NCBI GenBank assembly: GCA_033763315.1 | Contig: JANRKS010000019.1 | Span: 257,018-321,017, forward strand | Origin: Deltaproteobacteria bacterium | Lineage (GTDB): Bacteria; Myxococcota_A; Polyangia; Fen-1088 | Direction of reading: 5' to 3' | DNA length: 64,000 nt | In this document: positions 1-64,000 of the stretch, one piece after another | Position numbering within the stretch: position 1 is the first letter of the stretch | How the letters are laid out: each line of letters begins with the position of its first letter | The notes under the pieces: model-generated | What the model was told of the DNA's origin: nothing | The model's database searches: none | The model's input: the letters and a program-made list of their open reading frames with translations, nothing else | Translations under genes and position numbers: made by a program

Positions 1-729
1 GTCGAGCAGTACATTGACATCGTGGCCATGGAGGCTGACGCCTCTGTTCCCGGGCGAGTGGCGGCGCTTGAACAAGCGGCCGACGTTCTGGCGCAGGTTC
101 GTAACCCCACGGCGCGTGAGCTCTACGCAGGCCGCCTGGGCGCAGCTTTGGGCGTCGATGGTGGCCAGGTCGCGCGCGCCCTGAGGGCGGCCGTAAATCA
201 ACAGCGCCGCCGCCAAGACATGCGCGACGACAACGTGGGCACGCCGATGGTGGCACCAAAGCCCGATGTCACGGTCGCGCCAAGGCATGTCCCAGCGCTT
301 GAGCTTGAAGTTCTCGCGTTGCTCATCAACCGCCCCGATCTCGCCGCCACGCCCACCGCGCGACGTGCTCCTGCTTTGTTCGTGGACGCCGACTTACGGC
401 AGTACGTAACGTCACTGCTTGAATCCGTGACGCCCGACGCGCAGCTGCGGGTCGATGTTCCCGCGTGGCTTGATGCCGGGCCGGAAGGCGTGCGGCCGCA
501 GGTGGCTCGCGCGGTCACGGACGGGGCGCGTTATCGCACCTTGGAGCGGGCCGATCATGCGCTTTCTGAAATGATCGGCAAGCTTGAGCTCGTGCACGTT
601 GAGTCTGAAGTCGCTATGGTTGCAAGCCAGCTTAAAGAAGCCCTTGCGCAAGGTGACGAGGCCAAGGTGCACGCTTTGACGCTTCGCCAATTCGAGTTAG
701 TTCGACAAAAAAAACAACCGCTGCATTAA
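1..729 (+). CDS. dnaG: DNA primase DnaG, C-terminal (DnaB-binding) fragment; the gene starts upstream of the window
   Basis: Open frame from nt 1 with no stop before 729. Sits immediately upstream of rpoD, the conserved dnaG-rpoD arrangement. The helical Ala/Leu-rich C-terminal domain is typical of primase. Confidence 0.6.
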
Positions 730-748
730 GCCACCCCACGCCACTGAG

Positions 749-2632
749 ATGACCATGATCGACATGCTCGACGATGACGCCGACGATTTGAATGACGAAC
801 CTGGCGAACCTGAAGTGGTTGCCGCCGCGCCCAAACCGGGACGCAAGAAGCGCGCTGGCACAGGCGGCGACGATGGCGATGTGGAGCGCAAGAAGCGCGA
901 ACTCATCACCATGGGCAAGGCGAAGGGTTACCTCACATACGAGGAAGTCAACGACCACATGCCTGAAAGCATCGTGTCGTCCGACCAAATCGATGATTGG
1001 CTTTCTGCCCTGGGCGGTGAAGGCATCGAGATCGTCGAGAACAGTGCCAGTTCCACCAAGGGTGGCGATCGCGGGCTTCCCGAGGAAGAGCCTGAAGCCG
1101 AAGCAGAAGCGCGCGAAGAAGCTGAAGAGGACGAAGAGTTCTCGAAGAGCAACGACCCCGTGCGCATGTACCTGCGCAAGATGGGCTCAGTGTCGCTTTT
1201 GACCCGCGAAGGCGAAGTTGAGATCGCCAAGCGCATCGAAGACGGCGAACGGCGCGTGCTGCAGGTTGTGTTGAGTTCGCCGGTGGCGATCAACGAGATC
1301 ATCGACTTGGCCGAGAAGCTGCGCAAGCAGAAGATCCGGGTCAAAGAGGTCGTCAAAGACGCGGACGAAGAGGCCGAAGACTACGACGAGCAGTTCCACA
1401 TCGAACGCGTCTGCAAGGTCATCGACAAGGTTAAGAAGCACCAGCGCGAGATCGAGAAGCTGTTTGAAAAGGATGGCGACGGCAAGCTGCCATCCGAAGC
1501 CACGAAGAAGAAGCTCAAAAGCCAGGTCGACAAGCACAAGAACGAGATGTTCGAAGCGCTGCACGACCTGCGCATGAACAAAAAGCAGATCGACCGCATC
1601 GTCAATGTGCTCAAGAGCTTCGTGAGCCGCATCGAAACGGCGAACCGCGAAGTGGCCGAATGCGAGCGTCGTTCGGGCATGCCGATCAAGGAGCTGCGCA
1701 AAACGCTCAAAGAGCAGCGCTCGTCAGACGTGCGCAAGAAGGCGGTGGCCAAGAAGCTGGGCCTGCGTGCCGAAGAGCTGGAAGAGATGTCGCGCGTGAT
1801 CTTGAACGCGCAGAAGAAGGTCAAGACCGTTGAAGAAGAAACGGGCCTTGAAGAAAACGTTCTTCGTCACACCGTGCGCGAAATCGAAGACGGTGAACGC
1901 AACGCCGAGTTGGCGAAAGCCGAATTGGTTGAAGCGAATCTTCGTTTGGTGGTTTCAATCGCCAAGAAGTACACGAACCGCGGCTTGCAGTTCTTGGATC
2001 TGATTCAAGAGGGCAACATCGGCTTGATGAAGGCCGTTGATAAGTTCGAGTATAAGCGCGGCTATAAATTCTCCACCTACGCCACGTGGTGGATTCGCCA
2101 GGCGATCACACGCGCGATCGCCGATCAGGCCCGCACGATCCGCATCCCCGTACATATGATCGAAACGATCAACAAGCTGATTCGCACCAGCCGCTACTTG
2201 GTGCAAGAGCTTGGCCGCGAGCCCACGCCGGAAGAGATCGCGGACAAGATGGAATTGCCGATCGATAAGGTCCGCAAGGTGCTCAAGATCGCGAAAGAAC
2301 CGATCTCGTTGGAAACGCCGATCGGCGAAGAAGAAGATTCACACTTGGGCGATTTCATCGAAGACAAGAGCGTGATCTCGCCGTCAGACGCCGTGATCTC
2401 GATGAACCTGGCGGAACAAACGCGTCGCGTTTTGGCCACGCTCACGCCGCGCGAAGAGAAGGTGTTGCGCATGCGCTTTGGCATTGGCGAAAAGAGCGAC
2501 CACACTTTGGAAGAGGTGGGCCAAGACTTTGAGGTTACGCGTGAGCGTATCCGCCAAATTGAAGCCAAGGCTTTGCGCAAGTTGCGGCATCCGTCGCGCA
2601 GCAAGCGTCTCAAGAGCTTCATGGAAGGCTAG
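749..2632 (+). CDS. rpoD: RNA polymerase primary sigma factor sigma-70 (RpoD)
   Basis: Acidic region 1.1 and a non-conserved spacer. Region 2 reads '[43 protein letters not shown]'; regions 3 and 4 read '...[30 protein letters not shown]'. Confidence 0.96.
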
Positions 2633-2643
2633 CGGAGCCTCTG

Positions 2644-3179
2644 TGGACCGCCGTTATGCGGTGACCGTGGCGGGGCAACAGCTCCTGGTGAGCGTGCGCT
2701 CCGCCGGGAGCGACGCATACGATGTCACGGTGGCAGATGCGCCTGCCGTTCGGGTGCAACGCCGCGACCTTGGCCAGACCAGCAGCACCCGCTGGTCATG
2801 GCAAGGGGAGGGCGGCCTTGTGCGCGCCACGGTCGATAAGTTGGGCGCCGATCTTTCCGTGGCACTCAAAGGCCTCGACGTTGTGGCCAAGGTGGAGGAC
2901 GGTCGCAAAGCGCTGCTGCAGTCTTTGGGCTTGGCGCAGCCGCGAGGTCCCTCGGGGCCGCTGTCGCTGCGCACGCAGATTCCCGGGCGCGTCGTGAAGG
3001 TGCTCGTGGCGTTGGGTGCCACCGTGCAAGAGGGGCAGCCCCTGGTCGTGGTGGAGGCGATGAAGATGGAAAACGAAACGCGCGCGCCCCGGTCGGGTGT
3101 TGTGGCCGAATTGCCCTTGGCCGAAGGCACCACCGTTGAAGCGGGCGCCTGCTTGATCGTGCTTGCGCCTATGCCGTGA
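2644..3179 (+). CDS. Biotin/lipoyl-attachment (BCCP-like) domain protein with an uncharacterised ~100-aa N-terminal region
   Basis: C-terminal 'PLVVVEAMKMENETRAPRSGVV' is the EAMKM biotinylation motif. The ORF-track frame starts inside rpoD, so the start was placed at the GTG after the rpoD stop (start uncertain). Confidence 0.6.
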
Positions 3180-3873
3180 CGGATTCGGGACGCGTGAGCG
3201 CCGAAATCACAGCGCCACGCAGATCGGAAAAAGTCGGCGGGTTGTCGAGGGCCGCGACGGCACCCAATTCATCGCCACGGCGGCGGCTGGCGTGGCTGTG
3301 GCCAAGCGCAATCAAGGGAACGGGCTGCTCGCCTTCAAGCACGCGGCTCACAACCTCTTCGCTGTCCAACCAATCCAGGTTCACCACGGCGAGATCGAAG
3401 GTCTTGTTTTCCTGCGGGTAGAAGGCGTCGTCCACGTCAACCACGTGGCACGAAACGATTGCCGCCAGGTGGCGCTTGACCACCGCACGCGTGCGGTCTT
3501 GACCAGGGCCCAGCGCCAACAGCACCGTGATGCCCGCAAACTTGGACGCCATTTCATCCACAAGCAAGCCGTAGCTTTCTTCGGGCGTATCCACTTCGAT
3601 GCCCATGCCCGGGGGCTCGCTTCCGGCGGCCTCGTGGCGCACCCAAGCGACGACGCCTGACAGCTCGATGGTTTGCTGCTCGGGCGTTAACAGTTTCAAG
3701 TTGATGCGATCGCCTGGAGGCAGTGGCGTCGAAGTTTCAATGAACAACCCGCCCTTAGACAGGTTCACTGAATATGAAACTAAAAACGCTCCGGCAGACC
3801 GATAACGAATCTCCAGAGCAACCCGGATGCGTTCGTTCTTACGTGCGTGTTGTTTTTCGGTTGGTTGGGTCAT
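3169..3873 (-). CDS. PilZ-domain protein (c-di-GMP binding motifs present) with a C-terminal receiver-like domain
   Basis: N-terminus has 'RKNERIR' (RxxxR) and 'NLSKGG' ((D/N)xSxxG) PilZ motifs. The C-terminal ~120 aa have a CheY-like alpha/beta pattern. Its start ATG overlaps the parB stop (ATGA). Confidence 0.7.
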   Translation of the reverse strand: MTQPTEKQHARKNERIRVALEIRYRSAGAFLVSYSVNLSKGGLFIETSTPLPPGDRINLKLLTPEQQTIELSGVVAWVRHEAAGSEPPGMGIEVDTPEESYGLLVDEMASKFAGITVLLALGPGQDRTRAVVKRHLAAIVSCHVVDVDDAFYPQENKTFDLAVVNLDWLDSEEVVSRVLEGEQPVPLIALGHSHASRRRGDELGAVAALDNPPTFSDLRGAVISALTRPESVTA

Positions 3874-4796
3874 CAGGAGGGCAAGATGCGCCCGAGTATT
3901 CGATCCAACTCATCGAGAGAATGGAAGAAAATCTCAAGGTGTCCCGTGCCGGGACTTGTCTCAATGATCTTAACCCGCGTGGCCAAAGACCTTTGCAGAC
4001 GTTCTGTGAGATCGCGGGCCGCCGCCGATTGGCGCGCGGGCGCCGCGGGCGGGGCAGGAACAGCATGGCTGTCGGTGGGGGTGCGCGCCTTCTTCACCAA
4101 CGCCTCAACAGCGCGCACCGAAAGGTTTCGAGCCACCGTTTGTCGCGCCAGTTGTTCGATGGCCATGGCGTTCTCCAGCCCCAACAAGGCGCGTGCATGG
4201 CCCATCGATAGCTTCTCGTCGACCACCATCGTTTGGACCTTTTCAGGTAGCTTCAGCAACCGCAGTGCGTTTGCCACTGTGCTGCGATCTTTGCCCACGC
4301 GGGCCCCCAACGCGTCCTGGGTGTAACCGAAGTCGCTGATCAAGCGGCTAAGGCCTCGCGCCTCCTCAATGGGGTTCAGATCCTGTCGCTGCAGGTTCTC
4401 AACCAGGGCGGCTTCGGCCGCTTCGCGGTCGGTAAGCTCACGAACCACCACCGGCACTTCGTGCAAGCCCGCGCGCTGAGCCGCCCGCCATCGCCGCTCG
4501 CCAGCCACGATCTCAAAGCCGCCGGTGGCGCTTGGCCGCGCCAAGATCGGCTGGATCACGCCTTGGGCGCGAATCGACTCAGCAAGTTCGTCAAGGCGTT
4601 CGTCATTGAAGGTTTTGCGAGGTTGGGTGCTGCCGGGCCGCAGCTCTTCGATCGGAATCACACGCAGTCCTTCACCCGATGGCACGGCAGGCGGCTCAGG
4701 CGCCGCGGCTGGTTGGCTTTCAGGGTGAGGGTGGGGTGCCCCCGGGATCAAGGCAGCCAAACCCCGGCCGAGCGCCTTACGCTTGCCTGCGTTCAC
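3873..4796 (-). CDS. parB: Chromosome partitioning protein ParB (Spo0J)
   Basis: 'KRKALGRGLAALI', 'VVVRELTDREAAEAALVENLQRQDLNPIEEA', and an HTH 'GYTQDALGARVGKDRSTVANALRLL'. GTG start overlaps the parA stop. Confidence 0.92.
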   Translation of the reverse strand: MNAGKRKALGRGLAALIPGAPHPHPESQPAAAPEPPAVPSGEGLRVIPIEELRPGSTQPRKTFNDERLDELAESIRAQGVIQPILARPSATGGFEIVAGERRWRAAQRAGLHEVPVVVRELTDREAAEAALVENLQRQDLNPIEEARGLSRLISDFGYTQDALGARVGKDRSTVANALRLLKLPEKVQTMVVDEKLSMGHARALLGLENAMAIEQLARQTVARNLSVRAVEALVKKARTPTDSHAVPAPPAAPARQSAAARDLTERLQRSLATRVKIIETSPGTGHLEIFFHSLDELDRILGRILPS

Positions 4797-5635
4797 GGCT
4801 TGGCCTCATCCTTGGGAGCGGCCGCCATTTTGGTGGTGTGGTCGTCATACCGGCGCAAAAATTCCTTGGCGGCTTCCAGGTAGCTTTTGGCACCCTTCGA
4901 GGCCACGTCATAAAGCAAGATGGGCTTGCCGAACGAGGGAGCCTCCGAAAGCCGTACGTTGCGTGGAATGCTGGCTTCATAGACCACAGGCCCGAAGTGG
5001 CGTTTCACTTCTTCGGTCACCTGTTCGGTCAGGTTCTGCCGTGTGTCCACCATGCACAACAGGATGCCTTCTATTGCGAGACCTGGGTTCATTGATCGCC
5101 CCACGAGATCGATCGTGTTCTTGAGGTCCGAGAGGCCTTCCAAGGCGTAATATTCGCACTGCAACGGCACCAGCACCGCGTCGGCCGCGCACAGAGCGTT
5201 CAAGGTCAGCAAGCCCAAGGACGGGGGCGTGTCGATCAACACGAAGTCATACTTCGCCGCCAACTGACGCAAGGGTTTGCGCAGCCGGTTCTCGCGGCCC
5301 TCAACGGACACGAGCTCGATCTCGGCACCCGACAGGTTTTGGTTGGCTGGCAGCAGATCTAAAAAGGCCAGCTCCGTCTTGAGCACCACGTCCGCGATGG
5401 CGGCGTCGCCCAAGAGCACATCATAGACGCTGTTCTGCACCGCTTGTTTTGGGTGTCCGAGGCCCGACGTTGCATTGCCTTGTGGATCCATATCCACGAG
5501 CAGCACGCGCTTCTCGGCCGCCGCTAAAGACGCAGCCAGATTAACAGCGGTAGTCGTCTTTCCGACGCCTCCCTTTTGATTCGCAACCGCGATGACCCGT
5601 CCCATGCTGGGGCGAACGGTCCTAACACTTTCCAC
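4793..5635 (-). CDS. parA: Chromosome partitioning ATPase ParA (Soj); the start may instead be the internal ATG at 5605
   Basis: Deviant Walker A 'IAVANQKGGVGKTTTAVNLAASLA'. 'LLVDMDPQGNATSGLG'. Stop is coupled to the parB start. Confidence 0.92.
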   Translation of the reverse strand: MESVRTVRPSMGRVIAVANQKGGVGKTTTAVNLAASLAAAEKRVLLVDMDPQGNATSGLGHPKQAVQNSVYDVLLGDAAIADVVLKTELAFLDLLPANQNLSGAEIELVSVEGRENRLRKPLRQLAAKYDFVLIDTPPSLGLLTLNALCAADAVLVPLQCEYYALEGLSDLKNTIDLVGRSMNPGLAIEGILLCMVDTRQNLTEQVTEEVKRHFGPVVYEASIPRNVRLSEAPSFGKPILLYDVASKGAKSYLEAAKEFLRRYDDHTTKMAAAPKDEAKP

Positions 5636-5731
5636 ACCGGTTCATCAACAAATCCCACGGATATTGCGCAGGTGGCAGAAACTTTTTGACGAAATCCTAC
5701 AAAAGGATACTTTATCCTACATGTAGTCGAC

Positions 5732-5959
5732 ATGGTGATTCACGCGATGGCGACCGGTGTCCTGATGGGAGAAACAACAATGCGCGCGTACGAACTGGGC
5801 CTGTTCAATAGTTTCGAGGACGTGGAGCGCTGCGAGCTTCGGCAGCTTGATGGGGCCTTCGTGGACGAGATGAATGGCCGTTCCAACGACGTCTTCTTCG
5901 AAGACGGACCGTTCGACGCTCTCGCCGCCGCGCCCTGGGACGACGATTCGCTGTTCTAG
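5732..5959 (+). CDS. Small acidic hypothetical protein (possibly 58 aa starting at the ATG at 5783, which has a GGGAGA RBS)
   Basis: ORF in the parA-divergent intergenic region, with a GGGAGA 7 nt before the ATG at 5783. No recognisable domain. Confidence 0.3.
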   Translation: MVIHAMATGVLMGETTMRAYELGLFNSFEDVERCELRQLDGAFVDEMNGRSNDVFFEDGPFDALAAAPWDDDSLF

Positions 5960-7005
5960 AAGCTCTGCGTGGGCACGTTGGGGCGCGCGCGCCGCAACAC
6001 CTGCTGTCCCACCCCGAAGCTCAATACGATTTCCGCATCCCTCACTTCGCCTTCGTAGCTGTCCAGCTGACGACGTCCGTCGTCGCACGGGCCCCCCTCA
6101 AGGATCTCGAAGCCATGCTCGGCGAACGCGAAGTGGCCCGTTCCTACGGTGCCGCGCACCTCGTAGCGAGTCACGGTGCGGAAATCCAAAGAGCCGTTGC
6201 ATCGGTAAAGACGCCCGTCCGTTGAGCGCTGCTCGACGGTCCGATCGTAAAAGCCCAAAACTTCGTTGCCCTCCTGCACGAGGTGCCATTCTTCTCGTTC
6301 ACGTTTGACGTCACCGTTGGGTAAATGCGCCTGCTGCTCCCAAACCCAGTGGCCTTGCACCTTCGGCGGCTTGCCATCGTTGTGGCCAAGGTTTGGGGGA
6401 GGACCGATGAGAGCGAGTGTGTTGCTCCGTGCGCCCAGCGCAAGCTCCGCCGTCGTGGGTGACGTGCGGGGTTTGGCGTTGTGACGCCTCACCATACGCT
6501 GCTCATGGTTGCCGTCGCTGACGAGCAAGGCGTCGCCAACCAACCGTGCGCGGTAACGCGCAGGATCGCGCGCCGGAGGTTGGCACGGCCCTTCGGCGTG
6601 AGGGGCGCGGCGCTCGGAAATGATCATGAGATCGCCTTGCCTGTGGCCGCTCACCTCGCTTGTGAGCCACGCGGTCAACTGCGAGCGCCCACTGCAAACA
6701 AAGGGTCGACCGTCGCGCGAGATCCGCGTGAGCTCCACGAACAGCACCCCTCGCACGCGCGCGCCCACTTGTTGCAGCCGCCACGTGTGGCGTTCAATCT
6801 CGCGATCCGGTGGGCCGTGGTCGTTGCTCATGTCGCGATCGAAAGCGCCTTCCCACGTTCCCGTGACGTCGCCTTCCGCGGCCGCCTCTGGGCGCTCCGA
6901 TGAGCGGGAATTTGCGCAGCCGCTGACCGCGCACAGGCAGATCACCCCCAGCCAGCTCGTTGTGCGGCTTAAGCGCAAATGGGTAATTTTACGCGTGTCC
7001 AACAT
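5956..7005 (-). CDS. Hypothetical lipoprotein
   Basis: Signal peptide with lipobox 'WLGVICLCAVSGC'. No recognisable domain. Start trimmed to the internal Met at the signal peptide. Confidence 0.5.
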   Translation of the reverse strand: MLDTRKITHLRLSRTTSWLGVICLCAVSGCANSRSSERPEAAAEGDVTGTWEGAFDRDMSNDHGPPDREIERHTWRLQQVGARVRGVLFVELTRISRDGRPFVCSGRSQLTAWLTSEVSGHRQGDLMIISERRAPHAEGPCQPPARDPARYRARLVGDALLVSDGNHEQRMVRRHNAKPRTSPTTAELALGARSNTLALIGPPPNLGHNDGKPPKVQGHWVWEQQAHLPNGDVKREREEWHLVQEGNEVLGFYDRTVEQRSTDGRLYRCNGSLDFRTVTRYEVRGTVGTGHFAFAEHGFEILEGGPCDDGRRQLDSYEGEVRDAEIVLSFGVGQQVLRRARPNVPTQSF

Positions 7006-7116
7006 TACATAACATCGGGAGCGTTCGCTGGAACATGGAGACAAGAAAAGCAGGCGCCACCATTTTGGTAGGACCTGCATCGCTAGGGTGGGTGCCGCAC
7101 GCGGCCGCGCCGCGGG

Positions 7117-7764
7117 TTAGGGGGGGGCGTTCGTTTGGCCCGCTGCTGCTTGGCGTGCCTTGTATTCCGCCTCTTCTTGGGGCCGGAACTTCTGCACCAG
7201 GCGATCCAACTCTGCCTTCACTTCGGGATCCTGCTCATACATGTAGACCGCATGCACCTTCGGCATCAGCACACGGTTCTCGGGGTCCATGGCCTCAACG
7301 GCACGAATTGCCTCAAGGCGCACCCGCTTGTCGGGGTCGGGGAACAGCACAGCGACGGCGTACCGGCCGCTTGGCGGGTTGTGCTTTTGAAGCCGGCGGA
7401 TCATCGCGAGTTTTCGTTCGGGATTGGTCTCGTCCATCAAGGCCCCGCCGAGGTGGTCAATCGGAATCGAATCGATGGAAGGTTGGGCTGGCGCAGGTGC
7501 CGTCACCGCTGGCTTCTCCACGGCCACCGGCGCTGTTGGTGGAGGAACCGGCGGTTCTTCAACAGCAGGTGGGGGTTCGGGCGGCCGTTCGACCACCAAG
7601 GGCGGCGGCTCTGAGACGACGCGGGGCTTTGGCGACAGCTGCTTGAAGATTAAGAACGCGCCGCCAGCGGCCGTCAGCGCCAAAAGCGCAATGGCGGCCT
7701 TGACCAAAGGAGAGGCTTGGGTGTCCGTGCGTGCCATTGGATGTGAAACCCTCCCGGTCACCAT
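7117..7764 (-). CDS. Membrane-anchored Pro-rich protein with C-terminal HEAT-like repeats
   Basis: N-terminal TM 'AAIALLALTAAGGAFLIF', then a PPxP-rich spacer, then a helical-repeat C-terminus 'VRLEAIRAVEAMDPENRV'. Confidence 0.5.
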   Translation of the reverse strand: MVTGRVSHPMARTDTQASPLVKAAIALLALTAAGGAFLIFKQLSPKPRVVSEPPPLVVERPPEPPPAVEEPPVPPPTAPVAVEKPAVTAPAPAQPSIDSIPIDHLGGALMDETNPERKLAMIRRLQKHNPPSGRYAVAVLFPDPDKRVRLEAIRAVEAMDPENRVLMPKVHAVYMYEQDPEVKAELDRLVQKFRPQEEAEYKARQAAAGQTNAPP

Positions 7765-7827
7765 CGACGGGTTGAGGCTGCTTCCTTAGGACCTCGCACG
7801 GGCCTGCGAACCTCGTAGACTGGCCGC

Positions 7828-8577
7828 GTGCCCCTCACACCCGAGACGTGGACCCCCGATAGCCGACCCACCCTGTTCGTGATTGGCGCCCGTAGTTTGG
7901 GCCGCGCGATCGCTTTACACTTTGGTGCGCAGGGGTGGCGTGTGGTCACCGGCGCCCGCACGGAGGCCGATGTGCAATCCGTGGCGGCCGCTGTGACGGC
8001 TGCGGGCGGGCAGGGCCACGGTGTGGTGTGCGACTTGGGTAAGCCCGAAACGCTGCGGGCGGTGGTGGCGGCAGAACCCAGAATTGACCTCTGTGTCGCG
8101 GCGCAGACGGCAGGTGGGCGCTTTGGCTCCGTCCCGTTGGTTGAGATGGCCGACGAGGATCTGCAGCGTGGTTTCGAGGGCTATGTTAAGGGCACCTGGA
8201 ACCTCTTGCGGGCCGTAGGGCCGCAGATGTTGGCCGCCGGCTCGGGCACGTTTCTTCAGATCGGGACCTCTTCAGGGGTGCGAACGAAGGCCGGTTACGG
8301 GGCGCTGGCGGCGGTTCAACACGGATTGCGCGCGCTTGTCCAGGTGGCCGCCAAGGAATGGCGCGACAAGGGCGTACACGTTGCCTATCTGCCCATCGAT
8401 GGGCAAATCGAGAATGAACGCAGCGGCGCCTGGATTGAAAAGAACGGCCTTCACCGCGCGATCCCGCAATCGGCCATCGTGCAGGCCTGCGCCTATTTGC
8501 ACAGCCAACCGCCGCGGGGCTGGACCCATGAGCTGGTGTTGCGTCCCCCGGGCACCGAGTGGACGGCGCCCACCTAA
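7828..8577 (+). CDS. NAD(P)-binding Rossmann-fold oxidoreductase, SDR-like (atypical)
   Basis: 'LFVIGARSLGRAIALHF' Gly-rich dinucleotide motif and SDR-like length. The catalytic YxxxK is not canonical. Confidence 0.5.
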   Translation: MPLTPETWTPDSRPTLFVIGARSLGRAIALHFGAQGWRVVTGARTEADVQSVAAAVTAAGGQGHGVVCDLGKPETLRAVVAAEPRIDLCVAAQTAGGRFGSVPLVEMADEDLQRGFEGYVKGTWNLLRAVGPQMLAAGSGTFLQIGTSSGVRTKAGYGALAAVQHGLRALVQVAAKEWRDKGVHVAYLPIDGQIENERSGAWIEKNGLHRAIPQSAIVQACAYLHSQPPRGWTHELVLRPPGTEWTAPT

Positions 8578-8682
8578 GGCGCCCCCTAAGTTCGCGAAAA
8601 AAGTCATCCCCCGCCCACTCCCACATCGGGTCGGCTTGGTTTATGTTACCGCCTCCCTTCCTAAGGAAAGAGACACACCCTG

Positions 8683-9762
8683 ATGAGCACGCGCCTGTTT
8701 AACTTCTCCGCCGGTCCCGGTACGCTTCCGTTGGAGGTGCTTGAGGCATCCGCGCAAGCCTTGGTGGATTTTCAAGGCAAAGGCGTCGGCATCGCGGAGG
8801 TCAGCCACCGCGGAAAAGAATTCGACGGGGTTTTGGATGAGGCCATCGCCAAGTGCAAATCGCTGCTCAACGTGCCCGACACGCATGACATTTTGTTCAT
8901 GCAGGGCGGCGCCACACAGATGTTCAACGTGATTCCGATGAACATCTTGTCGGGTCCGGCAGAATACGTTTCAAGTGGTCAATGGTCGCAAAAAGCGGCA
9001 AAAACGGCCAAAGCGGCTTACGGCGACAAGATCAAGATCATCGGATCAAGCGAAGAGACCAACTTCGACCGTCCCGCCACGGGCTGGACAGCTTCACCTG
9101 AGGCTGCCTATTTGCACGTCTGCTCGAACGAAACCGTACACGGCCACCGCTTGGTGGTGTGGCCCGAGCACCCAACGTTGGTGGTTGACGCCAGCTCCGA
9201 GATGATGGCCCGGCCGCACCCAATCGATCGGACGGCCTTGGTGTACGCGGGCGCTCAGAAAAATTTGGGCCCGTCGGGCGTGGTGCTGGTGATCGTGCGC
9301 AAAGATCTTTACGCCCGCATCCCCAAGAGCACGCCTGAGATTTTTAACTTTAAGGTGTTCGCCGACAATAAGAGCTGCCTCAACACGCCGCCCACGTTTG
9401 GCATTTACGTGCTGATGGAAATGTTCCGCTGGATGGAACGTCAAGGTGGCCTGGCGGCCATTGAAAAACGCAACGCCGAGAAGGCAAAGACGATTTATGA
9501 GGCCATTGACGCTTCGGGTGGCTTTTACAAAGGCACGGTTTCCGACGTGGCGGCACGGAGCCACATGAACGTGACCTTCAAGCTGCCTTCCGAAGAACTG
9601 GACGACGCCTTCATTAAGGAATGCGCCAAGGACAATATGGTCGCCCTAAAGGGATACCGTTCCGTCGGTGGCATTCGAGCTTCCATTTATAACGCGATGC
9701 CTTTAGAAGGCTGTCAGGCGCTGGCCGCAAAGATGCGGCAGTTTGCTGCGAGCCGGGGCTAG
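8683..9762 (+). CDS. serC: Phosphoserine aminotransferase
   Basis: 'FNFSAGPGTLPLEVL' and class-V aminotransferase features. Adjacent to serA. Confidence 0.9.
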   Translation: MSTRLFNFSAGPGTLPLEVLEASAQALVDFQGKGVGIAEVSHRGKEFDGVLDEAIAKCKSLLNVPDTHDILFMQGGATQMFNVIPMNILSGPAEYVSSGQWSQKAAKTAKAAYGDKIKIIGSSEETNFDRPATGWTASPEAAYLHVCSNETVHGHRLVVWPEHPTLVVDASSEMMARPHPIDRTALVYAGAQKNLGPSGVVLVIVRKDLYARIPKSTPEIFNFKVFADNKSCLNTPPTFGIYVLMEMFRWMERQGGLAAIEKRNAEKAKTIYEAIDASGGFYKGTVSDVAARSHMNVTFKLPSEELDDAFIKECAKDNMVALKGYRSVGGIRASIYNAMPLEGCQALAAKMRQFAASRG

Positions 9763-9886
9763 CGCGCGAAGGCGCACTTTAGACTCGCCCACGTTTGGGG
9801 TTTGCCTTGTCGGCCAGGTGTACTAGAACACCGCCCCGAAAAGGCGAGTCATTTCCCGCCAGAACGAACAAAGGACCGAACGGTAA

Positions 9887-10843
9887 ATGTCGCACGATCA
9901 ATTGCGGGTGCTTGTTGCTGATGAGATGGCCGCGGATGCGGTTTCAATCATGAGCAACGCAGGCTTGAAGGTGGACGTCAACACGGGCCGCACGCCCGAG
10001 CAGCTCAAGGAAATCATCGGCCAATATCACGGCCTCGCGGTGCGTTCGGCGTCAAAGGTGACCGCCGCCATTTTGGAAAGCGCCACACATTTGAAGATCG
10101 TGGGCCGCGCCGGCGTGGGCGTCGACAACATCGATGTGGACGCCGCTACGAAGAAGGGCGTGCTTGTGATCAACACGCCCGCGGGCAACGGCATCGCTGC
10201 GGGCGAATTGGCCCTCGGCTACATCTTCGCGTTGGCGCGCAAGCTGCCACAATCCACCGCCAGCATGAAGGCCGGCCAGTGGGACAAAAAATCCTTCATG
10301 GGCGTTGAGATCACGGGCAAAACACTGGGTGTTGTGGGTTTCGGCAACATTGGACGCATGGTGGGCGACCGCGCCGTGGGGCTGAAGATGAAGGTGCTGG
10401 CCTACGATCCGCACATCGCCCCCGGTTCTGGGCCACCGGCAGGCACTGAGTTTGTGTCGCTGGAAGATCTGATCTCGCGGTCAGATTTCATCACCCTGCA
10501 CATGCCGCTGACGCCGCAGACCAAAGGCCTGTTTGGCCGCGAAAACCTGCTGAAAATGAAGAAGAGCGCCTATCTCATCAACTGTGCCCGCGGCGGCATC
10601 GTTGATGAACAAGCGCTTTACGAGGTTATGAAAGACGGCCACCTGGCGGGCGCCGCTTTGGACGTGTTCGAGCAGGAGCCTTGCGGCCCGCTGCCCGTGT
10701 TGCAATTGCCGAACGTGTTGTCGTCGCCTCACACGGGGGCTTCCACAAAAGAGGCACAGGTCAAAGTCGCCATCGAGCTGGCCGAAGTTTTCGTGGATTA
10801 TCTGCTAAAGGGCAGCGTCCGCAACGCGGTGAACAAGCTTTAA
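9887..10843 (+). CDS. serA: D-3-phosphoglycerate dehydrogenase (short form, no ACT domain)
   Basis: '[28 protein letters not shown]' NAD-binding motif and a 2-hydroxyacid dehydrogenase catalytic region. Confidence 0.85.
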
Positions 10844-10864
10844 CCGCGTCACCGAAGAAGCCTT

Positions 10865-12076
10865 ATGGTTGAACCACTCTCACTTCGTCTGCCCGCCGGC
10901 ATTCGCGATTTTGCACCGGGCGCCGCAGCCGCACGTCGACAGATCGCTGAGACGCTCATCGGCGTCTTTGAACGCTGGGGCTACGCGCAGGTCATCACAC
11001 CGGCCTTCGAATACGAAGCCGTCTTGGCGCTGGGGTTAGGCAGCGATGGGCGCGCGTCTGCGCTGCGTTTCGTTGAGCCAAGCTCGGGGCAGGTGCTGGC
11101 TCTGCGGCCCGACATCACGCCGCAGATCGCTCGTTTGATGGCCACGCGTTTTCGCGACGAAGTGGGGCCCATTCGCATGTGTTACGAAGGCCCTGTGTTT
11201 CGCTACGATGCGGCGGCGCGCGCGCAACGAGAGCTGATTCAAGCGGGCGTTGAACTGGCTGGCGTGCAGGGCGCCGATGGTGACGTCGAAGTGATTGGCA
11301 CGGCTTTGGACGCGCTCACCGCCGCTGGTTTGCCTGAGGTCACCATCGACCTCGCCCATCCAGGGCTTGCGCGTTCTGTGATTGAAGCCGCGCGTCTGCC
11401 TGAGCCGCTTGTGCCTGTGTTCCGTCAGCGCTTGGCTAAACGCGATCGCGCGGGCGTGGCCGAACTGCTCACGCAGGCCTCGGGACCGAAGGCGATGCTT
11501 GCCTTTGCCGCGTTGTTGCCTGCGTTTTCGGGTGGCCCCGCCATTCTCGAGAACGCGGCCGCCAGCGCGCCCAGCCCTGATGTGCGCAACGCTTTGGCAG
11601 ACCTGCGTGAAGTGGTTGATCGCCTGTTGAAGCGTGGCGTAGCTAAATCCCGCCTTCACGTTGATTTGGGTGAGGTGCGCGGCTTCGATTATTACACCGG
11701 CGTGCGCTTTCAGGGCTTTGTCCACGGCGCCGCGGACGCGATCGTTGCCGGTGGCCGTTACGACGCTCTCATGGGGCGCTATGGCAGGCCGCGGCCTGCC
11801 GTGGGTTTCGCCATCGACGTGGAATTAACGGCAGGCGCCCTGGAAGAGCAACACGGCGGTTTGCCCGTGGGCCCGCGCAATGGCCAAGGCGGCGTGCTGG
11901 TTGTTGGCGAGCCTGCCGCGGCGGAAGCGCAGGCCCACAAGCTGCGCGATGCCGGTACCCGGGCCGCGGTGGCGGGGCCCATGGATTCCGAGGACGCGCG
12001 GGCTTACGCGCGCCGCTGGGGGTACAGTGAAGTTCTTTTGGCAGGGAAGAAAACCAAAACCCTGTCCGTCGAGTGA
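10865..12076 (+). CDS. hisZ: ATP phosphoribosyltransferase regulatory subunit HisZ (HisRS paralog lacking the anticodon-binding domain)
   Basis: Class-II aaRS-like core 'LPAGIRDFAP', 'LRPDITPQIARL', and 403 aa without a C-terminal anticodon domain. Conserved hisZ-purA linkage. Confidence 0.75.
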   Translation: MVEPLSLRLPAGIRDFAPGAAAARRQIAETLIGVFERWGYAQVITPAFEYEAVLALGLGSDGRASALRFVEPSSGQVLALRPDITPQIARLMATRFRDEVGPIRMCYEGPVFRYDAAARAQRELIQAGVELAGVQGADGDVEVIGTALDALTAAGLPEVTIDLAHPGLARSVIEAARLPEPLVPVFRQRLAKRDRAGVAELLTQASGPKAMLAFAALLPAFSGGPAILENAAASAPSPDVRNALADLREVVDRLLKRGVAKSRLHVDLGEVRGFDYYTGVRFQGFVHGAADAIVAGGRYDALMGRYGRPRPAVGFAIDVELTAGALEEQHGGLPVGPRNGQGGVLVVGEPAAAEAQAHKLRDAGTRAAVAGPMDSEDARAYARRWGYSEVLLAGKKTKTLSVE

Positions 12077-12092
12077 AAGTGGAAAAGAGAAA

Positions 12093-13373
12093 ATGCCTGT
12101 AGCTGTCGTTGTTGGAGCCCAATGGGGGGACGAGGGGAAGGGGAAGGTCGTTGACCTTTTGACTGAGAACGCTGACGTCGTTGCCCGTTGGGGTGGTGGC
12201 GCCAACGCCGGTCATACGTTGGTTGTGGATGGGCAAAAATACGTCACCCACTTGATGCCTTCGGGCGTGCTGCGCCGCCAAGTTACGTGCGTGGTGGGCG
12301 AGGGCATGGTGATCGACCCCAAGATCCTGCTGGAGGAGATCCGCGCCTTCAAAAAGCACGGTCTGCTCGCTGATTCATCAAAACTTCTGATTTCCAGGCG
12401 CGCGCACATGACTTTGCCGCACCACCGGATCTTGGATGGCGTACGTGAGCAAGGTCCGGCGGCCGTGGGCTCGACCAAACGGGGCATTGGCCCCACCTAT
12501 GAAAGCAAAGCGGCCCGCACAGGCCTGCGCATCGACGACCTTTACCGGCCTGATCGGTTTCGCAAACGCTTGGAAGCCAACCTGCAGCTGTTGGGTCCTG
12601 TGTTTGCCGATGCGAAGGATCAACTGCCGAGCGTGGAGTCGGTGATCAAAGAGTATCTGGCTTACGGCGAAGAGTTGGCGCCCTACGTGGGCGACGCTTC
12701 GTACTTTCTAAACAAGCAGATCGACGCCGGGAAGAATGTGCTGCTTGAAGGCGCGCAAGGCGTGCTCTTGGACATCGACCACGGCACGTACCCGTTTGTG
12801 ACGTCGTCGTCAACGACGGCCGGCGGCGCTTGCGCGGCGTTGGGCATTGGGCCCACGAAGATCAAGACCGTGATCGGGATCGTGAAGGCCTACGCCACCC
12901 GCGTGGGGATGGGGCCGTTCCCCACAGAGCTGGATGACGCCGTGGGTGCCAAGATTCGCGAAGCGGGGGCCGAGTTCGGCTCCACCACGGGGCGCCCTCG
13001 TCGCTGCGGCTGGCTGGATATGCCGGCGTTGCGTTTGGCCATCCGCCTGTCCGGCATCGAGAGCCTGGCGTTGACCAAGCTCGACGTCCTTTCCGGGATG
13101 GAGACGGTGAAGGTTTGCGTGGCCTACAAGCTGCGTGGCAAGCTTTTGGAAGAGATGCCGTGTGACCCCGAGGACGTCGACGAGGTCGAACCGGTGTACG
13201 AAGAGCACCCAGGATGGAAGCAGACCAAGGCTGATGGTGGCCTCGACGGCTTGCCTGAAACCGCCGCGAAGTACCTCGATCGCGTGAGCGAATTGGCAGG
13301 AATCCCGCTAAGTTTGATCTCTGTGGGGCCCGGTCGCGACGAGACCATCGTCAAGGGCCACCCCTTCGAGTGA
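12093..13373 (+). CDS. purA: Adenylosuccinate synthetase
   Basis: 'VVVGAQWGDEGKGKVVDLL' and 'GGGANAGHT'. Start set at the ATG with RBS 'GAAAAGAGAAA'; the longer ORF-track frame runs into hisZ. Confidence 0.95.
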   Translation: MPVAVVVGAQWGDEGKGKVVDLLTENADVVARWGGGANAGHTLVVDGQKYVTHLMPSGVLRRQVTCVVGEGMVIDPKILLEEIRAFKKHGLLADSSKLLISRRAHMTLPHHRILDGVREQGPAAVGSTKRGIGPTYESKAARTGLRIDDLYRPDRFRKRLEANLQLLGPVFADAKDQLPSVESVIKEYLAYGEELAPYVGDASYFLNKQIDAGKNVLLEGAQGVLLDIDHGTYPFVTSSSTTAGGACAALGIGPTKIKTVIGIVKAYATRVGMGPFPTELDDAVGAKIREAGAEFGSTTGRPRRCGWLDMPALRLAIRLSGIESLALTKLDVLSGMETVKVCVAYKLRGKLLEEMPCDPEDVDEVEPVYEEHPGWKQTKADGGLDGLPETAAKYLDRVSELAGIPLSLISVGPGRDETIVKGHPFE

Positions 13374-13508
13374 CTCAAAAACGAACTTATTGATATTTTT
13401 TCGGTTCGCCGGCCCTGCCAACATGCGTTGGTCTCTTGCCACAGGGTCGGCCTGTCGTTATTGTGGCCGAGGCAGCCCGGTGGAGGCTGCTAACTCTATG
13501 AGGGCTCA

Positions 13509-15332
13509 ATGAAAATCGTCTGCGAAGCCTGTGGCGCGAAGTACTCGATTTCGGACGATAAGGTCCGCGGAAAAGTCTTCAAGATTCGATGTAAGAAATG
13601 CAGCCACATCATTGTCGTGCGCGGCAACGAAGATGGCGTGCCCATGGAGGCAGAGCCGTCCGCGTCTGCTGACCTGCGCGCTCAACATTCGGCTGAGGCG
13701 CCCGCCGCCGAGGCGGAGGCGGTTTGGTACGTCGTCGTTGAGGGCGAACAGGTGGGCCCCCTGACCGAGGCCGACGTAGCCGCCCGTGTGAGCCGGGGCG
13801 AAATCACGGGCGAGACCTTCGCTTGGCGAGAGGGCATGGCCGACTGGATTCAGGTTTCGGCGATAGCAGAATTCGCGAACTCCTTGGCGGCGGCCCCCCC
13901 TTCAGGTGGCGGCGACGACGCGGACAGTCCGTTTGCACCTCAGCCCACGGCCGTTTACCCGCCAGGCACCGCCGAGAGCATCTTCGGCGATCCCGCCGAC
14001 GTGACGCCGGCGCCCCAGGCACAGCGCCCCTCGGGTGGTCGTTCAGAAGCAACAGAAGTGTTTGGCGCACCCACCGCGATCGGGAAACCTCCCGCGGGCC
14101 AAGATTTGTTCGCACCGCAAGCCATGGACGCCTTCTCGGCGCCCGCGCCCACGGCGGTCAGTCCGGTCAGCCACCACATGGCTCCTGTGGCCGCGCCTGT
14201 CTCGTCGGGGGGAGGCTTCTTCCCGGTGTCCGCGCCTTCGCCCGCCTCTGCAGGTGCCGGTGCGGGCCTGACGGGTCAGCGCTCCGAAAACTCGGTGCTG
14301 TTCTCCCTCTCCAACCTCGAATCGTTGGCTGGGTCAGGTTCGCCTTCGATCAGCAGCGCTCCGTTGTCCTCGGGCCGGGGGCTTTCCGCAGCGCCTGCAC
14401 CAGTCACCGAAGGCTCGGGCCTCATCGACATCCGCTCGATGGCGGCGATGACGCTCGGCAAGCAAACCGAACAGCCTTCCATGTTTGGTGGGATGCCTAT
14501 GTCGGCGCCCGAGCTGCCAACGTTCTCCGCGGCTCCGATCGCCCCCTTGGCGCCCATGATGCTGCCCACCCGGCAAAGCAGCGGCGTGCCGCCGTATGTG
14601 TGGGCGCTCGTGGTGCTCGTGGTGGTCGCGCTGGCTGGCCTGTCTTACATGATCTTGCGGCCAACCCCGCTGCCACCCGCACCGGTGGTGGTGGCAGCGC
14701 CGCCGGCACCTGTGCCCGCGGCCCCCGCGGAGCCGCCACCCACGCCTCAGGCCGCCCCCGCAGCCGCTGCGCCCGTCAAAGAGGAAGCTTTGCCTCCTCG
14801 CGAAGAGGCCGTGGTGCATGAAAAGGCCACCTCCAAAAAGCCTTCCAGCGGCTCGACGGGCTCGAAGAAGCCCGCCACGACGGCCAAGGCCGATCCAGAG
14901 CCCACAAAGGCTGAACCGGCTCCCAAAGCCGAACCAAAAGTGGAGGCCCCTGCACCGGCGAAGAAAGGCTCGCTGGACGATCTGTTGGCGGGCGCCATTG
15001 GCGGTGCGCCGAAAAAGGCGCCAGCACCGGCCGCCAGTCCAACACCCGCCGCGGAGCCTGCCAAGAAGGCCGGCCCCTTGGGCAAGTCAGACATCGTGAA
15101 GGGCATGATGGGCGTCATGCCGAAGACGAAGGCCTGCTACGACCAATACAAAGTGCCAGGCACGGCCAACGTGAACATCAAAGTGGACCCCAGCGGTCGT
15201 GTCGACAGCGCCGACGTCACGGGCAAGTTTGCCGGCACGCCCACGGGCGAGTGCGTGGAGAAGGCAGTGAAGACGGCGCGGTTCCCAGCGTCTGATGGCC
15301 TGACCTTCCCGTACCCGATTCCGCTCCGCTAA
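13509..15332 (+). CDS. GltJ/AgmX-like protein: N-terminal zinc-ribbon plus GYF-like (DUF4339) domain, TM helix, Pro/Ala-rich periplasmic region, and an AgmX/PglI (TonB-C-like) C-terminal domain
   Basis: 'CEACGAKYSI...IRCKKCSHII' zinc ribbon. 'WYVVVEGEQVGPLTEADVAARVSRGEITGETFAWREGMADWIQV' GYF-like domain. TM 'VWALVVLVVVALAGLSYMIL'. C-terminal 'KTKACYDQY...GECVEKAVKTARFP'. Confidence 0.75.
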   Translation: MKIVCEACGAKYSISDDKVRGKVFKIRCKKCSHIIVVRGNEDGVPMEAEPSASADLRAQHSAEAPAAEAEAVWYVVVEGEQVGPLTEADVAARVSRGEITGETFAWREGMADWIQVSAIAEFANSLAAAPPSGGGDDADSPFAPQPTAVYPPGTAESIFGDPADVTPAPQAQRPSGGRSEATEVFGAPTAIGKPPAGQDLFAPQAMDAFSAPAPTAVSPVSHHMAPVAAPVSSGGGFFPVSAPSPASAGAGAGLTGQRSENSVLFSLSNLESLAGSGSPSISSAPLSSGRGLSAAPAPVTEGSGLIDIRSMAAMTLGKQTEQPSMFGGMPMSAPELPTFSAAPIAPLAPMMLPTRQSSGVPPYVWALVVLVVVALAGLSYMILRPTPLPPAPVVVAAPPAPVPAAPAEPPPTPQAAPAAAAPVKEEALPPREEAVVHEKATSKKPSSGSTGSKKPATTAKADPEPTKAEPAPKAEPKVEAPAPAKKGSLDDLLAGAIGGAPKKAPAPAASPTPAAEPAKKAGPLGKSDIVKGMMGVMPKTKACYDQYKVPGTANVNIKVDPSGRVDSADVTGKFAGTPTGECVEKAVKTARFPASDGLTFPYPIPLR

Positions 15333-15348
15333 CGAAGCCGAGTTCACA

Positions 15349-15392
15349 CAAACAGCGCCTCGCAAGGGGCGCTGTTTGCGTTTTGCAACCCT
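15349..15392. terminator. Bidirectional rho-independent terminator between convergent genes
   Basis: Perfect hairpin AACAGCGCC-tcgcaag-GGGCGCTGTT followed by TGCGTTTTGC. Confidence 0.7.
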
Positions 15393-15395
15393 GTC

Positions 15396-16070
15396 TCAAA
15401 TCTTGCGGCGCCGCAGCACCATCGCGGCCGCCGTTGCCAAGGCCGTGGCCGCGAGAGCCAGCCAAGGCCAGCGGGACGGGCGGCTTTGGCTGGCTTCCAG
15501 CTCGAATGAAACCACAAAATCGGGCGGCGCCGGGCCTGTGAGTTTTACGCTGCGTTGCTGGCTGTTGCCGCTTGCGAGGCGCCAGCCGGGGCCCAGGATC
15601 ACGGTCACTTCAGTTTCACCCTGGGGCGGTGGGTGGGCCCGTGGAAAGAGTCTGAAGTGGTGACGCGCGCCCTGAGTGAGCGGCAGCTTCATGGTGGCCT
15701 CCGCCACCACGGCACCGCCAGCGACGCTGGTGCTTGGCCCCACATCTAGTGAAGCGATCGGCGCGAACGGCACGTCCTTGCCATCGACTTGCAGTTTCAG
15801 CCAGCGAGTGGCCTCCGCCTGATAGCGGGCACGCGCACGCTCTTGCTCGGCGGCATCGATGACGCCGTCGTGATTCAAATCGGCCTGCGCCCGAACCGCT
15901 GACCCCGGCTGGGCGCCAAAAAGCAGTGCGACGGACACAAAGGCGGTCGCATCTTGCGTTGCCAAAGTGACGTACCGGTTCACAAGCGCCGGGGCCGTCT
16001 CGGGATGCGCGTGCACGATAGACGGCAATGCGGCCGACACCACGAATGTCACGAGTGGGATGAACTTGAC
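15396..16070 (-). CDS. Secreted protein with an EF-hand-like Ca-binding loop and a C-terminal hydrophobic anchor
   Basis: Signal peptide 'FIPLVTFVVSAALPSIVHA'. 'DLNHDGVIDAAE' matches the EF-hand loop. C-terminal 'WLALAATALATAAAMVLRRRKI'. The longer ORF-track N-terminus overlaps the biotinyl gene in antisense, so the start was set at the internal GTG. Confidence 0.45.
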   Translation of the reverse strand, partial: VKFIPLVTFVVSAALPSIVHAHPETAPALVNRYVTLATQDATAFVSVALLFGAQPGSAVRAQADLNHDGVIDAAEQERARARYQAEATRWLKLQVDGKDVPFAPIASLDVGPSTSVAGGAVVAEATMKLPLTQGARHHFRLFPRAHPPPQGETEVTVILGPGWRLASGNSQQRSVKLTGPAPPDFVVSFELEASQSRPSRWPWLALAATALATAAAMVLRRRKI

Positions 16071-16103
16071 CCTGTGCGCCGGTGACTCTACGCTGGCAAC
16101 ACA

Positions 16104-16319
16104 ATGGCCACCCGCATCGACGCGCACATCGCTGGAACGGTCTGGAAGATCGAAGTGAAAGTGGGGGACTCCGTGACGGCGGGGCAAGTGGTGGTCATCC
16201 TTGAATCGATGAAGATGGAGATGCCGGTGGAGGCCGCCGGCCCAGGAACCGTCTCGGCCATCTTGGTCCAAGAAGGCCAAGCGGTTGAGGAAGGCCAAGC
16301 TGTGGTCGAGCTCAGCTGA
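16104..16319 (+). CDS. Stand-alone 71-aa biotin/lipoyl-attachment domain protein
   Basis: 'VVILESMKMEMPVEA' biotinyl-lysine motif spanning the whole ORF. Confidence 0.7.
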   Translation: MATRIDAHIAGTVWKIEVKVGDSVTAGQVVVILESMKMEMPVEAAGPGTVSAILVQEGQAVEEGQAVVELS

Positions 16320-16327
16320 GGCTGGGG

Positions 16328-16909
16328 TCATTCGGAAGGGCGTGGAAAGTCCTTCCGCACCGGTAGGCGGGGCAGGCCATCATCGCCCCGCACTGGCTGG
16401 TTCGGGTCGTCCTCGGGTTCACGCTTGCTGGGAGCCTTGTCGGCCTCGTCCTTGTCCTTCGGGCGCTTGGCCTCGGCCGGCGGCTCCTTTTTTGTCCTCG
16501 AAGGTGGTGGGGCGGGGGCACCCAGGTCGTCCTTCGCTTTGCTCCCTAGCTTCTCGAGCAACAGGCTTTCCACATGCCGGGGCTTGTCGGGGATGTTCAG
16601 AACCACCCGTGTGGCTGCACGGCCGCTGCTTTCGTTGACAGCCACGAGTTCCAAGGAGGCTTTGTGCACCTTGGCTGCCTCTTCGACGTAGTCAAACAAG
16701 ATGTAGCCCGCGTCCTTGTCCTTCTCGAGGATGGGAAAGCGCTTGTCGACGCGCAGGAACCGAACCGCCGAAGACCAGATCTGGTCGACCGGGTAGGGCA
16801 GATCCAGCGTGGAACGCGCGTGCGCCACGGTGGGCGAGAGTGCGCCCATTGCCGTCGCAAAAAAACACACGAAAACAGACGCTTGGAATATTTTGTTAAA
16901 GCTCTTCAT
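16328..16909 (-). CDS. Secreted hypothetical protein with a Lys/Pro/Asp-rich C-terminal tail
   Basis: Signal peptide 'FVCFFATAMGALSPTVAHA'. Last gene of the cpsB-like operon. Confidence 0.5.
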   Translation of the reverse strand: MKSFNKIFQASVFVCFFATAMGALSPTVAHARSTLDLPYPVDQIWSSAVRFLRVDKRFPILEKDKDAGYILFDYVEEAAKVHKASLELVAVNESSGRAATRVVLNIPDKPRHVESLLLEKLGSKAKDDLGAPAPPPSRTKKEPPAEAKRPKDKDEADKAPSKREPEDDPNQPVRGDDGLPRLPVRKDFPRPSE

Positions 16910-18015
16910 GATGTTTGGGCCTCGGCCTCAGAGGCCTCAGCTGCGTGCTTGGACTCCTCCACCATCTGGCGCAGCGTCGTCCGTCCAGCGCCAGCGAACC
17001 GCAGGCTGAAGACCCCCGTGCTGAGGTACCAAACCACCTGCAGCCCATGCACCACAATGGCATAGGCACCGCCGGCCGCGCTCACCAGGTCTGGGTTCAA
17101 GAAGGCCGCCAGCACCGCGATGATGCCCACCTGAAATTGACCGACCAGGCCAGGGGCGTTGGGCAACGAAATGACCACGCCCGTGAAAGCCATCATTGCG
17201 TACGCTGCGGCGAACGATACTGGCAAGCCCATGCCGCGCGCCAGGAGCCACATGCCCAGCCCGTTGAGCCCCCAGTAGGCGAACGATTGCAGCAGGAACG
17301 GCACCAAATGTTTTGGTTGTGACAGAGCCTTGAAGCCTTGGATCAACGCCCCCAATTTGTCGCTGATCTTGTGGGCCAGCCTGGGCGCGAGCTTTGGCAG
17401 CAGAGACAGACGCAGGGACCACCCGATCGTGAGCGCGGGCCATCGCAAGGCAAAGCCCAAGAACAAGGTGGCCGCGAGGAAGATCGCCAGCGACAACCAG
17501 GCGAAGTAGCTGAGCGGCGCGCCGCCCAACACGGCCAGCGGCCGCGCAAACTGGTCGCGTGACATGACGTAGGTGCCGAACAGGATGAGCGATACGATGA
17601 GACCATCGACCACCCGTTCGACCGCCACCGTGCCCAAGGCCGCGCTCATGCGACAACGCCCCTCGCGGACCAGGTAGTAGGGACGCACGAATTCGCCGAG
17701 ACGAAACGGCAGGGCCATAATCGCCATGAATCCGACGGACGAGATCGGCAGCAACCGACGCAGGGGCAGTGACACGCCGAGCGGTCGCAAGAGGTATTCC
17801 CAGCGCGCCGCCCGGAAGAAGTGGGTGGGCGCCAAGGTCACGATGTAAAGCAGCAGCGGCAGAGCCGGCAGGTCGGCCAAATGGGCCCAAACGGACCGCC
17901 ACTCCATGTTCTTGACGACGAGCCAGGTGCACAGACCTCCGACGAACAAGGAGGTGAAGATCTTCAGAAAGGCTTTCAATCTAGGTCCCAGGTAAGCGGA
18001 AGGGGCGAGTCTCAA
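16906..18015 (-). CDS. Polytopic membrane protein of the lysylphosphatidylglycerol-synthase TM-region (flippase-like, UPF0104) family
   Basis: About 8 TM helices and a family-typical hydropathy and length. 4-bp overlap with the downstream gene. Confidence 0.55.
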   Translation of the reverse strand: MRLAPSAYLGPRLKAFLKIFTSLFVGGLCTWLVVKNMEWRSVWAHLADLPALPLLLYIVTLAPTHFFRAARWEYLLRPLGVSLPLRRLLPISSVGFMAIMALPFRLGEFVRPYYLVREGRCRMSAALGTVAVERVVDGLIVSLILFGTYVMSRDQFARPLAVLGGAPLSYFAWLSLAIFLAATLFLGFALRWPALTIGWSLRLSLLPKLAPRLAHKISDKLGALIQGFKALSQPKHLVPFLLQSFAYWGLNGLGMWLLARGMGLPVSFAAAYAMMAFTGVVISLPNAPGLVGQFQVGIIAVLAAFLNPDLVSAAGGAYAIVVHGLQVVWYLSTGVFSLRFAGAGRTTLRQMVEESKHAAEASEAEAQTS

Positions 18016-18021
18016 CCCATA

Positions 18022-18743
18022 TTAAGGCAGGTCGCCCGCGAGAATACGGCGTGGGCTTTCGCCCAGCAATCGTTCGCAGGCCGCGTCTCCCATTCGTTTA
18101 CGAATCCATTCAAGGCCAGCGGCCGCCTGCTTGGCGCCTTTGAGGGTGTGCATGTCCGTGGCCGCCGCGTGGGCCAAACCTTCCTCGACCAAACGACGCG
18201 CCACCCGCTTTTCCGTCCAGCCATGGCTGCCGTCCAGCGCGGCCAAATCAACCAGAAGCGCGGCACTGCGACCGAGTTTTTCGGCGAGTGTGAGATCGGC
18301 GCGGATCGCACGGTACCGCTCGGGATGGGCCATCACGGGCAAATAGCCGGCCACCCGGATCTGAAACAGGACGTCTTCAATGCGCGGGGGCATCAAGCTG
18401 GGCTCCACCTCGAACAAGAAGGCCTTGTTGCCGGGGTAGCTGGGCACCGTGCGATCGGCCAGGCGATCGTGAAAAACTCCATCCCAGAAATTCTCGGCGG
18501 CCACATCCAGCCGAAGTCCACCCCCGGTTTGCGCCAGCGCCTCCTTCAGGGCCGTGGCCGCGGCCGCAATCTGTTCAGCGCTGGGCATGTACATACCGGC
18601 GCGTTGGTGCGGGGTGGCCACCAAATGCGAGAAGCCCATATCAACCGCCGCGGCGGTCATCTTCAAGGAAGTCTCGATGTCCGGAGACCCATCGTCGATG
18701 GCGGGTAGGTAATGGGCGTGTAGATCCACAAAATTGGGCAAGG
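18022..18743 (-). CDS. PHP-family protein-tyrosine phosphatase (CpsB/YwqE-like)
   Basis: 'VDLHAHYLPAIDDG' and 'ATPH'. Start placed at the TTG preceded by GGAGAG; the ORF-track extension overlaps the divergent gene. Confidence 0.7.
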
Positions 18744-18944
18744 GCGTTTGGCTCTCCGACAGCGTCACACCATACCGCGCCCCGTTGGCAAACGGCACAT
18801 TTGCGTGAGGGCCGGGAACGTTGCAGGACCGGCGTGGGGTGCCCGCCCCCCAGTCGCCTCGATGGAGGGGTCGAAGTGGCAAGTAAAATTGGGGGTGCGC
18901 GGTCTGCGCGAGCTGGCCCGCGATGTGCATAAGGAGGCTGTGCC

Positions 18945-19433
18945 ATGAGCCACACCGCAGACGCACATTCCAAGTACGCACTTCCAAAATTCAAATCAGC
19001 CGCCTCCAGCCAAAAGCGTAACCAGAAGCTTGCGCTCGCTGGTGCTGGATTGGTGGTTGTCTGGATGATGGCGTTGGGTGCGGTTGCCTACAAGCGGCAC
19101 GCGGACGCCGAGGCGGCGACCCAAGCGGCTCTGCAGGTGCGCGCTGCCCAGGAAGCCATCGCATTGGCCGCGCAACACAGTGTGGCAGCGCCTGCTTCCG
19201 CTCCTGTGGCCGCACCCGCGGTGGCACCCAGCGCCCCGGTGGCGGTCGCAGCGGCCGCCCCAACAAAGCCGGCTAGCACCAGCCACCACAGGTCACACTC
19301 CTCTCCGCGCAGCAAGACGCGCACACTGGCGGCGCGTTCCACCAGTTCGAGCAAAGCCGTTGCCACCGCGTCGCCTTCGGCAAAGCGCATGAAGGACGAC
19401 CAGCTGGACGCGCTATTGAAGCAGTTTAAGTAG
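18945..19433 (+). CDS. Membrane-anchored Ala-rich hypothetical protein
   Basis: TM 'LALAGAGLVVVWMMALGAV' followed by Ala/Pro/Ser low-complexity sequence. Confidence 0.45.
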   Translation: MSHTADAHSKYALPKFKSAASSQKRNQKLALAGAGLVVVWMMALGAVAYKRHADAEAATQAALQVRAAQEAIALAAQHSVAAPASAPVAAPAVAPSAPVAVAAAAPTKPASTSHHRSHSSPRSKTRTLAARSTSSSKAVATASPSAKRMKDDQLDALLKQFK

Positions 19434-19741
19434 TTGCCGTGGGGTGCCGGCCCCCCAGGGTGGGGAGTCTGGGCAGCAGTCACTCCACAGCAACTTTGTT
19501 GCGCGGCTCGGGGTGATAGGCTCCCGTGGGCGGAGGCAGGACGCCCGCGTTTCCCAGTCGTTGCGCTGGGTTGGAACGCATGCAGCGATCAAAATTGTAG
19601 AGAAGTTCTTGTTCGAAGTGCCGCAACGCTGCTATTCTTGACCTGGCAACTTGGCGCGCCGGAAGCAACGCGCCTTAGGTGAGGTGAGCGCAGCTCGCGC
19701 CCAGCCGGCCAGTCTTACGTCCGTTAGAGGAGACATTTTCG

Positions 19742-20482
19742 ATGCCCCAGCAGGAAAAGCACGCCGAAAACTCAGTTCTCTTTTCGCTGCAGGAACTGCA
19801 GAAGATGGAGGAGCAGCGCGTGGCCCAAGAGAAGGCCAGCGCACGCGCCAAAGAAGAGGCTGAACGGCGAGCGAAGGAGGACGCGGAACGCCGTGCCCGC
19901 GAGGCTGAAGAAGCGAAGATCCGGGCAGCCGAAGAAGGTCGACGCCGCGAAGAGGAAATGCGTCTGGCGGCGGAACGCGAAGAGCGCATTCGAATTGAAG
20001 AAGCCGAGCGCCGCGCCCGCATCGAAGCTGAAACGCGTTTGCGCGAGGAGCAGATGCGGCTTGAAGCTCAAGCCAAACAACACCGCAAATCAAATACGGG
20101 CGCGATCATCGGTGTGGCCGCGGCGTTGGTAATCGCGGGCGGTGCGGGCTTTTATTTCTATAACGCTCACGTCGAAGAGCAGCAGATGGCCATGCGCCGT
20201 CAGCAGCAAAAAGAAAAAGAAGAGGTTGAGGCGAAGCTGCGTGAGCAGGAAGCCAAGTACGCGGCGATGATCGCGGAAAAGCAAAAAGAGATCGACACCA
20301 CCAAGGACGAAGTGCAACGCGAGCGGTTGCGCCAAGAGCAACGGCGTTTGCAAGAGCAGCAAAGCCAAGTGGTGTCTTCGCGTCGCAAGAATGATGCGAA
20401 GGACGAGAAACCTGCCGCAAAGTCGAACGTGTATACCGGCAAGAAGAAGGACGTTAGCGACAATCCTCTAGAAGGCTTATAA
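19742..20482 (+). CDS. Charged coiled-coil (E/R/A-rich) membrane protein carrying an N-terminal 'ENSVLFSL' motif
   Basis: 'AENSVLFSLQELQKMEE', then 'AKEEAERRAKEDAERRAREAEEAK' repeats, with a TM 'AIIGVAAALVIAGGAGFYFY' mid-protein. Confidence 0.6.
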   Translation: MPQQEKHAENSVLFSLQELQKMEEQRVAQEKASARAKEEAERRAKEDAERRAREAEEAKIRAAEEGRRREEEMRLAAEREERIRIEEAERRARIEAETRLREEQMRLEAQAKQHRKSNTGAIIGVAAALVIAGGAGFYFYNAHVEEQQMAMRRQQQKEKEEVEAKLREQEAKYAAMIAEKQKEIDTTKDEVQRERLRQEQRRLQEQQSQVVSSRRKNDAKDEKPAAKSNVYTGKKKDVSDNPLEGL

Positions 20483-20546
20483 ACATCCTGCGCGGATGTT
20501 GAGCGGGGTCGTTTCTTTTGCCCCTGACATGCTGTAAAACCCCGGC

Positions 20547-21113
20547 ATGTCGACCGACGAGTTTTATCAACGCCACTGGTCCCGCTTGCTTGAGCTGATG
20601 AAACAGCTCTCGTACGAAGAGCGTGAAGTGACCTTGGCGTCGGGGCTGAAGAGCAACTTCTATATCGACTGCAAGCAAACCGTGCTCGGAGCCGAGGGCC
20701 ACTTTTTGGTGGGCACTTTGATCAACCGGTTGCTGGTCGATAAATTTCCTTCCGTGGAGGCGGTGGGGGGGCTCACGATGGGTGCCGATCCGATCGCGTC
20801 GGCCGTGTCGACGATGAGTTTCATCATGGGCAACCCGCTGCGGGCGTTCTACGTGCGCAAGGAAGCCAAGGGCCACGGCACGGGCCAGTGGATTGAGGGG
20901 ACCAAGGGGCTTCGCCAGGGGATGCCCGTTGCCATCGTTGAAGACGTCGTGACCACGGGCGGCTCAGCTTTGAAAGCGTTGGCGCGCGCGAAGGAATACG
21001 GCCTGGATGTGAAAGCCATCATCGGGCTTGTGGATCGCGAAGAGGGCGGCCGCGAAGTCTTGGAGAAAGAAGCACCGCTTTTCACCTTGTTTGCCAAACG
21101 GGACTTTCGATGA
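20547..21113 (+). CDS. pyrE: Orotate phosphoribosyltransferase
   Basis: 'VAIVEDVVTTGGSALKA' PRPP-binding motif and 188 aa. Confidence 0.9.
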   Translation: MSTDEFYQRHWSRLLELMKQLSYEEREVTLASGLKSNFYIDCKQTVLGAEGHFLVGTLINRLLVDKFPSVEAVGGLTMGADPIASAVSTMSFIMGNPLRAFYVRKEAKGHGTGQWIEGTKGLRQGMPVAIVEDVVTTGGSALKALARAKEYGLDVKAIIGLVDREEGGREVLEKEAPLFTLFAKRDFR

Positions 21114-21799
21114 GCAAGAACACCACTGGCGATGACGTTGCCACCACCAACCGCCGCACGTTTGTGCGCGCGGCCGCGTGGAGCGCTCTCGGGGTGGTGA
21201 CGCTTGCAGGTTGCCGCACGGGGCAGCCGGTGCTTGTGGACTTCGGCGATCGCTCCCGCCACTTCCTGCCGTCTGATTACCCCGCGATTTTTAACCGTTG
21301 GACCCGCCACGCACGCTTTGTGTCGGCGAACGAGGGCACGGTGATCGAGATGTGGGGCACTCTCAAGAGCTGGGAATTCCGCGAGGCGTATGTTGAAAGA
21401 TACGCCGAGACGTACGCGCTGTCGGGCGACGAGAAGTCGGCATTGATGGCCAGTGAACTTAAGAAGTCCCGCGCGGTGTACGAGTTTCACCTCACGGTGC
21501 AAACGTCTGATTATCGATCGAACGATCTTGAAAAGCGCGATTCGGCGTGGCGCCTGTCGCTCGTCGATGGCACGGGCGATGAGTTGTTTCCCTCTGAGGT
21601 CGAGTTTTTGCGGTTGCCCATTCCTTACGAAGAAACGTTTTTTCCGGAAAAGACGTCATTTTCGCGCGCTTACACCGCCACTTTTGAACACGAGAAGCCA
21701 GATCAAGGTTCCGCGTTCGGTGGCGCGGCCACGGGTGAGCTCACGCTGCGCGTGCGCGGCCCCTTGGGTGGCGTCGAGCTGACGTGGCAATCGAAGTAG
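21110..21799 (+). CDS. Hypothetical lipoprotein (Tat-like RR signal)
   Basis: 'NRRTFVRAAAWSALGVVTLAGC' lipobox. 4-bp overlap with pyrE. Confidence 0.5.
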   Translation: MSKNTTGDDVATTNRRTFVRAAAWSALGVVTLAGCRTGQPVLVDFGDRSRHFLPSDYPAIFNRWTRHARFVSANEGTVIEMWGTLKSWEFREAYVERYAETYALSGDEKSALMASELKKSRAVYEFHLTVQTSDYRSNDLEKRDSAWRLSLVDGTGDELFPSEVEFLRLPIPYEETFFPEKTSFSRAYTATFEHEKPDQGSAFGGAATGELTLRVRGPLGGVELTWQSK

Positions 21800-21813
21800 C
21801 GGCGCCCGACTGA

Positions 21814-23625
21814 CTAGAGATCGTCGAAGCTGTCAGGCTTGTCGGGCTTATAGAGATCTTTCTCGCGATCGAAAAAGTCCTTCTCCAAAGCATCGAATTC
21901 GCCCGTTCTGGTTTTTGCGGCAAACGGATTGCTTTGCGGGCCCGTCTTGCTGCGAGCCGCGACTGGGGCGTTGGCCGAAGCCGCCAAGGGAATCGGGGTG
22001 CCGCGCGGGTTTGCCATGACCGGCGGCGCGGCAACGGGCGCCGGAGCGGGCGGTTCAAGCTCGGCCATCAGAGACGGATCAAGTTCAATGGAACCCGTGG
22101 GTCGTGAGGCCGCGGTCTTTGCCGCGCGGGGGGCCGTGGGGATTTCCAGCAAACCCGTGGTGCGGGGTGCGGGCGCTGCAATGACATTGATTGGCGCTGC
22201 TGCCGGGTCGGGTCGGGCAGCGGCGACGGGCCCGGGCGTTGTGGTGGCGGCCATCTGGGGCCGTGCAGGGGCTGCCGCTTCTAGGGCCGCCATCTCTTCC
22301 AGGTACTCGGGCGGCAAGTCGATCACCATCGAGGGGCGCGGCTTTACCGCTTTGTCTTCCGTGGACGACTTGGCCAACATTTCACCGCGCGTGACCCGAC
22401 CGGCTTCAGCGACTTCCGGGCGCTTGCCGACCGCCGTGGCTGCTGCAGCCATTGTGACCGTGCCGTTGGCGACGGGCGCGATAGGAGAGGCGGGTGAGGG
22501 CAGCGGGCCGGTGCTGCCGCTTTGGTACGAGACGGCCGGCGGGGCGTTTTGCACAGTGGGCACGGTGGCTTGCACCGGGGCCGCTGCGACCGGCGCTTGC
22601 GACAACGCTTCTAGATGAGCGGCCGCCAATACAGCCGCGTCGATGCGTTCGCGGTCCGATTCGCCTTTGAGCCAAGATTCCATCAGCGGGCTGGCCGCGG
22701 ACGTGGAGACGGCGGGGCGGGATTCCACGCCCTCTTTGCGCCGAATGGTTTGGGTGTCGACGAAGCGAGCGATGATCTTCAATGTGTCGAACACGCGGAA
22801 TGGACTTTCATCCAAGACGTCGCTGATGGATCGTTGACCGTCAAACAGACGCAGAACGGGGGCTACCTCGGAGGCAACTTCAACCGCGGGTGACGGCACC
22901 GGTTCGTAGACCGTTTGTGCGGATCCCAGCGCGCGGGCCGTGTGCGCGAAGTCGCGTAGGAAGCGTTCAACATCTTCCATCAGGGCTGGGCCTTTGCTGT
23001 TGAACTGGCCTCGGGCCGTGACGGCTTTGAATCGCACGTCGAGAGCGGCTTCCTCCCACAGCAAGAGCTGGTTCAAGGCTGGCGCGCCCGTGATGGTTCC
23101 GACCTGGGCTGTGCGCAGTTCGCCTTTGCAGATCTTCATCTCGCCTTTGCGGTTGGCCCGTTCCATCTGAACCACGGCCGACTGCTTGAGCGTTAAAAGC
23201 GTACGCAGCAAAAAGAACAAGCCGTATTCGGAGAGGGCACCTTGCACTGTGGGTTCTTTGCCGTCGCGGCGGGTGGCCGCGCGCAATCGGGTTGCGGTGA
23301 TGACATCCCGCAGGTAGGCCGGCACGGGTAAAAAGTCCACATTGGGTTGGTTGACGCTGGCGCGGCGGTGCTCCTCGCTTCCAAGCGCAACCACGGGCAG
23401 CCGGCTGCCGGTTGATAGCCCCTCGAGAACGAAGCGACTGGCCTCAGGGCTTTGGCGAAGCGTTACCACCACGACCTCAGGACGTTCGGCTTGCAGCTGC
23501 GCGAGGGCCTCGTCGTTCGAGGCGGCCGTCGAAACGCGCACCCCCTCTCGCTCAAAGCCAAAGGCCATCGCCGCAAGACCTTGAGGGTCGCTATCAATCA
23601 AAAGGACGTGAGATAGACGGGCCAT
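21814..23625 (-). CDS. Response-regulator-like protein: N-terminal (pseudo-)receiver, DUF4388 domain, long Pro/Ala-rich tail
   Basis: Receiver fold 'HVLLIDSDPQG...EVVVVTLRQ', with Thr at the usual phospho-acceptor Asp position. DUF4388-like 'LSEYGLFFLLRTLLTLKQSAVVQ'. Confidence 0.6.
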   Translation of the reverse strand: MARLSHVLLIDSDPQGLAAMAFGFEREGVRVSTAASNDEALAQLQAERPEVVVVTLRQSPEASRFVLEGLSTGSRLPVVALGSEEHRRASVNQPNVDFLPVPAYLRDVITATRLRAATRRDGKEPTVQGALSEYGLFFLLRTLLTLKQSAVVQMERANRKGEMKICKGELRTAQVGTITGAPALNQLLLWEEAALDVRFKAVTARGQFNSKGPALMEDVERFLRDFAHTARALGSAQTVYEPVPSPAVEVASEVAPVLRLFDGQRSISDVLDESPFRVFDTLKIIARFVDTQTIRRKEGVESRPAVSTSAASPLMESWLKGESDRERIDAAVLAAAHLEALSQAPVAAAPVQATVPTVQNAPPAVSYQSGSTGPLPSPASPIAPVANGTVTMAAAATAVGKRPEVAEAGRVTRGEMLAKSSTEDKAVKPRPSMVIDLPPEYLEEMAALEAAAPARPQMAATTTPGPVAAARPDPAAAPINVIAAPAPRTTGLLEIPTAPRAAKTAASRPTGSIELDPSLMAELEPPAPAPVAAPPVMANPRGTPIPLAASANAPVAARSKTGPQSNPFAAKTRTGEFDALEKDFFDREKDLYKPDKPDSFDDL

Positions 23626-23871
23626 TTTTTCTTAAAGGAAGTCGAAGAGTATAGGGCAGATGCCCCAAATCGCACAGCAAAGTTGGGGTAAGTACGTGTG
23701 GTATCGCATGCGTAAAATGTTGAGGGAGGCGAAACGGGTCCGTGGCCCGACCTTGGGGGGGCCAAGGGCGGCGATAACGGGGGGGCAAGGGTAACCTCAC
23801 TGTGACGCCGACTTGGTTGGTGACCATTGCGGGTTGCTTGTCATCAAACTTTCCTAAACCGAACAAGTGCA

Positions 23872-25254
23872 ATGCTGGTACAACCCTCGTCCTTCACCGT
23901 GTCTGACTTTCTGGCTGAGCCCGTCACATCATTCGTTCAACTGGTCCGCTACTTTGAGCGGCAGACGAAGCCGTCGTCGCACTGGCGGATTGGTTTAGAG
24001 CACGAAAAGATCGCCGTTCGACACGACGGCTCCCCCGTGCCGTTCGACGGGCCGCAAGGGCTTTGGGCTCTGTTGATGAAATTGGAACGCTTGGGCTTTT
24101 CGGCCCGCCTTGAGAACGGGCACCCCGTTGCGCTGTGGCGGGACACGGACAACGTGACTTTGGAGCCAGGGGGCCAGGTTGAGATGTCCGCGGGCCCCGC
24201 CGCCAGCATGACCCAGGCCGCCCAAGCGATGCGCAGCCATTTGGTGGAACTGCGGAGCCTGGCCACAGATTTGGATATCCGTTTCATCGCCGCGGGCTTT
24301 CGACCCTTCGGAACGCTTGACGATGTGCCGTGGCAGCCGAAGCGCCGTTACGAAATTATGCGGACCTTCTTACCGGAGCAGGGGCGCGATGGCAGCCTGG
24401 CCCCGGAAATGATGAAGCGGACGGCCACGGTGCAGTTCAACTTCGACTTTTCGGATGAAACCGACGCTGCCCAACGCATGCGTATGGGTTTTGGGGTCAC
24501 GCCGTTGGTCACGGCGCTTTCGGCCGCGTCGCCCCTGGTGCAGGGCAAGCCAAGCGGCTACATGACATACCGAGCGGCGATCTGGCTGCAGACCGATGAA
24601 AACCGCTGTGGTTTGCTGCCCGCGGCGTTCCGCGACGATTTTTCCTTCGCCGCTTATGCGGAGTGGGCGCTGGATATTCCGATGTTCTTCGTGGTGCGCG
24701 GTGACGTCTACCTGACGTTCGATAAGCCCACCACGTTCCGCGAGTTTTGGCGTCAGGGGATCGATGACGGCAAAGTGGTTCATCGCGCCACTTTGGCCGA
24801 CTGGGAAATGCACCTGTCCACTGTGTTTCCGGAAGTGCGGCTAAAGCGAACGGTTGAGATGCGTGGCGCGGACGCGGCACCTTTGCCGGTGGCGTTTGGC
24901 CTGGGGGCGCTGTGGCGCGGGCTGGTGGATGATCCCGAGGCACGTGAGGCCGCTTGGCAGCTGGTGTCGTATGCAACGCCCGAAGAGCGCGAAGCCACCC
25001 GCCGCCAAGTGCCGAAGATGGCCCTCGAGGCCAATCTTGGTCGACACAAGCTGGGTGACTTGGCGCCCGAACTTGTGGCGATTGCTAAACAAGGTCTGCT
25101 GAGGCTGAACGGAGGTGACGCGGATGCGCGCCTTTTGGAGCCGCTCGAACAGCTGGCTGCGGAGCGCCGTTGTCCAGCGATGGCCATGTTGGAAGACTAC
25201 GAACGCTTCAACGGCGACCCGGCGAAATTAATCGCGGCGTGGGAACACCAATAA
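23872..25254 (+). CDS. gshA: Glutamate-cysteine ligase (plant/proteobacterial GCS family)
   Basis: 'RIGLEHEKIAV' and 'FRPFGTLDDVPWQPKRRYEIM', about 460 aa. Confidence 0.75.
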   Translation: MLVQPSSFTVSDFLAEPVTSFVQLVRYFERQTKPSSHWRIGLEHEKIAVRHDGSPVPFDGPQGLWALLMKLERLGFSARLENGHPVALWRDTDNVTLEPGGQVEMSAGPAASMTQAAQAMRSHLVELRSLATDLDIRFIAAGFRPFGTLDDVPWQPKRRYEIMRTFLPEQGRDGSLAPEMMKRTATVQFNFDFSDETDAAQRMRMGFGVTPLVTALSAASPLVQGKPSGYMTYRAAIWLQTDENRCGLLPAAFRDDFSFAAYAEWALDIPMFFVVRGDVYLTFDKPTTFREFWRQGIDDGKVVHRATLADWEMHLSTVFPEVRLKRTVEMRGADAAPLPVAFGLGALWRGLVDDPEAREAAWQLVSYATPEEREATRRQVPKMALEANLGRHKLGDLAPELVAIAKQGLLRLNGGDADARLLEPLEQLAAERRCPAMAMLEDYERFNGDPAKLIAAWEHQ

Positions 25255-25299
25255 GGCGAATCACAGACGCCCAAGGTGGCCCGGATAGAAGCGAAGTTG

Positions 25300-25371
25300 A
25301 GGTGCCGCCCGGATTTGAACCGGGGAATGAGGGTTTTGCAGACCCTTGCCTTACCACTTGGCCACGGCACC
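25300..25371 (-). tRNA. tRNA-Cys (anticodon GCA)
   Basis: Manually folded: acceptor GGTGCCG/CGGCACC; D-stem GCCA/AGGC; anticodon stem AGGGT/ACCCT with loop CTGCAAA; T-arm CCCGG-TTCAAAT-CCGGG; discriminator U. CCA is not encoded. Confidence 0.85.
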
Positions 25372-25429
25372 GCCCGAAAAGGGAATACGGGTGTACCACA
25401 AAGACAGTGCGTCGTCACCAGTTCACGGA

Positions 25430-27832
25430 CTAGATCGATTGGCCAGTTGATCGTTCGCTTTCTTTGGGGGTGGTCAACGCCCCTTGGCGCAAGTATTGGG
25501 ACGCCATTTCGTATTCAAAGAACGACACCATATTGGTTTGAAGAACCTGTAACCACAGGGCATGGGCCTCGTCTTCCTTGCCGTCGCCCAAGAGGCGCAT
25601 GGCTTGATAGAAATAAAGCTCCGCCTTGCGACCGGGGGTCGAGGCTTCCGCGGCCAACGCTTCGTAGGAAAGCTCGCCGAGCGCGAAGCGAGCCAAGCGT
25701 GCGTACCACATAGCGGTGCGCGACGGACGTAGCAACAGCGTTCGGTGCGCGATGAAGCCCAAATAAGCCTGCGCCGACGGATCGGGCGCGCGTCCGCTGC
25801 GACGGCTGAGATCGGCCAGCCACAGCGACGCGTAGACCTTAACGTATTCCGACACTGAATCGCCTCCCTTCGAAAGCGCGCGGCGGAAGACGTCGATGGC
25901 AGCGTCGAGCTCACCTCGCTGCACGAGGAAGGCGAGGGCATCGCTGTAAGTTTGATCGCGCGATTCATCTACCTCCACCGCCTCCGAAAACTTTTGCAAG
26001 GCCTCTTCGCGGCGACCCATGAGGTAGTAAAGGCGAGCGACCTCCACAGTGGCTTCAGCCGCGGGACCACGGCGACGGTTGCGCATGTGATCGATCATCA
26101 AGCGGTCCCAACCCAGCAGGGCCGTGCGGTAGGCTTTTTGTGCGTCGCCATCGCGGCCCGCCACGTCCAGCGCTTGCCCCAAAGCGCGCGCCAGCTTCGA
26201 ATGGCTTTCAACGTACCCAATGGTCTCTTGTGGGGGATCCTCGGGTTGGTGGCGTTCGAGGCCTTCGTGCAACACACGAACGGCGTCAGCAGCGTTGCCC
26301 TTTTTGAGCAAGAGGTTGCCGAACGCCAGCGTGGTGTCGACTTCGGCGTTTGGCTCTTGGGTGGCCTTCGCCAATATCGGCTCGGCTTTGGCGGTGAGGC
26401 CGGCGTCCACAAAGTTGCGCGCGAGCTCAAGCTCCACAGGTTTATCCGACAACCATTCGGCGGATTGCCCAAACTGTTGCCGGGCCTGCGCCATGCGGCC
26501 TCGCAAAGCTTCGGCATTCTTCAACGCAGGCCGTACGTCTTCTGGATCCATGCGCGCGCGGAAGAGCGCAAATTGCAGCTCGACCGTTTCTTTGGCGAGG
26601 CCTTCCAAATCTTCCTTGGCTGCGTTCTGCGTGCGCATCAGAGGTTCGGCCTCTTCAAGCAGCTCAAGCGCCAGCAAAGGCGATCCCACCAGGCGGCTCA
26701 CGCGCGATTGCAGCACCAACAGTTCGACGCTTTGGGGATGAAAGCGCAGGCCAAGTTCGAGCACCCGAAAGGCCGCCCAGGCATCCACACGGTCTGAAGA
26801 GGTGCCGCCCAACAAGGGTAGCTTGGGAAGGAACCGGCGCGCGAGGGCTGCGAAGTTGATCGGCGCGGGCTTGCTGGTTTTTGCGACTGCCTTGAGTAAG
26901 GTGCGCAAATCGGCGTCATCGCCTGGGCGGCCCGCGAGGGGGTCAATCGCCGTGAGGGCGCCGGATACGTCGGACGAGCGCAGATAAACCGCCGCAACGC
27001 TGGGGGCGAGCGTGGTGACGCTGTCGGCGTCTTCAATCATCTCTTCGCCGAACATTCCGGCGTGAGCGCCTCCACCCAAGGGTCGGCGTAGGCGGCCGGT
27101 CAACTGGTCGTGCCGATCGACCAACGTCTTTGCCAGGCGTTGTGTGAGCGCGGGGCTTGGCCAACGCCAGGCGACGTCTTCAAGCAAGCGGCGTGGCGAT
27201 GGCGGCGCTTCAAGTTGCGAGTTGCCTGCGGCGATCTCTTTGCCATTTTCTGCCCACGCCAACACGTCCTGTAACTCTTGGGTCCATCGTTTGGAATCAG
27301 GTTCAAGGACGGCGAGCACAGCCACAGCCAAGGCTGACTCTGCCTCGGCGCCTTGCGCACCAAACAACGTGCGAACCAGGTTTGCCGCGTGCAGGAGCCG
27401 CTTGTGATCGAGGGCGGCCAGGTTCAAAGGCTGCGACAGCTCTACAGGGTGAAACAACGTGGCTGCGTCTTGAAAGCTGCTGCGCACGAGTTTGTCGTAC
27501 TCAGCATTGACCAAACCCACGCCGCCGTCGCGCAGGCTCTCGGGGGTGATCTTTTCGAGGGGGGCCAGCAAATAGGCGAGCAAGCGCGATCGCAAGGCTT
27601 GCCGCTCTGGTGCATAGACGGGCAGGGCCTGAAACGTTAGCCGCGCTTCCAAAAACTCCTCTTCGACGCGCGGCTGTGGCGTTTCGTTGGCCAGCTTCGC
27701 GTAGTTTTGCGCAACGTTCGAGAGCGGCGGTTTGGGAGCGACTTGGTGATGAGCACAGGCTGTGAAGATGACGGCCAAGGCCAACACCGGAGCCAGCCGC
27801 CCCATTCCGGTGCACAACCGGCTGATTTGCAT
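25430..27832 (-). CDS. Secreted TPR-repeat protein (about 790 aa)
   Basis: Signal peptide 'APVLALAVIFTACA'. Repeated 'A..Y..A..L/G' TPR-like helices throughout. Confidence 0.55.
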   Translation of the reverse strand: MQISRLCTGMGRLAPVLALAVIFTACAHHQVAPKPPLSNVAQNYAKLANETPQPRVEEEFLEARLTFQALPVYAPERQALRSRLLAYLLAPLEKITPESLRDGGVGLVNAEYDKLVRSSFQDAATLFHPVELSQPLNLAALDHKRLLHAANLVRTLFGAQGAEAESALAVAVLAVLEPDSKRWTQELQDVLAWAENGKEIAAGNSQLEAPPSPRRLLEDVAWRWPSPALTQRLAKTLVDRHDQLTGRLRRPLGGGAHAGMFGEEMIEDADSVTTLAPSVAAVYLRSSDVSGALTAIDPLAGRPGDDADLRTLLKAVAKTSKPAPINFAALARRFLPKLPLLGGTSSDRVDAWAAFRVLELGLRFHPQSVELLVLQSRVSRLVGSPLLALELLEEAEPLMRTQNAAKEDLEGLAKETVELQFALFRARMDPEDVRPALKNAEALRGRMAQARQQFGQSAEWLSDKPVELELARNFVDAGLTAKAEPILAKATQEPNAEVDTTLAFGNLLLKKGNAADAVRVLHEGLERHQPEDPPQETIGYVESHSKLARALGQALDVAGRDGDAQKAYRTALLGWDRLMIDHMRNRRRGPAAEATVEVARLYYLMGRREEALQKFSEAVEVDESRDQTYSDALAFLVQRGELDAAIDVFRRALSKGGDSVSEYVKVYASLWLADLSRRSGRAPDPSAQAYLGFIAHRTLLLRPSRTAMWYARLARFALGELSYEALAAEASTPGRKAELYFYQAMRLLGDGKEDEAHALWLQVLQTNMVSFFEYEMASQYLRQGALTTPKESERSTGQSI

Positions 27833-27931
27833 CTCGGGAGTTTACCAGCGATTCGCGCAGGCGCGCTGGCGGCCGGGCCTCCCGCGGGCGAAGATGGACG
27901 AAAAGGCGAAAAAATCGTCGTAGGAGCCTGC

Positions 27932-28714
27932 ATGAACACGACTTCGGGTCAGCCATCCGCTTTTGCGTCTCGTACCTCTGGCGATATAGATGCCAAGACG
28001 CGCATTTACGGCCACCGGGGTGCAAGCGCTTGTGAGCCCGAGAATAGCTTGCCGGCGTTCGCACGTGCGCGGTCAGACGGCGCTGACGGCGTTGAGCTTG
28101 ACGTGCGGTTGTGTGCGAGCGGCGAGTTGTTTGTGTTCCACGATAAGGATCTGCGCCGCTTGGCTGGCCGCCCGGAACGTTTCGATGCCTTGGACTATGG
28201 GCAGGTGCGATCGCTTACGTTGAGCTCGGGCGTGGGTGTGCCTTCACTGCCCGAAGTGTTCGAGGCTGTGGGGCCCGACATGTTTGTGAACGTTGAACTC
28301 AAGACGGACGCGTTGGCGTCGCGCGCGTTGCCGCGCCTTGTGGCGGCCGTGGCCAAGACGCTGGGTGGCGTGCCTCGTCCCGAACGGGTGATTTTGTCAT
28401 CGTTCAACCCCTTGGCTGTGCTTGCGTCGGCGGTGGCGATGCCACGGATCGCGCGCGGCTTGCTGTTTGAATCTGATGGTCCCTTGTGGGCGCGGGGGCA
28501 AGCGTTGATTCCGGTGATGCCGTTGCAGGCCGTTCACCCGCAGAACCATCTGTGCACGGCGGCCGCGGTGGCAATGTGGAAGGCACGGGGCCTGGCCATA
28601 AACGTGTGGACGGTGGACGATCCCCAGCGCCAGCGTGAACTGGTGGCGTTGGGCGTGGATGGGATCATCACCAACAACCCAGCGGCCGCACGGGCCAACC
28701 TCAGTGGGTTGTAA
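27932..28714 (+). CDS. Glycerophosphodiester phosphodiesterase family protein
   Basis: 'IYGHRGASACEPENSLPAF' and 'GADGVELDVRLCASGELFVFHD'. Start set at the ATG with RBS TAGGAG. Confidence 0.8.
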   Translation: MNTTSGQPSAFASRTSGDIDAKTRIYGHRGASACEPENSLPAFARARSDGADGVELDVRLCASGELFVFHDKDLRRLAGRPERFDALDYGQVRSLTLSSGVGVPSLPEVFEAVGPDMFVNVELKTDALASRALPRLVAAVAKTLGGVPRPERVILSSFNPLAVLASAVAMPRIARGLLFESDGPLWARGQALIPVMPLQAVHPQNHLCTAAAVAMWKARGLAINVWTVDDPQRQRELVALGVDGIITNNPAAARANLSGL

Positions 28715-30122
28715 ACGGCGTCACGTCGATCGCGGTGGATTTAATGCCCGCGGCTTGCAGCTTTGGCAGCAACACAGACGCCGTGGCCACCATCGTGATG
28801 GCTAGATCTTTGGGATGAAGGTGTTTCGCGAGGGCGGCGCGCACCTCATCGGGCGTCGTGGCTTTGACCTTGTCCGGGAACGTGTCGATGAAGTCGCGCG
28901 GCAGGCCTGCGATCTCGCCCGCGATCCGTCGGCCCAAGCGCGCGCCGGGCGTATCCAAATCGGCCGCATAGGATCCCGCCAAAAACTTTTGAAAGAAGCT
29001 GACGTCTGCGTCGGCCAGGGGCTTTTTGAGCAACTGCCCATAAAGGCGCAGCACAAGCTTGAGTGTATCAACCGCGTTTTCCACACCGGTGAACACCCAG
29101 CCGCGCAACACGGTCAGCGAGGGGTGGGGCACGGCGTTCATATAAGCACCATAGGCCCAGCCTCGTTTGGTCCGCACTTCGTTCATCAACGTGGCGTTCA
29201 TCGCATGGCCGCCAAAGCGTGACAGGCCGATGAGCAGCGGGATGTAATCTGGATCCGAAGGCGGCATGGCCAAGTGGCCGAACATGATCTGCACCTGCTG
29301 CCGCTCAGGCTTATCCACCAACAAAATCCGCCAGCCTTCGGGGGGCAGCGCGCGCGGCTCTCGCAGCGTTTGATCGCGCCCCGGCACAAGCGTGGAAAAT
29401 CGTTTGTGAATGGCGGCCGCAAAAGCGGTGGCGCTGATATCGCCTGAGGCGCCGAATATCAGGTTCTTGCCAACGAATTGCTCGCGAAAATGCCGATTCA
29501 GCTGCGAAGGCTGAATGCGCGACACGCTGGCCTCGCTGCCATCGGGCGCTTGCCCATAGGGGTGCCGCCCAAACAACCGCAGCGAGAAGTTGCGATCGCA
29601 CAACGTGCGATCGTCGTTGCGCGATTCTGAAATGATGGCCTTGATCTCGCGACGCGAGCGCTCCATCTCGGCGGATGCGAACGTGGGGCGCAAGATCACG
29701 TCGGCCAATAGATCCATGAATGCATCGAAATTCTTGGCCAACACGCGGCCGACGAAGCGGGTGCTGTCCGCGTCCACGATGGCGTCCAAACTGGCGCCCA
29801 AATCGTCGAGGCGGTTATCGATTTCTGTGCGATCTTTGCCGGCCGCGCCTCGGCGTGCCACTTCCGCTGCCAAATTGGAGAGGCCTTCCAGCTTTTCAGG
29901 GTCAGAAGCGCTGCCACTGCGTGCGGCCACCACAACCGATATCACCGGTAAAGTGTGGTTTTCTTCCACCAGCAACAAAGATCCCGCGGGACCTTCAGCG
30001 AAGTTGGTTTGATTTGAAGGGGCGGCTGAGGTTTGTGCGAACGAATCAGACATACGAGTTCCCATCAAGACGAGGGCGATGGCACATGACCAAGCAAGAC
30101 GTTTGTGAACGACCCCCATCAT
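28701..30122 (-). CDS. M16-family peptidase homolog lacking the HxxEH motif (non-catalytic partner subunit)
   Basis: Signal peptide, M16 fold and length, no inverted zincin motif. 4-bp overlap with the upstream M16 gene. Confidence 0.7.
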   Translation of the reverse strand: MMGVVHKRLAWSCAIALVLMGTRMSDSFAQTSAAPSNQTNFAEGPAGSLLLVEENHTLPVISVVVAARSGSASDPEKLEGLSNLAAEVARRGAAGKDRTEIDNRLDDLGASLDAIVDADSTRFVGRVLAKNFDAFMDLLADVILRPTFASAEMERSRREIKAIISESRNDDRTLCDRNFSLRLFGRHPYGQAPDGSEASVSRIQPSQLNRHFREQFVGKNLIFGASGDISATAFAAAIHKRFSTLVPGRDQTLREPRALPPEGWRILLVDKPERQQVQIMFGHLAMPPSDPDYIPLLIGLSRFGGHAMNATLMNEVRTKRGWAYGAYMNAVPHPSLTVLRGWVFTGVENAVDTLKLVLRLYGQLLKKPLADADVSFFQKFLAGSYAADLDTPGARLGRRIAGEIAGLPRDFIDTFPDKVKATTPDEVRAALAKHLHPKDLAITMVATASVLLPKLQAAGIKSTAIDVTPFTTH

Positions 30123-31573
30123 TGCGTTTTTGTGGGCGTGGCAACGGCCACGACTGCGGGGCGCGACAGGAGGTATGTGTTGGCCACGCGCATGACATCA
30201 TCTGCGGTGACGCGCTCGTATTGTTCGGCGCGTGAGAAAAGGGTTTTGAAGCTGCCGCTGCCGATTTCATACATGCCAAGCTGTTCCGCCCGGCCTTCGC
30301 TGCCGGCCAATCCCGTCCAAAAGTCCATCTGAAGCTTGTTTTTGGCGCGGGCCAGTTCATCGGCAGGCACGGGCTTTGTGGCGAGCTCTTTGATGAGTTT
30401 GGCGATAACGGCTTCGCCAGCGGCTGCGTTGTGGCCCTTGCGCATCTGCACCCAGAACACATAGAGGCCGTTTTCGCGCGTGGGGCCCACTTGGCAATCA
30501 GCGGAAGAAGCCATCTCGCCATCCACCACCATCGCCCGGTTCAACCGCGACGAAGGACCGGTGCTCAAGATGGCGTCAAGCACGTCGAACGCGGGCCGAT
30601 CGGCGTGACCCAAGGCGGGCGCACCTAAGGCCAAGGCAAATTTGTCGGCGGGCACCGGCCATTCGATCACATCGCGATGCGCGGCCACGGGCGCCTGTTC
30701 AGTCACGGCCGCCGGCGGCTGGATCGGGGACGGGGAAAGCGCGCCGTAACGCTGCACCACGGTGTCCAATGCGGCCTGTGGATCGAACTTACCCGCCACG
30801 ATGATCACCGCGTTGTTAGGTGCATAGTGCGTTTTGTAAAAACGTTGCACGGCTTTTTGCGAAACCTTCTTGATGTGATCCATGTAGCCGATCACGGGCC
30901 AACGGTAAGGATGGGTTCGGTAAGCTGCGGCGGTGATCAGTTCATCCAAACGGCCATCCACACTGTCTTCCACCGTGGCGAGACGCTCCTCGATCACCAC
31001 CTGGCGCTCCGTTTCAATCTGCTTTGGACGAAGCGCCAAATTGTGCATGCGATCCGCTTCAAGCGACGCAGCCAAATCCAATTCCGTGGGCGGCACAACG
31101 TTGATGTAAGCGGTAAAGTCGACGTCGGTCATCGCGTTCGATGCGCCGCCAGCGGCTTCCATGCGGAGGTCAAAATCGCCGTCGTTGGCGCTGGCCGTTT
31201 GCGTGAACATCAAATGCTCGAACAGGTGCGCAAGCCCCGTTTCGCCTGCAGGTTCGTTCTCATTGCGTGAGCCCACGCGGAACCATGTTGTGTAGGCCAC
31301 CGCTTTCGCGTGCGCATCGGGTGCGAGGATCACTTCAAGTCCATTGGGCAGCCGCCACTTACTGAACTGTAGTTCGCCGAGCGTTGCCTGATCGATGCGG
31401 GTGGGCGCTTGTGTTGACGTTGTCATGGACGTGGGGCTGTTGAGGGGACCGAGGTTGGAATGCGAGGGTGAGGGTGTGCCGCACGCCGTGAGCGAGGCGA
31501 CCCCGCAGACCAAGGCTATGGCATACCACGCACAGGGCAGGAGCAGAGACACCGAGCCAATCAAAGCACGCAC
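30119..31573 (-). CDS. M16-family zinc metallopeptidase (pitrilysin-like, active)
   Basis: 'GLAHLFEHLMF' (HxxEH). Lipoprotein-type signal 'VASLTAC'. Confidence 0.8.
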   Translation of the reverse strand: MRALIGSVSLLLPCAWYAIALVCGVASLTACGTPSPSHSNLGPLNSPTSMTTSTQAPTRIDQATLGELQFSKWRLPNGLEVILAPDAHAKAVAYTTWFRVGSRNENEPAGETGLAHLFEHLMFTQTASANDGDFDLRMEAAGGASNAMTDVDFTAYINVVPPTELDLAASLEADRMHNLALRPKQIETERQVVIEERLATVEDSVDGRLDELITAAAYRTHPYRWPVIGYMDHIKKVSQKAVQRFYKTHYAPNNAVIIVAGKFDPQAALDTVVQRYGALSPSPIQPPAAVTEQAPVAAHRDVIEWPVPADKFALALGAPALGHADRPAFDVLDAILSTGPSSRLNRAMVVDGEMASSADCQVGPTRENGLYVFWVQMRKGHNAAAGEAVIAKLIKELATKPVPADELARAKNKLQMDFWTGLAGSEGRAEQLGMYEIGSGSFKTLFSRAEQYERVTADDVMRVANTYLLSRPAVVAVATPTKTQ

Positions 31574-31575
31574 GC

Positions 31576-33108
31576 TCAGAACCGGGCGATGAGGCTCACG
31601 CTTAAGGTGTGGCTGTTGTAGCTATATCGGCCGTTGGCCGACGGACGCGCCGTACCTTGTGAGTAACCTTTGCATGCGGCGTTGGCTAGATCATAGCCAC
31701 TAGAGACACATGTGCTTGCGTCGTTGGGGTTGAACACGGAATTGGTGACATCGCGCTCGGGCATGTATGTGAAGGCATAGCCCGCGCGAAACGAGAATGC
31801 ACGCACGGTGACTTCAGCCATCGCGAACGGCGAAAACGCAAGGCCATCAACGGCGATCGGCGTGACGTAATCAAGCGGCACCGCCGAGCTGGCCACGCGC
31901 AGGCCGCCACCAACGCGCGCCCGCGGCCCAAATTTTCGGATGACGTTGCCTCGCACTTCAAGGCGGTTTTGAAAGCCTCGGTCCAAAACAATGCGGCTGC
32001 GCACGCCATTCTCGCCCAAGCCGGACCCCACGGGTGCCGCAAGCGTGAGCACCATGCGGTTGTGCACTGAAAACGTCTGGTAGCGCGCCGTGCCGGTAAA
32101 CGACCAACGCTCGTTCATTTGCCACGTGGCCCCGGCGATGAATGTATCGGGCAAGCGATAAGAAAGTTCGCCGTTCAAGCAGGGCGCGTTGTCCTTAGGC
32201 GGGCAGGGGGATTGCAAAGCCCCTCCCGAATCGTTGGCGATGCTGCCATCACGGATGCTCAAGCGCACGCCATCGCCATCATTGCCCAACGTGCGGCTCG
32301 TGTAGGCAATGCCCACCGACCAATCGTCTTTCTTGTAATGCAGACCTGCGCCCAACGTGTAGGCAGGGTTCGGCGCCAACGTGGAATCGCCCGCATTCAA
32401 GTTATAGCGTGTGGCGAAGGTGGGGTTCTCAGCCACGGGCATGCCCTGGTTGATGCCGCTGTCGTCGTCGAACGTGAAGTGACCGCTGGCAAACAGGAAG
32501 CCGGGCGCGAAGCCCAAGTGGATGTATTTCCCGAAGCGAATCGCCAGCGCGGGTACCAGCGCAAAGTTGCGCAGGTCGAGATCGATGCCGTGGTAACGCG
32601 TGGGCAAGGAACCATCGGATGATGGCTCATAGCGAACGCGTTCATAGGATGGCCAGTACCCAGCCAACGCCAAGGTGAAGCGCCCCAACACATTCGCACC
32701 GACGCCTAAGAACTGCCCCGGGCCTGGTGACCACGGGCGCGAGATGAGGGTTCCCGAGCCGTTGGACTTTGGGAAGGCGGTGCCGCCGTTCGGCGCGCGC
32801 TGCACGCTGGTGATGGCCGTTCCGAACACGCCCGATGCGTGAAATTCAGTGCCGGTGAGCAACGACAAAGCGGCGGGGTTCCAGTACACGGCGGTGATGT
32901 CGCCGGTGGTGGGGCCCGCAAAGCCCACGCCTCCCACGAAGGGTTCATCGAGGGGCGTTGCCAAGACGACCCGTGCCACTCCCAACGCCACACAACACAG
33001 CAGCACGCTTGCGGAGCGTCGCGCGTTTCTTACACGCCGTTCGGGGGCAGGGTGAAGGGCCAAAGCTAACGGCACGTTAGTCGATGCTTTGGCTCTCAGC
33101 AATTGCAT
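31576..33108 (-). CDS. Outer-membrane beta-barrel transporter of the FadL/OmpP1/TodX family
   Basis: N-terminal 'TAVYWNPAALS' family signature. Alternating beta-strand pattern and a C-terminal '...SLIARF'. 3 bp upstream of the M16 pair. Confidence 0.6.
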   Translation of the reverse strand: MQLLRAKASTNVPLALALHPAPERRVRNARRSASVLLCCVALGVARVVLATPLDEPFVGGVGFAGPTTGDITAVYWNPAALSLLTGTEFHASGVFGTAITSVQRAPNGGTAFPKSNGSGTLISRPWSPGPGQFLGVGANVLGRFTLALAGYWPSYERVRYEPSSDGSLPTRYHGIDLDLRNFALVPALAIRFGKYIHLGFAPGFLFASGHFTFDDDSGINQGMPVAENPTFATRYNLNAGDSTLAPNPAYTLGAGLHYKKDDWSVGIAYTSRTLGNDGDGVRLSIRDGSIANDSGGALQSPCPPKDNAPCLNGELSYRLPDTFIAGATWQMNERWSFTGTARYQTFSVHNRMVLTLAAPVGSGLGENGVRSRIVLDRGFQNRLEVRGNVIRKFGPRARVGGGLRVASSAVPLDYVTPIAVDGLAFSPFAMAEVTVRAFSFRAGYAFTYMPERDVTNSVFNPNDASTCVSSGYDLANAACKGYSQGTARPSANGRYSYNSHTLSVSLIARF

Positions 33109-33179
33109 TGACGGCGCCGCACCAAGAGCGCCAGTACGTGGGTGCCTTGACCAGGCCTTTGCTGCCTGGATAAGCTGCT

Positions 33180-34511
33180 TTGGTGATTACCAACCGCGCG
33201 GAAGGCAAAGTTTTTTCCATTCATGGCCGTGTGTTGGTGGCAGCCGCCCCGCTGCTGCTTGTGGCCCTGGCCAGCGTGACCCTGGGCGCCGGGTGCGAGA
33301 AGGTTTCCGTCGAGACGATTGATAAATGGAAGGGCACCGTCAAAGGCCCAGACAAACTGCAAGACGCTTTCACAGACGGTGGCCTCGATCCCGACCTCAG
33401 GGCGCGTGCGGCGATCGCGTTGCAGTCGCTCGGCCGCGGTGAGTTTGTGGCGTCGGCGCTCAAGTCCATGTCGGCGGGCGATCGCACGCCCGTGGTTTCG
33501 GCGCTTGTGCGTCTGCAGGCCGCCACAGTGAAAAATGGCGAGGGCAACGCGCAGGACGCGCGCGACGGCCTGTTTTTGGTCCGTGAATATGCGACGGGGG
33601 CTGATCGCGACACGGCTGATGAGGCTCTGATGCTGGCCATCGAGAACCAGATGACCAGCGCAGGCAAGATGGGCGGCAGCCAGAGTTTGGCCAAGATCGT
33701 CGAAGCGTTGGGACCAAAGGCTTCGCCTCTGTTGGTGAAGCTGATGGCCATGCCGAAGGCGCCGCACGCGGAGGTGGCTGAGCTGCTGGCAAAAGTAGGG
33801 GACGCGGCCGCGAAAAGCCAAGCGGGCGATGCGTATTTGCCGGTGGCGAAGAAGGCCGGCAACGCTGAGCCCGGGTCGTGGCAAGCCCTGGGCCTGCTCG
33901 CGAGCCCGGCGGTTGTGGCTTACCTCAAACACCAAGTTGACGAAGCTCCGTGGCAGCAGGGACAGCAAGCCGCACGTGCGTTAACCTTACAGCCGCACCC
34001 CGAGTTGGGTGAATTCGCGTTGGTGCGCGCGGCCAATCCCAAGCTGCATGGAAACGTCCGCGAGGAGATGTTCACGCTCGCGGCCACGTGTTGTGGCGCT
34101 GCCACTGTGCCGGGTTTGGCGAAGTTGATGCAAACGTCGGCCGATCCGATGGTGAAATACCGGGCGTTCTCGGCCGTTTTGCAGGCGGCTGGGGCAGGTG
34201 GCGTGGACGCGGGGCTTGATGGCCTCGATAAAGTGGCTGTGAAGCCCGAGGACGCGGACGACTTTCTGGTTAAGGAAATCGCCAAGCTGGGTGCGCCAGC
34301 GCGGGAGGCATCCTTGAAGCTTCTGTCAGCGCCCGCGCCGCTAAAGCGGATGGTGGCCGTGATGTGTTTGGCGAAGGTTGGCAAGCCTGACGACGCGCAG
34401 CAATTGAAGGCTTTGGCGAACGACAAAGCCACCGTGAAAGGCTTCCCTGCCGGGCAAACCGTGGGGCGCGAGGCAGATCGTGTGGCAAGTCTCTTGGCCA
34501 AGGGGGGCTAA
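33180..34511 (+). CDS. Periplasmic HEAT/ARM-repeat lipoprotein
   Basis: Signal plus lipobox 'LVALASVTLGAGC' and repeated helical pairs. Confidence 0.5.
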   Translation: MVITNRAEGKVFSIHGRVLVAAAPLLLVALASVTLGAGCEKVSVETIDKWKGTVKGPDKLQDAFTDGGLDPDLRARAAIALQSLGRGEFVASALKSMSAGDRTPVVSALVRLQAATVKNGEGNAQDARDGLFLVREYATGADRDTADEALMLAIENQMTSAGKMGGSQSLAKIVEALGPKASPLLVKLMAMPKAPHAEVAELLAKVGDAAAKSQAGDAYLPVAKKAGNAEPGSWQALGLLASPAVVAYLKHQVDEAPWQQGQQAARALTLQPHPELGEFALVRAANPKLHGNVREEMFTLAATCCGAATVPGLAKLMQTSADPMVKYRAFSAVLQAAGAGGVDAGLDGLDKVAVKPEDADDFLVKEIAKLGAPAREASLKLLSAPAPLKRMVAVMCLAKVGKPDDAQQLKALANDKATVKGFPAGQTVGREADRVASLLAKGG

Positions 34512-34521
34512 CTAGGCCACA

Positions 34522-35169
34522 ATGGCGCCGGCCGTTCATCTGCAGACCACGATGACCACAGATCTCAATAAGAAAACCCTTCGTCATTTTTATTGCCGAG
34601 ACGCGCTTTGGCAGTGCTTCGAGCGCATGTCCGAAGACTTTGATCGTGGCATCGATGATCTGGTCAACGAGGCGATGCGGTTCTTTGCGCGCGAAAAGGG
34701 CTATTTGCCGACGGAGAACGACAAGCCCAGTTTGCCCACGCCGCCCCCGCGCTTGCCATCCGTGCCGCCGCCCCCGCCGGCCCCGCGCACAACCGTGCCT
34801 CGACCGGCCGTGGGCGTGACGCCGCCTCCGCGCGTGACGGCGTCGCCTCCCTTGCCTGCCGCCGCGCCCGCGCGTACCGATGTTCCGGCGCCACCGCTTT
34901 ACCTGATGTTCGATGGGCGCAAGTACCTCATCGACAAAGACCAGTTCATCATCGGGCGTGGGGCTAAAAGCTCCGATTTGCCGATCCGCGATGGCAATAT
35001 TTCGCGTAAGCACTGCGCGGTTGTTCGGCGCAATGGGGCTTACTACATCAAGGATCTGGGCTCCACCAATGGCATCGACTTCGAGGGCAACCGTGTGGAC
35101 AACCGCCGCATCGAAGAAGGTGACACGTACTACCTGTGTGACTACGAGCTGAAGTTCACGTACAAGTAG
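34522..35169 (+). CDS. FHA-domain protein
   Basis: C-terminal 'FIIGRGAKSSDLPIRDGNISRKHCAVVRRNGAYYIKDLGSTNGIDFEGNRV' FHA signature. Pro-rich linker. Confidence 0.8.
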   Translation: MAPAVHLQTTMTTDLNKKTLRHFYCRDALWQCFERMSEDFDRGIDDLVNEAMRFFAREKGYLPTENDKPSLPTPPPRLPSVPPPPPAPRTTVPRPAVGVTPPPRVTASPPLPAAAPARTDVPAPPLYLMFDGRKYLIDKDQFIIGRGAKSSDLPIRDGNISRKHCAVVRRNGAYYIKDLGSTNGIDFEGNRVDNRRIEEGDTYYLCDYELKFTYK

Positions 35170-35174
35170 CGGCG

Positions 35175-37829
35175 TTGCCGAAATCGAATCGCTTCTTCGA
35201 CGCCGCCTGGGCGAGCGTAAACGCACTGATTGGCTGTGTGCTGTTTGGGGTGTGGGGTGGTGCCGCCGCGGGCGTCGTGGACGCGCTGGTTTCGGCGTTG
35301 CGCTTGTGGGATCAGATTGGTGGTGTGCGCCGGGCCGAACTGTTCGCGTTGGGCGCGGCCTTGGGGGCGGGTGCCGGCGTGGCCGCCGCCTGCGTCACCG
35401 CCATGGTGGCGGCTGCCGTGACGGCGGTGGCGAGGCGTTTTCACAAAGCACACTGGGCGCCCGCTGTGTGGGCCCCGCTGTTGTTGGCACCCGTGCTGTG
35501 GTTCGCGGCCTTCGCCGCTTTTGCGGGACCGAAAGCGCGGACGATTCCGGGCCACGTGCTTTTGTCTGTGGCCCTGTTCGTGATTGGGCTCGCTGGCTGC
35601 GGTGGCTTTGCTTTGGCGGTGACGCACATCAAACGCGGGCGGTGGCAGTGGCCTTTGCTTGCGTTGGCTTGCCTGTTTGCGCTTGGTTGGGTGAACGCGA
35701 ATGTCCTGCCGCGGCTTTATCCGTGGTTTCACACAAGCCTGGCGATCTTCGCGCTGGCGCTGGGCTTACTGGCCGCGTGGTTGTGGCCGCGGCCTAAACG
35801 GGCGCGCGGGCTGGTGATCGCCACGTTGGTTGTGGTGTTGGCGCCACTGGCGGTGAGTTACCACGCGCTGACCACGAGCCGGCAGATTCGCTTTGCGTTG
35901 TTCGATAAGACAGCCGCGTTGTCTGCGTACGCGAAGGTGTTACCGCTGCCTTCGGCCAAACGCGTGGCGGTGCCGCGCGCCTCGACGCCAGAGGCGCTTG
36001 CACAAGCGCTGCCCACGGGTCCCAAGCGGCCGGGCGCCGACGTTGTGCTCATCACGATCGATGCCCTTCGTCCTGATCACGTGGGCGCCTACGGCTACAA
36101 GCGACGGACGACACCATCGCTCGATGCCCTGGCGGCGCAAAGCACGCGCTTTGAGCGGGCGTACACCCAGGCACCGCACACCTCGTTTGCGACAACGTCG
36201 ATGTTGACCGGCAAGTATTACCCAACGCTTCTGCGCCTCAAGGCGGGCGAGGGGGGGGATCCGATCACCACGGTGCTGCGTCGTTATGGCTGGCGCACAG
36301 CCGCGTTTTATCCGCCAGCGGTGTTCTTTGTGGACGGCGAAAAGTTGGCGAGCTTTCGCGACAGCGCATTTGGCTTCGAATACGTCAAGGTCGAGTTCCT
36401 CGACGCCGAAGGACGCCTTGAACAAATCAAAAGCTACTTCGACACGGTCAAGCCAGAACACGCGTTCTTATGGGTGCACTTCTTCGAGCCGCACGAGCCT
36501 TATGAACAGCACGAAGGTTTCGCCTTCGGCAGTGGCGACAAAGATCGCTACGACAGCGAGGTTGCTTACACCGATCGGGCTGTGGGCAAGTTGGTTGCGT
36601 ATCTTCGCAGCACGCGTCCCAATGCCGTGGTGATCGTGTCAGCTGACCACGGTGAAGAGTTCGACGAGCATGGGGGCCGGTACCACGGCAGTTCACTTTA
36701 CGAAGAGCAAGTGCGTGTGCCTTTGCTTGTGCACGTGCCTGGGCTGCCGCCGCAGGTTGTGAACGGGCAGGCCGAGCTGCTTGACGTGGCGCCAACGGTT
36801 CTTGGCTTGCTGGACATTCCCATTCCCGTGCGCATGAAGGGCACGGATTTAGGGCCATGGTTGGCGGGTGCCCCTGGCACGGCGTTGCCATCTGCGTTTG
36901 CCGAGGTGGAAGACAAACGCATGGTGGTGCACGACCAAAAAAAATTGATCTGTGCGCGCGAATCGACGGTGTGCCAGCTGTTTGATCTGGCGGCTGACCC
37001 CTCGGAGCGCCGCGATCTGATCGACCATCAGCCAGCGCAAGCGGAGGTGCTGCGCGCGCAGATGGAGCGGTGGCTGGACGCGCAGGGGCGCTATGAAGTG
37101 TTGCAAGCACCGGCCGCGCGGGCCGCTTTGCCCAAAGCCATCGAACGCGGGCGCCTAGGCGAAGTTGAAGCGGCGCCCGAGCTGCTGGCGCTGGCGGCAG
37201 CTGCGCCCGCCACGCCGCTTGGAGAAGAGGCAGCACAACTGCTGGCCGTGATGCCTGCCCAAGCGACTTTGGCGCCGGCCTTGGCAACGGCCGCCAAGCG
37301 GTGCAAGGAAGGCCGAACGGCGGCCTGGCTGGCCATCGCGGCGTACGCGGCGGGGGCCGATACGCAACCTGAAGTGCGAAGCCTGGTGGCGCTCACCGAT
37401 GAGCCGAGCCGGGATTTGGCCTTCAATGCGGCTCTGGTTTTGGCCGAGCGTGGGGAAAAGTTGGGGGTGCCCGTTCTGACCGCTTCGCTTGCCACATGCA
37501 ACGGCACGTTGCTTTGTCGCCGCACGATTGGGGCGCTCGGCAAGCTGGGCGAACGCGCCGCCGTGCCTGCGTTGCACGACACGATGGCTGACGTTAACGC
37601 GCGCCTGGAGGTGGTGCGAGCCCTTGGGCAACTGAGGGATCCGCGGTCTTTGCCGGTGCTCACCAAAGCGTTGCGTGAAGACAAGCGTGTGCCGGTGCGC
37701 GCGGAAGCCGCCCGTGTTTTGGCGCTTTATCCACAAACGCGCGCCGTTTTGCGGCAGGCGCTGGGGGAGGAACGAGAGCCGTCGGTGCGCGAAGCGATCA
37801 AAGCGGCGATCAAAGCGCCCCGGTTGTAG
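35175..37829 (+). CDS. Polytopic membrane sulfatase/alkaline-phosphatase-superfamily hydrolase (LTA-synthase-like) with C-terminal HEAT repeats
   Basis: About 6 N-terminal TM helices. 'VVLITIDALRPDHVGAYGY...LTGKYYP' sulfatase motif. C-terminal 'LALTDEPSRDLAFNAALVLAERG' HEAT-like repeats. Confidence 0.65.
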   Translation: MPKSNRFFDAAWASVNALIGCVLFGVWGGAAAGVVDALVSALRLWDQIGGVRRAELFALGAALGAGAGVAAACVTAMVAAAVTAVARRFHKAHWAPAVWAPLLLAPVLWFAAFAAFAGPKARTIPGHVLLSVALFVIGLAGCGGFALAVTHIKRGRWQWPLLALACLFALGWVNANVLPRLYPWFHTSLAIFALALGLLAAWLWPRPKRARGLVIATLVVVLAPLAVSYHALTTSRQIRFALFDKTAALSAYAKVLPLPSAKRVAVPRASTPEALAQALPTGPKRPGADVVLITIDALRPDHVGAYGYKRRTTPSLDALAAQSTRFERAYTQAPHTSFATTSMLTGKYYPTLLRLKAGEGGDPITTVLRRYGWRTAAFYPPAVFFVDGEKLASFRDSAFGFEYVKVEFLDAEGRLEQIKSYFDTVKPEHAFLWVHFFEPHEPYEQHEGFAFGSGDKDRYDSEVAYTDRAVGKLVAYLRSTRPNAVVIVSADHGEEFDEHGGRYHGSSLYEEQVRVPLLVHVPGLPPQVVNGQAELLDVAPTVLGLLDIPIPVRMKGTDLGPWLAGAPGTALPSAFAEVEDKRMVVHDQKKLICARESTVCQLFDLAADPSERRDLIDHQPAQAEVLRAQMERWLDAQGRYEVLQAPAARAALPKAIERGRLGEVEAAPELLALAAAAPATPLGEEAAQLLAVMPAQATLAPALATAAKRCKEGRTAAWLAIAAYAAGADTQPEVRSLVALTDEPSRDLAFNAALVLAERGEKLGVPVLTASLATCNGTLLCRRTIGALGKLGERAAVPALHDTMADVNARLEVVRALGQLRDPRSLPVLTKALREDKRVPVRAEAARVLALYPQTRAVLRQALGEEREPSVREAIKAAIKAPRL

Positions 37830-38169
37830 CGGCCCGCAACCACTGCCAATAGTCCTGGCTGGCGGCTTCGGCGCCGAGCACAACCACTTCGGGCACCTCG
37901 TAGGTGTGCAGCTCGTGCAGGCGCGTCACAAGCGCGGGCAGTCGGTCGCGCTGCGTTTTGATGAGGCACAACACCTCCACGTCATGCGTCAGCTGGCCCT
38001 GCCATTCATACGTGGACGCCACACCAGGCAGGGCGTTCACGCAGGCAGCCAAGCGCTCGCGCACGAGTGTGTCTGCCAGGCTTTGCGCGGCAGCGGCCGT
38101 GGGTAGGGTGGTAAGAACGGCCACCAGATCGCCGGCGGGTACCAAGGGGGAAGCGAGGCGCGAGGGCAT
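37810..38169 (-). CDS. cutA: Divalent-cation tolerance protein CutA
   Basis: 'VPEVVVLGAEAASQDYWQWL' CutA C-terminus, about 119 aa. The ORF-track extension was trimmed. Confidence 0.75.
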   Translation of the reverse strand: MPSRLASPLVPAGDLVAVLTTLPTAAAAQSLADTLVRERLAACVNALPGVASTYEWQGQLTHDVEVLCLIKTQRDRLPALVTRLHELHTYEVPEVVVLGAEAASQDYWQWLRAATTGAL

Positions 38170-38256
38170 GGTTGTCCTTAACCGTGCAGAGTAGCAAGCG
38201 GCAACCCCCATTGGCCCGTTGACGTTCGCGCGCGGGCGCAGTACAAACCGCGACCG

Positions 38257-39483
38257 GTGCTGATCGTTCAAAAATACGGCGGAACCTCCGTAGGTTCGGT
38301 GGAGCGCATCCAAAACGTGGCCCGGCGTTGCTTGGAATCGCAACGCAAGGGGCACCGCATCGCTGTGGTGGTTTCTGCCATGTCGGGCGAGACGAACCGG
38401 CTCATCGGCCTGGCCAAGAAGATTTGCGAAGATCCCAACGAGCGCGAACTTGATGTGATCGCGTCCACCGGCGAGCAAGTGTCGGTGGGTTTGCTGGCGC
38501 TCGCCATCCAGGCCTTGGGCGGCAAAGCCAAATCGCTGTTAGGCCACCAAGTGCGTGTGCAAACAGATAGGGCATATTCGCGCGCGCGCATCCGCACGAT
38601 CGACGCACAATCGATCTTGGATGCAATGGATCGCGGCGAGATCGCCGTTGTGGCGGGCTTTCAGGGCGTCGACGATCTGGGCAACATCACAACGCTCGGT
38701 CGTGGCGGCTCGGACACTTCGGCCGTGGCTGTGGCCGCGGCTTTGAAGGCCGACGTTTGCGAGATTTACACCGACGTGGACGGCGTTTATACAGCCGACC
38801 CCAACGTGGTGACCACCGCCCGGAAGGTGGCGCGCATCAGCTACGAGGAAATGCTTGAACTGGCTTCGTTGGGCGCCAAGGTTCTGCAGATTCGCTCGGT
38901 TGAATTCGGCATGAAATACGGCGTGCCGATTCACGTTCGCTCAAGCTTCAACGACAACGAAGGAACCTGGGTCGTGCCGGAAGAAAAAGCCATGGAAAGT
39001 GTTCTTGTCTCTGGGGTAACGGCCACGAAGGACGAGGCGAAGATCACATTGGTGGGCATTGAAGATGCCACCGGGATCGCGGCCCGCGTGTTCAAGCCCT
39101 TGGCTGACGCTGGCATCGTTGTTGACGTCATCGTGCAGGCGCTTGGGTCGGACGGCAAGATCAGCCTTACGTTCACGCTTTCGAATGGTGATCTGAAGCG
39201 AGCCAAAGAGGTTCTCGTGAAGAACTGCTCGGAGCTTGTGCCGGCCGAGCGCATCTTGACGGAAAGCAACCTGTCGAAGGTTTCGATCGTCGGCGTGGGT
39301 ATGCGCTCGCACGCGGGTGTGGCGCTCAAGATGTTCGAGATCTTGTCGCAGGAGAACATCCGCATTCAGTTGATCTCCACGTCCGAGATCAAGATCTCGT
39401 GTGTCGTTGACGCCAAGTACAGTGAGCTGGCGGTGCGCGTGTTGCACGACGGCTTCAACTTGGGCGGCAAAGACGCAGGCTAA
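38257..39483 (+). CDS. lysC: Aspartate kinase
   Basis: '[12 protein letters not shown]', '[13 protein letters not shown]', and two C-terminal ACT domains. Confidence 0.9.
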
Positions 39484-39498
39484 AGCCCCCGGCGGGCC

Positions 39499-40509
39499 TC
39501 AATAGCCGAGCTGCACTTGGCGCGGTTTGCCGTATTTATCGGGCACGAATTTCAGGCGGCTGCGTTCGCTGCCAAGTGTGATCGTGGTGGCCGCCACGGT
39601 GCCGGCCTGCACCTGCAGCGGCTGGCGCGTCACATCTGACGAGCTTTCGTGCCAAGCGATCAGCTCGTAAGCGCCCGGGGGCACGCCGCGAATGGTGAAT
39701 CGCCCGCTGCTGCCCGCTTGGGCGAACCACGGGCTATCCACCACCACCACGTAGCCCAGCATCTGTGCGTGAATGTTGCAAAGCACCTGCACGGCGCCTG
39801 CGTGTGTGAAGGTCTTGCTGTAGCTGGCGCCGTCCTTGTAGAGGCCACCGTCAAAATCATTGGGGCGGCTGAGCGAGAACACGTTGTGGAAGATGGTGTC
39901 TTCGTTGTGAAAGGCCACTTTTGAGCCCAACGTCACCGGAAGAACGTGAGGGACAAACGTTTTATCCCGTTGGGTCATCTCGCGGCCCCGCAACGGTGCG
40001 GGGCGGGGCGTGGGCCCATCTTTGCGGCGCAACCATACCACCGTGCCGCCGGGGCCTAAACTGCCACCGCCTTGCACGGTGCCTTTCACACTGCCCGCTG
40101 CAACTTCGGCAGCCGCTTCCGCTTGCGGCGCGGCCGGGGTGGCGGGCGCAACGATCGGTGCCGCCGCTTCACCTCCAGCGCGTCGTCGCGCTTCGGTGGC
40201 CAAGGGGCGCACGACGCGTGCGGTTTCAGCATCCAGGCCCGCAAGCGACAGCAGGTGTTCCCATTTTTGTGCGGCCACGCCATAGCGGCCCGCATCCCAA
40301 GCCACCTTGCCACCCGCCAAAAGGTTAAACACAAGGTAAGCGCGTTCGGCCGCGGCTTTGACGGCGAGATCTTCCGGCGTGCGAACCGCCAGCGGCAGCG
40401 GCATCTCTTCACCGGCCCAGGGCACTTCCGCATTTTTCGGTTCCGCGCCGGCCGTGCTGCCGAGGCCCAAAGCCAAGGCCAGTGAGAAGGTTGTGAAGCG
40501 TTTGCTCAT
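39499..40509 (-). CDS. Secreted cupredoxin-like (type-1 copper site) protein with a carboxypeptidase-regulatory-like beta-sandwich segment
   Basis: Signal 'FSLALALGLGSTAGA'. 'FHNEDTIFHNV...VLCNIHAQM' gives a His...Cys-x2-His-x2-Met ligand pattern. 'GRFTIRGVPPGAYEL'. Confidence 0.5.
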   Translation of the reverse strand: MSKRFTTFSLALALGLGSTAGAEPKNAEVPWAGEEMPLPLAVRTPEDLAVKAAAERAYLVFNLLAGGKVAWDAGRYGVAAQKWEHLLSLAGLDAETARVVRPLATEARRRAGGEAAAPIVAPATPAAPQAEAAAEVAAGSVKGTVQGGGSLGPGGTVVWLRRKDGPTPRPAPLRGREMTQRDKTFVPHVLPVTLGSKVAFHNEDTIFHNVFSLSRPNDFDGGLYKDGASYSKTFTHAGAVQVLCNIHAQMLGYVVVVDSPWFAQAGSSGRFTIRGVPPGAYELIAWHESSSDVTRQPLQVQAGTVAATTITLGSERSRLKFVPDKYGKPRQVQLGY

Positions 40510-40519
40510 CGTCGTTTGC

Positions 40520-41827
40520 CTACCAAATGAAGACCACTGAAATGGCACGTACGTCGTTCGCCACGTTGGGGGCGCCACGGCGCTCCTGATTGAACAGCCA
40601 CTCGCCTTTGACCACCACAGATTCTGCGAGATCGAAACGAACGCCCGTTGTCAGCCGCGCCACGTCCAGCTGCGGAAAACCTTCGAAGCGCGCGCGGCGG
40701 TAACCAAGCCGCACGTAAGGCGTTGCCCTTTCCAGCCAGCGCCAAGGCAGCGCAATTGACCACGCCGCTTGCGCCCAAAAGCCGCGCGCCTCGAACTCTG
40801 AAGCCCAAAAGCGCGGCCCGAGCGGCGTCAGCTTTTCGGCGGCATCACCGTCGTCTTCTTGAACGTCAACGTATTCGCCAGACAGCGAAAGCCCGGCAAC
40901 GTATAGACGCGCGTCGGCGCCCCACAAGCGCATGCCTTTAGCGCTTTGGCGTTGATCGTTGCGCGGGCCTTGCAAAGCGCTCACGCCCAGCTTGAGCTGA
41001 AACCGCGGCAGGTTTAGCTCATAGCCCGCGCGGCCCGACAACACCGGCCGACCGGTGAGGCTGGCCGACTGTGTTTGCAGCGCTTCGATGAACGTCGGGC
41101 CATTGGTGGCGGCGACATTGATGGAAAGGGCGGACCACAACCGCGGCAGCTGCGTGCGGTAAAAGGCCTTGGCGCCCAACTGCGTGCCGGTGGTGTAGCG
41201 GGCCATCAACGATGGCGTGATGCCCGTGCGCAAGGTCGCTTGGTTGTCCAAGTACTCGATGCCAAACACCGCGTCGGCTTTGCCAATGGTCAACGCGAAT
41301 TCGTGCGAGGCAAAGGGAATGACGCGGGCGAAGGCCTGTTCGATCAGCACCTGCGTTTGTTCGCCTGTGGCCAAAAAGCGCGGCATCGCCTGCGCGCGCA
41401 CAAACACCAGGTAACTGCCATTGGCGTTCGAAGCGCGCAGATCCGCGCTGATCGTATTGAGCAAGAAAGAAGGCCGGCCCCCGATCCCTACGCTTCGGGG
41501 AACGAAGCCATTGTTGGCGGCGTTGGCGTTGGTCGAAGCGACGTCGCCGCGGCTGTTAACAGCGGGGGCGAAGGCATCCACGCCATAATCGTTTGGCACG
41601 CGCGTGTCGCCCGGGACCCAGCTGGTTCCGTTGCCTTGGGCGTCGGCGAAACCCACGTCAACGTAACCGGCCGTGACAACCGTGGGGCCGGCGGGCGTGG
41701 GTGAATACCCTTGCACGGGTTCGTCATCGTTGGCGTCACCGGTTTGGGTGGCAACGGCTTGCGCCCACAGCGCACGCGAAGGGCAAGCGCACAGCAACGC
41801 AATTGCAACCGCCGCACGCCGTCTCAT
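40520..41827 (-). CDS. Outer-membrane beta-barrel (porin-like) protein
   Basis: Signal 'AAVAIALLCACPSRALWAQA', alternating amphipathic strands, and a C-terminal '...RAISVVFIW' aromatic terminus. Confidence 0.55.
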   Translation of the reverse strand: MRRRAAVAIALLCACPSRALWAQAVATQTGDANDDEPVQGYSPTPAGPTVVTAGYVDVGFADAQGNGTSWVPGDTRVPNDYGVDAFAPAVNSRGDVASTNANAANNGFVPRSVGIGGRPSFLLNTISADLRASNANGSYLVFVRAQAMPRFLATGEQTQVLIEQAFARVIPFASHEFALTIGKADAVFGIEYLDNQATLRTGITPSLMARYTTGTQLGAKAFYRTQLPRLWSALSINVAATNGPTFIEALQTQSASLTGRPVLSGRAGYELNLPRFQLKLGVSALQGPRNDQRQSAKGMRLWGADARLYVAGLSLSGEYVDVQEDDGDAAEKLTPLGPRFWASEFEARGFWAQAAWSIALPWRWLERATPYVRLGYRRARFEGFPQLDVARLTTGVRFDLAESVVVKGEWLFNQERRGAPNVANDVRAISVVFIW

Positions 41828-43074
41828 AGGGGCGCTCCCGGAGCCGGCGCAAGCAACGGAACGGGCTGCCCTTGGTAGGTGACGAATGGACACGTCGCCG
41901 TGATCTCTGAACGCACCACTTTCGCGGGCGGGAGCCGTTCTTGAATGTGCGCCTCGCTATCCAGGAAGCGGCAAACTGTGGCCGGGATGGGTTGGGCTGG
42001 AGCTGCATTAAAGGCCAGGTTGATGGCCGCGGCGCAAGCCGCCGCATCGAGCACGGGGCGGAAGAACAAATGGGGCGCCTGCACCCCCGGGCTGGCTTCG
42101 GCTGCGGTGAGCCCACTTTCCATGATTGTCGCTATTCGCGCCGTTTGTGCGGCGGTGCTTGGCTGGGGAACCACCACGCCAGCGGTGGAGGGAAGATCCA
42201 CAAAATGCAGGCGCCAGTAAGAACCAAACGAGGGGCGGTTGTTGGGCGCCGAGCCGCTTTGCGCTGCTGGACCGCGACCGCCGACGCTTGGCAGACCACC
42301 CAGCTTCGGGCCGCTCAACGCTGTGGCCTGATGTCGAAACACGTACAGAGGATCTTCATTAACGACGCCGTTTGCGGCGAAGGTGAAACGGTCGTCGCCA
42401 AACGACACGACGCTGACGGGTTGCGAGATTCCGTCGACCCATCCTGCGCCGACACCCACGCCCCCGACGATGTTTGTTCCGAGCAGCGGGTGAAGTGGGG
42501 GAACCGGGGTGGGCAATCGAAGCTGGCCAGTGAGATCGGTGCCTGATGGTGCCAACGAGCATAAACGACCCGGGCCGGCCACCAGAGGGTAACCCGAGTC
42601 TAAAACGGCGCGCGTGGTGCGAAAGTCGGGTGTTGGCGCGCCGGGGGGCACAACCACGAAGAAGACGCGCCAATAAGGGCTGTAAAACGCGCTGTCGGCG
42701 CCCACCGAGAACACGGGGAGCGCCCCGGAAATGGGCTGGATGACGCCCTTCATCTCCTGCGCCATCACGTACATGGGCTGCACCCAAACATCAGAGAACC
42801 CTTGCCAATATTCAGTGGTGACGTAGGCCGCCGGTTCGCCATCATCAAACGCCGGAATCACATCCAACGAAAGGTTGTTTTCCATGGACAAGCGATATCG
42901 ACCCTTCATGGGCAGCCCCAGGGGTTCAACCACAGCGGACCCGGCCACAAGTTGATCTTTGATGTTGAACAAGGTCACCCACGCGGCTGTGGGGCGATCG
43001 TTTGTGCTTGTGCAGCCCACCATCGCCACGAGCGTGGCGGCCCAGAGAGGAAGTGACATCGCGCGAAGGTTCAC
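41824..43074 (-). CDS. Hypothetical lipoprotein
   Basis: Lipobox 'LVAMVGCT'. No recognised domain. 4-bp overlap with the downstream outer-membrane gene. Confidence 0.5.
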   Translation of the reverse strand: MNLRAMSLPLWAATLVAMVGCTSTNDRPTAAWVTLFNIKDQLVAGSAVVEPLGLPMKGRYRLSMENNLSLDVIPAFDDGEPAAYVTTEYWQGFSDVWVQPMYVMAQEMKGVIQPISGALPVFSVGADSAFYSPYWRVFFVVVPPGAPTPDFRTTRAVLDSGYPLVAGPGRLCSLAPSGTDLTGQLRLPTPVPPLHPLLGTNIVGGVGVGAGWVDGISQPVSVVSFGDDRFTFAANGVVNEDPLYVFRHQATALSGPKLGGLPSVGGRGPAAQSGSAPNNRPSFGSYWRLHFVDLPSTAGVVVPQPSTAAQTARIATIMESGLTAAEASPGVQAPHLFFRPVLDAAACAAAINLAFNAAPAQPIPATVCRFLDSEAHIQERLPPAKVVRSEITATCPFVTYQGQPVPLLAPAPGAPL

Positions 43075-43095
43075 GAGCGTTCTCCTGGCTGGCGT

Positions 43096-45207
43096 TTACG
43101 ACAGGTCGGTCTTGCGCGCGTCCCCGCGGGTCGGCGCTTGGTTGTGTGAAGCGGTTGGGCGTTGGCTGGTGTCGCTGGGAAGCGCGGCCGAAAACCGGCT
43201 TTCTTCTTCGTCGAACTCGCTGCGGAATAAACTTTGGATGAGCTGCGCGAGATTGACGGCGTGATTGCGCACGTGGGGCTCCACATCCGCCAAAAACGCC
43301 AGCGCGTTTGGATATCGCTGATCCGGCTGCACCATGAGGGCACGGCCCACGATGTGGTTCAGCGGTTCGGGCAGTGATGCGATTTGGGCAAGCATCGATT
43401 CGTCGGGGCCGGTGGCGGCCCGCACGAGCAGTTCGTAGGGGGTGCCACCATGATAAAGGGGCTGCCCTGCGGCGGCGTAATACATCACAAGGCCCAGCGA
43501 GAACAGGTCAGCGCGCGCATCGAGTGCCGTGCCGCGCGCTTGCTCGGGGCTCATGAAGCTGACATTGCCTTTGACCACGCCTTGCTCGGTTTGCGTCACC
43601 CGGCCTTCAGCTTTCACGATGCCGAAATCGAACAACTTCACCTCGCCGCCGGCCGAAATCAAAATGTTGCTTGGCGAAACATCGCGGTGAACCACGCCCA
43701 AAGGCCGGCCATCGTCGCCTCGGCGGTTGTGTGCGTAGTCGAGCGCCTTAAGCGTTTCTGCCATCACGTGCAAAATCACAGGCACGGACAAGGCGCGGCC
43801 TTGTGTTGCGATCGATTTGCTCACCGTGCGGCCCAGATCTCGACCGAGGATGTATTCGGTGGCTAAGTAATACTCGTCACCGACGCGGCCGAAATCAAAC
43901 ACGGGAATGATGTTGGAGTGCACCATCAACGAGCCCAGTTTTGCTTCGTCGATGAATTGCGCCACCACGCTGCTTTCGTTGGCCAGCTCGGGGCGCAACC
44001 GTTTGACCACGAACCGCCGGCGAAAGCCTTCGGCGCCAACCGTGATCGCCGTAAAAACTTGGGCCATGCCGCCTTCGCCCAACATGGACACGATGGTGTA
44101 GCGCCCAAACACACGTGAATTGCGTGCGGGAGGATCGAATGTGGCTGTGGCCGCGTACGGTGAGGGTGCGTCTTGTTCAAGCGCCACCGCGCTGCCTGAG
44201 GTGGGGGACATGCGGTTGCGTCCCATGCCTGGCGCCGTTGCGCTCATTGCCGGGGCTGGCGCTGTGGTTAAAGGCGGCGGTGTGCCCTCACTGGTCTGGG
44301 TGGCCACAGGCGCTTGCCCGCCGAGCGGCGCGCCTTGGCGGAACGCGAAGAAGATCGACAAAAACGCGAGCAAACCTGCACCAGCAAATAGGGCGCTCTT
44401 GTTGATGGTGGCCGCCTGCGCCGCCTCCGTCGCGCTGGCATGTGTGTTGGCGTAGACCCACATCCATAAGCCCGGCCCCAAGCTTCGCTTCGCGGCGGCC
44501 CATTCTCCGTGCGGGCTGGTCACAGGCGCCGCCAGCGTTTCCTGCCCCACAAGCCCGGCCATTTGCACCTGAGCCTGATCTGGCCCTGCGAGCGTCAGTG
44601 CCTTGGTGCCGTTCGACACCATCACAGCGCCACCCGCGCGGCGTGAAATCTGCTCAAGCGCGTCGTTGTTCAACGGCGCCGCCAAAATCAGCACGGCAGG
44701 CAAGCGCCGCGAGGGCAGGGAGATGCGCTCGCCCGCGGCCACCCATGCCTCGCCAGCGAAGACGAGGGTATCGGAGGCCAAGCCGCGGCTGCGCACCTTT
44801 TGAATCAAGGCGGACGCGTCCACCGTTTCGGCGCCCAAGACCAATTCGGGGCTGCGCTCGCTGAGCGACAGAACAACAACGCCAAAATCGCGGCGGAATG
44901 GCTCCCACCACACCTCGCGGTCAAACGCGTCTTTGAGTGTGGCGGTGATGCTGGAGGGGTCGTCGGCCTCGCGCAGGATCGACAAGATCTTCATGAGCTC
45001 GGGCCGGCTGCTGGCGGCGGCCACGCGTGGCTCAAGGGTGTGGAGCTGCGTGGCCAGCGCGTCTTCGAGTTTGGCCAAAGCTTGATCGGCCGCGCGCGAT
45101 GCGTCCGTCTGAGCCCGGGCGTCCCGCCGTAGATCGATGCTGGGCACCGAGGCCGCCGCGGCTCCCAGCGCTGCCAGCGCAACGAGCACGCCCAAGAATC
45201 GCTTCAC
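43096..45207 (-). CDS. Receptor-like Ser/Thr protein kinase: signal peptide, ~290-aa periplasmic domain, TM helix, C-terminal Hanks kinase domain
   Basis: Kinase motifs 'LGEGGMAQVF', 'VVKRL', 'HRDVSPSNILI', 'DFG' and 'SPEQ' lie in the C-terminal 300 aa. TM 'ALFAGAGLLAFLSIFFAF'. Confidence 0.8.
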   Translation of the reverse strand: MKRFLGVLVALAALGAAAASVPSIDLRRDARAQTDASRAADQALAKLEDALATQLHTLEPRVAAASSRPELMKILSILREADDPSSITATLKDAFDREVWWEPFRRDFGVVVLSLSERSPELVLGAETVDASALIQKVRSRGLASDTLVFAGEAWVAAGERISLPSRRLPAVLILAAPLNNDALEQISRRAGGAVMVSNGTKALTLAGPDQAQVQMAGLVGQETLAAPVTSPHGEWAAAKRSLGPGLWMWVYANTHASATEAAQAATINKSALFAGAGLLAFLSIFFAFRQGAPLGGQAPVATQTSEGTPPPLTTAPAPAMSATAPGMGRNRMSPTSGSAVALEQDAPSPYAATATFDPPARNSRVFGRYTIVSMLGEGGMAQVFTAITVGAEGFRRRFVVKRLRPELANESSVVAQFIDEAKLGSLMVHSNIIPVFDFGRVGDEYYLATEYILGRDLGRTVSKSIATQGRALSVPVILHVMAETLKALDYAHNRRGDDGRPLGVVHRDVSPSNILISAGGEVKLFDFGIVKAEGRVTQTEQGVVKGNVSFMSPEQARGTALDARADLFSLGLVMYYAAAGQPLYHGGTPYELLVRAATGPDESMLAQIASLPEPLNHIVGRALMVQPDQRYPNALAFLADVEPHVRNHAVNLAQLIQSLFRSEFDEEESRFSAALPSDTSQRPTASHNQAPTRGDARKTDLS

Positions 45208-45289
45208 AGCCGCGGATCTTCCTCTTTGTGCGGCCCCGCGTCAACCACGCTGTTGGCACGGGGCCCCGGTGCCTCTGGCGCGATGTAGG

Positions 45290-46399
45290 TTAAGGCGCGC
45301 CGAACGTGGTTTCGCCCTCGCTGACGAGGTTCTGCGCGTCGGGCGACAACGTCATCCAGCCTGCGGTGAACTCGCTGCGCGCGAAGGTTTGCACCGGTGA
45401 GGGGGCGGCGCCCGCTGTGCCTGCTTCGCCGCCAGAGCGACCGAGATCGAGCCATCCCACCAGTTTGTTGCGATACAGGTACTCAATGCGCACCACAACT
45501 TTGGGCTCACCAGCCGCGGGCTTTTCGCCTTTGCCCAATACCTCTGCCGGGAACAGCGCGAACACGCGCTCATGCCAGTTGCCGGCGGTTTGGTCGGGCT
45601 TATCGGGAGCGGATGCGGGAAGCAGTTCACCACCCGGACGGCCGTCGAAGCGGCGGAATTGAAACTCCTTCTTCTTGCCGCTGGCTGTGATCACCACTTT
45701 ATCGACGTCGGCCATGATGAAGCCGTGCAACTTGCGCTGGGTCATGTTGGTTCGCGCGGCCTGAAAGTCAGATAGGATCTGACGAGCCACGATGTAAACC
45801 ATGCCGTCTTCGTCGTCGCGCACGTAGGGATCCGTGCCGCCTGGAGGCGCCGGGGCCAAGGTGAAGGTTTTTGTTACGCCCTTGAAGGTGACCTTCAAGC
45901 GCTTTTTGGGCTGATCAAGACCCAGGTCTTTGACCTTTTCAGCGTCAAGCTTGCCAAGGGCGCGTGAAGCGGAAAACGGCGAAAACAGATCCCACATTTT
46001 TTCGGCGCTCTCGTTGCCGCGCACCAGCCGTTCGGGCACCGCTGTTTGCACCATCGGGTGGCCCGACGGTAAGGCGACGTTCGAGCCTTCTTTGCCCGCG
46101 AGCCGCATCCACACAGCGCGACCCGCGTCTTCCTTCGTGCTTGTGAGCTCAACCCAATCGCGCACCTTCGGTTCGGCCGGCGCCGGCGCGTCCTTAGGTT
46201 TGGCGTTTTTGTCGTCCGCCTCGGGCTTGGCCACAGGCTCAAGCTCTTCGTAGCGAATGCTTTGCAATTCGCCTTTGGTGATGTCGAGAATGTAGGCTTG
46301 GCCATTGTCGAGCGAGGGCTCGCGTTGCCATGTGAAATAGGCGGCGATCAATCCCGCCAGGGCCAGCAATCCCTGAGTGGTGGCGGCTCGGCGGTTCAT
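45290..46399 (-). CDS. DUF4340-like protein (partner of GldG-type ABC auxiliary proteins)
   Basis: N-terminal TM anchor; composition and length match DUF4340. 4-bp overlap with gldG-like. Confidence 0.55.
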   Translation of the reverse strand: MNRRAATTQGLLALAGLIAAYFTWQREPSLDNGQAYILDITKGELQSIRYEELEPVAKPEADDKNAKPKDAPAPAEPKVRDWVELTSTKEDAGRAVWMRLAGKEGSNVALPSGHPMVQTAVPERLVRGNESAEKMWDLFSPFSASRALGKLDAEKVKDLGLDQPKKRLKVTFKGVTKTFTLAPAPPGGTDPYVRDDEDGMVYIVARQILSDFQAARTNMTQRKLHGFIMADVDKVVITASGKKKEFQFRRFDGRPGGELLPASAPDKPDQTAGNWHERVFALFPAEVLGKGEKPAAGEPKVVVRIEYLYRNKLVGWLDLGRSGGEAGTAGAAPSPVQTFARSEFTAGWMTLSPDAQNLVSEGETTFGAP

Positions 46400-48321
46400 T
46401 GTGAATCCTCCTGCTTGGCAACGGCATTCGTCGCCGGGGGCGCTTGCGGGGGCTCGGCTTTCGTCACGGCCTTGCGTGCCTTGCGGCTGCGGCGTGTGAA
46501 CAGCAACCCGAAACCCACAACCAGCGCCGGTGCCAGAACAACGCTGCCATAAAACCAGCCCAAGTCTTGTTTGCGGGTATGCACGATGGGCACGTCTTCT
46601 TCGTTGTTGATGCGTCCAGAAATGCTCTCTTCGCCGCCCAGCCAGCGCACGGCATCGACGAACATCGCAGCGTTGCCTTGGTTGCGCACAGCCAGATCGG
46701 TCAGCGCATCCGAATCGGCCAGCACAACCGCGCGGCCTTCTTCTTCAGGCAATACGGCGCTGGCCGTGCGTTTGGTTACCACCGCTGCCAACTCATAAGC
46801 GCGACGAACTTCCGTGCCGCTGTCGAACTCGAAATTCCCGTTCACGTCATTCCACGTCTTGGCGTCGGCGTGAATCGTGAAGCGACGGTTGACGAGGCCA
46901 CCGGGATCGGTGCCGTTGTCCAGCGAGCCGGTTGTGGGAAACACCACGGGCAAGCGGCGCCCGTACTTTGACAGGGTGGTGACCGCCACGTGCGACGAGT
47001 AATTCGCGGAAATGAGGTTCACCCGATCTGATGTGGCGAATGTGCGGGTGGCGTAGATCTGGTCATGCGCCAAATTTGTGGTGCTGAATGTTAAGCCCAA
47101 GTGGTTCAGCAGGTTGTCGAACTTTTGGCCGGACTCCGGATCCAACGCCAACAACACACGTCCCTTCCGATCGATGTAGCGTTCGATCGACGTGGCTTCT
47201 TCAGGGCTAAAAGGCTCCTTCGGGCCGATCACCATGACGATCGTGGCATCATCGGGCACAGCAGACCCCAGCCCATCGGCCAAGCCCAAATCGCGCACTT
47301 CGTAACCTTGGTCCAACAGCAAGCCACGAATGAGGCCAATCGTGTCGCGCTTGTCTGTGTCGCCCATGCTGCTGGGCGAGCGTTCGCCGTGGCCTTGGGT
47401 GAGGTAGGCCACGCGCGCGGCGCGGGTAACCCCCAGAAGGCGTTTGTTCACTTCTTCATCCAAGCGCTTGAGTTGATCGCGTGCGCGTTCCATCTCAAGC
47501 GGAATGGCGATCTGTTCGCGCAGCTTGTCGCGGCCCACCACGATGATGCCGTTGCCGCTGACGCCAAGCTCTTTGGCTTTGGCTGGATTGATGGCCTGAT
47601 CGTAAGTTTCAACCACCAGAAGCTTGGACTTTTGCTTCAAGTCGTCGAAGTAACTTTCGACCTCCTCGTGCACTTCGTTGGCCGGCGGAAAGAACAGGTA
47701 AACCTGAACAGGCTTGTCGAGGGCGGCCACGATCTTGAGCGTGCTTTCGCCACCTTTGGCCACGCGGAAGTAGGAAAGATCCTTTTTCACGTCGCGCTCG
47801 GACGCCACGAAAGCGAACGAGAACACGAACACCAGGGCGAATCCGATGCCCAACCCGGACGTCATCGCGGCGCGCACGCGCGGCAGGTCACGCACCGGGG
47901 CGCGGGCCATGCTGGCCAACGACAATTCAACAAAGACCACCGGTAAAGTGCCCAACACCAAACACGCAGGCCATAGCGTTTCCAATACGGCAGCCACGCG
48001 GGGCCACGTTTTCTGCAACGTGTGGCCCGTGAGATGGAAATAGACGTCGGACGAGAAGAAATAGGCCAGCAACGCCACGGCGCCCAGCGCATAGAGCGTG
48101 AGCAACGCCTTTTCCGGTCCTCGATGGGCAGAGTCGCGTTTGCCGAGGCGGGCCGCTTGCCAACCCGCACCTGCGACCACGGCGAGAACGCCGGCCACCG
48201 TGGCGACGATGGACGCCGGGCCGCTGGTCAGCAGCCGCTCGCCCACGAACACCAAAATCAACCCTGCGCCGTAGGTCAGCGAGGGCAGTGCCGAATACGC
48301 TTGTTTGCTTGCTAACGCCAT
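46396..48321 (-). CDS. GldG-family ABC-transporter auxiliary component
   Basis: Several N-terminal TM helices, a large periplasmic domain and a C-terminal TM. Sits in a gldA/gldF-like context. Confidence 0.65.
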   Translation of the reverse strand: MALASKQAYSALPSLTYGAGLILVFVGERLLTSGPASIVATVAGVLAVVAGAGWQAARLGKRDSAHRGPEKALLTLYALGAVALLAYFFSSDVYFHLTGHTLQKTWPRVAAVLETLWPACLVLGTLPVVFVELSLASMARAPVRDLPRVRAAMTSGLGIGFALVFVFSFAFVASERDVKKDLSYFRVAKGGESTLKIVAALDKPVQVYLFFPPANEVHEEVESYFDDLKQKSKLLVVETYDQAINPAKAKELGVSGNGIIVVGRDKLREQIAIPLEMERARDQLKRLDEEVNKRLLGVTRAARVAYLTQGHGERSPSSMGDTDKRDTIGLIRGLLLDQGYEVRDLGLADGLGSAVPDDATIVMVIGPKEPFSPEEATSIERYIDRKGRVLLALDPESGQKFDNLLNHLGLTFSTTNLAHDQIYATRTFATSDRVNLISANYSSHVAVTTLSKYGRRLPVVFPTTGSLDNGTDPGGLVNRRFTIHADAKTWNDVNGNFEFDSGTEVRRAYELAAVVTKRTASAVLPEEEGRAVVLADSDALTDLAVRNQGNAAMFVDAVRWLGGEESISGRINNEEDVPIVHTRKQDLGWFYGSVVLAPALVVGFGLLFTRRSRKARKAVTKAEPPQAPPATNAVAKQEDSQ

Positions 48322-49037
48322 CGTCGGGCCTCCAGCACGCGCGTGGCGGCGAACAACGAGAAATAGATCAAGCCCAGGTAATACACGATGTCTCGCAGGT
48401 GAATCACGCCTCGGCCAAACGGCGTAAAGTGTTTATGAAACAAGGCGATCGACAGGAAGAACTCACTGAACGGCCGTTCGGTCACGCGCGCCAACATCCA
48501 GGCCATCAACAGCACCGACACGAGCACCGCTGAGATGATGATGGCGAGCACTTGGTTCTTGCCAATCGCCGAGCCAAACGTGCCTATCGCCAAGGTTGAA
48601 CCGCCCAACAACATGAGTCCCATGTAGCCGGCGGCCAGGTGGCCCCAGGAGATCTTGCCGTTGACCAAGATCATCAGCGGCACGTAAAGCGTCGCCAAGA
48701 TCATCAACCACAAAAACACCAGCGCGCCGATGTATTTGCCCAAGATGATCTCGCGATCGCGCACGGGTGAAGAAGCCAAAAGCGCGATGGTGCCCGTTTG
48801 CTTTTCTTCGGCCAACAGGCGCATCGAAAGCACCAAACTGCAGATCATGGTGGCGCCACTTGTGAAAAAGAAGAAGTTGTAGAGCACCTCGGCTGAACGG
48901 CGTTCCGATTCACCCATCGCCATGGCGTGGAACAAGATGCCCACCGACAACAAGAAAATGCTGGCGATCACGTAGCCGCTCATCGATCGGAAATAGGCGC
49001 CAAGCTCACGCAGCGCGATCAGTTTTACGTTCTTCAT
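48312..49037 (-). CDS. ABC-2 type permease (GldF-like)
   Basis: Six TM helices, 241 aa. Start overlaps the ATPase stop. Confidence 0.75.
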   Translation of the reverse strand: MKNVKLIALRELGAYFRSMSGYVIASIFLLSVGILFHAMAMGESERRSAEVLYNFFFFTSGATMICSLVLSMRLLAEEKQTGTIALLASSPVRDREIILGKYIGALVFLWLMILATLYVPLMILVNGKISWGHLAAGYMGLMLLGGSTLAIGTFGSAIGKNQVLAIIISAVLVSVLLMAWMLARVTERPFSEFFLSIALFHKHFTPFGRGVIHLRDIVYYLGLIYFSLFAATRVLEARRWR

Positions 49038-50023
49038 CAGGGGCTCCCCGGGGGCGTTGGCGCCGACGCTTGTGCTTGCGTGGGCTTATCGGCTGGCGCT
49101 TCACCCGCCGCCAATTTCAGGAACACGGACTCTAGGCGCGACGCCGCACGTCCCATTTGAAGCAGGTCAACCCCCGCGCCCACCAAGGCGCGGGCCAGCT
49201 GTGGCCGCAAGTCGGCGGTGGAACTGACCCGCAACGTGAATTCATCGCCGGACGTGTGAACGACCGTTACGCTGTTCACACCGGTGACGGCTTGCAGGCA
49301 CAACGTGGCCGCACCCAGATCGCCCTTGAGCGTGAAGTCAGCTTCGCCTGCGCGTTCCATCAACGTCGCCAGTTCAGACTCGGTGCCGCGTGCCACGATT
49401 TGCCCGCCCTGGATCACCAGCAAGCGATCGCAGGTTTGGCTGATTTCTGCCAAGAAGTGGCTTGAGATCAGCAGGGTATGCTCACCTCGCAGGCCGCGGA
49501 TGAGGTTGCGCATCTCAACGATCTGAACGGGGTCAAGGCCGCTTGTGGGTTCGTCCAAGATCAACAGCGATGGCTTGTGCACCAAAGCTTGTGCCAAGCC
49601 CACGCGTTGCCGGTAGCCGTGAGACAGCGCGCTGATAAGCTCGTCGTCCACATCCACAAGCCCCGTTTTCTCCTCAGCTTCGGCGACGCGCTTTTGCGCA
49701 TCAACCGCACTGACGCCGCGCAATTGAGCGGCGAACGATAGATAACGGCCCACCGTCATCTCGTTATAAAGGGGCGGCGTGTCGGGCAGAAAACCGATCC
49801 TGCCGCGCACTTCGTGGGCTTGGTCAACGGCGTTTAGGCCATCCACCATCACGGTGCCTGAGGTTGGTAACAGCACGCAGCTCAGGATCTTCAATGTGGT
49901 GCTTTTTCCGGCACCATTGAGCCCCAAAAACCCGACGACCTCACCCGATTCGATATCGAAATCGAGGTCGCGAATCGCTGCATGCTCCCCGTAATACTTC
50001 GTCAATCCGCGAACTTGAATCAT
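49037..50023 (-). CDS. ABC transporter ATP-binding protein (GldA-like)
   Basis: Walker A 'GLNGAGKST'; signature 'LSHGYRQRV'; Walker B 'LLILDEPTSGLD'. Confidence 0.9.
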   Translation of the reverse strand: MIQVRGLTKYYGEHAAIRDLDFDIESGEVVGFLGLNGAGKSTTLKILSCVLLPTSGTVMVDGLNAVDQAHEVRGRIGFLPDTPPLYNEMTVGRYLSFAAQLRGVSAVDAQKRVAEAEEKTGLVDVDDELISALSHGYRQRVGLAQALVHKPSLLILDEPTSGLDPVQIVEMRNLIRGLRGEHTLLISSHFLAEISQTCDRLLVIQGGQIVARGTESELATLMERAGEADFTLKGDLGAATLCLQAVTGVNSVTVVHTSGDEFTLRVSSTADLRPQLARALVGAGVDLLQMGRAASRLESVFLKLAAGEAPADKPTQAQASAPTPPGSP

Positions 50024-50056
50024 GGGAAAGCCGTTTACATATAACCCAAAACCACT

Positions 50057-51220
50057 TTGAACCTCTATACTTCAATCAAGGCGGTGCGGAAAAGCCAACT
50101 TCATAGCCGGGCGGTTTATTCCCGCTTGTGCAAAAAAGCGGGCGCGCTGGCTTGCGGGCTGGCCCTGGCTGCCTGTGGCGCCAGCAAACCGCCTTCTGTG
50201 GATGCCGGCCCCCTCGGCATCGAAATCGCCTTTCCGGACGGCGGCGAGCGCCAATACTGTGGAGAGGCCAGCCGGCAGCTGGTGGTGAACCCCCGGGTGG
50301 TGGATGTATTGGTGCTGTTTGACCGATCGGGATCGATGTCTTTGGCTTTCGGCGACAGCACGCGCTTCGAGGTGGAGCAGCAACTGCTGCAGGGCTTGCT
50401 CAACGCTTACCAAAGCCGGATTCGCTTCGGTTTTGCACCCTTTCCGTCAAAGGGTGGCTGTGCCGATGCGGGGCCCGCCGCCTGTTGCACCGACCCGCCT
50501 TCAGTGGCTGTGAATTACATGTCGGCGGCTGACATCGGCAACGCCATCGCTGACGCGGCCCCCGTGGATGGCAACACGCCTACGGCGCAAGCGTTGATGG
50601 CGGCACGCGATTATTTCTTGGGGCTCAACGATGGCGTGATTGAACGGTACGTGCTGTTGTCGACCGATGGGCAGCCAAGTTGCACGGCCTCGGGGGAGTT
50701 GGCCAAGGATGTGATTCGCTCGGGCCAGCGGCAACAAGGTCCGTGCTCGGACGCGCTGGCCGCCGTTAAGGCGCTGGCCGACATCAACGTAAAAGTGTTC
50801 GTGTTAGGGATCGGCGCTGATCTGGCGCTGGGCGAGCAGGGCGCTCCCAGCTGCCTGGAAGAATTGGCCCGCGCTGGTGGTGCCGCCACGCGCGCGTCGC
50901 CTTCGTTTTATTCGGCCGCGGATCCGAAGACGCTCAACGCCTCGCTGCAAGCGATCTTCGGCGCCGTGACAAAACCATCCTGCACGCTCACTTTCAACAT
51001 GCCCGCGCCCGATGAGAACAACGTGCTGGTGCTGTTTGACGGCGTGCCGGTGCCACGCGATCAGCGCCGCGAAGACGGGTGGGGGTGGTTGCCACAAAAG
51101 GCGGGCTTGTCCCTGCAGGTTTACGGACCGGCCTGTGCGCGGTTGGAAAGCCTGCAGGTATCGGAGGTGAAGATTCTTTACGGGTGCCGCCCCTGCACCA
51201 CGCCTGGCTCCTGCCAATAG
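50057..51220 (+). CDS. Cys-rich von Willebrand factor A (VWA) domain lipoprotein; the start is ambiguous between 50057 and 50126
   Basis: Lipobox 'LALAAC'. MIDAS 'DRSGSMS', 'STDGQP'. About 16 Cys, including 'CADAGPAACCTDPP'. Confidence 0.65.
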   Translation: MNLYTSIKAVRKSQLHSRAVYSRLCKKAGALACGLALAACGASKPPSVDAGPLGIEIAFPDGGERQYCGEASRQLVVNPRVVDVLVLFDRSGSMSLAFGDSTRFEVEQQLLQGLLNAYQSRIRFGFAPFPSKGGCADAGPAACCTDPPSVAVNYMSAADIGNAIADAAPVDGNTPTAQALMAARDYFLGLNDGVIERYVLLSTDGQPSCTASGELAKDVIRSGQRQQGPCSDALAAVKALADINVKVFVLGIGADLALGEQGAPSCLEELARAGGAATRASPSFYSAADPKTLNASLQAIFGAVTKPSCTLTFNMPAPDENNVLVLFDGVPVPRDQRREDGWGWLPQKAGLSLQVYGPACARLESLQVSEVKILYGCRPCTTPGSCQ

Positions 51221-51224
51221 CCGC

Positions 51225-52301
51225 TTAGACTTCGGTAAGCCAGCCGAACTTATCCTCGGCGTGGCCATACTGAATGTCGGTGATGGCCTTGAATAGTTTT
51301 TGGGAGAGGTCTCCGGGCTGACCCGTGCCCACGGCGAAGCGCTGATCTTTCCAGCCCAGCTCACCCACGGGCGAAATGACGGCTCCCGTGCCGGTGCCGA
51401 ACACTTCGGTAAGCTGGCCTTTGCGCTGCGCAGACAGCAACTCTTCAACGGTGATGCGGCGTTCGTTCACCGTCATGCCCCAGCTGCGCAAAAGGTCGAT
51501 GACGCTCGCGCGCGTGACGCCTGAAAGTATGGTTCCGGTGAGCGCGGGCGTGGCCACTTCATCGCCGATGCGCACGAATAAATTCATCGTGCCCACTTCT
51601 TCAAGGGCCGCATGCTCGATCGCGTCCGTCCACAGCACTTGCGCAAACCCAGCCGCTTTCGCTTCTTCAGCGGCCATCAAGCTGGCGGCGTAGTTGGCGC
51701 CCGCTTTGACGGCGCCCAGACCACCGGGTGCCGCGCGCACGTATTTGTCTTCAATGCGGATGCTCACCGGGCCAAAGCCCTCTGCGTAGTAAGCGCCCAC
51801 TGGCGAGTTGATGATGAAGAACTGGTATTGCTTTGCGGGCCGCACGCCCAAGAAAGCTTCGCTCGCAAAAATCGTGGGGCGAATGTAAAGCGCCGTGCCG
51901 GGCGAGGACGGGATCCACGCTTCGTCTGCGGACACAATCGACTTGATCGCTTCAGCGATGAGTTCGGGATCGATGTCGGGCATCGACATGCGCTTGGCGC
52001 CTTCAGCCAAGCGCGCCGCGTGGCGGGGCAGGCGAAAGATGCGGATCTTGCCATCAACGCCCCGATAAGCCTTGAGGCCATCGAACAACGTTTGCGCATA
52101 GTGAATGCCCGCGGCCGCGGGATCCATGGGCAACGTCTCGTAGGGCACGATGCGGCCGTTGTGCCAGCCGGCGTCGCCTTTGTAGTCGAGCAGCAGCATG
52201 TGGTCCGCGAAAACGGTGCCGAACTTCAGAGCGGAATCAACCGGACGGGTTCGGGGCGTGGTCGTTCGTGTGACTGGAAATTTCGCGGATGAGAAAGACA
52301 T
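51225..52301 (-). CDS. ilvE: Branched-chain amino acid aminotransferase
   Basis: Class-IV aminotransferase 'FGTVFADHM', 'YIRPTIF', 'VRAAPGGLGAVKAGANYA'. Confidence 0.85.
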   Translation of the reverse strand: MSFSSAKFPVTRTTTPRTRPVDSALKFGTVFADHMLLLDYKGDAGWHNGRIVPYETLPMDPAAAGIHYAQTLFDGLKAYRGVDGKIRIFRLPRHAARLAEGAKRMSMPDIDPELIAEAIKSIVSADEAWIPSSPGTALYIRPTIFASEAFLGVRPAKQYQFFIINSPVGAYYAEGFGPVSIRIEDKYVRAAPGGLGAVKAGANYAASLMAAEEAKAAGFAQVLWTDAIEHAALEEVGTMNLFVRIGDEVATPALTGTILSGVTRASVIDLLRSWGMTVNERRITVEELLSAQRKGQLTEVFGTGTGAVISPVGELGWKDQRFAVGTGQPGDLSQKLFKAITDIQYGHAEDKFGWLTEV

Positions 52302-52386
52302 TGTGATGCTCAGAGCTGGCAAGTCTAACGCATTCGCGCGTCGATCGGGAGCCTGCGTGCGCACTTTGCGCGGCCCACGTGGCAGT

Positions 52387-52860
52387 TCAGTCTTCCGTCC
52401 AGCTCGCTACGGCACGCGGCGATAAAATATTGTTGCCAACGACGACGCGGTGAGGGCCCGCCCAGGCAAGCTGATCGTCATCCACGGCCGCTGGAAGGGC
52501 CCAAAACATCACGGATTCATTCTTCGTGACGTCGGCAAGCACAGCCAACCGAGCGCCGGTGCGCGTGCGCTCGACCCATGCCACGGCTTTTCCATCGTGG
52601 CGCCACACGGGCGTTGCCAAAACTTTCACGCGTTCGTCGGGCCGGTGCACACGCTGACCGTCCACGAACACCGCACCCGCGCCCACATGAAGCGTGTGAC
52701 GGCCACACGGCGAAATTTGCGCTTGAGAGAACCGCGGTTGCCTCCCCATGGTTCGCGTCACGGGCGCGGCTGTGTGGGGACGTGGCGCGGGGGCCGCCAG
52801 CGCGGTTGCACCCACGAGCCAAAGGCCGCCTGCCACACAAACCGACGACGGGAACTGCAT
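52387..52860 (-). CDS. Hypothetical secreted protein
   Basis: Signal 'VAGGLWLVGATALAAPA'. No recognised domain. Confidence 0.35.
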   Translation of the reverse strand: MQFPSSVCVAGGLWLVGATALAAPAPRPHTAAPVTRTMGRQPRFSQAQISPCGRHTLHVGAGAVFVDGQRVHRPDERVKVLATPVWRHDGKAVAWVERTRTGARLAVLADVTKNESVMFWALPAAVDDDQLAWAGPHRVVVGNNILSPRAVASWTED

Positions 52861-52998
52861 GCTCTTATTGGGCCTTGGCGGCACACAAAGGGCAATTTTT
52901 CGCACATGCAGGCTGACCGCTGCCCCGGCGAGCCGGCTGCCTCTACGGCTGAGCGCCGGATCTCCCGATGTACCCTTGTCAATCCGGTCCGTGCCCCC

Positions 52999-54165
52999 AT
53001 GTTGCCGCCCTCCACCGACGAAGAACTAACCCTCACGCTGTCTCGCCACCGGCGAGGGCTGGCCTATGAGGACGATGAGGCGTCGTTGTCGACGCGCTTG
53101 CTGATCTCGTTGGGCGTGACGGCTTACGTGGGTTGGCACCCCCTGATTCGTCTGCTGGCACCCAGCGGGCATGATCCGTTTTTCGAGCGAGCGCTGGTTT
53201 CGACGGCGTGCCTGCTGCTCGTCGCGCTTTCATTTGTTTCGCGTTGGCGGCGCCATTTGGGCCTGTTCGTTTTGATCGCCATTTATCTAGGCACCTTTCA
53301 TCATCTATCGCTCGTGGCGCGCAATGACCTGTCCACGCACTACATGCTGGCGCACTTCATTCTGCTGGGCGCGTTGAGCCCGTTGTTGGGGGGCCTACGG
53401 CCGACGGCTCTTTTTACGATCGCGGTCACGGCGGGAGCAGGCGTGACCGCGGCGGTCAGTGGCGCCGCGTTGGGTGAACGTCTGATTCTGATTTTGGGTT
53501 CCTTTTTGCTTCTGCTTGTGACTACCGCCGGCGCGTGGCGCCTACAAACGCTGCAAAAGGCGGGACGCCGGCAAGTGCGGCAGGTGGGGCAGTTCTTCCG
53601 AAACCTGGTGGACGTGTTGCCCGATCCTGTTTACGCACGTTCGGTCAAGGGTGATTGGCAGCTCACCAACGACGCGTTCGATCGTGGCTTGCGCAGCACC
53701 CAGCAAGAAGCCAACACCGATGTGAACTTGGCGGCGCCTGAAATTGTGGCGTCGCTTGAGCGCATCGAATCGATGGCTCTGGCCACGGGCCACACAATGG
53801 AACGGGATGTTTCGTTCATCGGGCTCGACGGCCAAAAACGAGTGGTGGCCTTGAAGGTGGGCGCGCCGCAGTTGCGCAGTGGTGAACAAATTCTGGTGGG
53901 TCTGATCCGCGACGTCACGGCAAGCCGCCAGATGGAGCAGTCGCTAAAGTCCAAAATCGACGAGCTAGAAACGGCCCGTCGAGAGGTCAAACAGCTTCAG
54001 GGTCTGTTGCCGATCTGCATGCACTGCGGGGCCATTCGCAGCGAGGGGGGCGATTGGCAAACCGTGGAAACGTACGTCAAATGCCACACCGAAGCCGAGT
54101 TTAGCCACGGGTTGTGCGACAGTTGTTTGGACGAGCGTTATCCCGCCGCGCCAGACGCCCCGTGA
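52999..54165 (+). CDS. Membrane sensor: ~6 TM helices, PAS-like domain, and a C-terminal Cys/His-rich module (C-x2-C...H...H...C-x2-C)
   Basis: 'LPICMHCGAIRSEGGDWQTVETYVKCHTEAEFSHGLCDSCL' C-terminal motif. PAS-like 'FRNLVDVLPDPVY'. The ORF-track N-terminus is antisense to the neighbouring gene, so the start was set at the ATG at 52999. Confidence 0.6.
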   Translation: MLPPSTDEELTLTLSRHRRGLAYEDDEASLSTRLLISLGVTAYVGWHPLIRLLAPSGHDPFFERALVSTACLLLVALSFVSRWRRHLGLFVLIAIYLGTFHHLSLVARNDLSTHYMLAHFILLGALSPLLGGLRPTALFTIAVTAGAGVTAAVSGAALGERLILILGSFLLLLVTTAGAWRLQTLQKAGRRQVRQVGQFFRNLVDVLPDPVYARSVKGDWQLTNDAFDRGLRSTQQEANTDVNLAAPEIVASLERIESMALATGHTMERDVSFIGLDGQKRVVALKVGAPQLRSGEQILVGLIRDVTASRQMEQSLKSKIDELETARREVKQLQGLLPICMHCGAIRSEGGDWQTVETYVKCHTEAEFSHGLCDSCLDERYPAAPDAP

Positions 54166-54166
54166 A

Positions 54167-54334
54167 CGCTAGTGCACCGCTCGCGAAGTCGAATCATGTT
54201 CGGCCGACAAGCTGAGCCACCGGCTGCGTTGTTCCTCCTCGCAATACGCCCGGTATTCCTCGTCGTCTCGCCTTGCCGCTGGCTCAGCTTGTCGGCCTCG
54301 GCATTGACCCGACTTCGCGAGCGGTGCGCTAGCG
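54167..54334. repeat. Long imperfect inverted repeat (~58-nt arms, ~50-nt spacer) between convergent genes
   Basis: Left arm CGCTAGTGCACCGCTCGCGAAGTCG...GGCCGACAAGCTGAGCCA. The right arm is its reverse complement with a few mismatches and a 2-nt indel. The right arm overlaps the last codons of the LacI gene. Confidence 0.7.
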
Positions 54335-55312
54335 GACGCGCAGCGTGGGCGACAGCGTGATTGATTGCGGCTTGCGCCCTGGCTGCTTGATGCGTTTGAG
54401 CAGCAAGCCGGCCGCTTCATCTCCCATTTGCCGTCCGGGCTGCGCCACAGTGGAAACAGCGGGCTCGAAGGCATCAAGCCAATCGTAATCGTCGGAACTC
54501 ATGACCTCGACGTCTTGGGGGCAACGCAGGTTGGCGGCTTTGATGGCCTTAAGAACCCCTGTCATCATCAAGAAATTGGCGGCGAACACAGCGGTCGGCC
54601 GATCGTTCGCGTTGGCGAGCCATGCCGACGTGATCGCCAAGGCTGACTCCATCGTCCAATCGCCTTCGCCGATCCAGTTTGCGGGAGCGTCGAATTTCTT
54701 CTTCTTCAAGGCGGCTTCCCAGCCCTCAATGCGATCCTCATTCGCCGACAAGCCCCGGGGGCCCACAACGATTGCCACCTTTTTGTGGCCTTTGCCCAGC
54801 AGATGCTCGACGGCCAAACGTGTGCCTTTCACGTTGTCTGCGAACACGGCATCCGCTTCCACGGTTCGCGGGCGTCGGCCCACAAACACGATGGCTTTTT
54901 TCATGGCCAGCAGCGGCTGCAGATCGCCTTCATCACCGGGGGCCGCAAACAGCAGCAACCCATCAACTTGCTTCGCGTTAAACACCTTGAGGTAATGCGA
55001 TTGTTGCTCGGGCTGATCGTGCGTGCTGCCAAGGATCAGCGCGTATCCTTCGGCGCGCAGCCGCTCTTCCACCGCATACACGACCTGCGCGTAAAATGGG
55101 TTGCTGATGTCTGGAATCAGCATGCCCACCGTCTTGGTTTGGCGGGTCTGCAGGCTGCGGGCCACTTCGTTGACGGTGTAATTGAGCTCTTTGACCGCGT
55201 CGAGAACACGCTTGGTCAGCTCGGGGCTCACATAGGCGGACCGATTGATCACGGAAGACACTGTGTAGGTCGAAACGCCTGCGTGTTTCGCTACGTCGTA
55301 GATGGTGGCCAT
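54329..55312 (-). CDS. LacI-family transcriptional regulator
   Basis: HTH 'ATIYDVAKHAGVSTYTVSSVIN' and a periplasmic-binding-protein-like sugar-binding core. Confidence 0.85.
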   Translation of the reverse strand: MATIYDVAKHAGVSTYTVSSVINRSAYVSPELTKRVLDAVKELNYTVNEVARSLQTRQTKTVGMLIPDISNPFYAQVVYAVEERLRAEGYALILGSTHDQPEQQSHYLKVFNAKQVDGLLLFAAPGDEGDLQPLLAMKKAIVFVGRRPRTVEADAVFADNVKGTRLAVEHLLGKGHKKVAIVVGPRGLSANEDRIEGWEAALKKKKFDAPANWIGEGDWTMESALAITSAWLANANDRPTAVFAANFLMMTGVLKAIKAANLRCPQDVEVMSSDDYDWLDAFEPAVSTVAQPGRQMGDEAAGLLLKRIKQPGRKPQSITLSPTLRVR

Positions 55313-55381
55313 AGATGCGCCGGCATTATACGCGACCAAAATGCGGCGCAGGGCTGCATGTTGCAGTAGCCTGCGCCTCGC

Positions 55382-56446
55382 GTGCTATTGCCCAGGCTCA
55401 ACCTTTTGACCCACGTGCCTTTGGCGCCTTTGACCACGCTGCGTTTGGGCGGCGAGGCGGCCTATTTCCTGGCGGCGCACACGATTGCGGACGTGCAGGG
55501 GGCGGTCGCGTGGGCCCAAAACAAGGGGGTGCCGCTGTTGGTGCTGGGCGGCGGCTCGAATGTTGTGATGCCCGATGCTGGGTGGGATGGCCTGGTTCTA
55601 CACATGCAATTGCGCGGGCAAAATGTGTCTAACGAGGGCGCCCTGATTCATGTGGTGGCGGCGGCCGGTGAGCCATGGGACGCCTTCGTGCAAAGCGCCA
55701 CGCGCAACAAGTGGGCTGGCGTTGAGTGTTTGGCCGGCATTCCGGGACTTGTGGGTTCAACGCCGATCCAAAACGTCGGCGCCTATGGGCAGGACGTGTC
55801 CGAAACCATCGCACGCGTGCGTGTCCTTGAGCGCGCCACAGGTGCGCTTCACTGGTTGACGAAAGATGAACTGCAGTTCTCTTACCGAGACAGCGTTTTG
55901 CGGCGAGAGCTTTCGCGGTTCATCGTGGTTGAGGTGGCGTTTGATTTGCGCGCGGGTGGGGCGCCTTCAGTGCGCTACGCAGAGTTGCAACACGCCTTGG
56001 CGGCCACGGCAAACCCCACGCTGCTAGATGTGCGCGCGCAGGTGTTGGCGCTGCGACGAAAGAAATCCATGGTGCTGGATGCCGCCGATCCCAACAGCCA
56101 AAGCGTGGGTTCGTTCTTCACCAACCCACTCGTGGACGTACAAATGGCGGCCGAGGTTGCTCGCATCGCTTCGGCTTCGGGCCTTGCTCACGTGCCGCAG
56201 TGGCCGCAGCCTGATGGCCGCGTGAAATTGGCTGCGGGGTGGCTGATCGAGAACGCCGGCTTCTCGCGCGGTCTGCGCCGCGGGGCCGTGGGTTTGTCAT
56301 CCGCGCACGCGCTGGCTTTGGTTCACTTCGGCGGCGGAACCAGCAACGAGCTTTTGGCCCTGGCGCGGCAAGTGCGGGACGGCGTGAAGGCGAAATTTGG
56401 CGTCACGCTGCAGCCCGAACCGATCCTCATCGGTGCTTCGCTTTAG
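55382..56446 (+). CDS. murB: UDP-N-acetylenolpyruvoylglucosamine reductase
   Basis: FAD-binding 'LLVLGGGSNVV' and MurB C-terminal domain. Confidence 0.85.
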   Translation: MLLPRLNLLTHVPLAPLTTLRLGGEAAYFLAAHTIADVQGAVAWAQNKGVPLLVLGGGSNVVMPDAGWDGLVLHMQLRGQNVSNEGALIHVVAAAGEPWDAFVQSATRNKWAGVECLAGIPGLVGSTPIQNVGAYGQDVSETIARVRVLERATGALHWLTKDELQFSYRDSVLRRELSRFIVVEVAFDLRAGGAPSVRYAELQHALAATANPTLLDVRAQVLALRRKKSMVLDAADPNSQSVGSFFTNPLVDVQMAAEVARIASASGLAHVPQWPQPDGRVKLAAGWLIENAGFSRGLRRGAVGLSSAHALALVHFGGGTSNELLALARQVRDGVKAKFGVTLQPEPILIGASL

Positions 56447-58686
56447 AGTGAGGCGGGAACGAGCTCGGCGCCCGTCACGTTGTCCCATGCGGCCGTTGAT
56501 CTGGGTGGCAGGGTGGCGTGAATCACCTTGCCGTTGCGTAAGGTGATGTCGCGCGTGCCGCCCGCGCCCGAGTGAACCCACAACACGCCATTGCCACTGG
56601 CCAAGACGTCGTCGGTGTTTTCGTAGACGTGCGCGCCGGCTTGCTGGAACAGCGCGCGCCATGTGCGGCTGTTTGTGATCGGCAGCGTGCTGAACCACGT
56701 CGCGCCGCTGTCGGGCCGCGCCTTCTTCACGAAGCCCACCTCGCCGGTGTCAGCCAAGGTTCCCAATGTTGTGGCTTGGCCGTCTTTGACGATGGGGAAA
56801 GGAGACAGCGGCGTTTTGTGCGGAATTCCGTAGGTTTCGCCAAACGCTTCTTGTGTGACTTTGATCGTGGCGTTGCCGCGCGCTGCACCGGGCTCGATGT
56901 GAATGCCCGTGATGTCGCTGATGAGTTGCATGTCGTTGCGTTCGCCGTCTGAATAACCAGCTGCGTAGCTAAACACCACGTGCCGGCCCTGCGCCGCGAC
57001 TCGCGTCTTGATGAGCGCGCGATGCTCCGGCGTCAAGCGCCAGCCATTCGCAAACACCACAACCTTGTAGCGATCCAGCGGCACCAACGGCAGGTCGTCC
57101 ATGAATACGTCGTCCGTCATGCTGCCGCTTTTGTGAACGGCGTTCGACACCGCGTCCAGCGCCGTTTCTGACACAGGCGTCCACTTGGCCGCCACGTGGT
57201 AATACGTGGCCACATCCCAGACCATCAACACATCGGCTTGCGGCGCAAGCGGCTTGCTGACGCGGTCATCGAACAGCCGCTTGAGCGTGTGTGCTTGCCG
57301 GGTGTAGTCAGGGTGTGCCCACCAGCCCGTCTGCTGGTTGGGACCGAAATCGTAAAACCACATGCCCATGCCGCGCACCAAGGGACCCAATGTGTTGCGA
57401 CGAATGATAGCCACGTCATCGGCGCGTTGCTCAGGCGTTGGCTCATCGAACGGGTGGCGCATGCTGGTGGCTTGGTCCATTTCATCCAGAACCAGCTTGC
57501 CGTGCAGCAGCGCCGATTCCGAAACCGCGCGTGATTGTCCTGAGCCGCCCATGGCATGCGCAGGTCCGTAATAAGACTGCGGGGCCGCCAGGAAATCCAC
57601 GTCTGGCGAGCGCAGCACGCGGTCCACGGCCAAGTGGCCGCCCGTGGTTTGGCGCGAGAACGTCATGAAGTAATAGCCATAGAAATTGCCAACCGCGATC
57701 GGGCGGGGCCACAGTTTCTTCACGAGCCCATCGAAATAGATCACGTCATCGGCCACAACGCTGTGCTGGGCCTCGAAGTAGTCCATCACGTATCGTTCTT
57801 TTTGCGGATCACGGAATACGCCGTCGCTGGTTTGATTGCGAGCGGCTGAGCCCGGCACGCGCGCGCTGGCGAAGGTGACGCTGGGATCCGCCCACGCGGC
57901 CTGCAAGGCGGCGTCGGTGCGATATTTGTTTTGCAGCCAGCCGCGAAAGTAAGCTGTCATAGGCGCGCTGGTGTCGGGGTCGTGGCTGATGAAACTCCAG
58001 TTGTGCCATTCGTGCGAAACGCCGTCGCATACGTTCACAAAGCCCAAGGCATTGCCTTGGGGCATCGCCGCCAATTCCTTGAAGAACCTTTGCAGCACGG
58101 AGGTGGTTTCTTGGCGCCACCGCACAGAAGCCAGGCTGTGCACCTTACCTGCGTTCAAATCGTCAGCGTCCGTGGTGTTGCGTTGCAATCCCCACGGTTG
58201 TTTGTGTGGATGCGCGTCCGTGTCGGCATAAGCGACCGTTTCGTCGGGGTGTGCTTCGTTCCACCAAAACGGCGCGTTGATGTGCAGCCGCAACAACAGC
58301 GTGGCTCCCGGTGCAGCCCGCAGAGCGCCAGCAAACTGCCGCTGCACGAGATCCATATCTAGGCTGCCATCCGGCTTCCAAATGTCGTTCAACCACAAGC
58401 TGAACTGGATGATGTGAAAGCCCGCCTTGGCAAAGTTGGCGATGTTCCACTGCGGAACTTCTTCCCACGTCCATTGTCCGCCCACGCTGTCGGTGATCGT
58501 ATAGATCATCGGCGTGGAAGGGCGCCCGTTGATGAAGATGGTGGGGCGATCGCCCAGCGGTTTGATCTGAACCGTCACGGGTGTGATGGCTGCGGTGTGA
58601 TGTGCAGCACTGGCCGGGGGATGGCAGCCCATGGCCACGGCCGCCGCGAACAACAAGCACAAACGACTGAGCATCAGGGACGACAT
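56443..58686 (-). CDS. Secreted TIM-barrel glycoside hydrolase (beta-galactosidase/GH42-like), family uncertain
   Basis: Signal 'LCLLFAAAVAMGC'. A long domain with 'WNEAHPDE' and 'NVCDGVSHEWHNW' that resembles GH family proteins. Adjacent to the LacI regulator. Confidence 0.4.
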   Translation of the reverse strand: MSSLMLSRLCLLFAAAVAMGCHPPASAAHHTAAITPVTVQIKPLGDRPTIFINGRPSTPMIYTITDSVGGQWTWEEVPQWNIANFAKAGFHIIQFSLWLNDIWKPDGSLDMDLVQRQFAGALRAAPGATLLLRLHINAPFWWNEAHPDETVAYADTDAHPHKQPWGLQRNTTDADDLNAGKVHSLASVRWRQETTSVLQRFFKELAAMPQGNALGFVNVCDGVSHEWHNWSFISHDPDTSAPMTAYFRGWLQNKYRTDAALQAAWADPSVTFASARVPGSAARNQTSDGVFRDPQKERYVMDYFEAQHSVVADDVIYFDGLVKKLWPRPIAVGNFYGYYFMTFSRQTTGGHLAVDRVLRSPDVDFLAAPQSYYGPAHAMGGSGQSRAVSESALLHGKLVLDEMDQATSMRHPFDEPTPEQRADDVAIIRRNTLGPLVRGMGMWFYDFGPNQQTGWWAHPDYTRQAHTLKRLFDDRVSKPLAPQADVLMVWDVATYYHVAAKWTPVSETALDAVSNAVHKSGSMTDDVFMDDLPLVPLDRYKVVVFANGWRLTPEHRALIKTRVAAQGRHVVFSYAAGYSDGERNDMQLISDITGIHIEPGAARGNATIKVTQEAFGETYGIPHKTPLSPFPIVKDGQATTLGTLADTGEVGFVKKARPDSGATWFSTLPITNSRTWRALFQQAGAHVYENTDDVLASGNGVLWVHSGAGGTRDITLRNGKVIHATLPPRSTAAWDNVTGAELVPASL

Positions 58687-58785
58687 CGGGCACGCATTAT
58701 GGCCGCTTGGTATCGCCCTGCCACGCTTGCTTGCTGTATGGGCGAATTGCACGCGAGCCGCGGGAAAAAATGCCTAATCGATGCG

Positions 58786-60426
58786 TTAGGGCGACTGGCG
58801 GGCACGCAACGGGATGCGGAACGCTAGCGGCTGGCCTTGGGCCCCGAATTGCGTGCTGCGCGCGATTTTCACGAGGCAGGCGCCAAGCGGCGTGGGGTTC
58901 AAACTTTCTGGCACCACCTTTGCCGTTTGCACGGCACCGCTGGGATCCGTTGAGAACGCCACCGCAATCTCTGGCACGCCTTGCACCTCCGCGGCATAGG
59001 TCTCGAAACATTTCTCGATGTTCGCCTGCCGCTTGCGCAAGGTGCGCGTCAGGGCCTCAGGGTCGGGTCCCGTGCGCTTGGGCGCGGGGGGACGAGGCTT
59101 CGCCACCACCGCTGTGGGGGTGGGTGGCGTGGGGGCGGGCGGGGGAGGCGCAGGCTCAGCAGGTTTTGCCTCAGTCTCAGGTTGCTTTTGCACCACAACA
59201 AAGGCGGGCTGTGTCGTAGCCGCGGGGGCGCTTCGCCTTTGCCACACAAATCCCAGGGCCCCGGCCGCCAATATGGCACCCGCGCCAATGCCTGCGAACA
59301 CCAGCTTTGAAGCGGGTGCACGCTGCGGCTTGGGCTCGTACCTCGGCGTCTCGCGCGTGGCCGCCGAGGTTGATTCCGTCATGTCGGACTGAATGAGCGC
59401 GCGCAATTCTGTGGTGTTGGCGGAGCGCCAAGCGCTATCAAGCACAGACAGTGGTTCAAGCCCCAACCTGGCAGGCATATCGCCCACAAAGTCCCTTTGG
59501 ATGTCCGCCACCAAACGCGCGTGCGCGGCGTCTTCGCCCTGGCGTCGGCACCATTTCAAGGCCTCGGCAAACTCAGCGGCTGAAGCGAATCGATTTTGCG
59601 GATCTTTCGCGAGAGCGCGCGCGATGACTGCATCGAGTTCCCGTCGTAGATCAGACCGGATGTGGCTGATGGGTGCGGGCTCGAACTCAGCGATGCGCTT
59701 CACGGTCTGCATCGAATTTTCGCCCTCGAACGGGTTGAAGCCCGCCAAGATCTTGTACAGCACCACGCCGGCGGCAAACACATCGCTTTGCGCGGAAGCT
59801 TGGCCGCCGCGAAAAATCTCCGGCGACGTGTAGGCCGCTTTGCCTTTGAATTCGCCTTCACGCGTGCGGTACTCACCGGCGTCGTCAGAGAAACGCGCGA
59901 TGCCAAAATCCAGAAGTTTTACGTGCCCTTCGGTGTCCAGCAATACGTTGCCTGGCGAAACGTCACGGTGAACCACTTCCAAGGCGTGTCCGTCTGAACG
60001 AACGAAGGTGTGAGCGTAGTGCAGCGCCTCAAGCACGCGGATCATCACCTGCAGCGCCACGTCGCCCGTGATGAGGCCGCCCGTCTCGCGCAGGAACCTG
60101 TGCCAAAGCCCAAGATCGTAACCACGCACGAACTCAAGCACCATCACGTACGCGCCATCCTCTTCACCGAAGTCGAGGATGTTCACGATGCCTGGGTGCT
60201 GCAGTTCAGAAAGAATGCGAGCCTCGCGCACAAACAAACCGGCCATGCGCGGGTTGGCCACCAAGTGCGGCAGGATGCGCTTAATCACCACGGGTCGTGC
60301 AAAGCCCGCGGCGCCTTCGGTGCGGCCAAGGTAAAGCACACCCATGCCACCGTGGGCCAGCACGCGCACCACGCGGTAGCGCCCTAGAACGGCGCGGCCC
60401 AACATCGGGTCAGTGAGCGCCTTCAA
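58786..60426 (-). CDS. Ser/Thr protein kinase: N-terminal Hanks kinase, TM helix, Pro-rich periplasmic linker, AgmX/PglI (TonB-C-like) C-terminal domain
   Basis: 'LAHGGMGVLYLG', 'VVIKRI', 'HRDVSPGNVLL', 'DFGIA'. TM 'FAGIGAGAILAAGALGFVW'. The C-terminal 'CFETYAAEVQGV...GACLVKIARSTQF' is alignable to the C-terminus of the gene at 13509. Confidence 0.8.
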   Translation of the reverse strand: MKALTDPMLGRAVLGRYRVVRVLAHGGMGVLYLGRTEGAAGFARPVVIKRILPHLVANPRMAGLFVREARILSELQHPGIVNILDFGEEDGAYVMVLEFVRGYDLGLWHRFLRETGGLITGDVALQVMIRVLEALHYAHTFVRSDGHALEVVHRDVSPGNVLLDTEGHVKLLDFGIARFSDDAGEYRTREGEFKGKAAYTSPEIFRGGQASAQSDVFAAGVVLYKILAGFNPFEGENSMQTVKRIAEFEPAPISHIRSDLRRELDAVIARALAKDPQNRFASAAEFAEALKWCRRQGEDAAHARLVADIQRDFVGDMPARLGLEPLSVLDSAWRSANTTELRALIQSDMTESTSAATRETPRYEPKPQRAPASKLVFAGIGAGAILAAGALGFVWQRRSAPAATTQPAFVVVQKQPETEAKPAEPAPPPPAPTPPTPTAVVAKPRPPAPKRTGPDPEALTRTLRKRQANIEKCFETYAAEVQGVPEIAVAFSTDPSGAVQTAKVVPESLNPTPLGACLVKIARSTQFGAQGQPLAFRIPLRARQSP

Positions 60427-62351
60427 GGCATTCTCCCTGCGGATCGGCGCAAGTAATAGTGAATGCCGCGTTCTTTGTGCTCGAAGCGAATCGCAAGCGA
60501 TCGGCGCTCAGCGGCTGAATGCACCTGACCCGCAAAACGAAGGTTTGGATCCAGGGGCAGGGGCGAGCCTGCCGCGGTCACCACCCAACCTGGCAGCGCA
60601 GAGCCCGCCACTTCCACCGTGTCGCCCGCCTTGAATTGTTTGTTTTGAGGCGCTTTGACCACCGCCGCCGGTGCCGCGTTGTCGAATCGAATCTTGACGG
60701 TGGTCTCAGGTGAGGCCGCAGAGGGGGCGCCCACGACTTTGAAAACCATCGAGTGGTTGCCTTCGGGCAGCGATGCAGATTTGAACACGTATTTGGGCTT
60801 GTTTGTTGTGAAGGTTTTCGTCTTGTCGCCCGTTGTCACGGTCACTTGGTATGACGCCGCTTTCGGTGCGCGCGGCCACGACAGCCGCACCTCAGGCAGC
60901 AGGTTTTGATAGAGGATTGTGTACTTGCGGCCATCCGTATCCACCAAGGTTGCGGGGGCAAGTCTGGGCAAATCGGCCGTGCCTGGATCGCGGATGATCT
61001 GCACGCTGCCTGTGACATCGGGACTGCCCGGACAAGCGACGGCGTAGCGGTGAACACCGGGCTGCATGTTGGCAATCGCGGCGAGGTCAGCGGTGCGCGG
61101 CAAAATGAAACGGCTGGGACCCACGCGCAAGCGGCCGCCTTTGGTGCAGGTGCTCGGAAACTTCACTTGCACGGCTGTGGGTGGTGATGGGTCATGCACC
61201 ACAAATGATTCGCCGGCCTCCACCAAAAGATCGGCCACATCGGGGCCGCGCCCGTCGACGCGCATGCGGCCTTGCGGATCCAGTGCCAACGTTTCGCCGG
61301 CCATAATTTCGTCGCTGCCACTGCCGGTTTGCACGGCCGCCATGCCTTCGCGCACGCGCACTTGCGTGCCCTTGGTTTTGTCCACCGCGACGTCAGCCAC
61401 GCTATCATTGGCGCGAACGGCGATGCTGCCGCCCGGCACAACGATCACCGTCTCGCCCGAAGCGCGGTCCACAGACACGCGTCCCACGTCGGCCTCCACT
61501 AAGCCTCGGTTGCCACCCACGCGAAAGACGCCGCGGCCATGCACGGTGGCCGCTTCATCGCCGCGCGCAACGTGCACGGTGGCCAACGCGGGCACATCGA
61601 ATGTCCCCCCCGCGGCTACGGCATGTTTGCCAGGATCCAATGCGGCCCAGGCGTCGGTTTCGGTGGCGCGGTATTTTACGCGCTTGCCCCGCACCGTGGC
61701 GGCAATGTCACCCGTGGGTGCGGGCGCCAAAGGTGCAGGGGCAGCCACGGGCGGTGCCTCTTTGGCCACATCCACCAGTCGCTCGATTTGCGCTGTTTCA
61801 AGATCAACTTGAATGCGCTGGCCCGCCAGGACTTTGATGGGCTCCCCGTTTTCGGGAGTGAAGTTCGCTATGCCCACGGTCACTTCGTAGCGGGTCCTTT
61901 TGCCTTCCTGCGAGACGATCATGCGTCCGCCAGGGTCCAAAACGGCCAGGCCCACGCTTGATCCCAAACGCAGGGGCGCCGCGCCCGCTTCGATCCACAC
62001 TTGGCCCACCTCGACCTCGAAGTTGTGTTGGTCGGGCAACGCCGCCAAGAACCGCAGCACAGCCTTCTCTTGCACCGCCAACGCAGAGCCATCTGAAAGG
62101 GTCAGCCGCGCGCCGGCACCCGCCGAGGTTTTGATTCCGTCGCCCAGTCGAAACGTGTCGCCGCTCTGAGCGGGCTTCCAACCCTGTGGCTTGGCGGCCA
62201 AATCACGCGTCACCTCACCCGTTGTGGAAGCCAAGGTGGCCAGCACACCGGTGTTCTTGTCGCAACCTTTGCATGCGGTCACGCACATGCAGGCCACCAG
62301 CGCAAAGGCCGTCCAAGGTTTTCGCAAAAACCAAGCGGCCGCTGTGTTCAC
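60423..62351 (-). CDS. FecR-domain lipoprotein
   Basis: Lipobox 'VACMCVTAC'. FecR-like 'FRLGDGIKTSAGAGARLTLSDGSALAVQEKAVLRF'. 4-bp overlaps on both sides. Confidence 0.65.
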   Translation of the reverse strand: MNTAAAWFLRKPWTAFALVACMCVTACKGCDKNTGVLATLASTTGEVTRDLAAKPQGWKPAQSGDTFRLGDGIKTSAGAGARLTLSDGSALAVQEKAVLRFLAALPDQHNFEVEVGQVWIEAGAAPLRLGSSVGLAVLDPGGRMIVSQEGKRTRYEVTVGIANFTPENGEPIKVLAGQRIQVDLETAQIERLVDVAKEAPPVAAPAPLAPAPTGDIAATVRGKRVKYRATETDAWAALDPGKHAVAAGGTFDVPALATVHVARGDEAATVHGRGVFRVGGNRGLVEADVGRVSVDRASGETVIVVPGGSIAVRANDSVADVAVDKTKGTQVRVREGMAAVQTGSGSDEIMAGETLALDPQGRMRVDGRGPDVADLLVEAGESFVVHDPSPPTAVQVKFPSTCTKGGRLRVGPSRFILPRTADLAAIANMQPGVHRYAVACPGSPDVTGSVQIIRDPGTADLPRLAPATLVDTDGRKYTILYQNLLPEVRLSWPRAPKAASYQVTVTTGDKTKTFTTNKPKYVFKSASLPEGNHSMVFKVVGAPSAASPETTVKIRFDNAAPAAVVKAPQNKQFKAGDTVEVAGSALPGWVVTAAGSPLPLDPNLRFAGQVHSAAERRSLAIRFEHKERGIHYYLRRSAGRMP

Positions 62352-63688
62352 TTGTTGCCTCGCTCACGTCGCAAGTCTGCGTTGAGCACGGTCACGCCAT
62401 TTTCTTCAATGCGCACTTCACGCGTTTGCGTGCGGAACCCTTTGGTGACGATCTGCACTTGGTAAGCGCCCGGTGGCACGTCCACCGCAAATGCACCTTC
62501 CTCGTCTGTTTGCGCTTCGATGCCGATCGGCTCCACGCGCACCGTGGCGCGCAAGCCTTGGCCTTTCCAGGATCGAATCAAGCCGCGCAACTGTCCTGCG
62601 GGCGTCTCAGGCGCCGCTGGCTCTTGCACCACAGTCTTGGTTTCTTCGGTTTTTGCGGCCGTTTCGGGCTTAGGTGCCTCAGGCTCGGACGTTTTTGAGG
62701 AGTTGGTGGCAAAGTCTTTAGGCGCGTCTGTGGCTGCGCTTCCAAATGTATAAGCCAAGCCAAACCGCCCGCCGAAGCGAGGTTCGATCGGTACAAGCTT
62801 ATCCGCCGCGCCAAGCTCGGGCCGCGCGCTTGGCGACGTTTCAAGCAACGCAAAGACTTGCCAATGGTTGTTGATGTTGTGGCGTACACCAGCCGTGGCC
62901 CGCATCGGCGATTGCGTAAGGCTTGGTCCCCCCAGCAGCAGATCGGCGGAGATTTCCGCCAACAAAGCTGTGGCGTTCAATTGATACGCCAAACCAACGC
63001 CCAACAACGCCGCGTTGTAGTCCGACAGGCCCAAGGCCACGCGGTCCCCAGGCCGGGTCAGCGCCAAATTGGGAGCGGCTTTTGCGCTTCGGTCCAAGCG
63101 AAAGCCGCCAGCGCTGGCGAAGGTGAGGTTGCCACTTTGAAAGGCGAACCCAAGTTTCAGATCCACCACCGCGGCGTCGAAGGCCAGCGAAGGTGCTTCG
63201 CGGCCCGGCACACGCACGCCCAGCTCGCCGCTCCACGCACGCGCGCCACTCCAGCGCCCATAGCGCGCCGTCAGCGCAGGCTCACCGTTGTAGCTGGTGT
63301 CCGCGCCTTGCGCGTCACTCGGGTGTCCGTCGCGTCTGCCATCAAGGCGCAGCCCAACGTCCAAGCCCGTCACCGGCGTGAACCCCAGCGCCACGCTGCC
63401 CACGAGGCGGTGGTGCGAGCCGGCGGCCGCGCCTTGCGCTTCAGTGAGTCCGTAGCCCGTTCCCGCAGCGGCGGCCCAAGTGCCTCCCGTGCGTAAACCA
63501 GGCAGCCCCAAACGCACAATGCCCGTCAACGCCGATTCTGTGTTTCCCGCTGTCGTCACGGTCGACGGGGCCTCAACGGAGGCTTGCGCAGCCACAACAT
63601 CCACGCCTTCTGCGGCGAACGCGGGGGCGGACAGCATGGCCACCAAAGCCACACCACATGCACTGCCTTGCGACGTTGCGATCTTCAT
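62348..63688 (-). CDS. Putative outer-membrane beta-barrel protein with a C-terminal carboxypeptidase-regulatory-like (CarbPepD_reg) domain
   Basis: Signal 'VALVAMLSAPAFAAEG'. Amphipathic strands 'LGVGLAYQLN', 'RFGLAYTF'. C-terminal 'RATVRVEPIGIEAQTDEEGAFAVDVPPGAYQVQIVTKGF'. Confidence 0.5.
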   Translation of the reverse strand: MKIATSQGSACGVALVAMLSAPAFAAEGVDVVAAQASVEAPSTVTTAGNTESALTGIVRLGLPGLRTGGTWAAAAGTGYGLTEAQGAAAGSHHRLVGSVALGFTPVTGLDVGLRLDGRRDGHPSDAQGADTSYNGEPALTARYGRWSGARAWSGELGVRVPGREAPSLAFDAAVVDLKLGFAFQSGNLTFASAGGFRLDRSAKAAPNLALTRPGDRVALGLSDYNAALLGVGLAYQLNATALLAEISADLLLGGPSLTQSPMRATAGVRHNINNHWQVFALLETSPSARPELGAADKLVPIEPRFGGRFGLAYTFGSAATDAPKDFATNSSKTSEPEAPKPETAAKTEETKTVVQEPAAPETPAGQLRGLIRSWKGQGLRATVRVEPIGIEAQTDEEGAFAVDVPPGAYQVQIVTKGFRTQTREVRIEENGVTVLNADLRRERGNK

Positions 63689-63852
63689 TTGGTGCCCGCT
63701 ATCCCTATGCGACGAGGGGGACCCAGCCCCCTGGAATTTCCTCGTCAGTTTGCGCCAAAGCTTGAACCACGTGTGACCTGGGTGGACTGGGACGCGTCGT
63801 CCGCCTGCGGGTGGGTAGGCACAGCGGGGATATCGTGATAGTTCGACCCACC

Positions 63853-64000
63853 ATGCTTTGCCTCGCGCTTCGATCGTTTCTTTGGGCCTCGTTGCTGGCA
63901 CCCTTCATCACCGGCCAGCCTCAGGCCGCGAGCGCGGGGGCCGTTGCCGCGTTTGCGCCGGCCGAGGCGGCGCCCGGTACCTTTTGCACCGCCGCGCGGC
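63853..64000 (+). CDS. 5' fragment of a secreted protein (runs off the window end)
   Basis: ATG followed by 'MLCLALRSFLWASLLAPFITGQPQAASAGA', a signal-peptide-like sequence. There is no stop before the window end. Confidence 0.3.
   Translation, partial: MLCLALRSFLWASLLAPFITGQPQAASAGAVAAFAPAEAAPGTFCTAAR

Follow-up and report, generated by a model that had tools for sequence, protein, structure and literature searches.

ENSVLFSL, a conserved short motif of two otherwise unrelated inner-membrane proteins in Polyangia-type myxobacteria and a putative docking peptide

Analysis of a 64-kb window (the whole stretch of DNA under study) revealed that ENSVLFSL, found in a GltJ-like protein and in a helical membrane protein here called P2, is a genuine short motif under strong conservation in one myxobacterial group. 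It occurs in two protein architectures of one lineage, in a disordered cytoplasmic context and with helical propensity in P2. A conserved motif in a disordered, poorly conserved cytoplasmic region of proteins that are otherwise unrelated has the look of a short linear docking motif, and we incline slightly towards ENSVLFSL being the core of a new putative motif of this kind for one cytoplasmic partner of both proteins. That the motif has a binding partner, and the same one for both copies, is our inference, as are the consequences set out below.

The identical octapeptide reported by the sequence-only reading was found in both translations: copy 1 (14286-14309, forward strand) as residues 260-267 of the GltJ-like protein (ORF 13509-15332; context RSENSVLFSLSNLESLA) and copy 2 (19766-19789, forward strand) as residues 9-16 of P2 (ORF 19742-20482; context AENSVLFSLQELQKMEE). 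At the DNA level, 18 of the 24 bases are alike and all six differences are synonymous, so the two copies represent identity at the protein level, and a DNA repeat or recent gene conversion was rejected as their source. Two 8-mers are shared between different ORFs of the window (51 candidate ORFs, 21,557 aa), the second being VVHRDVSP from the catalytic loop of two Ser/Thr kinases. The match within the window is only modestly surprising (P about 0.15), as ~15% of residue shuffles of the window proteins give at least one shared 8-mer. This figure is what speaks for a biologically meaningless chance identity of two 8-mers, an explanation that retains a negligible probability and is refuted by the conservation data, even though the in-window statistic alone is weak.

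The pattern QR[HSN]ENSVLFSL[SA]NL[EQ].LA is kept in 120/120 GltJ-like relatives retrieved, down to ~40% identity, and [DE]NSVL[FTKI][SA]L.EL is present at the N-terminus (residues 5-10) of 120/120 P2 relatives retrieved, 62 of which have the exact 8-mer. This retention in every relative of each family argues against chance, as do the profile-profile comparison described below and an exact-motif DNA-pattern scan of 185,579 species genomes in which 112 of the 120 matches listed belong to one of the two families (97 GltJ-like, 15 P2). The other eight are chance-like: short, mostly tiny, open frames in unrelated taxa. Among those listed, the non-chance matches belong to genomes of myxobacteria, mainly Polyangia, or to genomes with generic labels. 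Among newly returned 50%-cluster representatives of the GltJ-like family in which a motif was found (n = 128), 112 carry ENSVLFSL exactly, and 883 representatives match the cassette profile (E<=1e-3). A degenerate-pattern search of 873 kb of fetched loci returned only the GltJ-like and P2 families and their paralogues; for this sample, together with the matches listed, a motif widespread across many families was thus rejected, two families only having been found. A lack of enrichment or conservation in orthologs had been named beforehand as grounds for abandoning the docking-motif reading; instead the motif is conserved in 120/120 relatives of both families and, among the matches listed, confined to two architectures.

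Comparison of the two family profiles (hhalign) aligned 15 motif columns and nothing else (E=1.9e-6), which identifies the motif as a module, with no remnant of global homology; common descent of the whole proteins was rejected on this basis. The eight-residue identity is exact in this window, but the core common to both families is R-x-E-N-S-[VA]-L-x-[SA]-L-x-x-L, since the F and the second S drift in P2. When copies from the same genome are compared, the GltJ-like one stays ENSVLFSL while the P2 one drifts to ENSVLTSL, ENSVLIAL, ENSALTAL or DNSVLKSL. Constraint thus differs between the two copies, whereas an equal fit to one pocket would lead one to expect the same constraint on both.

The GltJ-like gene (13509-15332, forward strand) encodes a protein of 607 aa that matches P0121, from an NCBI metagenome-assembled genome (MAG), at 100% identity. 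Its layout, derived from Pfam, NCBIfam, PDB sequence matches, AlphaFold2 and Foldseek, comprises a zinc ribbon (ZnR; residues 1-38), a GYF domain (73-126), a disordered cytoplasmic region (~130-360) and a transmembrane (TM) helix (364-383; 14598-14657, forward strand; AlphaFold2 and sequence) that contains no His, followed by a Pro/Ala-rich periplasmic linker and a TonB-CTD-like domain (~524-607). Pfam returned Zn_ribbon_4 (1-35) and GYF_2 (73-122), the ZnR and GYF domains of Myxococcus xanthus GltJ (7zok, 7z3c) are the best PDB matches in both sequence and fold, and the NCBIfam matches, the NF033768 tail and TonB_C, are both weak. AlphaFold2 gave a pLDDT of 93-98 over residues ~520-607, and Foldseek matched the GYF domain of GltJ and the TonB C-terminal domains 9dc4_T, 1u07 and 2gsk_B, the TonB-CTD fold with probability 1.0 and a TM-score, normalised to the target, of ~0.6.

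Copy 1 lies in a conserved island, R258-A274 (14280-14330, forward strand; alignment and AlphaFold2), in which R258, E260-L267, N269, L270 and L273 are invariant. Mean conservation of the island is 0.98 (likewise for residues 261-270) compared with 0.1-0.4 in its flanks, and equals that of the zinc-ribbon core. A second invariant motif, EGSGLIDIRSMA (residues 301-312; 14409-14444, forward strand), is found 34 residues downstream of copy 1 in 120/120 relatives; conservation of this EGSGLIDIR.MA element is 0.97, and 122 of 136 representatives carry SGLIDIR. The same region holds D[VL]FA mini-motifs, which are also conserved. The distance from ENSVLFSL to the TM helix across the family has a median of 91 aa (range 86-112). 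The motif had been placed in a cytoplasmic linker, and the cytoplasmic side was borne out; its position lies beyond GYF and ahead of the TM helix, and the ZnR-GYF linker studied in M. xanthus is a different segment.

P2 (19742-20482, forward strand; 246 aa; AlphaFold2 and sequence) consists of the N-terminal motif, a charged helix of ~100 residues (57% D/E/K/R), a TM helix (120-140) with flanks that fit N-in topology, periplasmic helices and a C-terminal DNPLEGL. AlphaFold2 predicted helices at 3-114, 121-186 and 190-219 with a mean pLDDT of 81, placing copy 2 at the tip of a confident helix of ~110 residues. The extended motif ENSVLFSLQELQKMEEQR (19766-19819, forward strand; alignment) is predicted to form the beginning of helix 3-114, and N10, S11, V12, L13, L16, E18, L19, E23 and R26 are invariant. 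Motif-to-TM distance in this family has a median of 112 aa (range 108-115); both families keep the spacing within narrow limits. Neither P2 nor its conserved neighbours of unknown function matched a family in Pfam or NCBIfam, and PF28533, which is listed for one P2 relative, gave no match in the Pfam copy searched.

The GltJ-like protein shares with GltJ (NF033761, MXAN_4862) the order ZnR, GYF, disordered region, TM, Pro-rich linker and TonB-CTD-like domain: an N-terminal zinc ribbon and GYF, a single TM and a C-terminal AgmX/PglI TonB-CTD-like domain were all found. The NF033761 equivalog HMM, in contrast, scored 106.5 bits in three stretches against a cut-off of 450 bits. In M. xanthus GltJ (AgmX), a motif in the disordered linker (residues L86-T107) binds MglA-GTP and the ZnR domain in competition (Attia et al. 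2024, PMC11135422). This docking motif is the best functional analogy for ENSVLFSL: each is a short peptide, conserved within the cytoplasmic disorder of a protein with ZnR-GYF-TM-TonB-C architecture. The two differ in sequence, the MglA motif reading GIF(S/G)GVEDDEIGAVFDQVL in Cystobacterineae; in place, the MglA motif lying between ZnR and GYF and ENSVLFSL between GYF and the TM helix; and in distribution, no second protein family being known to share the MglA motif whereas ENSVLFSL is found in two. Identity of ENSVLFSL with the published motif was accordingly rejected, the latter, recovered as GIFGGVEDDEIGAVFDQVL from GltJ fragments and a Cystobacter fuscus locus, differing in both sequence and place. 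The homology search with the M. xanthus ZnR and GYF query returned short fragments only and no full-length GltJ. A regular-expression search of the window's GltJ-like protein for a DEIGAVFDQV-like MglA motif gave no match. In one subgroup the sequence is GENSIFSDVDDDEIGAAFESAL, whose resemblance is faint and was not counted.

Since the ZnR of M. xanthus GltJ binds the protein's own linker motif, with MglA-GTP as competitor (PMC11135422), ENSVLFSL could likewise be a ligand of the GltJ-like protein's own zinc ribbon (or GYF), forming an autoinhibitory latch for which the P2 copy, from a second chain, would be a competitor or client. The ZnR-GYF linker of GltJ spans ~95 residues and carries the MglA motif; that of the window protein lacks both features, with ~35 residues and a conservation of 0.1-0.4, so that any ZnR ligand must lie elsewhere, and conservation of the ZnR equals that of the motif. 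However, copy 1 was modelled as coil (pLDDT <50) with no ZnR or GYF contact in the AlphaFold2 monomer, which used 120 sequences; this weakens the latch reading to the extent that a monomer model captures weak, fast-exchange intrachain contacts, which can escape it. The motif is also retained in proteins that lack ZnR and GYF altogether, namely P2 and the cassette proteins L028 and L055; the known ZnR ligand (DEIGAVFDQV-type) is unlike it; and the conserved D[VL]FA mini-motifs nearby resemble that ligand better. We consider such a latch unlikely.

A tie to motility regulators and M. xanthus had also been proposed from the sequence, and here the evidence is weak. GltJ itself is needed for gliding and binds AglZ, MglA-GTP and MglB. 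GltJ is encoded in the G1 gliding cluster adjoining gltI (PMC3169522), whereas the GltJ-like gene follows serA, hisZ and purA, with no glt/agl cluster in the 64-kb window; the bit score falls far short of the cut-off (106 vs 450 bits), and GltJ holds only a degenerate SVLASL. Collinear degenerate counterparts of both invariant motifs are found in Cystobacter GltJ, SAASVLASL (SVLASL) and ASGLLDV (SGLLDV), in the uncharacterised 223-377 region, ENSVLFSL and SGLIDIR being invariant in the GltJ-like family and degenerate in GltJ. With TonB/TolA transducers the GltJ-like protein has in common the N-in single TM, the Pro/Ala-rich periplasmic spacer and a C-terminal domain of TonB-CTD fold, but these transducers lack its large cytoplasmic region of ZnR, GYF and short motifs. 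The fold was found and nearby cognate ExbBD/TolQR/AglRQS genes were not, with no MotA_ExbB or ExbD family match in the ORFs scanned across the 64-kb window; a motor for the transducer may be encoded elsewhere.

Downstream, the GltJ-like gene is followed by two unknown ORFs (311 and 193 aa) in an operon with genes for an LPG_synthase_TM protein and CpsB. This synteny is repeated at dozens of loci, and the GltJ-like and P2 genes are part of a lineage-conserved housekeeping gene block, which makes their proximity weak evidence of functional coupling. Clustering the neighbourhoods of purA-linked orthologues gave no recurrent cytoplasmic partner candidate. The two genes are neighbours in many lineages and are on separate contigs in Kofleriaceae MAGs; in Nannocystaceae they are 0.3-2 kb apart and the intervening genes differ. 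Such neighbourhood, kept in Nannocystaceae despite the differing intervening genes, would suit direct self-pairing, in which both proteins present one and the same N-capped amphipathic helix and these helices zip together in register, much as in a parallel coiled coil of short length. The GltJ-like transducer would then bind P2 directly, or each would bind itself, with no third-party partner. The hydrophobics V, L, L and L at i, i+1, i+4 and i+7, the direct continuation of the P2 motif into the long helix and the natural tendency of parallel coiled coils to pair identical sequences all fit this reading. A coiled-coil seam, though, needs less than the invariant E, N, S, F and S of the GltJ-like copy; the F of P2 changes to T, K or I with no change in the partner copy; the GltJ-like motif is a stretch of ~15 residues in Gly/Ser/Pro-rich disorder that is not predicted to be helical; and the Kofleriaceae genes are unlinked. 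Self-pairing is, in our estimation, rather unlikely.

The spacing to the membrane, similar in the two N-in bitopic carriers, could instead reflect a non-docking role common to both families: a degradation or processing signal, a membrane-protein biogenesis or sorting signal, or a membrane-binding amphipathic helix. The P2 motif is at the extreme N-terminus, a site where some degrons act, but the GltJ-like one is internal, ~260 residues from the N-terminus. A crude calculation gave values (muH 0.18-0.46, mean hydrophobicity -0.25 to 0.24) that look low to moderate for a membrane-binding helix. Neither a known degron nor a clamp-binding (QL[SD]LF) or sorting motif matches the peptide. We found no such motif in the literature, a search of which gave nothing relevant on ENSVLFSL or SGLIDIR, and regard a non-docking role as quite improbable. 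The beta-clamp motif (QL[SD]LF) was rejected because Asn is invariant where Gln is needed and 58 of 120 P2 relatives have T, K or I in place of Phe. Resemblances to ssrA/SspB-like, FtsZ C-terminal-peptide-like and ParB N-peptide sequences were considered and dropped as unsupported. ENSVLFSL is not known to fit any catalogued motif class.

The docking reading that we favour partly upholds the earlier proposal of a short docking motif for a common partner: the motif is conserved, disordered and cytoplasmic, and the two proteins share nothing else. Like eukaryote-style SLiMs/MoRFs it has a core of 8-15 residues and helical propensity in one context, and it was found both as a conserved island in fast-evolving disorder and in modular reuse in otherwise unrelated proteins. 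The peptide, of consensus R-x-E-N-S-[VA]-L-[F/x]-[SA]-L-x-x-L, is presented in the cytoplasm of Polyangia-type myxobacteria ~90-110 residues from the membrane, and its two carriers are unrelated inner-membrane proteins that each span the membrane once with N-in topology. In the GltJ-like transducer it is a conserved island in a disordered tether, forming a cassette with EGSGLIDIR.MA upstream of the TM helix; in P2 it caps the charged helix of ~110 residues. Most likely the peptide would become an N-capped amphipathic helix upon binding, and this helix would dock in a groove of one cytoplasmic partner, to which the GltJ-like protein and P2 would be co-recruited, or for which they would be rivals.

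More tentatively, and with more doubt than belief, the motif could be a handle that lets one conserved cytoplasmic hub grip two envelope-spanning proteins, each at a set distance from the membrane, in a trans-envelope module common to Polyangia of which the SVLASL/SGLLDV pair of GltJ would be a remnant. Examples of what the hub might be include a small GTPase, a scaffold of cytoskeletal or bactofilin type, and a Tol/Exb/Agl-type motor engaged at its cytoplasmic face, with the GltJ-like protein acting as TonB-like transducer and P2, with its helix of ~16 nm, as a rigid 'ruler'. If true, this would be a previously unrecognised trans-envelope module, and SVLASL/SGLLDV in residues 223-377 of M. 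xanthus GltJ would mark a third docking site, as yet undiscovered, in the gliding focal-adhesion machinery.

Docking peptides in the disordered regions of bacterial membrane proteins have rarely been mapped. The MglA-binding linker of GltJ, a switch that assembles the gliding focal adhesion, is the one well-studied case in this family. ENSVLFSL is a second motif, far more conserved than the MglA-binding one and with SGLIDIR as companion, both in an unstudied cytoplasmic part of the GltJ family, and the same peptide heads the uncharacterised helical membrane protein P2. Knowing the partner could reveal the role of the widespread non-cluster GltJ-like transducers of Polyangia, and tell if there is a further interaction site within residues 223-377 of M. 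xanthus GltJ.

Translation places ENSVLFSL at both positions where the sequence-only reading had seen a shared 8-mer: 14286–14309 (+) in the GltJ-like protein (window:14256-14345 translates to AGAGLTGQRSENSVLFSLSNLESLAGSGSP) and 19766–19789 (+) in P2 (window:19742-19831 translates to MPQQEKHAENSVLFSLQELQKMEEQRVAQE). The DNA of the two copies agrees at 18/24 bases and all six differences are synonymous, so the identity has been kept at the protein level and a DNA repeat is ruled out as its origin. Searching all six frames of the 64-kb window, with relaxed patterns as well, revealed no third copy. Among 51 non-overlapping candidate ORFs, only two 8-mers are common to different ORFs; the other, VVHRDVSP, comes from around the catalytic loop of two Ser/Thr protein kinases (43096–45207 and 58786–60426, both −) and is ordinary paralogy. 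At least one shared 8-mer appears in ~15% of residue shuffles of the window ORFs, and the window taken alone does not prove the significance of the shared motif.

The GltJ-like gene (13509–15332, +; 607 aa) encodes a zinc ribbon (ZnR, residues 1–38) and a GYF domain (residues 73–126), and models for the AgmX/PglI C-terminus and the TonB C-terminus match its product weakly. An NCBI MAG protein (“Deltaproteobacteria bacterium”, 523-kb contig) has the identical sequence (100%), and the best solved relatives of the GltJ-like protein are the GYF (7z3c) and ZnR (7zok) domains of M. xanthus GltJ. AlphaFold2 (120 sequences) gave confident ZnR and GYF domains, disorder from about residue 130 to 360, a TM helix at residues 362–383 and a C-terminal domain with pLDDT 93–98; Foldseek matched the model to the GYF structure of GltJ and to numerous TonB C-terminal domains. 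The motif is predicted to be disordered in this monomer, neither helix nor strand, and shows no sign of docking to ZnR or GYF, which weakens the alternative that ENSVLFSL binds one of these domains.

P2 (19742–20482, +; 246 aa) has no match in Pfam or NCBIfam. Its AlphaFold2 model (109 sequences; mean pLDDT 81) consists of a single helix (residues 3–114), a TM helix and helices on to residue 219; ENSVLFSL opens the confident ~110-residue helix, and D/E/K/R make up 57% of residues 17–114. KQHRK ahead of the TM helix and acidic residues behind it are compatible with an N-in topology, and the same orientation was taken for the GltJ-like protein from the published one of GltJ (PMC11135422, PMC11761067), which puts both copies on the cytoplasmic side, in line with the initial proposal. 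The C-termini of P2 proteins also share a conserved peptide predicted to be periplasmic, [DN][DN]PL.GL (here DNPLEGL, 20459–20479, +; C..NPL..GC in the Kofleriaceae type). A TPR protein of 800 aa whose signal is lipoprotein-like (Cys26; 25430–27832, −) remains near P2 in several lineages and could be the periplasmic partner of this tail. Some Kofleriaceae-type loci carry a tandem second P2 paralogue (fetched loci L006, 4958–5725, and L200, 1276–1989) with a degenerate N-terminal motif, RESSVLVSLRELRAIEDDR and TETSILASLAELKSIEQQR respectively, the latter resembling SVLASL of true GltJ.

The sequence-only reading had staked its proposal on conservation in orthologs, and 120/120 listed relatives keep the motif in each family. 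QR[HSN]ENSVLFSL[SA]NL[EQ].LA is found in all those of the GltJ-like protein, at identities down to about 40%, and [DE]NSVL[FTKI][SA]L.EL at residues 5–10 in all those of P2 (ENSVLFSL 62, DNSVLKSL 35, ENSVLTSL 16, ENSVLKSL 6, ENSVLIAL 1). A second invariant motif, EGSGLIDIRSMA (14409–14444, +), lies 34 residues past ENSVLFSL in the GltJ-like protein; as EGSGLIDIR[AS]MA it occurs 30–50 residues downstream in 120/120 listed relatives, and P2 is without it. Invariant columns include R258, E260–L267, N269, L270, L273, G302–I308, M311 and A312 in the GltJ-like family, and N10, S11, V12, L13, L16, E18, L19, E23 and R26 in P2. Ten-residue mean conservation in the GltJ-like family reaches 0.98 at ENSVLFSL and 0.97 at the second motif, against 0.1–0.4 in the disordered surroundings, about 0.75 in GYF and 0.98 in the ZnR core. 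Two mini-motifs of the disordered region are likewise invariant: D199-L200-F201 (consensus GGDLFA; 14103–14111, +) and [DE]-L-P-x-F (ELPTF; 14511–14525, +). We also observed a near-invariant FSPxAPVLL ahead of the TM helix, and D[VL]FA elements that look closer than ENSVLFSL to the GltJ ZnR/MglA ligand (…GAVFDQ…).

Profile–profile comparison aligned “errENSVLfSLKELR” of P2 with “QRHENSVLFSLSNLe” of the GltJ-like family over 15 columns (E=1.9e-6, probability 90%), and found no alignable region between the two profiles beyond them. Chance identity of two 8-mers is excluded. At 15 loci with both genes, the GltJ-like copy reads ENSVLFSL every time, while the P2 copy reads ENSVLFSL, ENSVLTSL, ENSVLIAL, DNSVLIAL, ENSALTAL, ENSALIAL, ENSALLAL or ESSALTAL. 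From this pattern we infer E-N-S-[VA]-L-x-[SA]-L-x-x-L as the functional core common to both families, with the GltJ-like copy under extra constraint.

One genome per species (185,579 species) was scanned with the DNA pattern GARAAYTCNGTNCTNTTYTCNCTN, for which we estimated about 35 chance matches from information content. At least 119 stretches were found, and 120 matches were sorted into families: among the matches listed, 97/120 fall in ZnR-GYF-motif-TM proteins (where the slice includes the C-terminus, most end TonB-C-like and a few in a small Cys-rich tail), 15/120 in P2-family proteins and 8/120 in open frames that span 9 to 302 codons and in six cases stay below 70 (Oscillospiraceae, Saprospiraceae, Thermoplasmatota, Promineifilaceae, Cytophagales, Morganella, Sphaerochaetaceae, Ruminococcaceae). 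Specifically labelled real matches come from Sorangium, Chondromyces, Polyangium, Plesiocystis, Nannocystis, Haliangiales, Kofleriaceae, Sandaracinaceae and unnamed Myxococcota, and many more from MAGs labelled just “Deltaproteobacteria”, “Proteobacteria” or “Pseudomonadota”; none of those listed is from cultured Myxococcia. The GltJ-like carriers comprise several paralogous subfamilies, including a Sorangium type without SGLIDI and paralogues with a small Cys-rich tail in place of TonB-C. At 19 genome loci (e.g. L115 3450–4928, L010 3206–4753), paralogues not adjacent to purA (Sorangium, Polyangiaceae and Sandaracinaceae types) adjoin a bitopic protein: its N-terminal domain is exported, it has a single TM helix, and its C-terminal part carries three CxxC...C..G zinc-ribbon repeats.

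With a 142-position profile covering the cassette from motif to TM, a search of 1.84 billion cluster representatives returned 883 proteins at E<=1e-3, of which 427 reach E<=1e-10. The proteins are mostly 550–650 aa long and have the cassette around residue 200–290. A recognisable motif is present in 128/136 newly returned representatives, exact in 112/128 and conservatively changed in the remaining 16 (ESSVLFSL, DNSVLFSL, ENSALFSL and similar), and the second motif in 122/136. In 873 kb of fetched loci, a degenerate pattern picked up just further P2 variants and no additional carrier family. Two proteins (L028, near nt 2722–2744, −; L055, nt 2023–2045, −) combine ENSVLFSL, SGLID[IL], a TM helix and TonB-C without ZnR or GYF, replaced in one of them by an acidic repeat N-terminus, and their layout shows that the cassette would work without either domain in the same chain.

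By architecture the window protein is a GltJ homologue. It scores 106.5 bits with the GltJ equivalog model (cut-off 450) and lacks the published MglA-GTP/ZnR-binding motif, and the whole 64-kb window is free of agl, glt, exb and tol motor genes; because it fails these tests of score, linker motif and gene context, we call it GltJ-like rather than GltJ. The published motif, GIF(S/G)GVEDDEIGAVFDQVL in Cystobacterineae GltJ fragments and the Cystobacter fuscus gltJ locus, sits between ZnR and GYF, where the GltJ-like protein has an unconserved linker of about 35 residues; ENSVLFSL differs in sequence and is ruled out as the same motif. The C. fuscus gene (GCA_049060065.1, L120 6001–8000) is split into at least three frames by frameshifts that probably reflect a fault in the assembly; the complete protein was pieced together by hand. 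Past its GYF domain it reads ...SGWKPSAASVLASLVKEENEAL...(32 aa)...AASGLLDVPPP...(about 75 aa)...TM, and the cassette profile places both elements in register, weakly (0.7 bits, E=0.02, single sequence), a correspondence that is suggestive only. This register points to a two-motif arrangement that was probably present in the ancestor of the GltJ family; the Polyangia proteins show it invariant, GltJ proper in degenerate form. The region corresponds to GltJ residues 223–377, left undissected in a 2024 study of Nt1-222 (PMC11135422); we found no description of it in GltJ papers, and full-text searches for the motif strings gave nothing relevant.

The window is a housekeeping region that holds, in order, rpoD, a PilZ protein, parB and parA, and farther along serA, hisZ, purA and the GltJ-like gene, an opposite-strand operon (two ORFs of no assigned function, an LPG_synthase_TM protein, CpsB), then P2, pyrE, an ORF of no assigned function, a REC-like protein, a GCS2 ligase and the TPR lipoprotein. 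Directly upstream of P2, a putative 162-aa gene (18945–19433, +; one predicted TM helix, Ala/Ser-rich tail, no family match) overlaps the terminal part of CpsB on the opposite strand. Downstream of P2, the block keeps a 603-aa protein (21814–23625, −) with a weak receiver-domain match (residues 7–54) and a long disordered Pro/Ala-rich tail; a segment resembles DUF4388/PATAN by eye. A four-gene set (DUF4340, ABC_transp_aux, ABC-2 permease, ABC ATPase; 45290–50023, −) resembles the GldA/F/G-type “gliding-associated” ABC transporter arrangement. The block purA/GltJ-like/CpsB/P2/pyrE is found again in many loci, genomic and metagenomic; Nannocystaceae have different genes in between, yet just 0.3–2 kb separates the GltJ-like gene from P2, and in two Kofleriaceae MAGs the two are on separate contigs. 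The linkage is thus frequent, not universal, inside a slowly rearranging block, and carries little weight.

On balance, the best-supported reading is that ENSVLFSL is a short linear docking motif that two unrelated bitopic proteins present to a cytoplasmic partner; docking as first proposed thus holds up best, and the common partner stays putative. After E-N-S, V and L at i and i+1 and L at i+4 and i+7 would fit an N-capped amphipathic helix. The motif lies a median of 91 aa from the TM helix in GltJ-like proteins (range 86–112) and 112 aa in P2 (range 108–115). Less probable alternatives to a docking partner are direct motif–motif pairing of the two proteins, binding to the ZnR or GYF domain, and a non-docking role; a membrane anchor would be less likely at the low to moderate hydrophobic moment. 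For such docking, the MglA-binding motif in the linker of GltJ offers the closest working analogy. ENSVLFSL would add to the docking peptides already known from the GltJ-family cytoplasmic region, a lead well suited to testing, if not an unexpected one.

Follow-up and report, generated by a model that had tools for sequence, protein, structure and literature searches.

A predicted receptor kinase unit with a putative blue-copper co-sensor beside ABC exporter genes in a Myxococcota gene array

We analyzed a 64,000-nt stretch of DNA (the window) in which eight co-directional open reading frames, g1 to g8, occupy positions 39499-50023 of the minus strand, the strand to which all feature coordinates below refer. 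The host is a Myxococcota MAG, and the neighbors of the array are an aspartate kinase gene in convergent orientation and a VWA gene in divergent orientation. The starts of g7 and g8 were re-set, using orthologues and signal peptides, to 41827 and 40509, respectively, and g6 starts at either 43074, with AGGAG 7 nt upstream, or 43059. With the latter start, the successive junctions measure -1, -10, -4, +82, +36, -4 and +10 bp. The original prediction of eight tightly packed minus-strand genes with gaps of at most 83 bp agrees with the presence of every reading frame and a widest gap of 82 bp, and the gene identities it proposed were upheld; the overlaps number four in place of the three reported. 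Terminator-like hairpins showed no excess over shuffled sequences (14 found, 18 expected). Across 122 loci classified by tblastn, all from uncultured Myxococcota (Polyangia), the array resolves into modules A (g1-g4), K (the kinase g5) and T (g6-g8), with the kinase as the hub.

Module A consists of ABC ATPase, ABC-2 permease, GldG-like and DUF4340 genes. The GldA-like ATPase g1 (49037-50023) matched PF00005 at 110.7 bits, and its best NCBIfam match was GldA TIGR03522 at 266.5 bits, under the cut-off of 402.6; in A-K and A-K-T loci its orthologues, 59-82% identical, are encoded 5' of the kinase. The stop of g1 overlaps the start of g2 by 1 nt (TGATG). The GldF-like permease g2 (48312-49037) matched PF12679 and other ABC2_membrane families, with GldF TIGR03518 as its best match at 116.9 bits, under the cut-off of 288.5. 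The GldG-like g3 (46396-48321; ABC_transp_aux/DUF4350/DUF7088) matched PF09822 at 51.8 bits (cut-off 34.7) and, as read from the translation, carries several hydrophobic helices in an N-terminal extension and a C-terminal TM; we found no GldG equivalog match for it in NCBIfam and no solved relative. It overlaps by 4 bp with g4 (45290-46399), a DUF4340 protein with an N-terminal membrane anchor (PF14238, 33.9 bits, cut-off 25), whose gene lies directly 5' of the kinase in 43 loci (5 A-K-T, 19 A-K- and 19 A-K?).

The receptor Ser/Thr kinase g5 (43096-45207) matched Pkinase at 114.3 bits over aa 370-632. TM1 is followed by a sensor at approximately aa 23-265 (nt 44413-45141) and TM2 at approximately aa 268-288; a disordered linker spanning aa 290-365 leads into the Hanks kinase domain (aa 366-650), in which K402, E421, D509, N514 and D527 are invariant. 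PknB is the closest solved structure to the kinase domain (Foldseek E 3.5e-17), which matched NF033483 at 221 bits, and the catalytic loop reads HRDVSPSN, a lineage trait shared with a second kinase in the window. Structure prediction of the periplasmic domain, as suggested in the original prediction, returned a double-Cache-like fold, the AF2 model of residues 1-290 (pLDDT >90) comprising a long helix, two alpha/beta modules and a second long helix. The sensor fell under the threshold of every Pfam Cache family and CHASE4 matched 6 of 18 orthologues weakly; profile comparison with dCache_3 sensors gave an hhalign probability of 92% (E 6.7e-7), and we predict a double-Cache domain. The sensor-first order with a C-terminal kinase that had been proposed stands, but the signal peptide proposed with it does not fit as well: in the model the hydrophobic N-terminus forms a helix that runs on into the sensor stalk, which makes TM1 of a two-TM Cache-type receptor the likelier assignment, with cleavage possible at an AxA-like site. 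Ser/Thr kinases on Cache-superfamily sensors are rare in a published census, which has them in 25 of 15,569 dCache_1 proteins and in none of 529 CHASE4 proteins (PMC4822843).

Module T consists of lipoprotein, porin and cupredoxin genes. The lipoprotein g6 (41824-43074) belongs to an orphan family with only 32 homologues among 5.8 billion clusters, all of them in Myxococcota. The Cys of its lipobox hardly varies among 30 homologues and not at all in a subset of 11 sequences, in keeping with its earlier designation as a lipoprotein, and C-terminal Cys residues are likewise conserved. The AF2 model is confident (pLDDT 90.4) and found no fold match in the PDB (best E 0.2, TM <0.1); neither a Pfam or PDB profile match nor a haem or metal motif was found. 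An ATGA overlap joins g6 to g7 (40520-41827), a predicted outer-membrane beta-barrel of the BBP2/OmpL-like porin type that has a signal peptide and ends in ...VFIW, the last residue being aromatic. Orthologues of g7 gave weak BBP2/OMP barrel matches in 10 of 13 cases, as well as matches to OMP_b-brl and Porin_O_P, and identity is 52-59% in most Polyangia loci.

The last gene, g8 (39499-40509), encodes a secreted blue-copper protein whose type-1 cupredoxin domain follows an N-terminal helical extension and precedes a C-terminal CarboxypepD_reg-like Ig domain. It aligns with amicyanin and with the cupredoxin domain of nitrite reductase across the ligand positions, and the type-1 copper ligands H208, C244, H247 and M250 (codons at about 39760-39888) are invariant in 30 orthologues and 12 cross-phylum homologues. 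The family is large, with 12,596 cluster representatives at E<=1e-3, and its members are named 'methylamine utilization protein' in RefSeq.

The gap between g4 and g5 contains a conserved sigma-70-like promoter element (45216-45244), with a -35 of TTGACG (45239-45244) and a -10-like GAAGAT (45216-45221) separated by a 17-nt spacer, 8 nt from the GTG start of the kinase (45205-45207). The GAAGAT hexamer is weak, and the site went undetected in a generic promoter scan. Within five A-K-T loci GGTTGACG is unchanged while the flanking sequence diverges. In 43 of 46 dereplicated loci TTGAC lies at -38 to -35 from the kinase GTG, with a 17-nt spacer in 42 of these 43 and AAGAAT or AACAAT (AAnAAT) at the -10 position. 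L118, in which the kinase follows immediately on the cupredoxin gene, lacks the motif. A promoter at a fixed distance before the kinase GTG argues that K, together with T, is transcribed separately from module A. No significant terminator was found in the gap, and transcription from g4 may read through.

The complete A-K-T order occurs in the window and in five further loci (L001, L003, L009, L043 and L047), supporting the predicted linkage in part, whereas most relatives have only portions of it: T is missing downstream of A-K in 19 loci, A is missing upstream of K-T in 18, and a further 19, in which the sequence extends at least 3 kb upstream, have only T. A single 2.76 Mb contig carries A-K (L040, with an inserted gene) and T (L011) about 700 kb apart. 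In the A-K class, which accounts for most Polyangia, the cupredoxin is unlinked to the kinase, and a TPR/glycosyltransferase gene occupies the post-kinase slot in 46 loci. Some T loci have no receptor nearby, and in the window g8 lies three genes 3' of the kinase and does not adjoin it. Signs of K-T co-expression, read from gene order, are 4-bp overlaps of the kinase and g6 reading frames in L010, L098, L100 and L106, and an adjacency that persists after rearrangement (T precedes K in L038, as T' does in L107, L118 and L120). The original prediction had named internal promoters or terminators and absence of the linkage from related genomes as evidence against it; both were found in part, as an internal sigma-70-like promoter and as linkage missing in most relatives, suggesting that the array is composite and not one obligatory machine.

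Outside Polyangia, in six of seven contexts a gene for a g8-like protein (200-240 aa) lies immediately before a double-Cache receptor gene or overlaps it. The receptor is CHASE4-HAMP-Pkinase in a metagenome contig not assigned to a bin (its g8-like protein falls into a >=90% identity cluster with proteins of Thermoanaerobaculia), HAMP-Pkinase in L123, and dCache_3-HAMP-GGDEF-EAL in Comamonas, Burkholderia, Caballeronia and Novosphingobium. It is to these dCache_3 sensors that the g5 sensor profile was matched by hhalign (92%, E 6.7e-7). The pair of cupredoxin and sensor is thus constant while the output domain varies, the pattern expected for an input partner. Sinorhizobium homologues (27-31% identity) are surrounded by SCO and cbb3 oxidase genes and lack a neighboring receptor, indicating that not every member of the family is a co-sensor. 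Redox genes recur around the cupredoxin: a di-haem MauG/CCP-like lipoprotein stands in for g6 in L118 and L120, and a signal-peptide truncated haemoglobin and a DUF3034 protein precede the cupredoxin in Burkholderiaceae and Novosphingobium. We did not find a pairing of a blue-copper protein with a receptor kinase in the searchable literature.

We propose, with a probability of about 0.5, that the array comprises two adjacent units, a reading that draws on gene neighborhood and prediction, from which we infer function throughout. The first (g1-g4) would encode an exporter of the ABC-2 type together with GldG-like and DUF4340 accessory proteins, both facing the periplasm. The second (g5-g8) would be a signalling unit beginning at its own promoter in the g4-g5 gap, in which g5 senses through its periplasmic double-Cache domain and g8 probably helps it do so, docking on the Cache domain as LuxP does for LuxQ or TorT for TorS and reporting a signal that may be the redox or copper state. 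The porin g7 and lipoprotein g6, possibly as a complex, would form the outer-membrane end of the input branch and admit or present the stimulus. The kinase would phosphorylate cytoplasmic targets, the adjoining exporter being a candidate and possibly a neighboring unit under its regulation.

The alternative closest to the original prediction is a single eight-gene operon for one Lpt-like or Mtr-like trans-envelope conduit of exporter, GldG/DUF4340 and porin-lipoprotein, with the kinase and cupredoxin as built-in regulators. Its compactness on one strand (gaps of at most 82 bp, four overlaps), the lack of excess terminators and the retention of the full order in five other loci at g6 identities as low as 34% are in its favor, and the ATGA-coupled barrel and lipoprotein resemble LptD-LptE by analogy. 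We consider it improbable given the separation of A and T in most relatives, the K-T loci with no A, the TPR/glycosyltransferase gene in the post-kinase slot, the conserved promoter between g4 and g5, and the T-like modules of other phyla, which accompany receptors and not ABC systems. Of the trans-envelope module first envisaged, the sensing half is strengthened, while a single secretion apparatus across both membranes is unsupported. Plain inherited synteny of functionally uncoupled modules would account for the divergent VWA gene common to all A-K-T loci, which suggests one ancestral arrangement, and for the common neighborhood of the T-alone loci, which means that many loci are not independent; it is very unlikely, however, as adjacency holds at 30-50% protein identity and survives rearrangement (L038, L118, L120) and the gene inserted in L040, and the cupredoxin-receptor pairing recurs in unrelated phyla.

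A possible but doubtful reading is that T is an autonomous outer-membrane/periplasmic redox or copper-handling module, for example in oxidant detoxification, copper trafficking or an electron conduit, with a kinase that merely regulates it or is co-expressed and makes no contact with the cupredoxin. The stand-alone T loci, the AhpC/Redoxin genes adjoining T or a displaced g8, the di-haem MauG/CCP-like lipoprotein that takes the place of g6 in L118 and L120, the type-1 copper site, which points to electron transfer, and the SCO and cbb3 oxidase genes beside the Sinorhizobium homologue all fit this reading. A purely enzymatic role would, however, leave unexplained the translational coupling, in several phyla, of short g8 homologues to Cache receptors of varied output, and the sensor type common to those receptors and the kinase. 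In addition, CXXCH haem motifs are absent from g6, g7 and g8, and T is therefore not a multihaem conduit.

The two-unit reading can be set against several known systems. Like g1-g3, GldA/GldF/GldG of Flavobacterium johnsoniae combine an ATPase, an ABC-2 permease and a large GldG-type accessory protein; however, g1-g3 miss all three equivalog cut-offs (TIGR03522, TIGR03518, TIGR03521), the Gld host belongs to Bacteroidota and not Myxococcota, and in the array g3 has extra N-terminal TM helices and is followed by DUF4340 and receptor kinase genes. Of bacterial Hanks-type receptor kinases such as PknB/Stk1, PknB has the kinase domain closest to that of g5, and PknB and g5 share a disordered juxtamembrane linker, but in g5 the order is reversed, the sensor is double-Cache-like instead of PASTA, and the catalytic loop is HRDVSPSN instead of HRDxKxxN. 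The mau cluster resembles the array in the amicyanin-like H...C-x2-H-x2-M ligands of g8 and, in L118 and L120, in a MauG/CCP-family di-haem protein co-encoded with the cupredoxin; in contrast, the array has no methylamine dehydrogenase genes, g8 adds the Ig-like domain and helical extension to the amicyanin pattern, and it is encoded alongside receptors, a porin and a lipoprotein. By analogy only, T recalls LptD-LptE and MtrCAB in that translational coupling joins its barrel and lipoprotein genes and a periplasmic redox protein is encoded nearby, but it differs in the lack of CXXCH, in a g6 with no detectable relative of known fold, and in a g7 that resembles BBP2/OmpL porins and not LptD or MtrB.

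LuxP-LuxQ and TorT-TorS are accessory-protein-dependent sensors with Cache-like periplasmic domains. The LuxQ-periplasm family belongs to the Cache clan (PMC4822843). In contrast to LuxP and TorT, g8 is a type-1 copper cupredoxin and not a periplasmic binding protein fold; unlike LuxQ and TorS, g5 has a Hanks Ser/Thr kinase as its output and no HAMP domain, its unit includes a porin and a lipoprotein, and any g8-g5 contact is putative. In both of these systems, as in the pairs of g8-like proteins and receptors, the gene for a secreted periplasmic protein adjoins that of a two-TM receptor with a Cache-superfamily sensor, and a further common point is an accessory gene kept beside the sensor across differing outputs.

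The best-supported interpretation of the array is that of two units, an exporter and a signaling unit that begins with the kinase. All eight minus-strand open reading frames named in the original prediction were present at the locus, as judged from an ORF check and from Pfam and NCBIfam searches, in a window with a G+C content of ~62%. The exporter genes (g1 – g4, module A) encode an ABC ATPase with GldA as its top match (g1, 49037-50023), an ABC-2 permease with GldF as its top match (g2, 48312-49037), a GldG-like protein with ABC_transp_aux, DUF4350 and DUF7088 matches (g3, 46396-48321) and a DUF4340 protein (g4, 45290-46399). The kinase (g5, 43096-45207) has its Pkinase domain at residues 370-632 and ~290 N-terminal residues with two hydrophobic helices. 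The remaining genes (g6 – g8, module T) encode a lipoprotein without a family match (g6, 41824-43074), a putative porin with uniformly weak barrel matches (g7, 40520-41827) and a cupredoxin with weak Copper-bind and amicyanin matches in addition to CarboxypepD_reg (g8, 39499-40509). The starts of g7 (41827) and g8 (40509) were reset from orthologues and signal peptides, and the GTG at 43074 is the favored g6 start because AGGAG lies 7 nt before it. With the g6 start taken as 43059, the junctions from g1 to g8 are -1, -10, -4, +82, +36, -4 and +10 bp. On one side of the array is an aspartate kinase gene in convergent orientation, and on the other a VWA gene in divergent orientation. Terminator-like hairpins did not exceed shuffled expectation in a scan of the array region, and Rfam gave zero family matches across 38000-51500.

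We fetched 122 related loci and mapped the eight proteins of the array onto each of them by tblastn. The relatives of the full system are all uncultured MAGs or metagenome contigs, and the close phylogenetic relationship of many loci means that the locus counts do not represent independent events. Modules A and T were both found next to the kinase in the window, L001, L003, L009, L043 and L047. Module A and the kinase occurred with module T absent within at least 1.5 kb downstream in 19 loci, plus L040, which is of this type with a glycoside hydrolase gene inserted. The kinase and module T occurred with module A absent within at least 1.5 kb upstream in 18 loci, and module T stood alone, with at least 3 kb of upstream sequence, in 19 loci. 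L040 and one of the loci with module T alone (L011) are ~700 kb apart on a single 2.76 Mb contig. In the class that pairs module A with the kinase, the kinase was always followed by a TPR/Glyco_trans_1_2 gene (46 loci; L040-L042, L049-L121), the product of which is ~610-630 aa where complete and has no homologue in the window. The kinase and g6 ORFs often overlapped by 4 bp in loci that pair the kinase with module T (L010, L098, L100, L106), and the gene order in L038 is module T followed by the kinase. A neighbor-joining tree of the kinases placed the window in a clade with the other loci that carry both modules; the class with module A and the kinase formed a crown clade, and L036 and L038, which have the kinase with module T only, branched deepest. 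The kinase is therefore the hub of these arrangements, being beside module A in one large clade and beside module T in others, with both modules kept next to it in some lineages only. We consider the architecture of the array to be modular, with a probability of about 0.85.

The g6 and kinase families differ in size. The g6 family is rare: 5.8 billion clusters yielded 32 proteins, and a locus search with an 11-sequence alignment subset, the 30-sequence alignment being too diverse, yielded 32 genome loci. All were from MAGs of Polyangia or Myxococcales. The kinase family is far larger, with more than 599 matches at E<1e-60 to the full-length query, and the best 120 of these were all 631-740 aa in length and covered 84-100% of the query. 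Kinase relatives were taken from the full-length query; a word-indexed query with the N-terminal domain retrieved nothing, not even the source protein, probably as a result of Ala-rich words swamping the candidate list.

Further analysis of the 82-bp gap between g4 and g5 revealed that GGTTGACG was invariant in five of the loci with both modules, the remainder of the gap being divergent. The comparison was widened to every locus with a recognizable kinase start, and the upstream regions were dereplicated at 80% identity. TTGAC was found at -38 to -35 from the kinase GTG in 43 of the 46 dereplicated regions, 42 of these 43 had a 17-nt spacer between the promoter boxes, and the -10-like hexamer, AAGAAT or AACAAT (GAAGAT in the window), was followed by 6-8 nt to the GTG. 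The information content of the upstream regions peaked at the -35 and -10-like boxes alone. The resulting near-consensus sigma-70-like promoter (TTGACg, 17 nt, AAgAAT) lies at 45216-45244 on the minus strand of the window, the comparison having covered the 70 nt upstream of the kinase start in L001-L122; the motif was absent from L118, in which the kinase gene comes immediately after a cupredoxin gene. The kinase thus probably has its own promoter. Since the sigma-70 geometry ends 6-8 nt before the GTG, the transcript is predicted to start at or next to the GTG, and the kinase mRNA is therefore predicted to be leaderless or nearly so, suggesting leaderless GTG-initiated expression in Polyangia. 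The proposal that the eight genes form one sensing or secretion module spanning both membranes is weakened by this internal promoter, identified by computation alone; read-through from g4 could still link the two units. A generic promoter and terminator scan gave nothing above chance and missed the conserved kinase promoter as well. We also evaluated a hairpin after the g4 stop codon as a terminator; its z score of -1.17 was not significant, and the hairpin was absent from the shorter gaps of L001 and L043.

With regard to the identity of the exporter, g1 scored 266.5 bits against the GldA equivalog TIGR03522 (cut-off 402.6) and g2 scored 116.9 bits against the GldF equivalog TIGR03518 (cut-off 288.5). 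The Pfam ABC_transp_aux match of g3 reached 51.8 bits, above the 34.7 cut-off, and an NCBIfam GldG match was absent at E≤0.01. A scan of 28 window ORFs, which excluded several large ones in the 1-25 kb region, gave no gld or T9SS gene. GldA/F/G is a system of Bacteroidota, whereas the source genome and all relatives analyzed here are Myxococcota MAGs. As the first unit falls under every Gld equivalog cut-off and its host is not a member of Bacteroidota, it should not be filed as Gld, and we propose that g1 – g4 constitute a GldAFG-like ABC-2 exporter. We also considered module A as a NosDFYL-type system for copper-cofactor assembly, a reading that was not supported; the top matches were to GldA and GldF, and neither NosD nor NosL was seen with NCBIfam. 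An AT-rich intergenic region separates g1 from the divergent VWA-domain gene (50057-51220, plus strand), which is kept in L001, L003 and L009, all of them carrying both modules, and was undetected elsewhere in the tblastn screen. In archaea, co-occurrence of GldG-like (DUF4350) and vWA proteins has been reported (Makarova et al. 2015, PMC5898192). ABC systems of the GldG/DUF4340 type are widespread and their substrate is not known, and the array may offer a first regulatory lead for GldAFG-like exporters.

The g5 protein is a Hanks kinase, with a Pkinase score of 114.3 bits (above the Pfam threshold) and with K402, E421, D509, N514 and D527 invariant in 30 sequences. Its closest solved kinase domain by Foldseek is PknB. 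The catalytic-loop lysine of HRDxKxxN is absent: the motif reads HRDVSPSN in the window and HRDVSP[SNAG]N in all 120 of the best 120 relatives among more than 599. This lysine-to-serine change was considered as a mark of a pseudokinase, a reading that we rejected given the invariance of the other catalytic residues and the presence of the same variant in an ordinary kinase of the window (58786-60426), which makes it a lineage trait. This second kinase (546 aa, motif HRDVSPGN) has its kinase domain at the N-terminus, as is usual for Hanks kinases, and belongs to another co-directional array (56443-63901, minus strand) of four proteins, the others being CarboxypepD_reg (517 aa) and FecR-like (642 aa) proteins and a 769-aa protein without a match in the Pfam search.

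An AlphaFold2 model of g5 was built on 30 orthologues, with pLDDT >90 over residues 1-290. It consists of a helix at residues 2-66 (TM1 and stalk), a five-strand alpha/beta module, a four-strand alpha/beta module, a helix at residues 256-289 (stalk and TM2), a disordered linker at residues 290-365 and the kinase domain. The sensor is thus predicted to follow the element order of a double-Cache sensor between two TM helices. Of 18 orthologues, 6 had a weak sensor match to the Cache-clan family CHASE4 (best E 0.0016, under the cut-off), and the sensor-region profile aligned with bona fide dCache_3 sensors by hhalign with 92% probability (E 6.7e-7, 184 columns). A profile search against PDB sequences gave no match for the sensor; Foldseek was run with the full model, and kinase-domain matches swamped the results. 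Fusions of Cache domains to Ser/Thr kinases are rare in a published census (25 of 15,569 dCache_1 and 0 of 529 CHASE4 proteins; PMC4822843), and the topology of g5 is therefore unusual, as had been proposed. It is nevertheless better compared with two-TM sensors of the histidine-kinase type than with the single-pass receptors of eukaryotes.

Among the products of module T, the lipobox cysteine of g6 was nearly invariant in 30 homologues (invariant in the 11-sequence subset), and conserved cysteines were found at the C-terminus. Neither an invariant histidine nor a CXXCH motif was found in g6. Its AlphaFold model (mc358e358a855; pLDDT 90.4, pTM 0.88) had no fold match in the PDB by Foldseek (best E 0.2, TM <0.1), nor did Pfam, PDB sequence or PDB profile searches give a relative, and g6 may represent a new fold restricted to Myxococcota. 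The g7 protein, with a signal peptide and a C-terminus ending in VFIW, is a likely porin-like barrel as judged from sequence; BBP2 matches were obtained in 10 of 13 orthologues, all below threshold. The H...C-x2-H-x2-M pattern of g8 aligns with amicyanin, predicting a type-1 copper protein, and the four copper ligands were invariant in 30 orthologues; the Pfam Copper-bind score (18.7 bits) is just under the 21.2 cut-off. Identity across loci was 52-59% for g7 and g8, far above the 27-35% of g6. In L003 and L014, g8 is displaced 2-6 kb downstream of g7, with glycosyltransferase genes inserted between the two in L003.

An exhaustive phmmer search assigned 12,596 cluster representatives (E≤1e-3) to the g8 family. 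Most homologues are 200-250 aa in length and span the cupredoxin and Ig-like domain alone; annotations of the family are limited to ‘methylamine utilization protein’, ‘plastocyanin’ or ‘hypothetical’. We inspected seven contexts of g8 homologues outside Polyangia, and a g8-like gene was found beside a receptor gene in six of the seven, in addition to the Polyangia loci that pair the kinase with module T. On an unbinned metagenome contig, a 228-aa homologue is encoded 2 bp upstream of a 929-aa CHASE4(faint)-HAMP-Pkinase protein; this homologue clusters at ≥90% identity with proteins of Thermoanaerobaculia MAGs. In L123, the gene for a 237-aa homologue overlaps that of a 936-aa HAMP-Pkinase protein. 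On plasmids of Comamonas, Burkholderia, Caballeronia and Novosphingobium, the ‘methylamine utilization protein’ gene lies 4-34 bp upstream of a dCache_3-HAMP-GGDEF-EAL gene. The Sinorhizobium pSymA homologue (27-31% identity) has SCO/cbb3 neighbors without a receptor. The copper ligands were invariant in all 12 aligned cross-phylum homologues, and the receptors adjoining the cupredoxin supply the dCache_3 sensors that match the g5 sensor. Cupredoxin and sensor stay together while the output varies between a Ser/Thr kinase and c-di-GMP enzymes, which is the signature of an input partner.

A redox theme is suggested by the variants of these loci. The genes before the kinase in L118 and L120 encode a MauG/CCP-like di-heme lipoprotein, in which CXXCH occurs twice, together with paralogues of g7 (28% identity, E 1e-32) and of g8 (41% identity, FHNVFS and CNIHSKM being present). 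The lipoprotein fills the slot of g6, to which the MauG-like protein of L118 has no similarity. Paralogous modules of this kind, each with a kinase of the g5 family downstream, are found at 5498-11926 in L118, ~950-7280 in L120 and 56-4250 in L107, the last with barrel and cupredoxin paralogues on a contig that begins inside the barrel, so that the lipoprotein slot falls beyond its end. Group-1 truncated hemoglobin and DUF3034 genes adjoin the cupredoxin gene in Burkholderiaceae, on the same strand, and in Novosphingobium, divergently. The cluster of DUF3034, hemoglobin, g8-like and dCache_3-HAMP-GGDEF-EAL genes, conserved among cultured Proteobacteria, was found in L125 (4494-8821, a Burkholderia plasmid), L129 (Caballeronia) and L126 (Novosphingobium), and Comamonas (L124) has DUF4394 instead of the DUF3034 and hemoglobin genes. 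In the Burkholderia copy, signal peptides are present in both the hemoglobin, where a lipobox-like motif accompanies it, and the DUF3034 protein, which ends in Phe; DUF3034 is a putative outer-membrane protein. No homology was detected between g7 and DUF3034 (0.4% probability), and the two are at most analogous. What recurs is the combination of a double-Cache receptor with a type-1 copper protein, a barrel and a lipoprotein that often contains heme. AhpC/Redoxin genes adjoin module T or the displaced g8 in L003 (14885-16444), L004 (9362-9919) and the locus of P0020.

We propose that g5 – g8 form a signaling unit in which the blue-copper g8 would act as a periplasmic co-sensor of the kinase, and the porin g7 and the orphan lipoprotein g6 would be the outer-membrane part of the kinase input. 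The predicted co-sensor role of g8 is, in our estimation, evenly poised between right and wrong. Module A persists beside the kinase in 43 loci, which suggests that the kinase might control the exporter or, in other lineages, the TPR-glycosyltransferase; control of the exporter is pure conjecture and improbable. An FHA-domain gene (phosphothreonine reader; 34522-35169, plus strand) lies directly upstream of a sulfatase-HEAT gene (35175-37829, plus strand), 8 kb from the kinase g5, in a neighborhood that is syntenic in L001, L002 and L007; the FHA protein could be a partner of a Hanks kinase. More tentatively, and with the balance against it, the g8 family (more than 12,000 clusters) may represent widespread, undescribed periplasmic blue-copper co-sensors that gate one type of double-Cache receptor, the output being a Ser/Thr kinase in Myxococcota and at least one outside lineage (provisionally Acidobacteriota) and c-di-GMP in Proteobacteria, usually accompanied by an outer-membrane barrel and a lipoprotein (heme-containing in some lineages), and in Polyangia by the orphan-fold lipoprotein, with the kinase wired to a GldAFG-like exporter. 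If true, this would provide a testable function for a very large family that now carries a misleading annotation. The ligands of Cache-family receptors are largely not known, and few bacterial Ser/Thr kinases carry an extracytoplasmic Cache sensor, those that do being uncharacterized; a blue-copper input partner would represent a new bacterial mechanism for sensing redox state, oxidants or copper in the periplasm. The Burkholderia, Caballeronia, Comamonas and Novosphingobium plasmids, with their cupredoxin and dCache_3-GGDEF-EAL genes, make the idea testable in culture.

Each component of the array is of a known kind (ABC-2 exporter, Hanks kinase, Cache sensor, cupredoxin or porin). What appears to be undescribed is their combination, above all the conserved pairing of a cupredoxin with a double-Cache receptor; the searched literature contained nothing on DUF4340, the g8 cupredoxin family or its receptor pairing, and a search on DUF3034 and truncated hemoglobin retrieved no paper that mentions DUF3034. 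Porin-cytochrome conduits of the MtrCAB type are built with multiheme c-type cytochromes, whereas g6, g7 and g8 have zero CXXCH motifs. The pair of g8-like and Cache receptor genes resembles sensors of the LuxPQ and TorTS type in that the gene for a predicted periplasmic partner stays beside that of the receptor across taxa.

Follow-up and report, generated by a model that had tools for sequence, protein, structure and literature searches.

A FecR-like protein, a 12-stranded barrel and a Hanks kinase with a TonB-like tail: a conserved gene trio of Polyangia and candidate envelope-spanning signalling module

Hanks kinases number in the hundreds in myxobacteria, and the inputs for almost all of them are unknown. 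In the cell-surface signalling systems FecA-FecR-FecI and PupB-PupR-PupI, the outer-membrane partner is a 22-stranded barrel with a plug and an STN domain, and the inner-membrane partner combines a periplasmic FecR-type domain with an anti-sigma domain and a DUF4974/STN-like subdomain, with an ECF sigma factor as output. Genes for secreted FecR-domain proteins lacking an anti-sigma domain adjoin those of CHASE2 histidine kinases and cyclases (PMC5192318; PMC9239204), in COG4254-type operons that pair a CHASE2 sensor with a histidine kinase or adenylate cyclase output. The TonB-CTD-like domains of GltG (PglI) and GltJ (AgmX), from the Agl-Glt gliding machinery of Myxococcus xanthus, are predicted periplasmic docking modules binding GltD and GltF, the latter via an added beta-strand (PMC11761067). 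Bitopic Hanks kinases such as PknB/Stk1 span the membrane with one helix, between an N-terminal cytoplasmic kinase and PASTA domains that serve for sensing or docking outside the cytoplasm, and in SusC transporters the CarboxypepD_reg domain is a periplasmic N-terminal extension adjoining the TonB box (PMC7782687).

Within the window (the whole 64,000 nt stretch of DNA analysed here), three consecutive minus-strand genes, designated A, B and C, combine parts known from three of these systems, namely a FecR fold, a CarboxypepD_reg domain as in SusC and a TonB-CTD-like tail as in the gliding machinery (Table 1). The trio shares with FecIRA a periplasmic FecR-type domain in the inner-membrane partner (B), but B has a duplicated FecR domain and three Ig-like domains in place of the anti-sigma domain and the DUF4974/STN-like subdomain, the barrel of A has 12 strands and neither plug nor STN domain, no ECF sigma factor is linked, and the TonB-like domain forms part of a Hanks kinase (C), with no sign of ExbBD coupling. 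Compared with the TonB family, the membrane helix of C is variable, is located after the kinase domain and has no conserved ExbBD-coupling motif. COG4254-type operons resemble the trio in linking an anti-sigma-less FecR protein to a non-sigma membrane signalling enzyme, but lack both a TonB-like tail and a 12-stranded barrel bearing CarboxypepD_reg. In the sequence of its tail C resembles GltG, GltJ and their Nfs paralogues, but a kinase takes the place of their cytoplasmic FHA or ZnR-GYF domains, and its candidate partners are the barrel and the FecR-like protein rather than GltD and GltF. In domain order C follows PknB/Stk1, from which it differs by the TonB-CTD-like domain replacing PASTA, by an HRDxSPxN loop and by translational coupling to two envelope proteins. 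Unlike the SusC extension, the CarboxypepD_reg domain of A is C-terminal, behind a 40-aa disordered linker, on a small plug-less barrel. Strand number and signal peptide of A fit the 12-stranded barrels FapF, COG4313, KdgM/NanC and the autotransporter translocators. Like the earlier note on this DNA, which was not aware of the arrangement being described as a system, we found no description of it in the searchable literature, nor anything relevant on a kinase with a TonB_C domain or on a FecR-kinase link in myxobacteria.

Table 1. Features of the A-B-C locus in window coordinates
Feature	Position	Strand	Basis
Gene A, 446-aa outer-membrane protein: signal peptide, 12-stranded barrel, linker, CarboxypepD_reg domain	62348..63688	-	
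A signal peptide, aa 1-25 (MKIATS...APAFA)	63614..63688	-	translation; low-confidence N-terminal helix in model
A N-terminal motif, aa 51-60, family consensus (A/G)LPGxxR(V/I)G	63509..63538	-	conserved in 55 homologues
A 12-stranded beta-barrel, aa 70-315	62744..63481	-	confident structure model
A disordered Pro/Glu/Lys/Thr-rich linker, aa 321-360	62609..62728	-	pLDDT <50
A C-terminal CarboxypepD_reg/transthyretin-like domain, aa 365-439	62372..62596	-	periplasmic side predicted
A stop/B start overlap, GTGA	62348..62351	-	read from sequence
Gene B, 642-aa membrane-anchored periplasmic protein, two FecR-like and three Ig-like domains	60423..62351	-	34 homologues of ~640 aa; AF2
B N-terminal anchor, aa 1-27, hydrophobic helix with lipobox-like LVAC or VTAC|K	62271..62351	-	translation, orthologue comparison
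B FecR-like domain 1, aa 38-192	61776..62240	-	
B FecR-like domain 2, aa 216-366	61254..61706	-	hhalign against domain 1
B three Ig/FN3-like domains, aa 375-636	60444..61229	-	
B stop/C start overlap, TTGA	60423..60426	-	read from sequence; GGGAGA 5 nt upstream
Gene C, 546-aa bitopic Hanks-type kinase with TonB-CTD-like tail	58786..60426	-	
C kinase domain, aa 17-281	59584..60378	-	Pkinase 130 bits
C transmembrane helix, aa 375-395	59242..59304	-	hydropathy scan
C Pro-rich periplasmic linker, aa 396-451	59074..59241	-	translation
C periplasmic C-terminal domain, aa 452-546, GltG/GltJ (PglI/AgmX) TonB-CTD-like type	58789..59073	-	sequence profiles

Neighbouring genes of the trio overlap by 4 bp, as the earlier note had stated, and the overlaps were preserved at both junctions in related loci: the A/B overlap in 49 of about 70, and the overlapping B/C start in 49 of about 72 (33 ATG, 11 GTG, 5 TTG). 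Shine-Dalgarno-like sequences (GAGG and GGGAGA) were located 5-6 nt upstream of the B and C starts. The open reading frame of A spans 62348..63901 on the minus strand, with the actual start at the ATG at 63688, from which the product has the same sequence as the NCBI-annotated protein P0035. The TTG start codon of C is followed 21 nt downstream by an alternative ATG, which was chosen by one gene caller. Only unrelated divergent genes were present 5′ of A, and a promoter and terminator scan of 58500-64000 gave sites no commoner than in shuffled sequence, a result neutral on co-transcription. The 769-aa gene downstream (56443-58752) was considered as a fourth member, and was rejected because it has no family match and is missing from 84 of 84 related loci.

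The A2 pattern scan of species-representative genomes gave 162 stretches encoding relatives of B, of which 80 loci were kept, all from Polyangia/Myxococcota-type MAGs. The proposal that the trio is a conserved unit held in this set: A-B-C were collinear in 62 of 81 non-redundant loci from different Polyangia genomes, and in others the genes were rearranged while remaining clustered, with the order C-A-B in four Kofleriaceae loci and, in six more, A or C inverted and at most a few kb away. A was not adjacent in four loci and C was missing in one. The kinase gene followed B in nearly all loci, making B-C the tightest coupling. The flanks of the trio were variable, with no other gene family common to more than 7 of the 81 loci. 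Within the same 81 loci there were no linked genes for an ECF sigma factor, ExbBD, TolQR or AglRQS, and no conserved phosphatase, FHA or substrate gene beside the trio; likewise, Glt or Agl genes were not found near it, and no cargo, amyloid, enzyme or transporter gene was conserved beside it.

Gene A was confirmed as the beta-barrel protein with a CarboxypepD_reg domain that had been proposed for this position. In the structure model, 12 antiparallel strands close a barrel, preceded by a signal peptide, and Pfam detected CarboxypepD_reg at aa 367-439 (39 bits, cut-off 32.3), with no match to STN, plug or TonB_dep_Rec in either the Pfam search or the model. The best structural matches of the barrel were channels and secretion barrels, a similarity at fold level only (7-16% identity). 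The lumen and loops contain conserved charged residues, with i, i+2 spacing on the strands. Within the N-terminal motif, L54 is nearly invariant among the 55 homologues, and the motif could speculatively be seen as a docking or plug strand; however, it was modelled with a pLDDT of about 96 and packed with the barrel, and may therefore belong permanently to the barrel instead of being a docking strand that can be released. The length of the periplasmic arm of A showed no covariation with that of the kinase linker (rho -0.16, p 0.30).

The second protein, B, had been described as a lipoprotein with a FecR-type periplasmic domain. It really does have the FecR/PupR fold, as a tandem pair, with domain 1 aligning to domain 2 by hhalign at a probability of 93.9% (E 1.6e-7), and the AF2 model is all-beta (pLDDT 84.9). 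The Ig/FN3-like region contains the invariant Cys402 and Cys440 and the motifs DTDGRxYTVLYQNLLP and FDNAAP. The lipoprotein assignment applies to part of the family, as a lipobox Cys, in many cases followed by Lys at +2, occurs in about two-thirds of the orthologues, while the remainder have a Cys-free, uncleaved signal anchor. Only about 10-25 residues precede the anchor, and there is no cytoplasmic anti-sigma domain.

The C-terminal domain of C had been called AgmX/PglI-like and TonB_C-like, and both resemblances were recovered with library profiles run on orthologues from related loci and with a profile search of the PDB. NF033768 (AgmX/PglI C-terminal domain) matched 34/34 tail orthologues (best E 5.7e-13), with the window copy scoring 31.2 bits as whole protein and 36.2 bits as isolated tail (E 5e-9), below the curated NCBI cut-off of 40 bits. 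The tonB_Cterm model (TIGR01352) matched 31/34 (best E 1e-5), and gave 16.7 bits for the window copy against a cut-off of 27.1. In the PDB search, 10 of the 12 hits at E<=10 were TonB C-terminal domains (best E 0.0018), as were the only two hits below 0.1. Matches to GltG were obtained with 31/34 orthologues and to GltJ with 19/34, and on sequence these two proteins appear to be the closest relatives of the tail. Two Cys residues are invariant in the domain and both are present in the window copy. Among 582 clusters of relatives the domain was C-terminal in every case, and a word-indexed protein database queried with the C-terminal 211 aa of C returned just 2 matches.

The kinase domain of C contains the VVIK, HRD and DFG motifs and the catalytic-loop Asn, and the loop reads HRDVSPGN, with Ser replacing the canonical Lys. 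A motif census of 73 family members found HRDxSPxN in nearly all, together with conservation of the VxxK Lys, the HRD Asp, the catalytic-loop Asn and DFG across the family. Kinase activity could thus be low or atypical, judging from the Lys to Ser replacement. Identity in the kinase domain was 42-88% in most loci and 32% in two Kofleriaceae loci. The membrane helix varies in sequence among orthologues, with no SxxxH-type or TonB-like His motif, and the linker ranges from 38 to 100 aa.

Starting from the established gene structure, domain folds, linkage and conserved start/stop overlaps, we infer the localisation, physical contacts, direction of signalling, stimulus and substrates of a module that would function as follows. 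A would reside in the outer membrane, with its flexible linker suspending the CarboxypepD_reg domain in the periplasm, while B would be fixed to the inner membrane, through either a lipid or a signal anchor, its FecR/PupR-type and Ig-like domains reaching into the periplasm. C would be a single-pass inner-membrane kinase, with the Pro-rich linker taking the TonB-CTD-like domain across the periplasm, where beta-strand augmentation of the kind known from TonB and GltG would probably let it dock passively and so tether the kinase to A, B or both. Events at the outer membrane, for instance binding of a ligand or an altered condition of the barrel or envelope, would alter this periplasmic assembly. 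Kinase activity would shift as a result, and with it the degree to which targets in the cytoplasm, whose genes lie elsewhere, are phosphorylated. That the trio works somewhat like a trans-envelope signalling route ending in a kinase is a reasonable inference from the analysis, and we give an about even chance to the full proposal that the trio is an undescribed envelope-spanning signalling module of Polyangia with the TonB-like tail as passive docking domain.

The earlier note had described the locus as a FecA/FecR-like module, and of this label the FecR/PupR fold of B stands; the classification of the trio as a FecA/FecR module is not supported, since A lacks the 22 strands, the plug and the STN domain of a TonB-dependent transducer and is thus not one, B is without an anti-sigma domain, and neither ECF sigma factor nor ExbBD is linked. 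The same observations, together with the missing TonB_dep_Rec match and the lack of linked TolQR in all 81 loci, make it very unlikely that the kinase stands in for TonB as well as for the sigma/anti-sigma pair in a genuine TonB-energised system, with the tail pulling on the outer-membrane protein by proton-motive force. This would accommodate the fold of B, the Pro-rich linker and TonB-CTD-like tail of the kinase, the conserved strand-like motif near the mature N-terminus of A and the adjoining of CarboxypepD_reg and TonB boxes in SusC transporters, but the kinase membrane helix is unconserved and without a TonB-type motif, which argues against TonB-type energisation, and the unlinked ExbBD, TolQR and AglRQS genes were counted in favour of a passive tail. 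The view that C is a pseudokinase or scaffold, and the module a structural tether between outer and inner membrane of Tol-Pal or Glt type instead of a phosphorylation pathway, draws on the family-wide Ser in the catalytic loop, on the similarity of the tail to structural motility proteins and on the lack of linked substrate genes. We consider it improbable, as the remaining catalytic residues are all conserved and the entire kinase domain shows strong purifying conservation, suggesting that it functions; moreover, RIO kinases, which are atypical yet active, have Ser at the same position.

Two further readings concern the role of A. It may chiefly be a transport or secretion channel comparable to 12-stranded FapF, COG4313, KdgM and NanC, with B as periplasmic partner and the kinase regulating or scaffolding the channel. 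This is unlikely in our view, although it has some appeal: the top structural matches of A are of this kind, the charged residues at i, i+2 are consistent with lining of the lumen and suggest a specific pore or binding site, and Ig-like domains as found in B are frequent in periplasmic adaptors. The resemblance is, however, in fold only, the neighbourhood contains no conserved cargo, amyloid, enzyme or transporter genes, and the tightest coupling, that of B with C, better fits a sensor-kinase pair. Alternatively, A could be similar to the inverse autotransporters, with the linker threading back through the barrel and one or more CarboxypepD_reg domains displayed on the cell surface as sensor or adhesin. 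Unlike intimin and invasin, A has no Pfam match to IAT_beta or Big_1, and the model places the linker outside the barrel (at low confidence) and packs the N-terminal segment with the barrel (at high confidence), while a periplasmic site would agree with the SusC precedent, so that surface display has only a slim chance of being correct.

If the proposed signalling module is real, it would parallel cell-surface signalling with a kinase as its output, would put the GltG/GltJ-type tail to a second use, outside motility, and would supply a concrete route, amenable to testing, by which the outer membrane feeds into a kinase. Should the predicted contacts exist, trans-envelope signalling in Gram-negative bacteria would extend beyond sigma/anti-sigma outputs, the GltG/GltJ-type tail would serve generally for docking in the periplasm, and the enigmatic CarboxypepD_reg domain would acquire a candidate partner. 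The conserved Lys to Ser replacement poses a defined question in kinase biochemistry. More tentatively, and with somewhat less than an even chance, we suggest that the barrel and the FecR-type protein control the Hanks kinase directly via the TonB-CTD-like docking tail, without sigma factor or proton-motive motor, a route that would be widespread in Polyangia and duplicated in some genomes. At least two MAGs carried two B-relative loci (L033/L082 and L031/L048, with L033 lacking an adjacent A), as expected of a sensor family.

Three minus-strand genes, encoding a barrel protein (A), a FecR-like periplasmic protein (B) and a Hanks kinase with a tail resembling the TonB C-terminal domain (CTD) (C), clearly form a functional unit. 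A pattern scan in which each species was represented by a single genome yielded 162 stretches encoding B relatives; the 80 loci kept were from Polyangiaceae, Sandaracinaceae, Labilithrix, Kofleriaceae and unclassified Myxococcota-type MAGs. The genes were collinear (A-B-C) in 62 of 81 non-redundant loci, while four loci from Kofleriaceae and related MAGs (L073, L078, L080 and L083) have the order C-A-B, with all three genes staying on one strand. The remaining loci had A or C inverted, yet within a few kb (6/81), an adjacent A absent (4/81) or C absent (1/81), or were cut by contig ends (4/81). The word-indexed database contained a small, uniform set of B homologues (34 proteins of ~640 aa). 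Three distant homologues on long contigs each have a CarboxypepD_reg gene on one side and a kinase gene on the other, and the rest of their surroundings differs. All-against-all clustering of flanking ORFs gave only antisense shadow ORFs as families in more than seven loci beyond A, B and C, and no sigma factor, ExbBD/TolQR, phosphatase or FHA gene as part of the unit. At least two MAGs have two loci of B relatives (L033/L082 in mag.101f, L031/L048 in Sandaracinaceae GL139_UP_metabinner_22_sub), pointing to an expansion of the module by paralogy; of these loci, L033 has no A gene next to it. In related locus L001, gene A is broken into pieces of 195 and 288 aa (6531-8001), by either a frameshift or an assembly error.

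Features of the trio and of neighbouring genes in the window
Feature	Coordinates	Strand	Remarks
Gene A	62348..63901	minus	ORF reading
Start of A	63688		ATG
Gene B	60423..62351	minus	ORF reading
Gene C	58786..60426	minus	ORF reading
A stop/B start overlap	62348-62351	minus	GTGA, B start codon GTG
B stop/C start overlap	60423-60426	minus	TTGA, C start codon TTG
Catalytic loop of C	59920-59943		HRDVSPGN
Predicted lipoprotein, 769 aa	56443-58752	minus	likely start ~58686 (...AVAMGC)
Weak sigma-70-like site	58724-58696		just upstream of the 769-aa gene
Second Hanks-type kinase domain	43294-44130	minus	~15 kb from C
ORF, 571 aa	52450-54165		no family match
LacI-family regulator	54329-55339	minus	near trio
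MurB (UDP-N-acetylenolpyruvoylglucosamine reductase)	55382-56446	plus	near trio
Divergent gene	63853-64000	plus	starts ~165 nt upstream of A

The three ORFs follow in a row, and a Shine-Dalgarno-like GAGG or GGGAGA precedes each overlapping start. For C, the overlapping TTG is favoured over an ATG 21 nt downstream, picked by one gene caller, because this ATG has no ribosome-binding site ahead of it, the T-D-P residues upstream of it align with conserved orthologue residues, and an in-frame C start overlaps the B stop in 49 of ~72 related loci. Protein A (446 aa) begins with the signal peptide MKIATS...APAFA; its sequence is the same as that of P0035, an NCBI-annotated protein of a 'Deltaproteobacteria bacterium' MAG.

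The AlphaFold2 model of A, built on an alignment of 55 homologues (mean pLDDT 84.5, most 10-residue blocks ≥90 across aa 51-320), has twelve long strands within aa 70-315; the linker behind them (aa 321-360) is disordered and leads to an Ig-like domain (aa 365-439). The sole Pfam match is a C-terminal CarboxypepD_reg domain (aa 367-439, 39 bits, cut-off 32.3), present in two copies in most orthologues and in one in the lineage of the window. Model and Pfam match thus bear out a beta-barrel with a CarboxypepD_reg domain, as the earlier note had proposed; A is not a FecA-type protein, since a 22-strand barrel, a plug and an STN domain are all missing. Conserved charged residues with i, i+2 spacing are located on the strands (R118/D120/H122, R197/D199, E245/D249), and in the window protein the motif (A/G)LPGxxR(V/I)G follows the site of signal-peptide cleavage by ~25 residues.

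The FecR fold of B is real, with the Pfam FecR match barely above the cut-off (24.8 vs 24 bits). The AlphaFold2 model (alignment of 33 sequences, pLDDT 84.9) is all-beta, with two ~150-residue domains (aa 38-192 and 216-366) and three Ig-like domains. B is without a cytoplasmic domain, with just 10-25 residues ahead of the hydrophobic segment. This segment has a lipobox-like Cys in about two-thirds of orthologues, often with Lys next to it, and about one-third have no Cys there; from these sequences we infer an inner-membrane anchor, of the lipobox-Cys or Cys-less kind. An orthologue of ~490 aa in L084 (6860-8329) lacks the second FecR-like domain and has no adjacent A gene.

At its N-terminus, protein C carries the kinase domain (Pkinase, 130 bits). 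A post-kinase segment leads from there to a single hydrophobic helix (aa 375-395), beyond which come a linker rich in Pro and a C-terminal domain of 95 aa. Against NCBIfam NF033768, the AgmX/PglI C-terminal domain, this tail scored 31-36 bits (E 5e-9), short of the curated 40-bit cut-off. Among 34 aligned tails from orthologues, NF033768 matched all 34, TIGR01352 (tonB_Cterm) and the GltG model 31 each, and the GltJ model 19. A profile search of the whole PDB gave 12 matches at E≤10, ten of them TonB CTDs and two weak Hsp70/DnaK; the only two below E 0.1 were TonB CTDs (best E 0.0018, H. pylori TonB 5lw8/6sly). Among 1.84 billion representatives, a full HMMER scan placed the tail in 582 clusters, always C-terminal, and the ten matches sampled were all kinases (one truncated at the N-terminus, the other nine 565-668 aa long). 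By these searches the tail is TonB-CTD-like, and in sequence it is closest to GltG and GltJ, gliding-machinery proteins of M. xanthus also known as PglI and AgmX (PMC3169522), whose TonB-CTD-like domains are predicted to dock to periplasmic GltD and, via an added beta-strand, GltF (PMC11761067).

The earlier note had claimed a FecA/FecR-like cell-surface-signalling module with a Ser/Thr kinase as output, a reading that holds only in part. Its FecR fold and TonB-CTD-like tail stand, while tests for a TonB-dependent transducer with STN domain, for an anti-sigma domain and for an ECF sigma factor all came out negative; with a TonB-CTD-like tail, a barrel and a conserved trio all found, the underlying observation holds. 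The best-supported model, to which we give an even chance, is a passive envelope-spanning sensor complex, and beyond folds and linkage we infer its workings. A would be a barrel in the outer membrane that extends an arm into the periplasm, B a FecR-type co-sensor anchored in the inner membrane, and C a receptor kinase whose GltG/GltJ-type tail may dock onto A, B or both, with phosphorylation of substrates encoded at unlinked sites as the putative output. A true TonB-energised system is an unlikely alternative; nothing pointed to energisation, and the membrane helix of C showed no conservation and no TonB-like His motif among orthologues.

Other alternatives concern the role of A and the activity of C. 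A may be a transport or secretion channel under kinase regulation, and its structural matches were FapF (20.1), a COG4313 channel (19.9), KdgM (19.3), NanC (18.4) and the NalP translocator (18.1). The C-terminal domain of A could also be displayed on the surface in the manner of an inverse autotransporter; short turns (aa 107-108, 148-149, 186-187, 238-239 and 272-275) alternate with long loops in A, which puts both ends of the barrel on the periplasmic side, as is usual, so that the CarboxypepD_reg domain would most simply be periplasmic. Finally, C may be a pseudokinase scaffold: nearly all of 73 family members have the catalytic loop HRD(V/I)SPxN, in which Ser replaces the canonical Lys of HRDxKxxN, as also in the window, while they retain the other catalytic residues (beta-3 Lys, HRD, Asn and DFG). 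In L003, an additional, unrelated kinase adjoining the trio shows the canonical loop, HRDLKPAN.

The trio would combine trans-envelope signalling with a receptor Hanks kinase. By logic its closest system is FecARI/PupBRI, FecR-CHASE2 operons are the closest precedent for FecR domains with non-sigma outputs, and the SusC N-terminal extension is the closest case of a CarboxypepD_reg domain lying next to a TonB-binding site. No published account of the trio, or of any kinase carrying a TonB-like tail, was found in a literature coverage that was incomplete, where absence is not proof.

The 769-aa protein encoded directly downstream of C had no Pfam or NCBIfam match, and was rejected as part of the unit, as its gene is missing from every related locus. 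The second Hanks-type kinase domain in the window shares 34.5% identity with C. The divergent gene encodes a signal-peptide-like N-terminus (MLCLALRSFLWASLLAPFITG...), and its counterpart in L085, from the same organism, is a 600-aa 3-keto-disaccharide hydrolase/AP_endonuc_2 protein.
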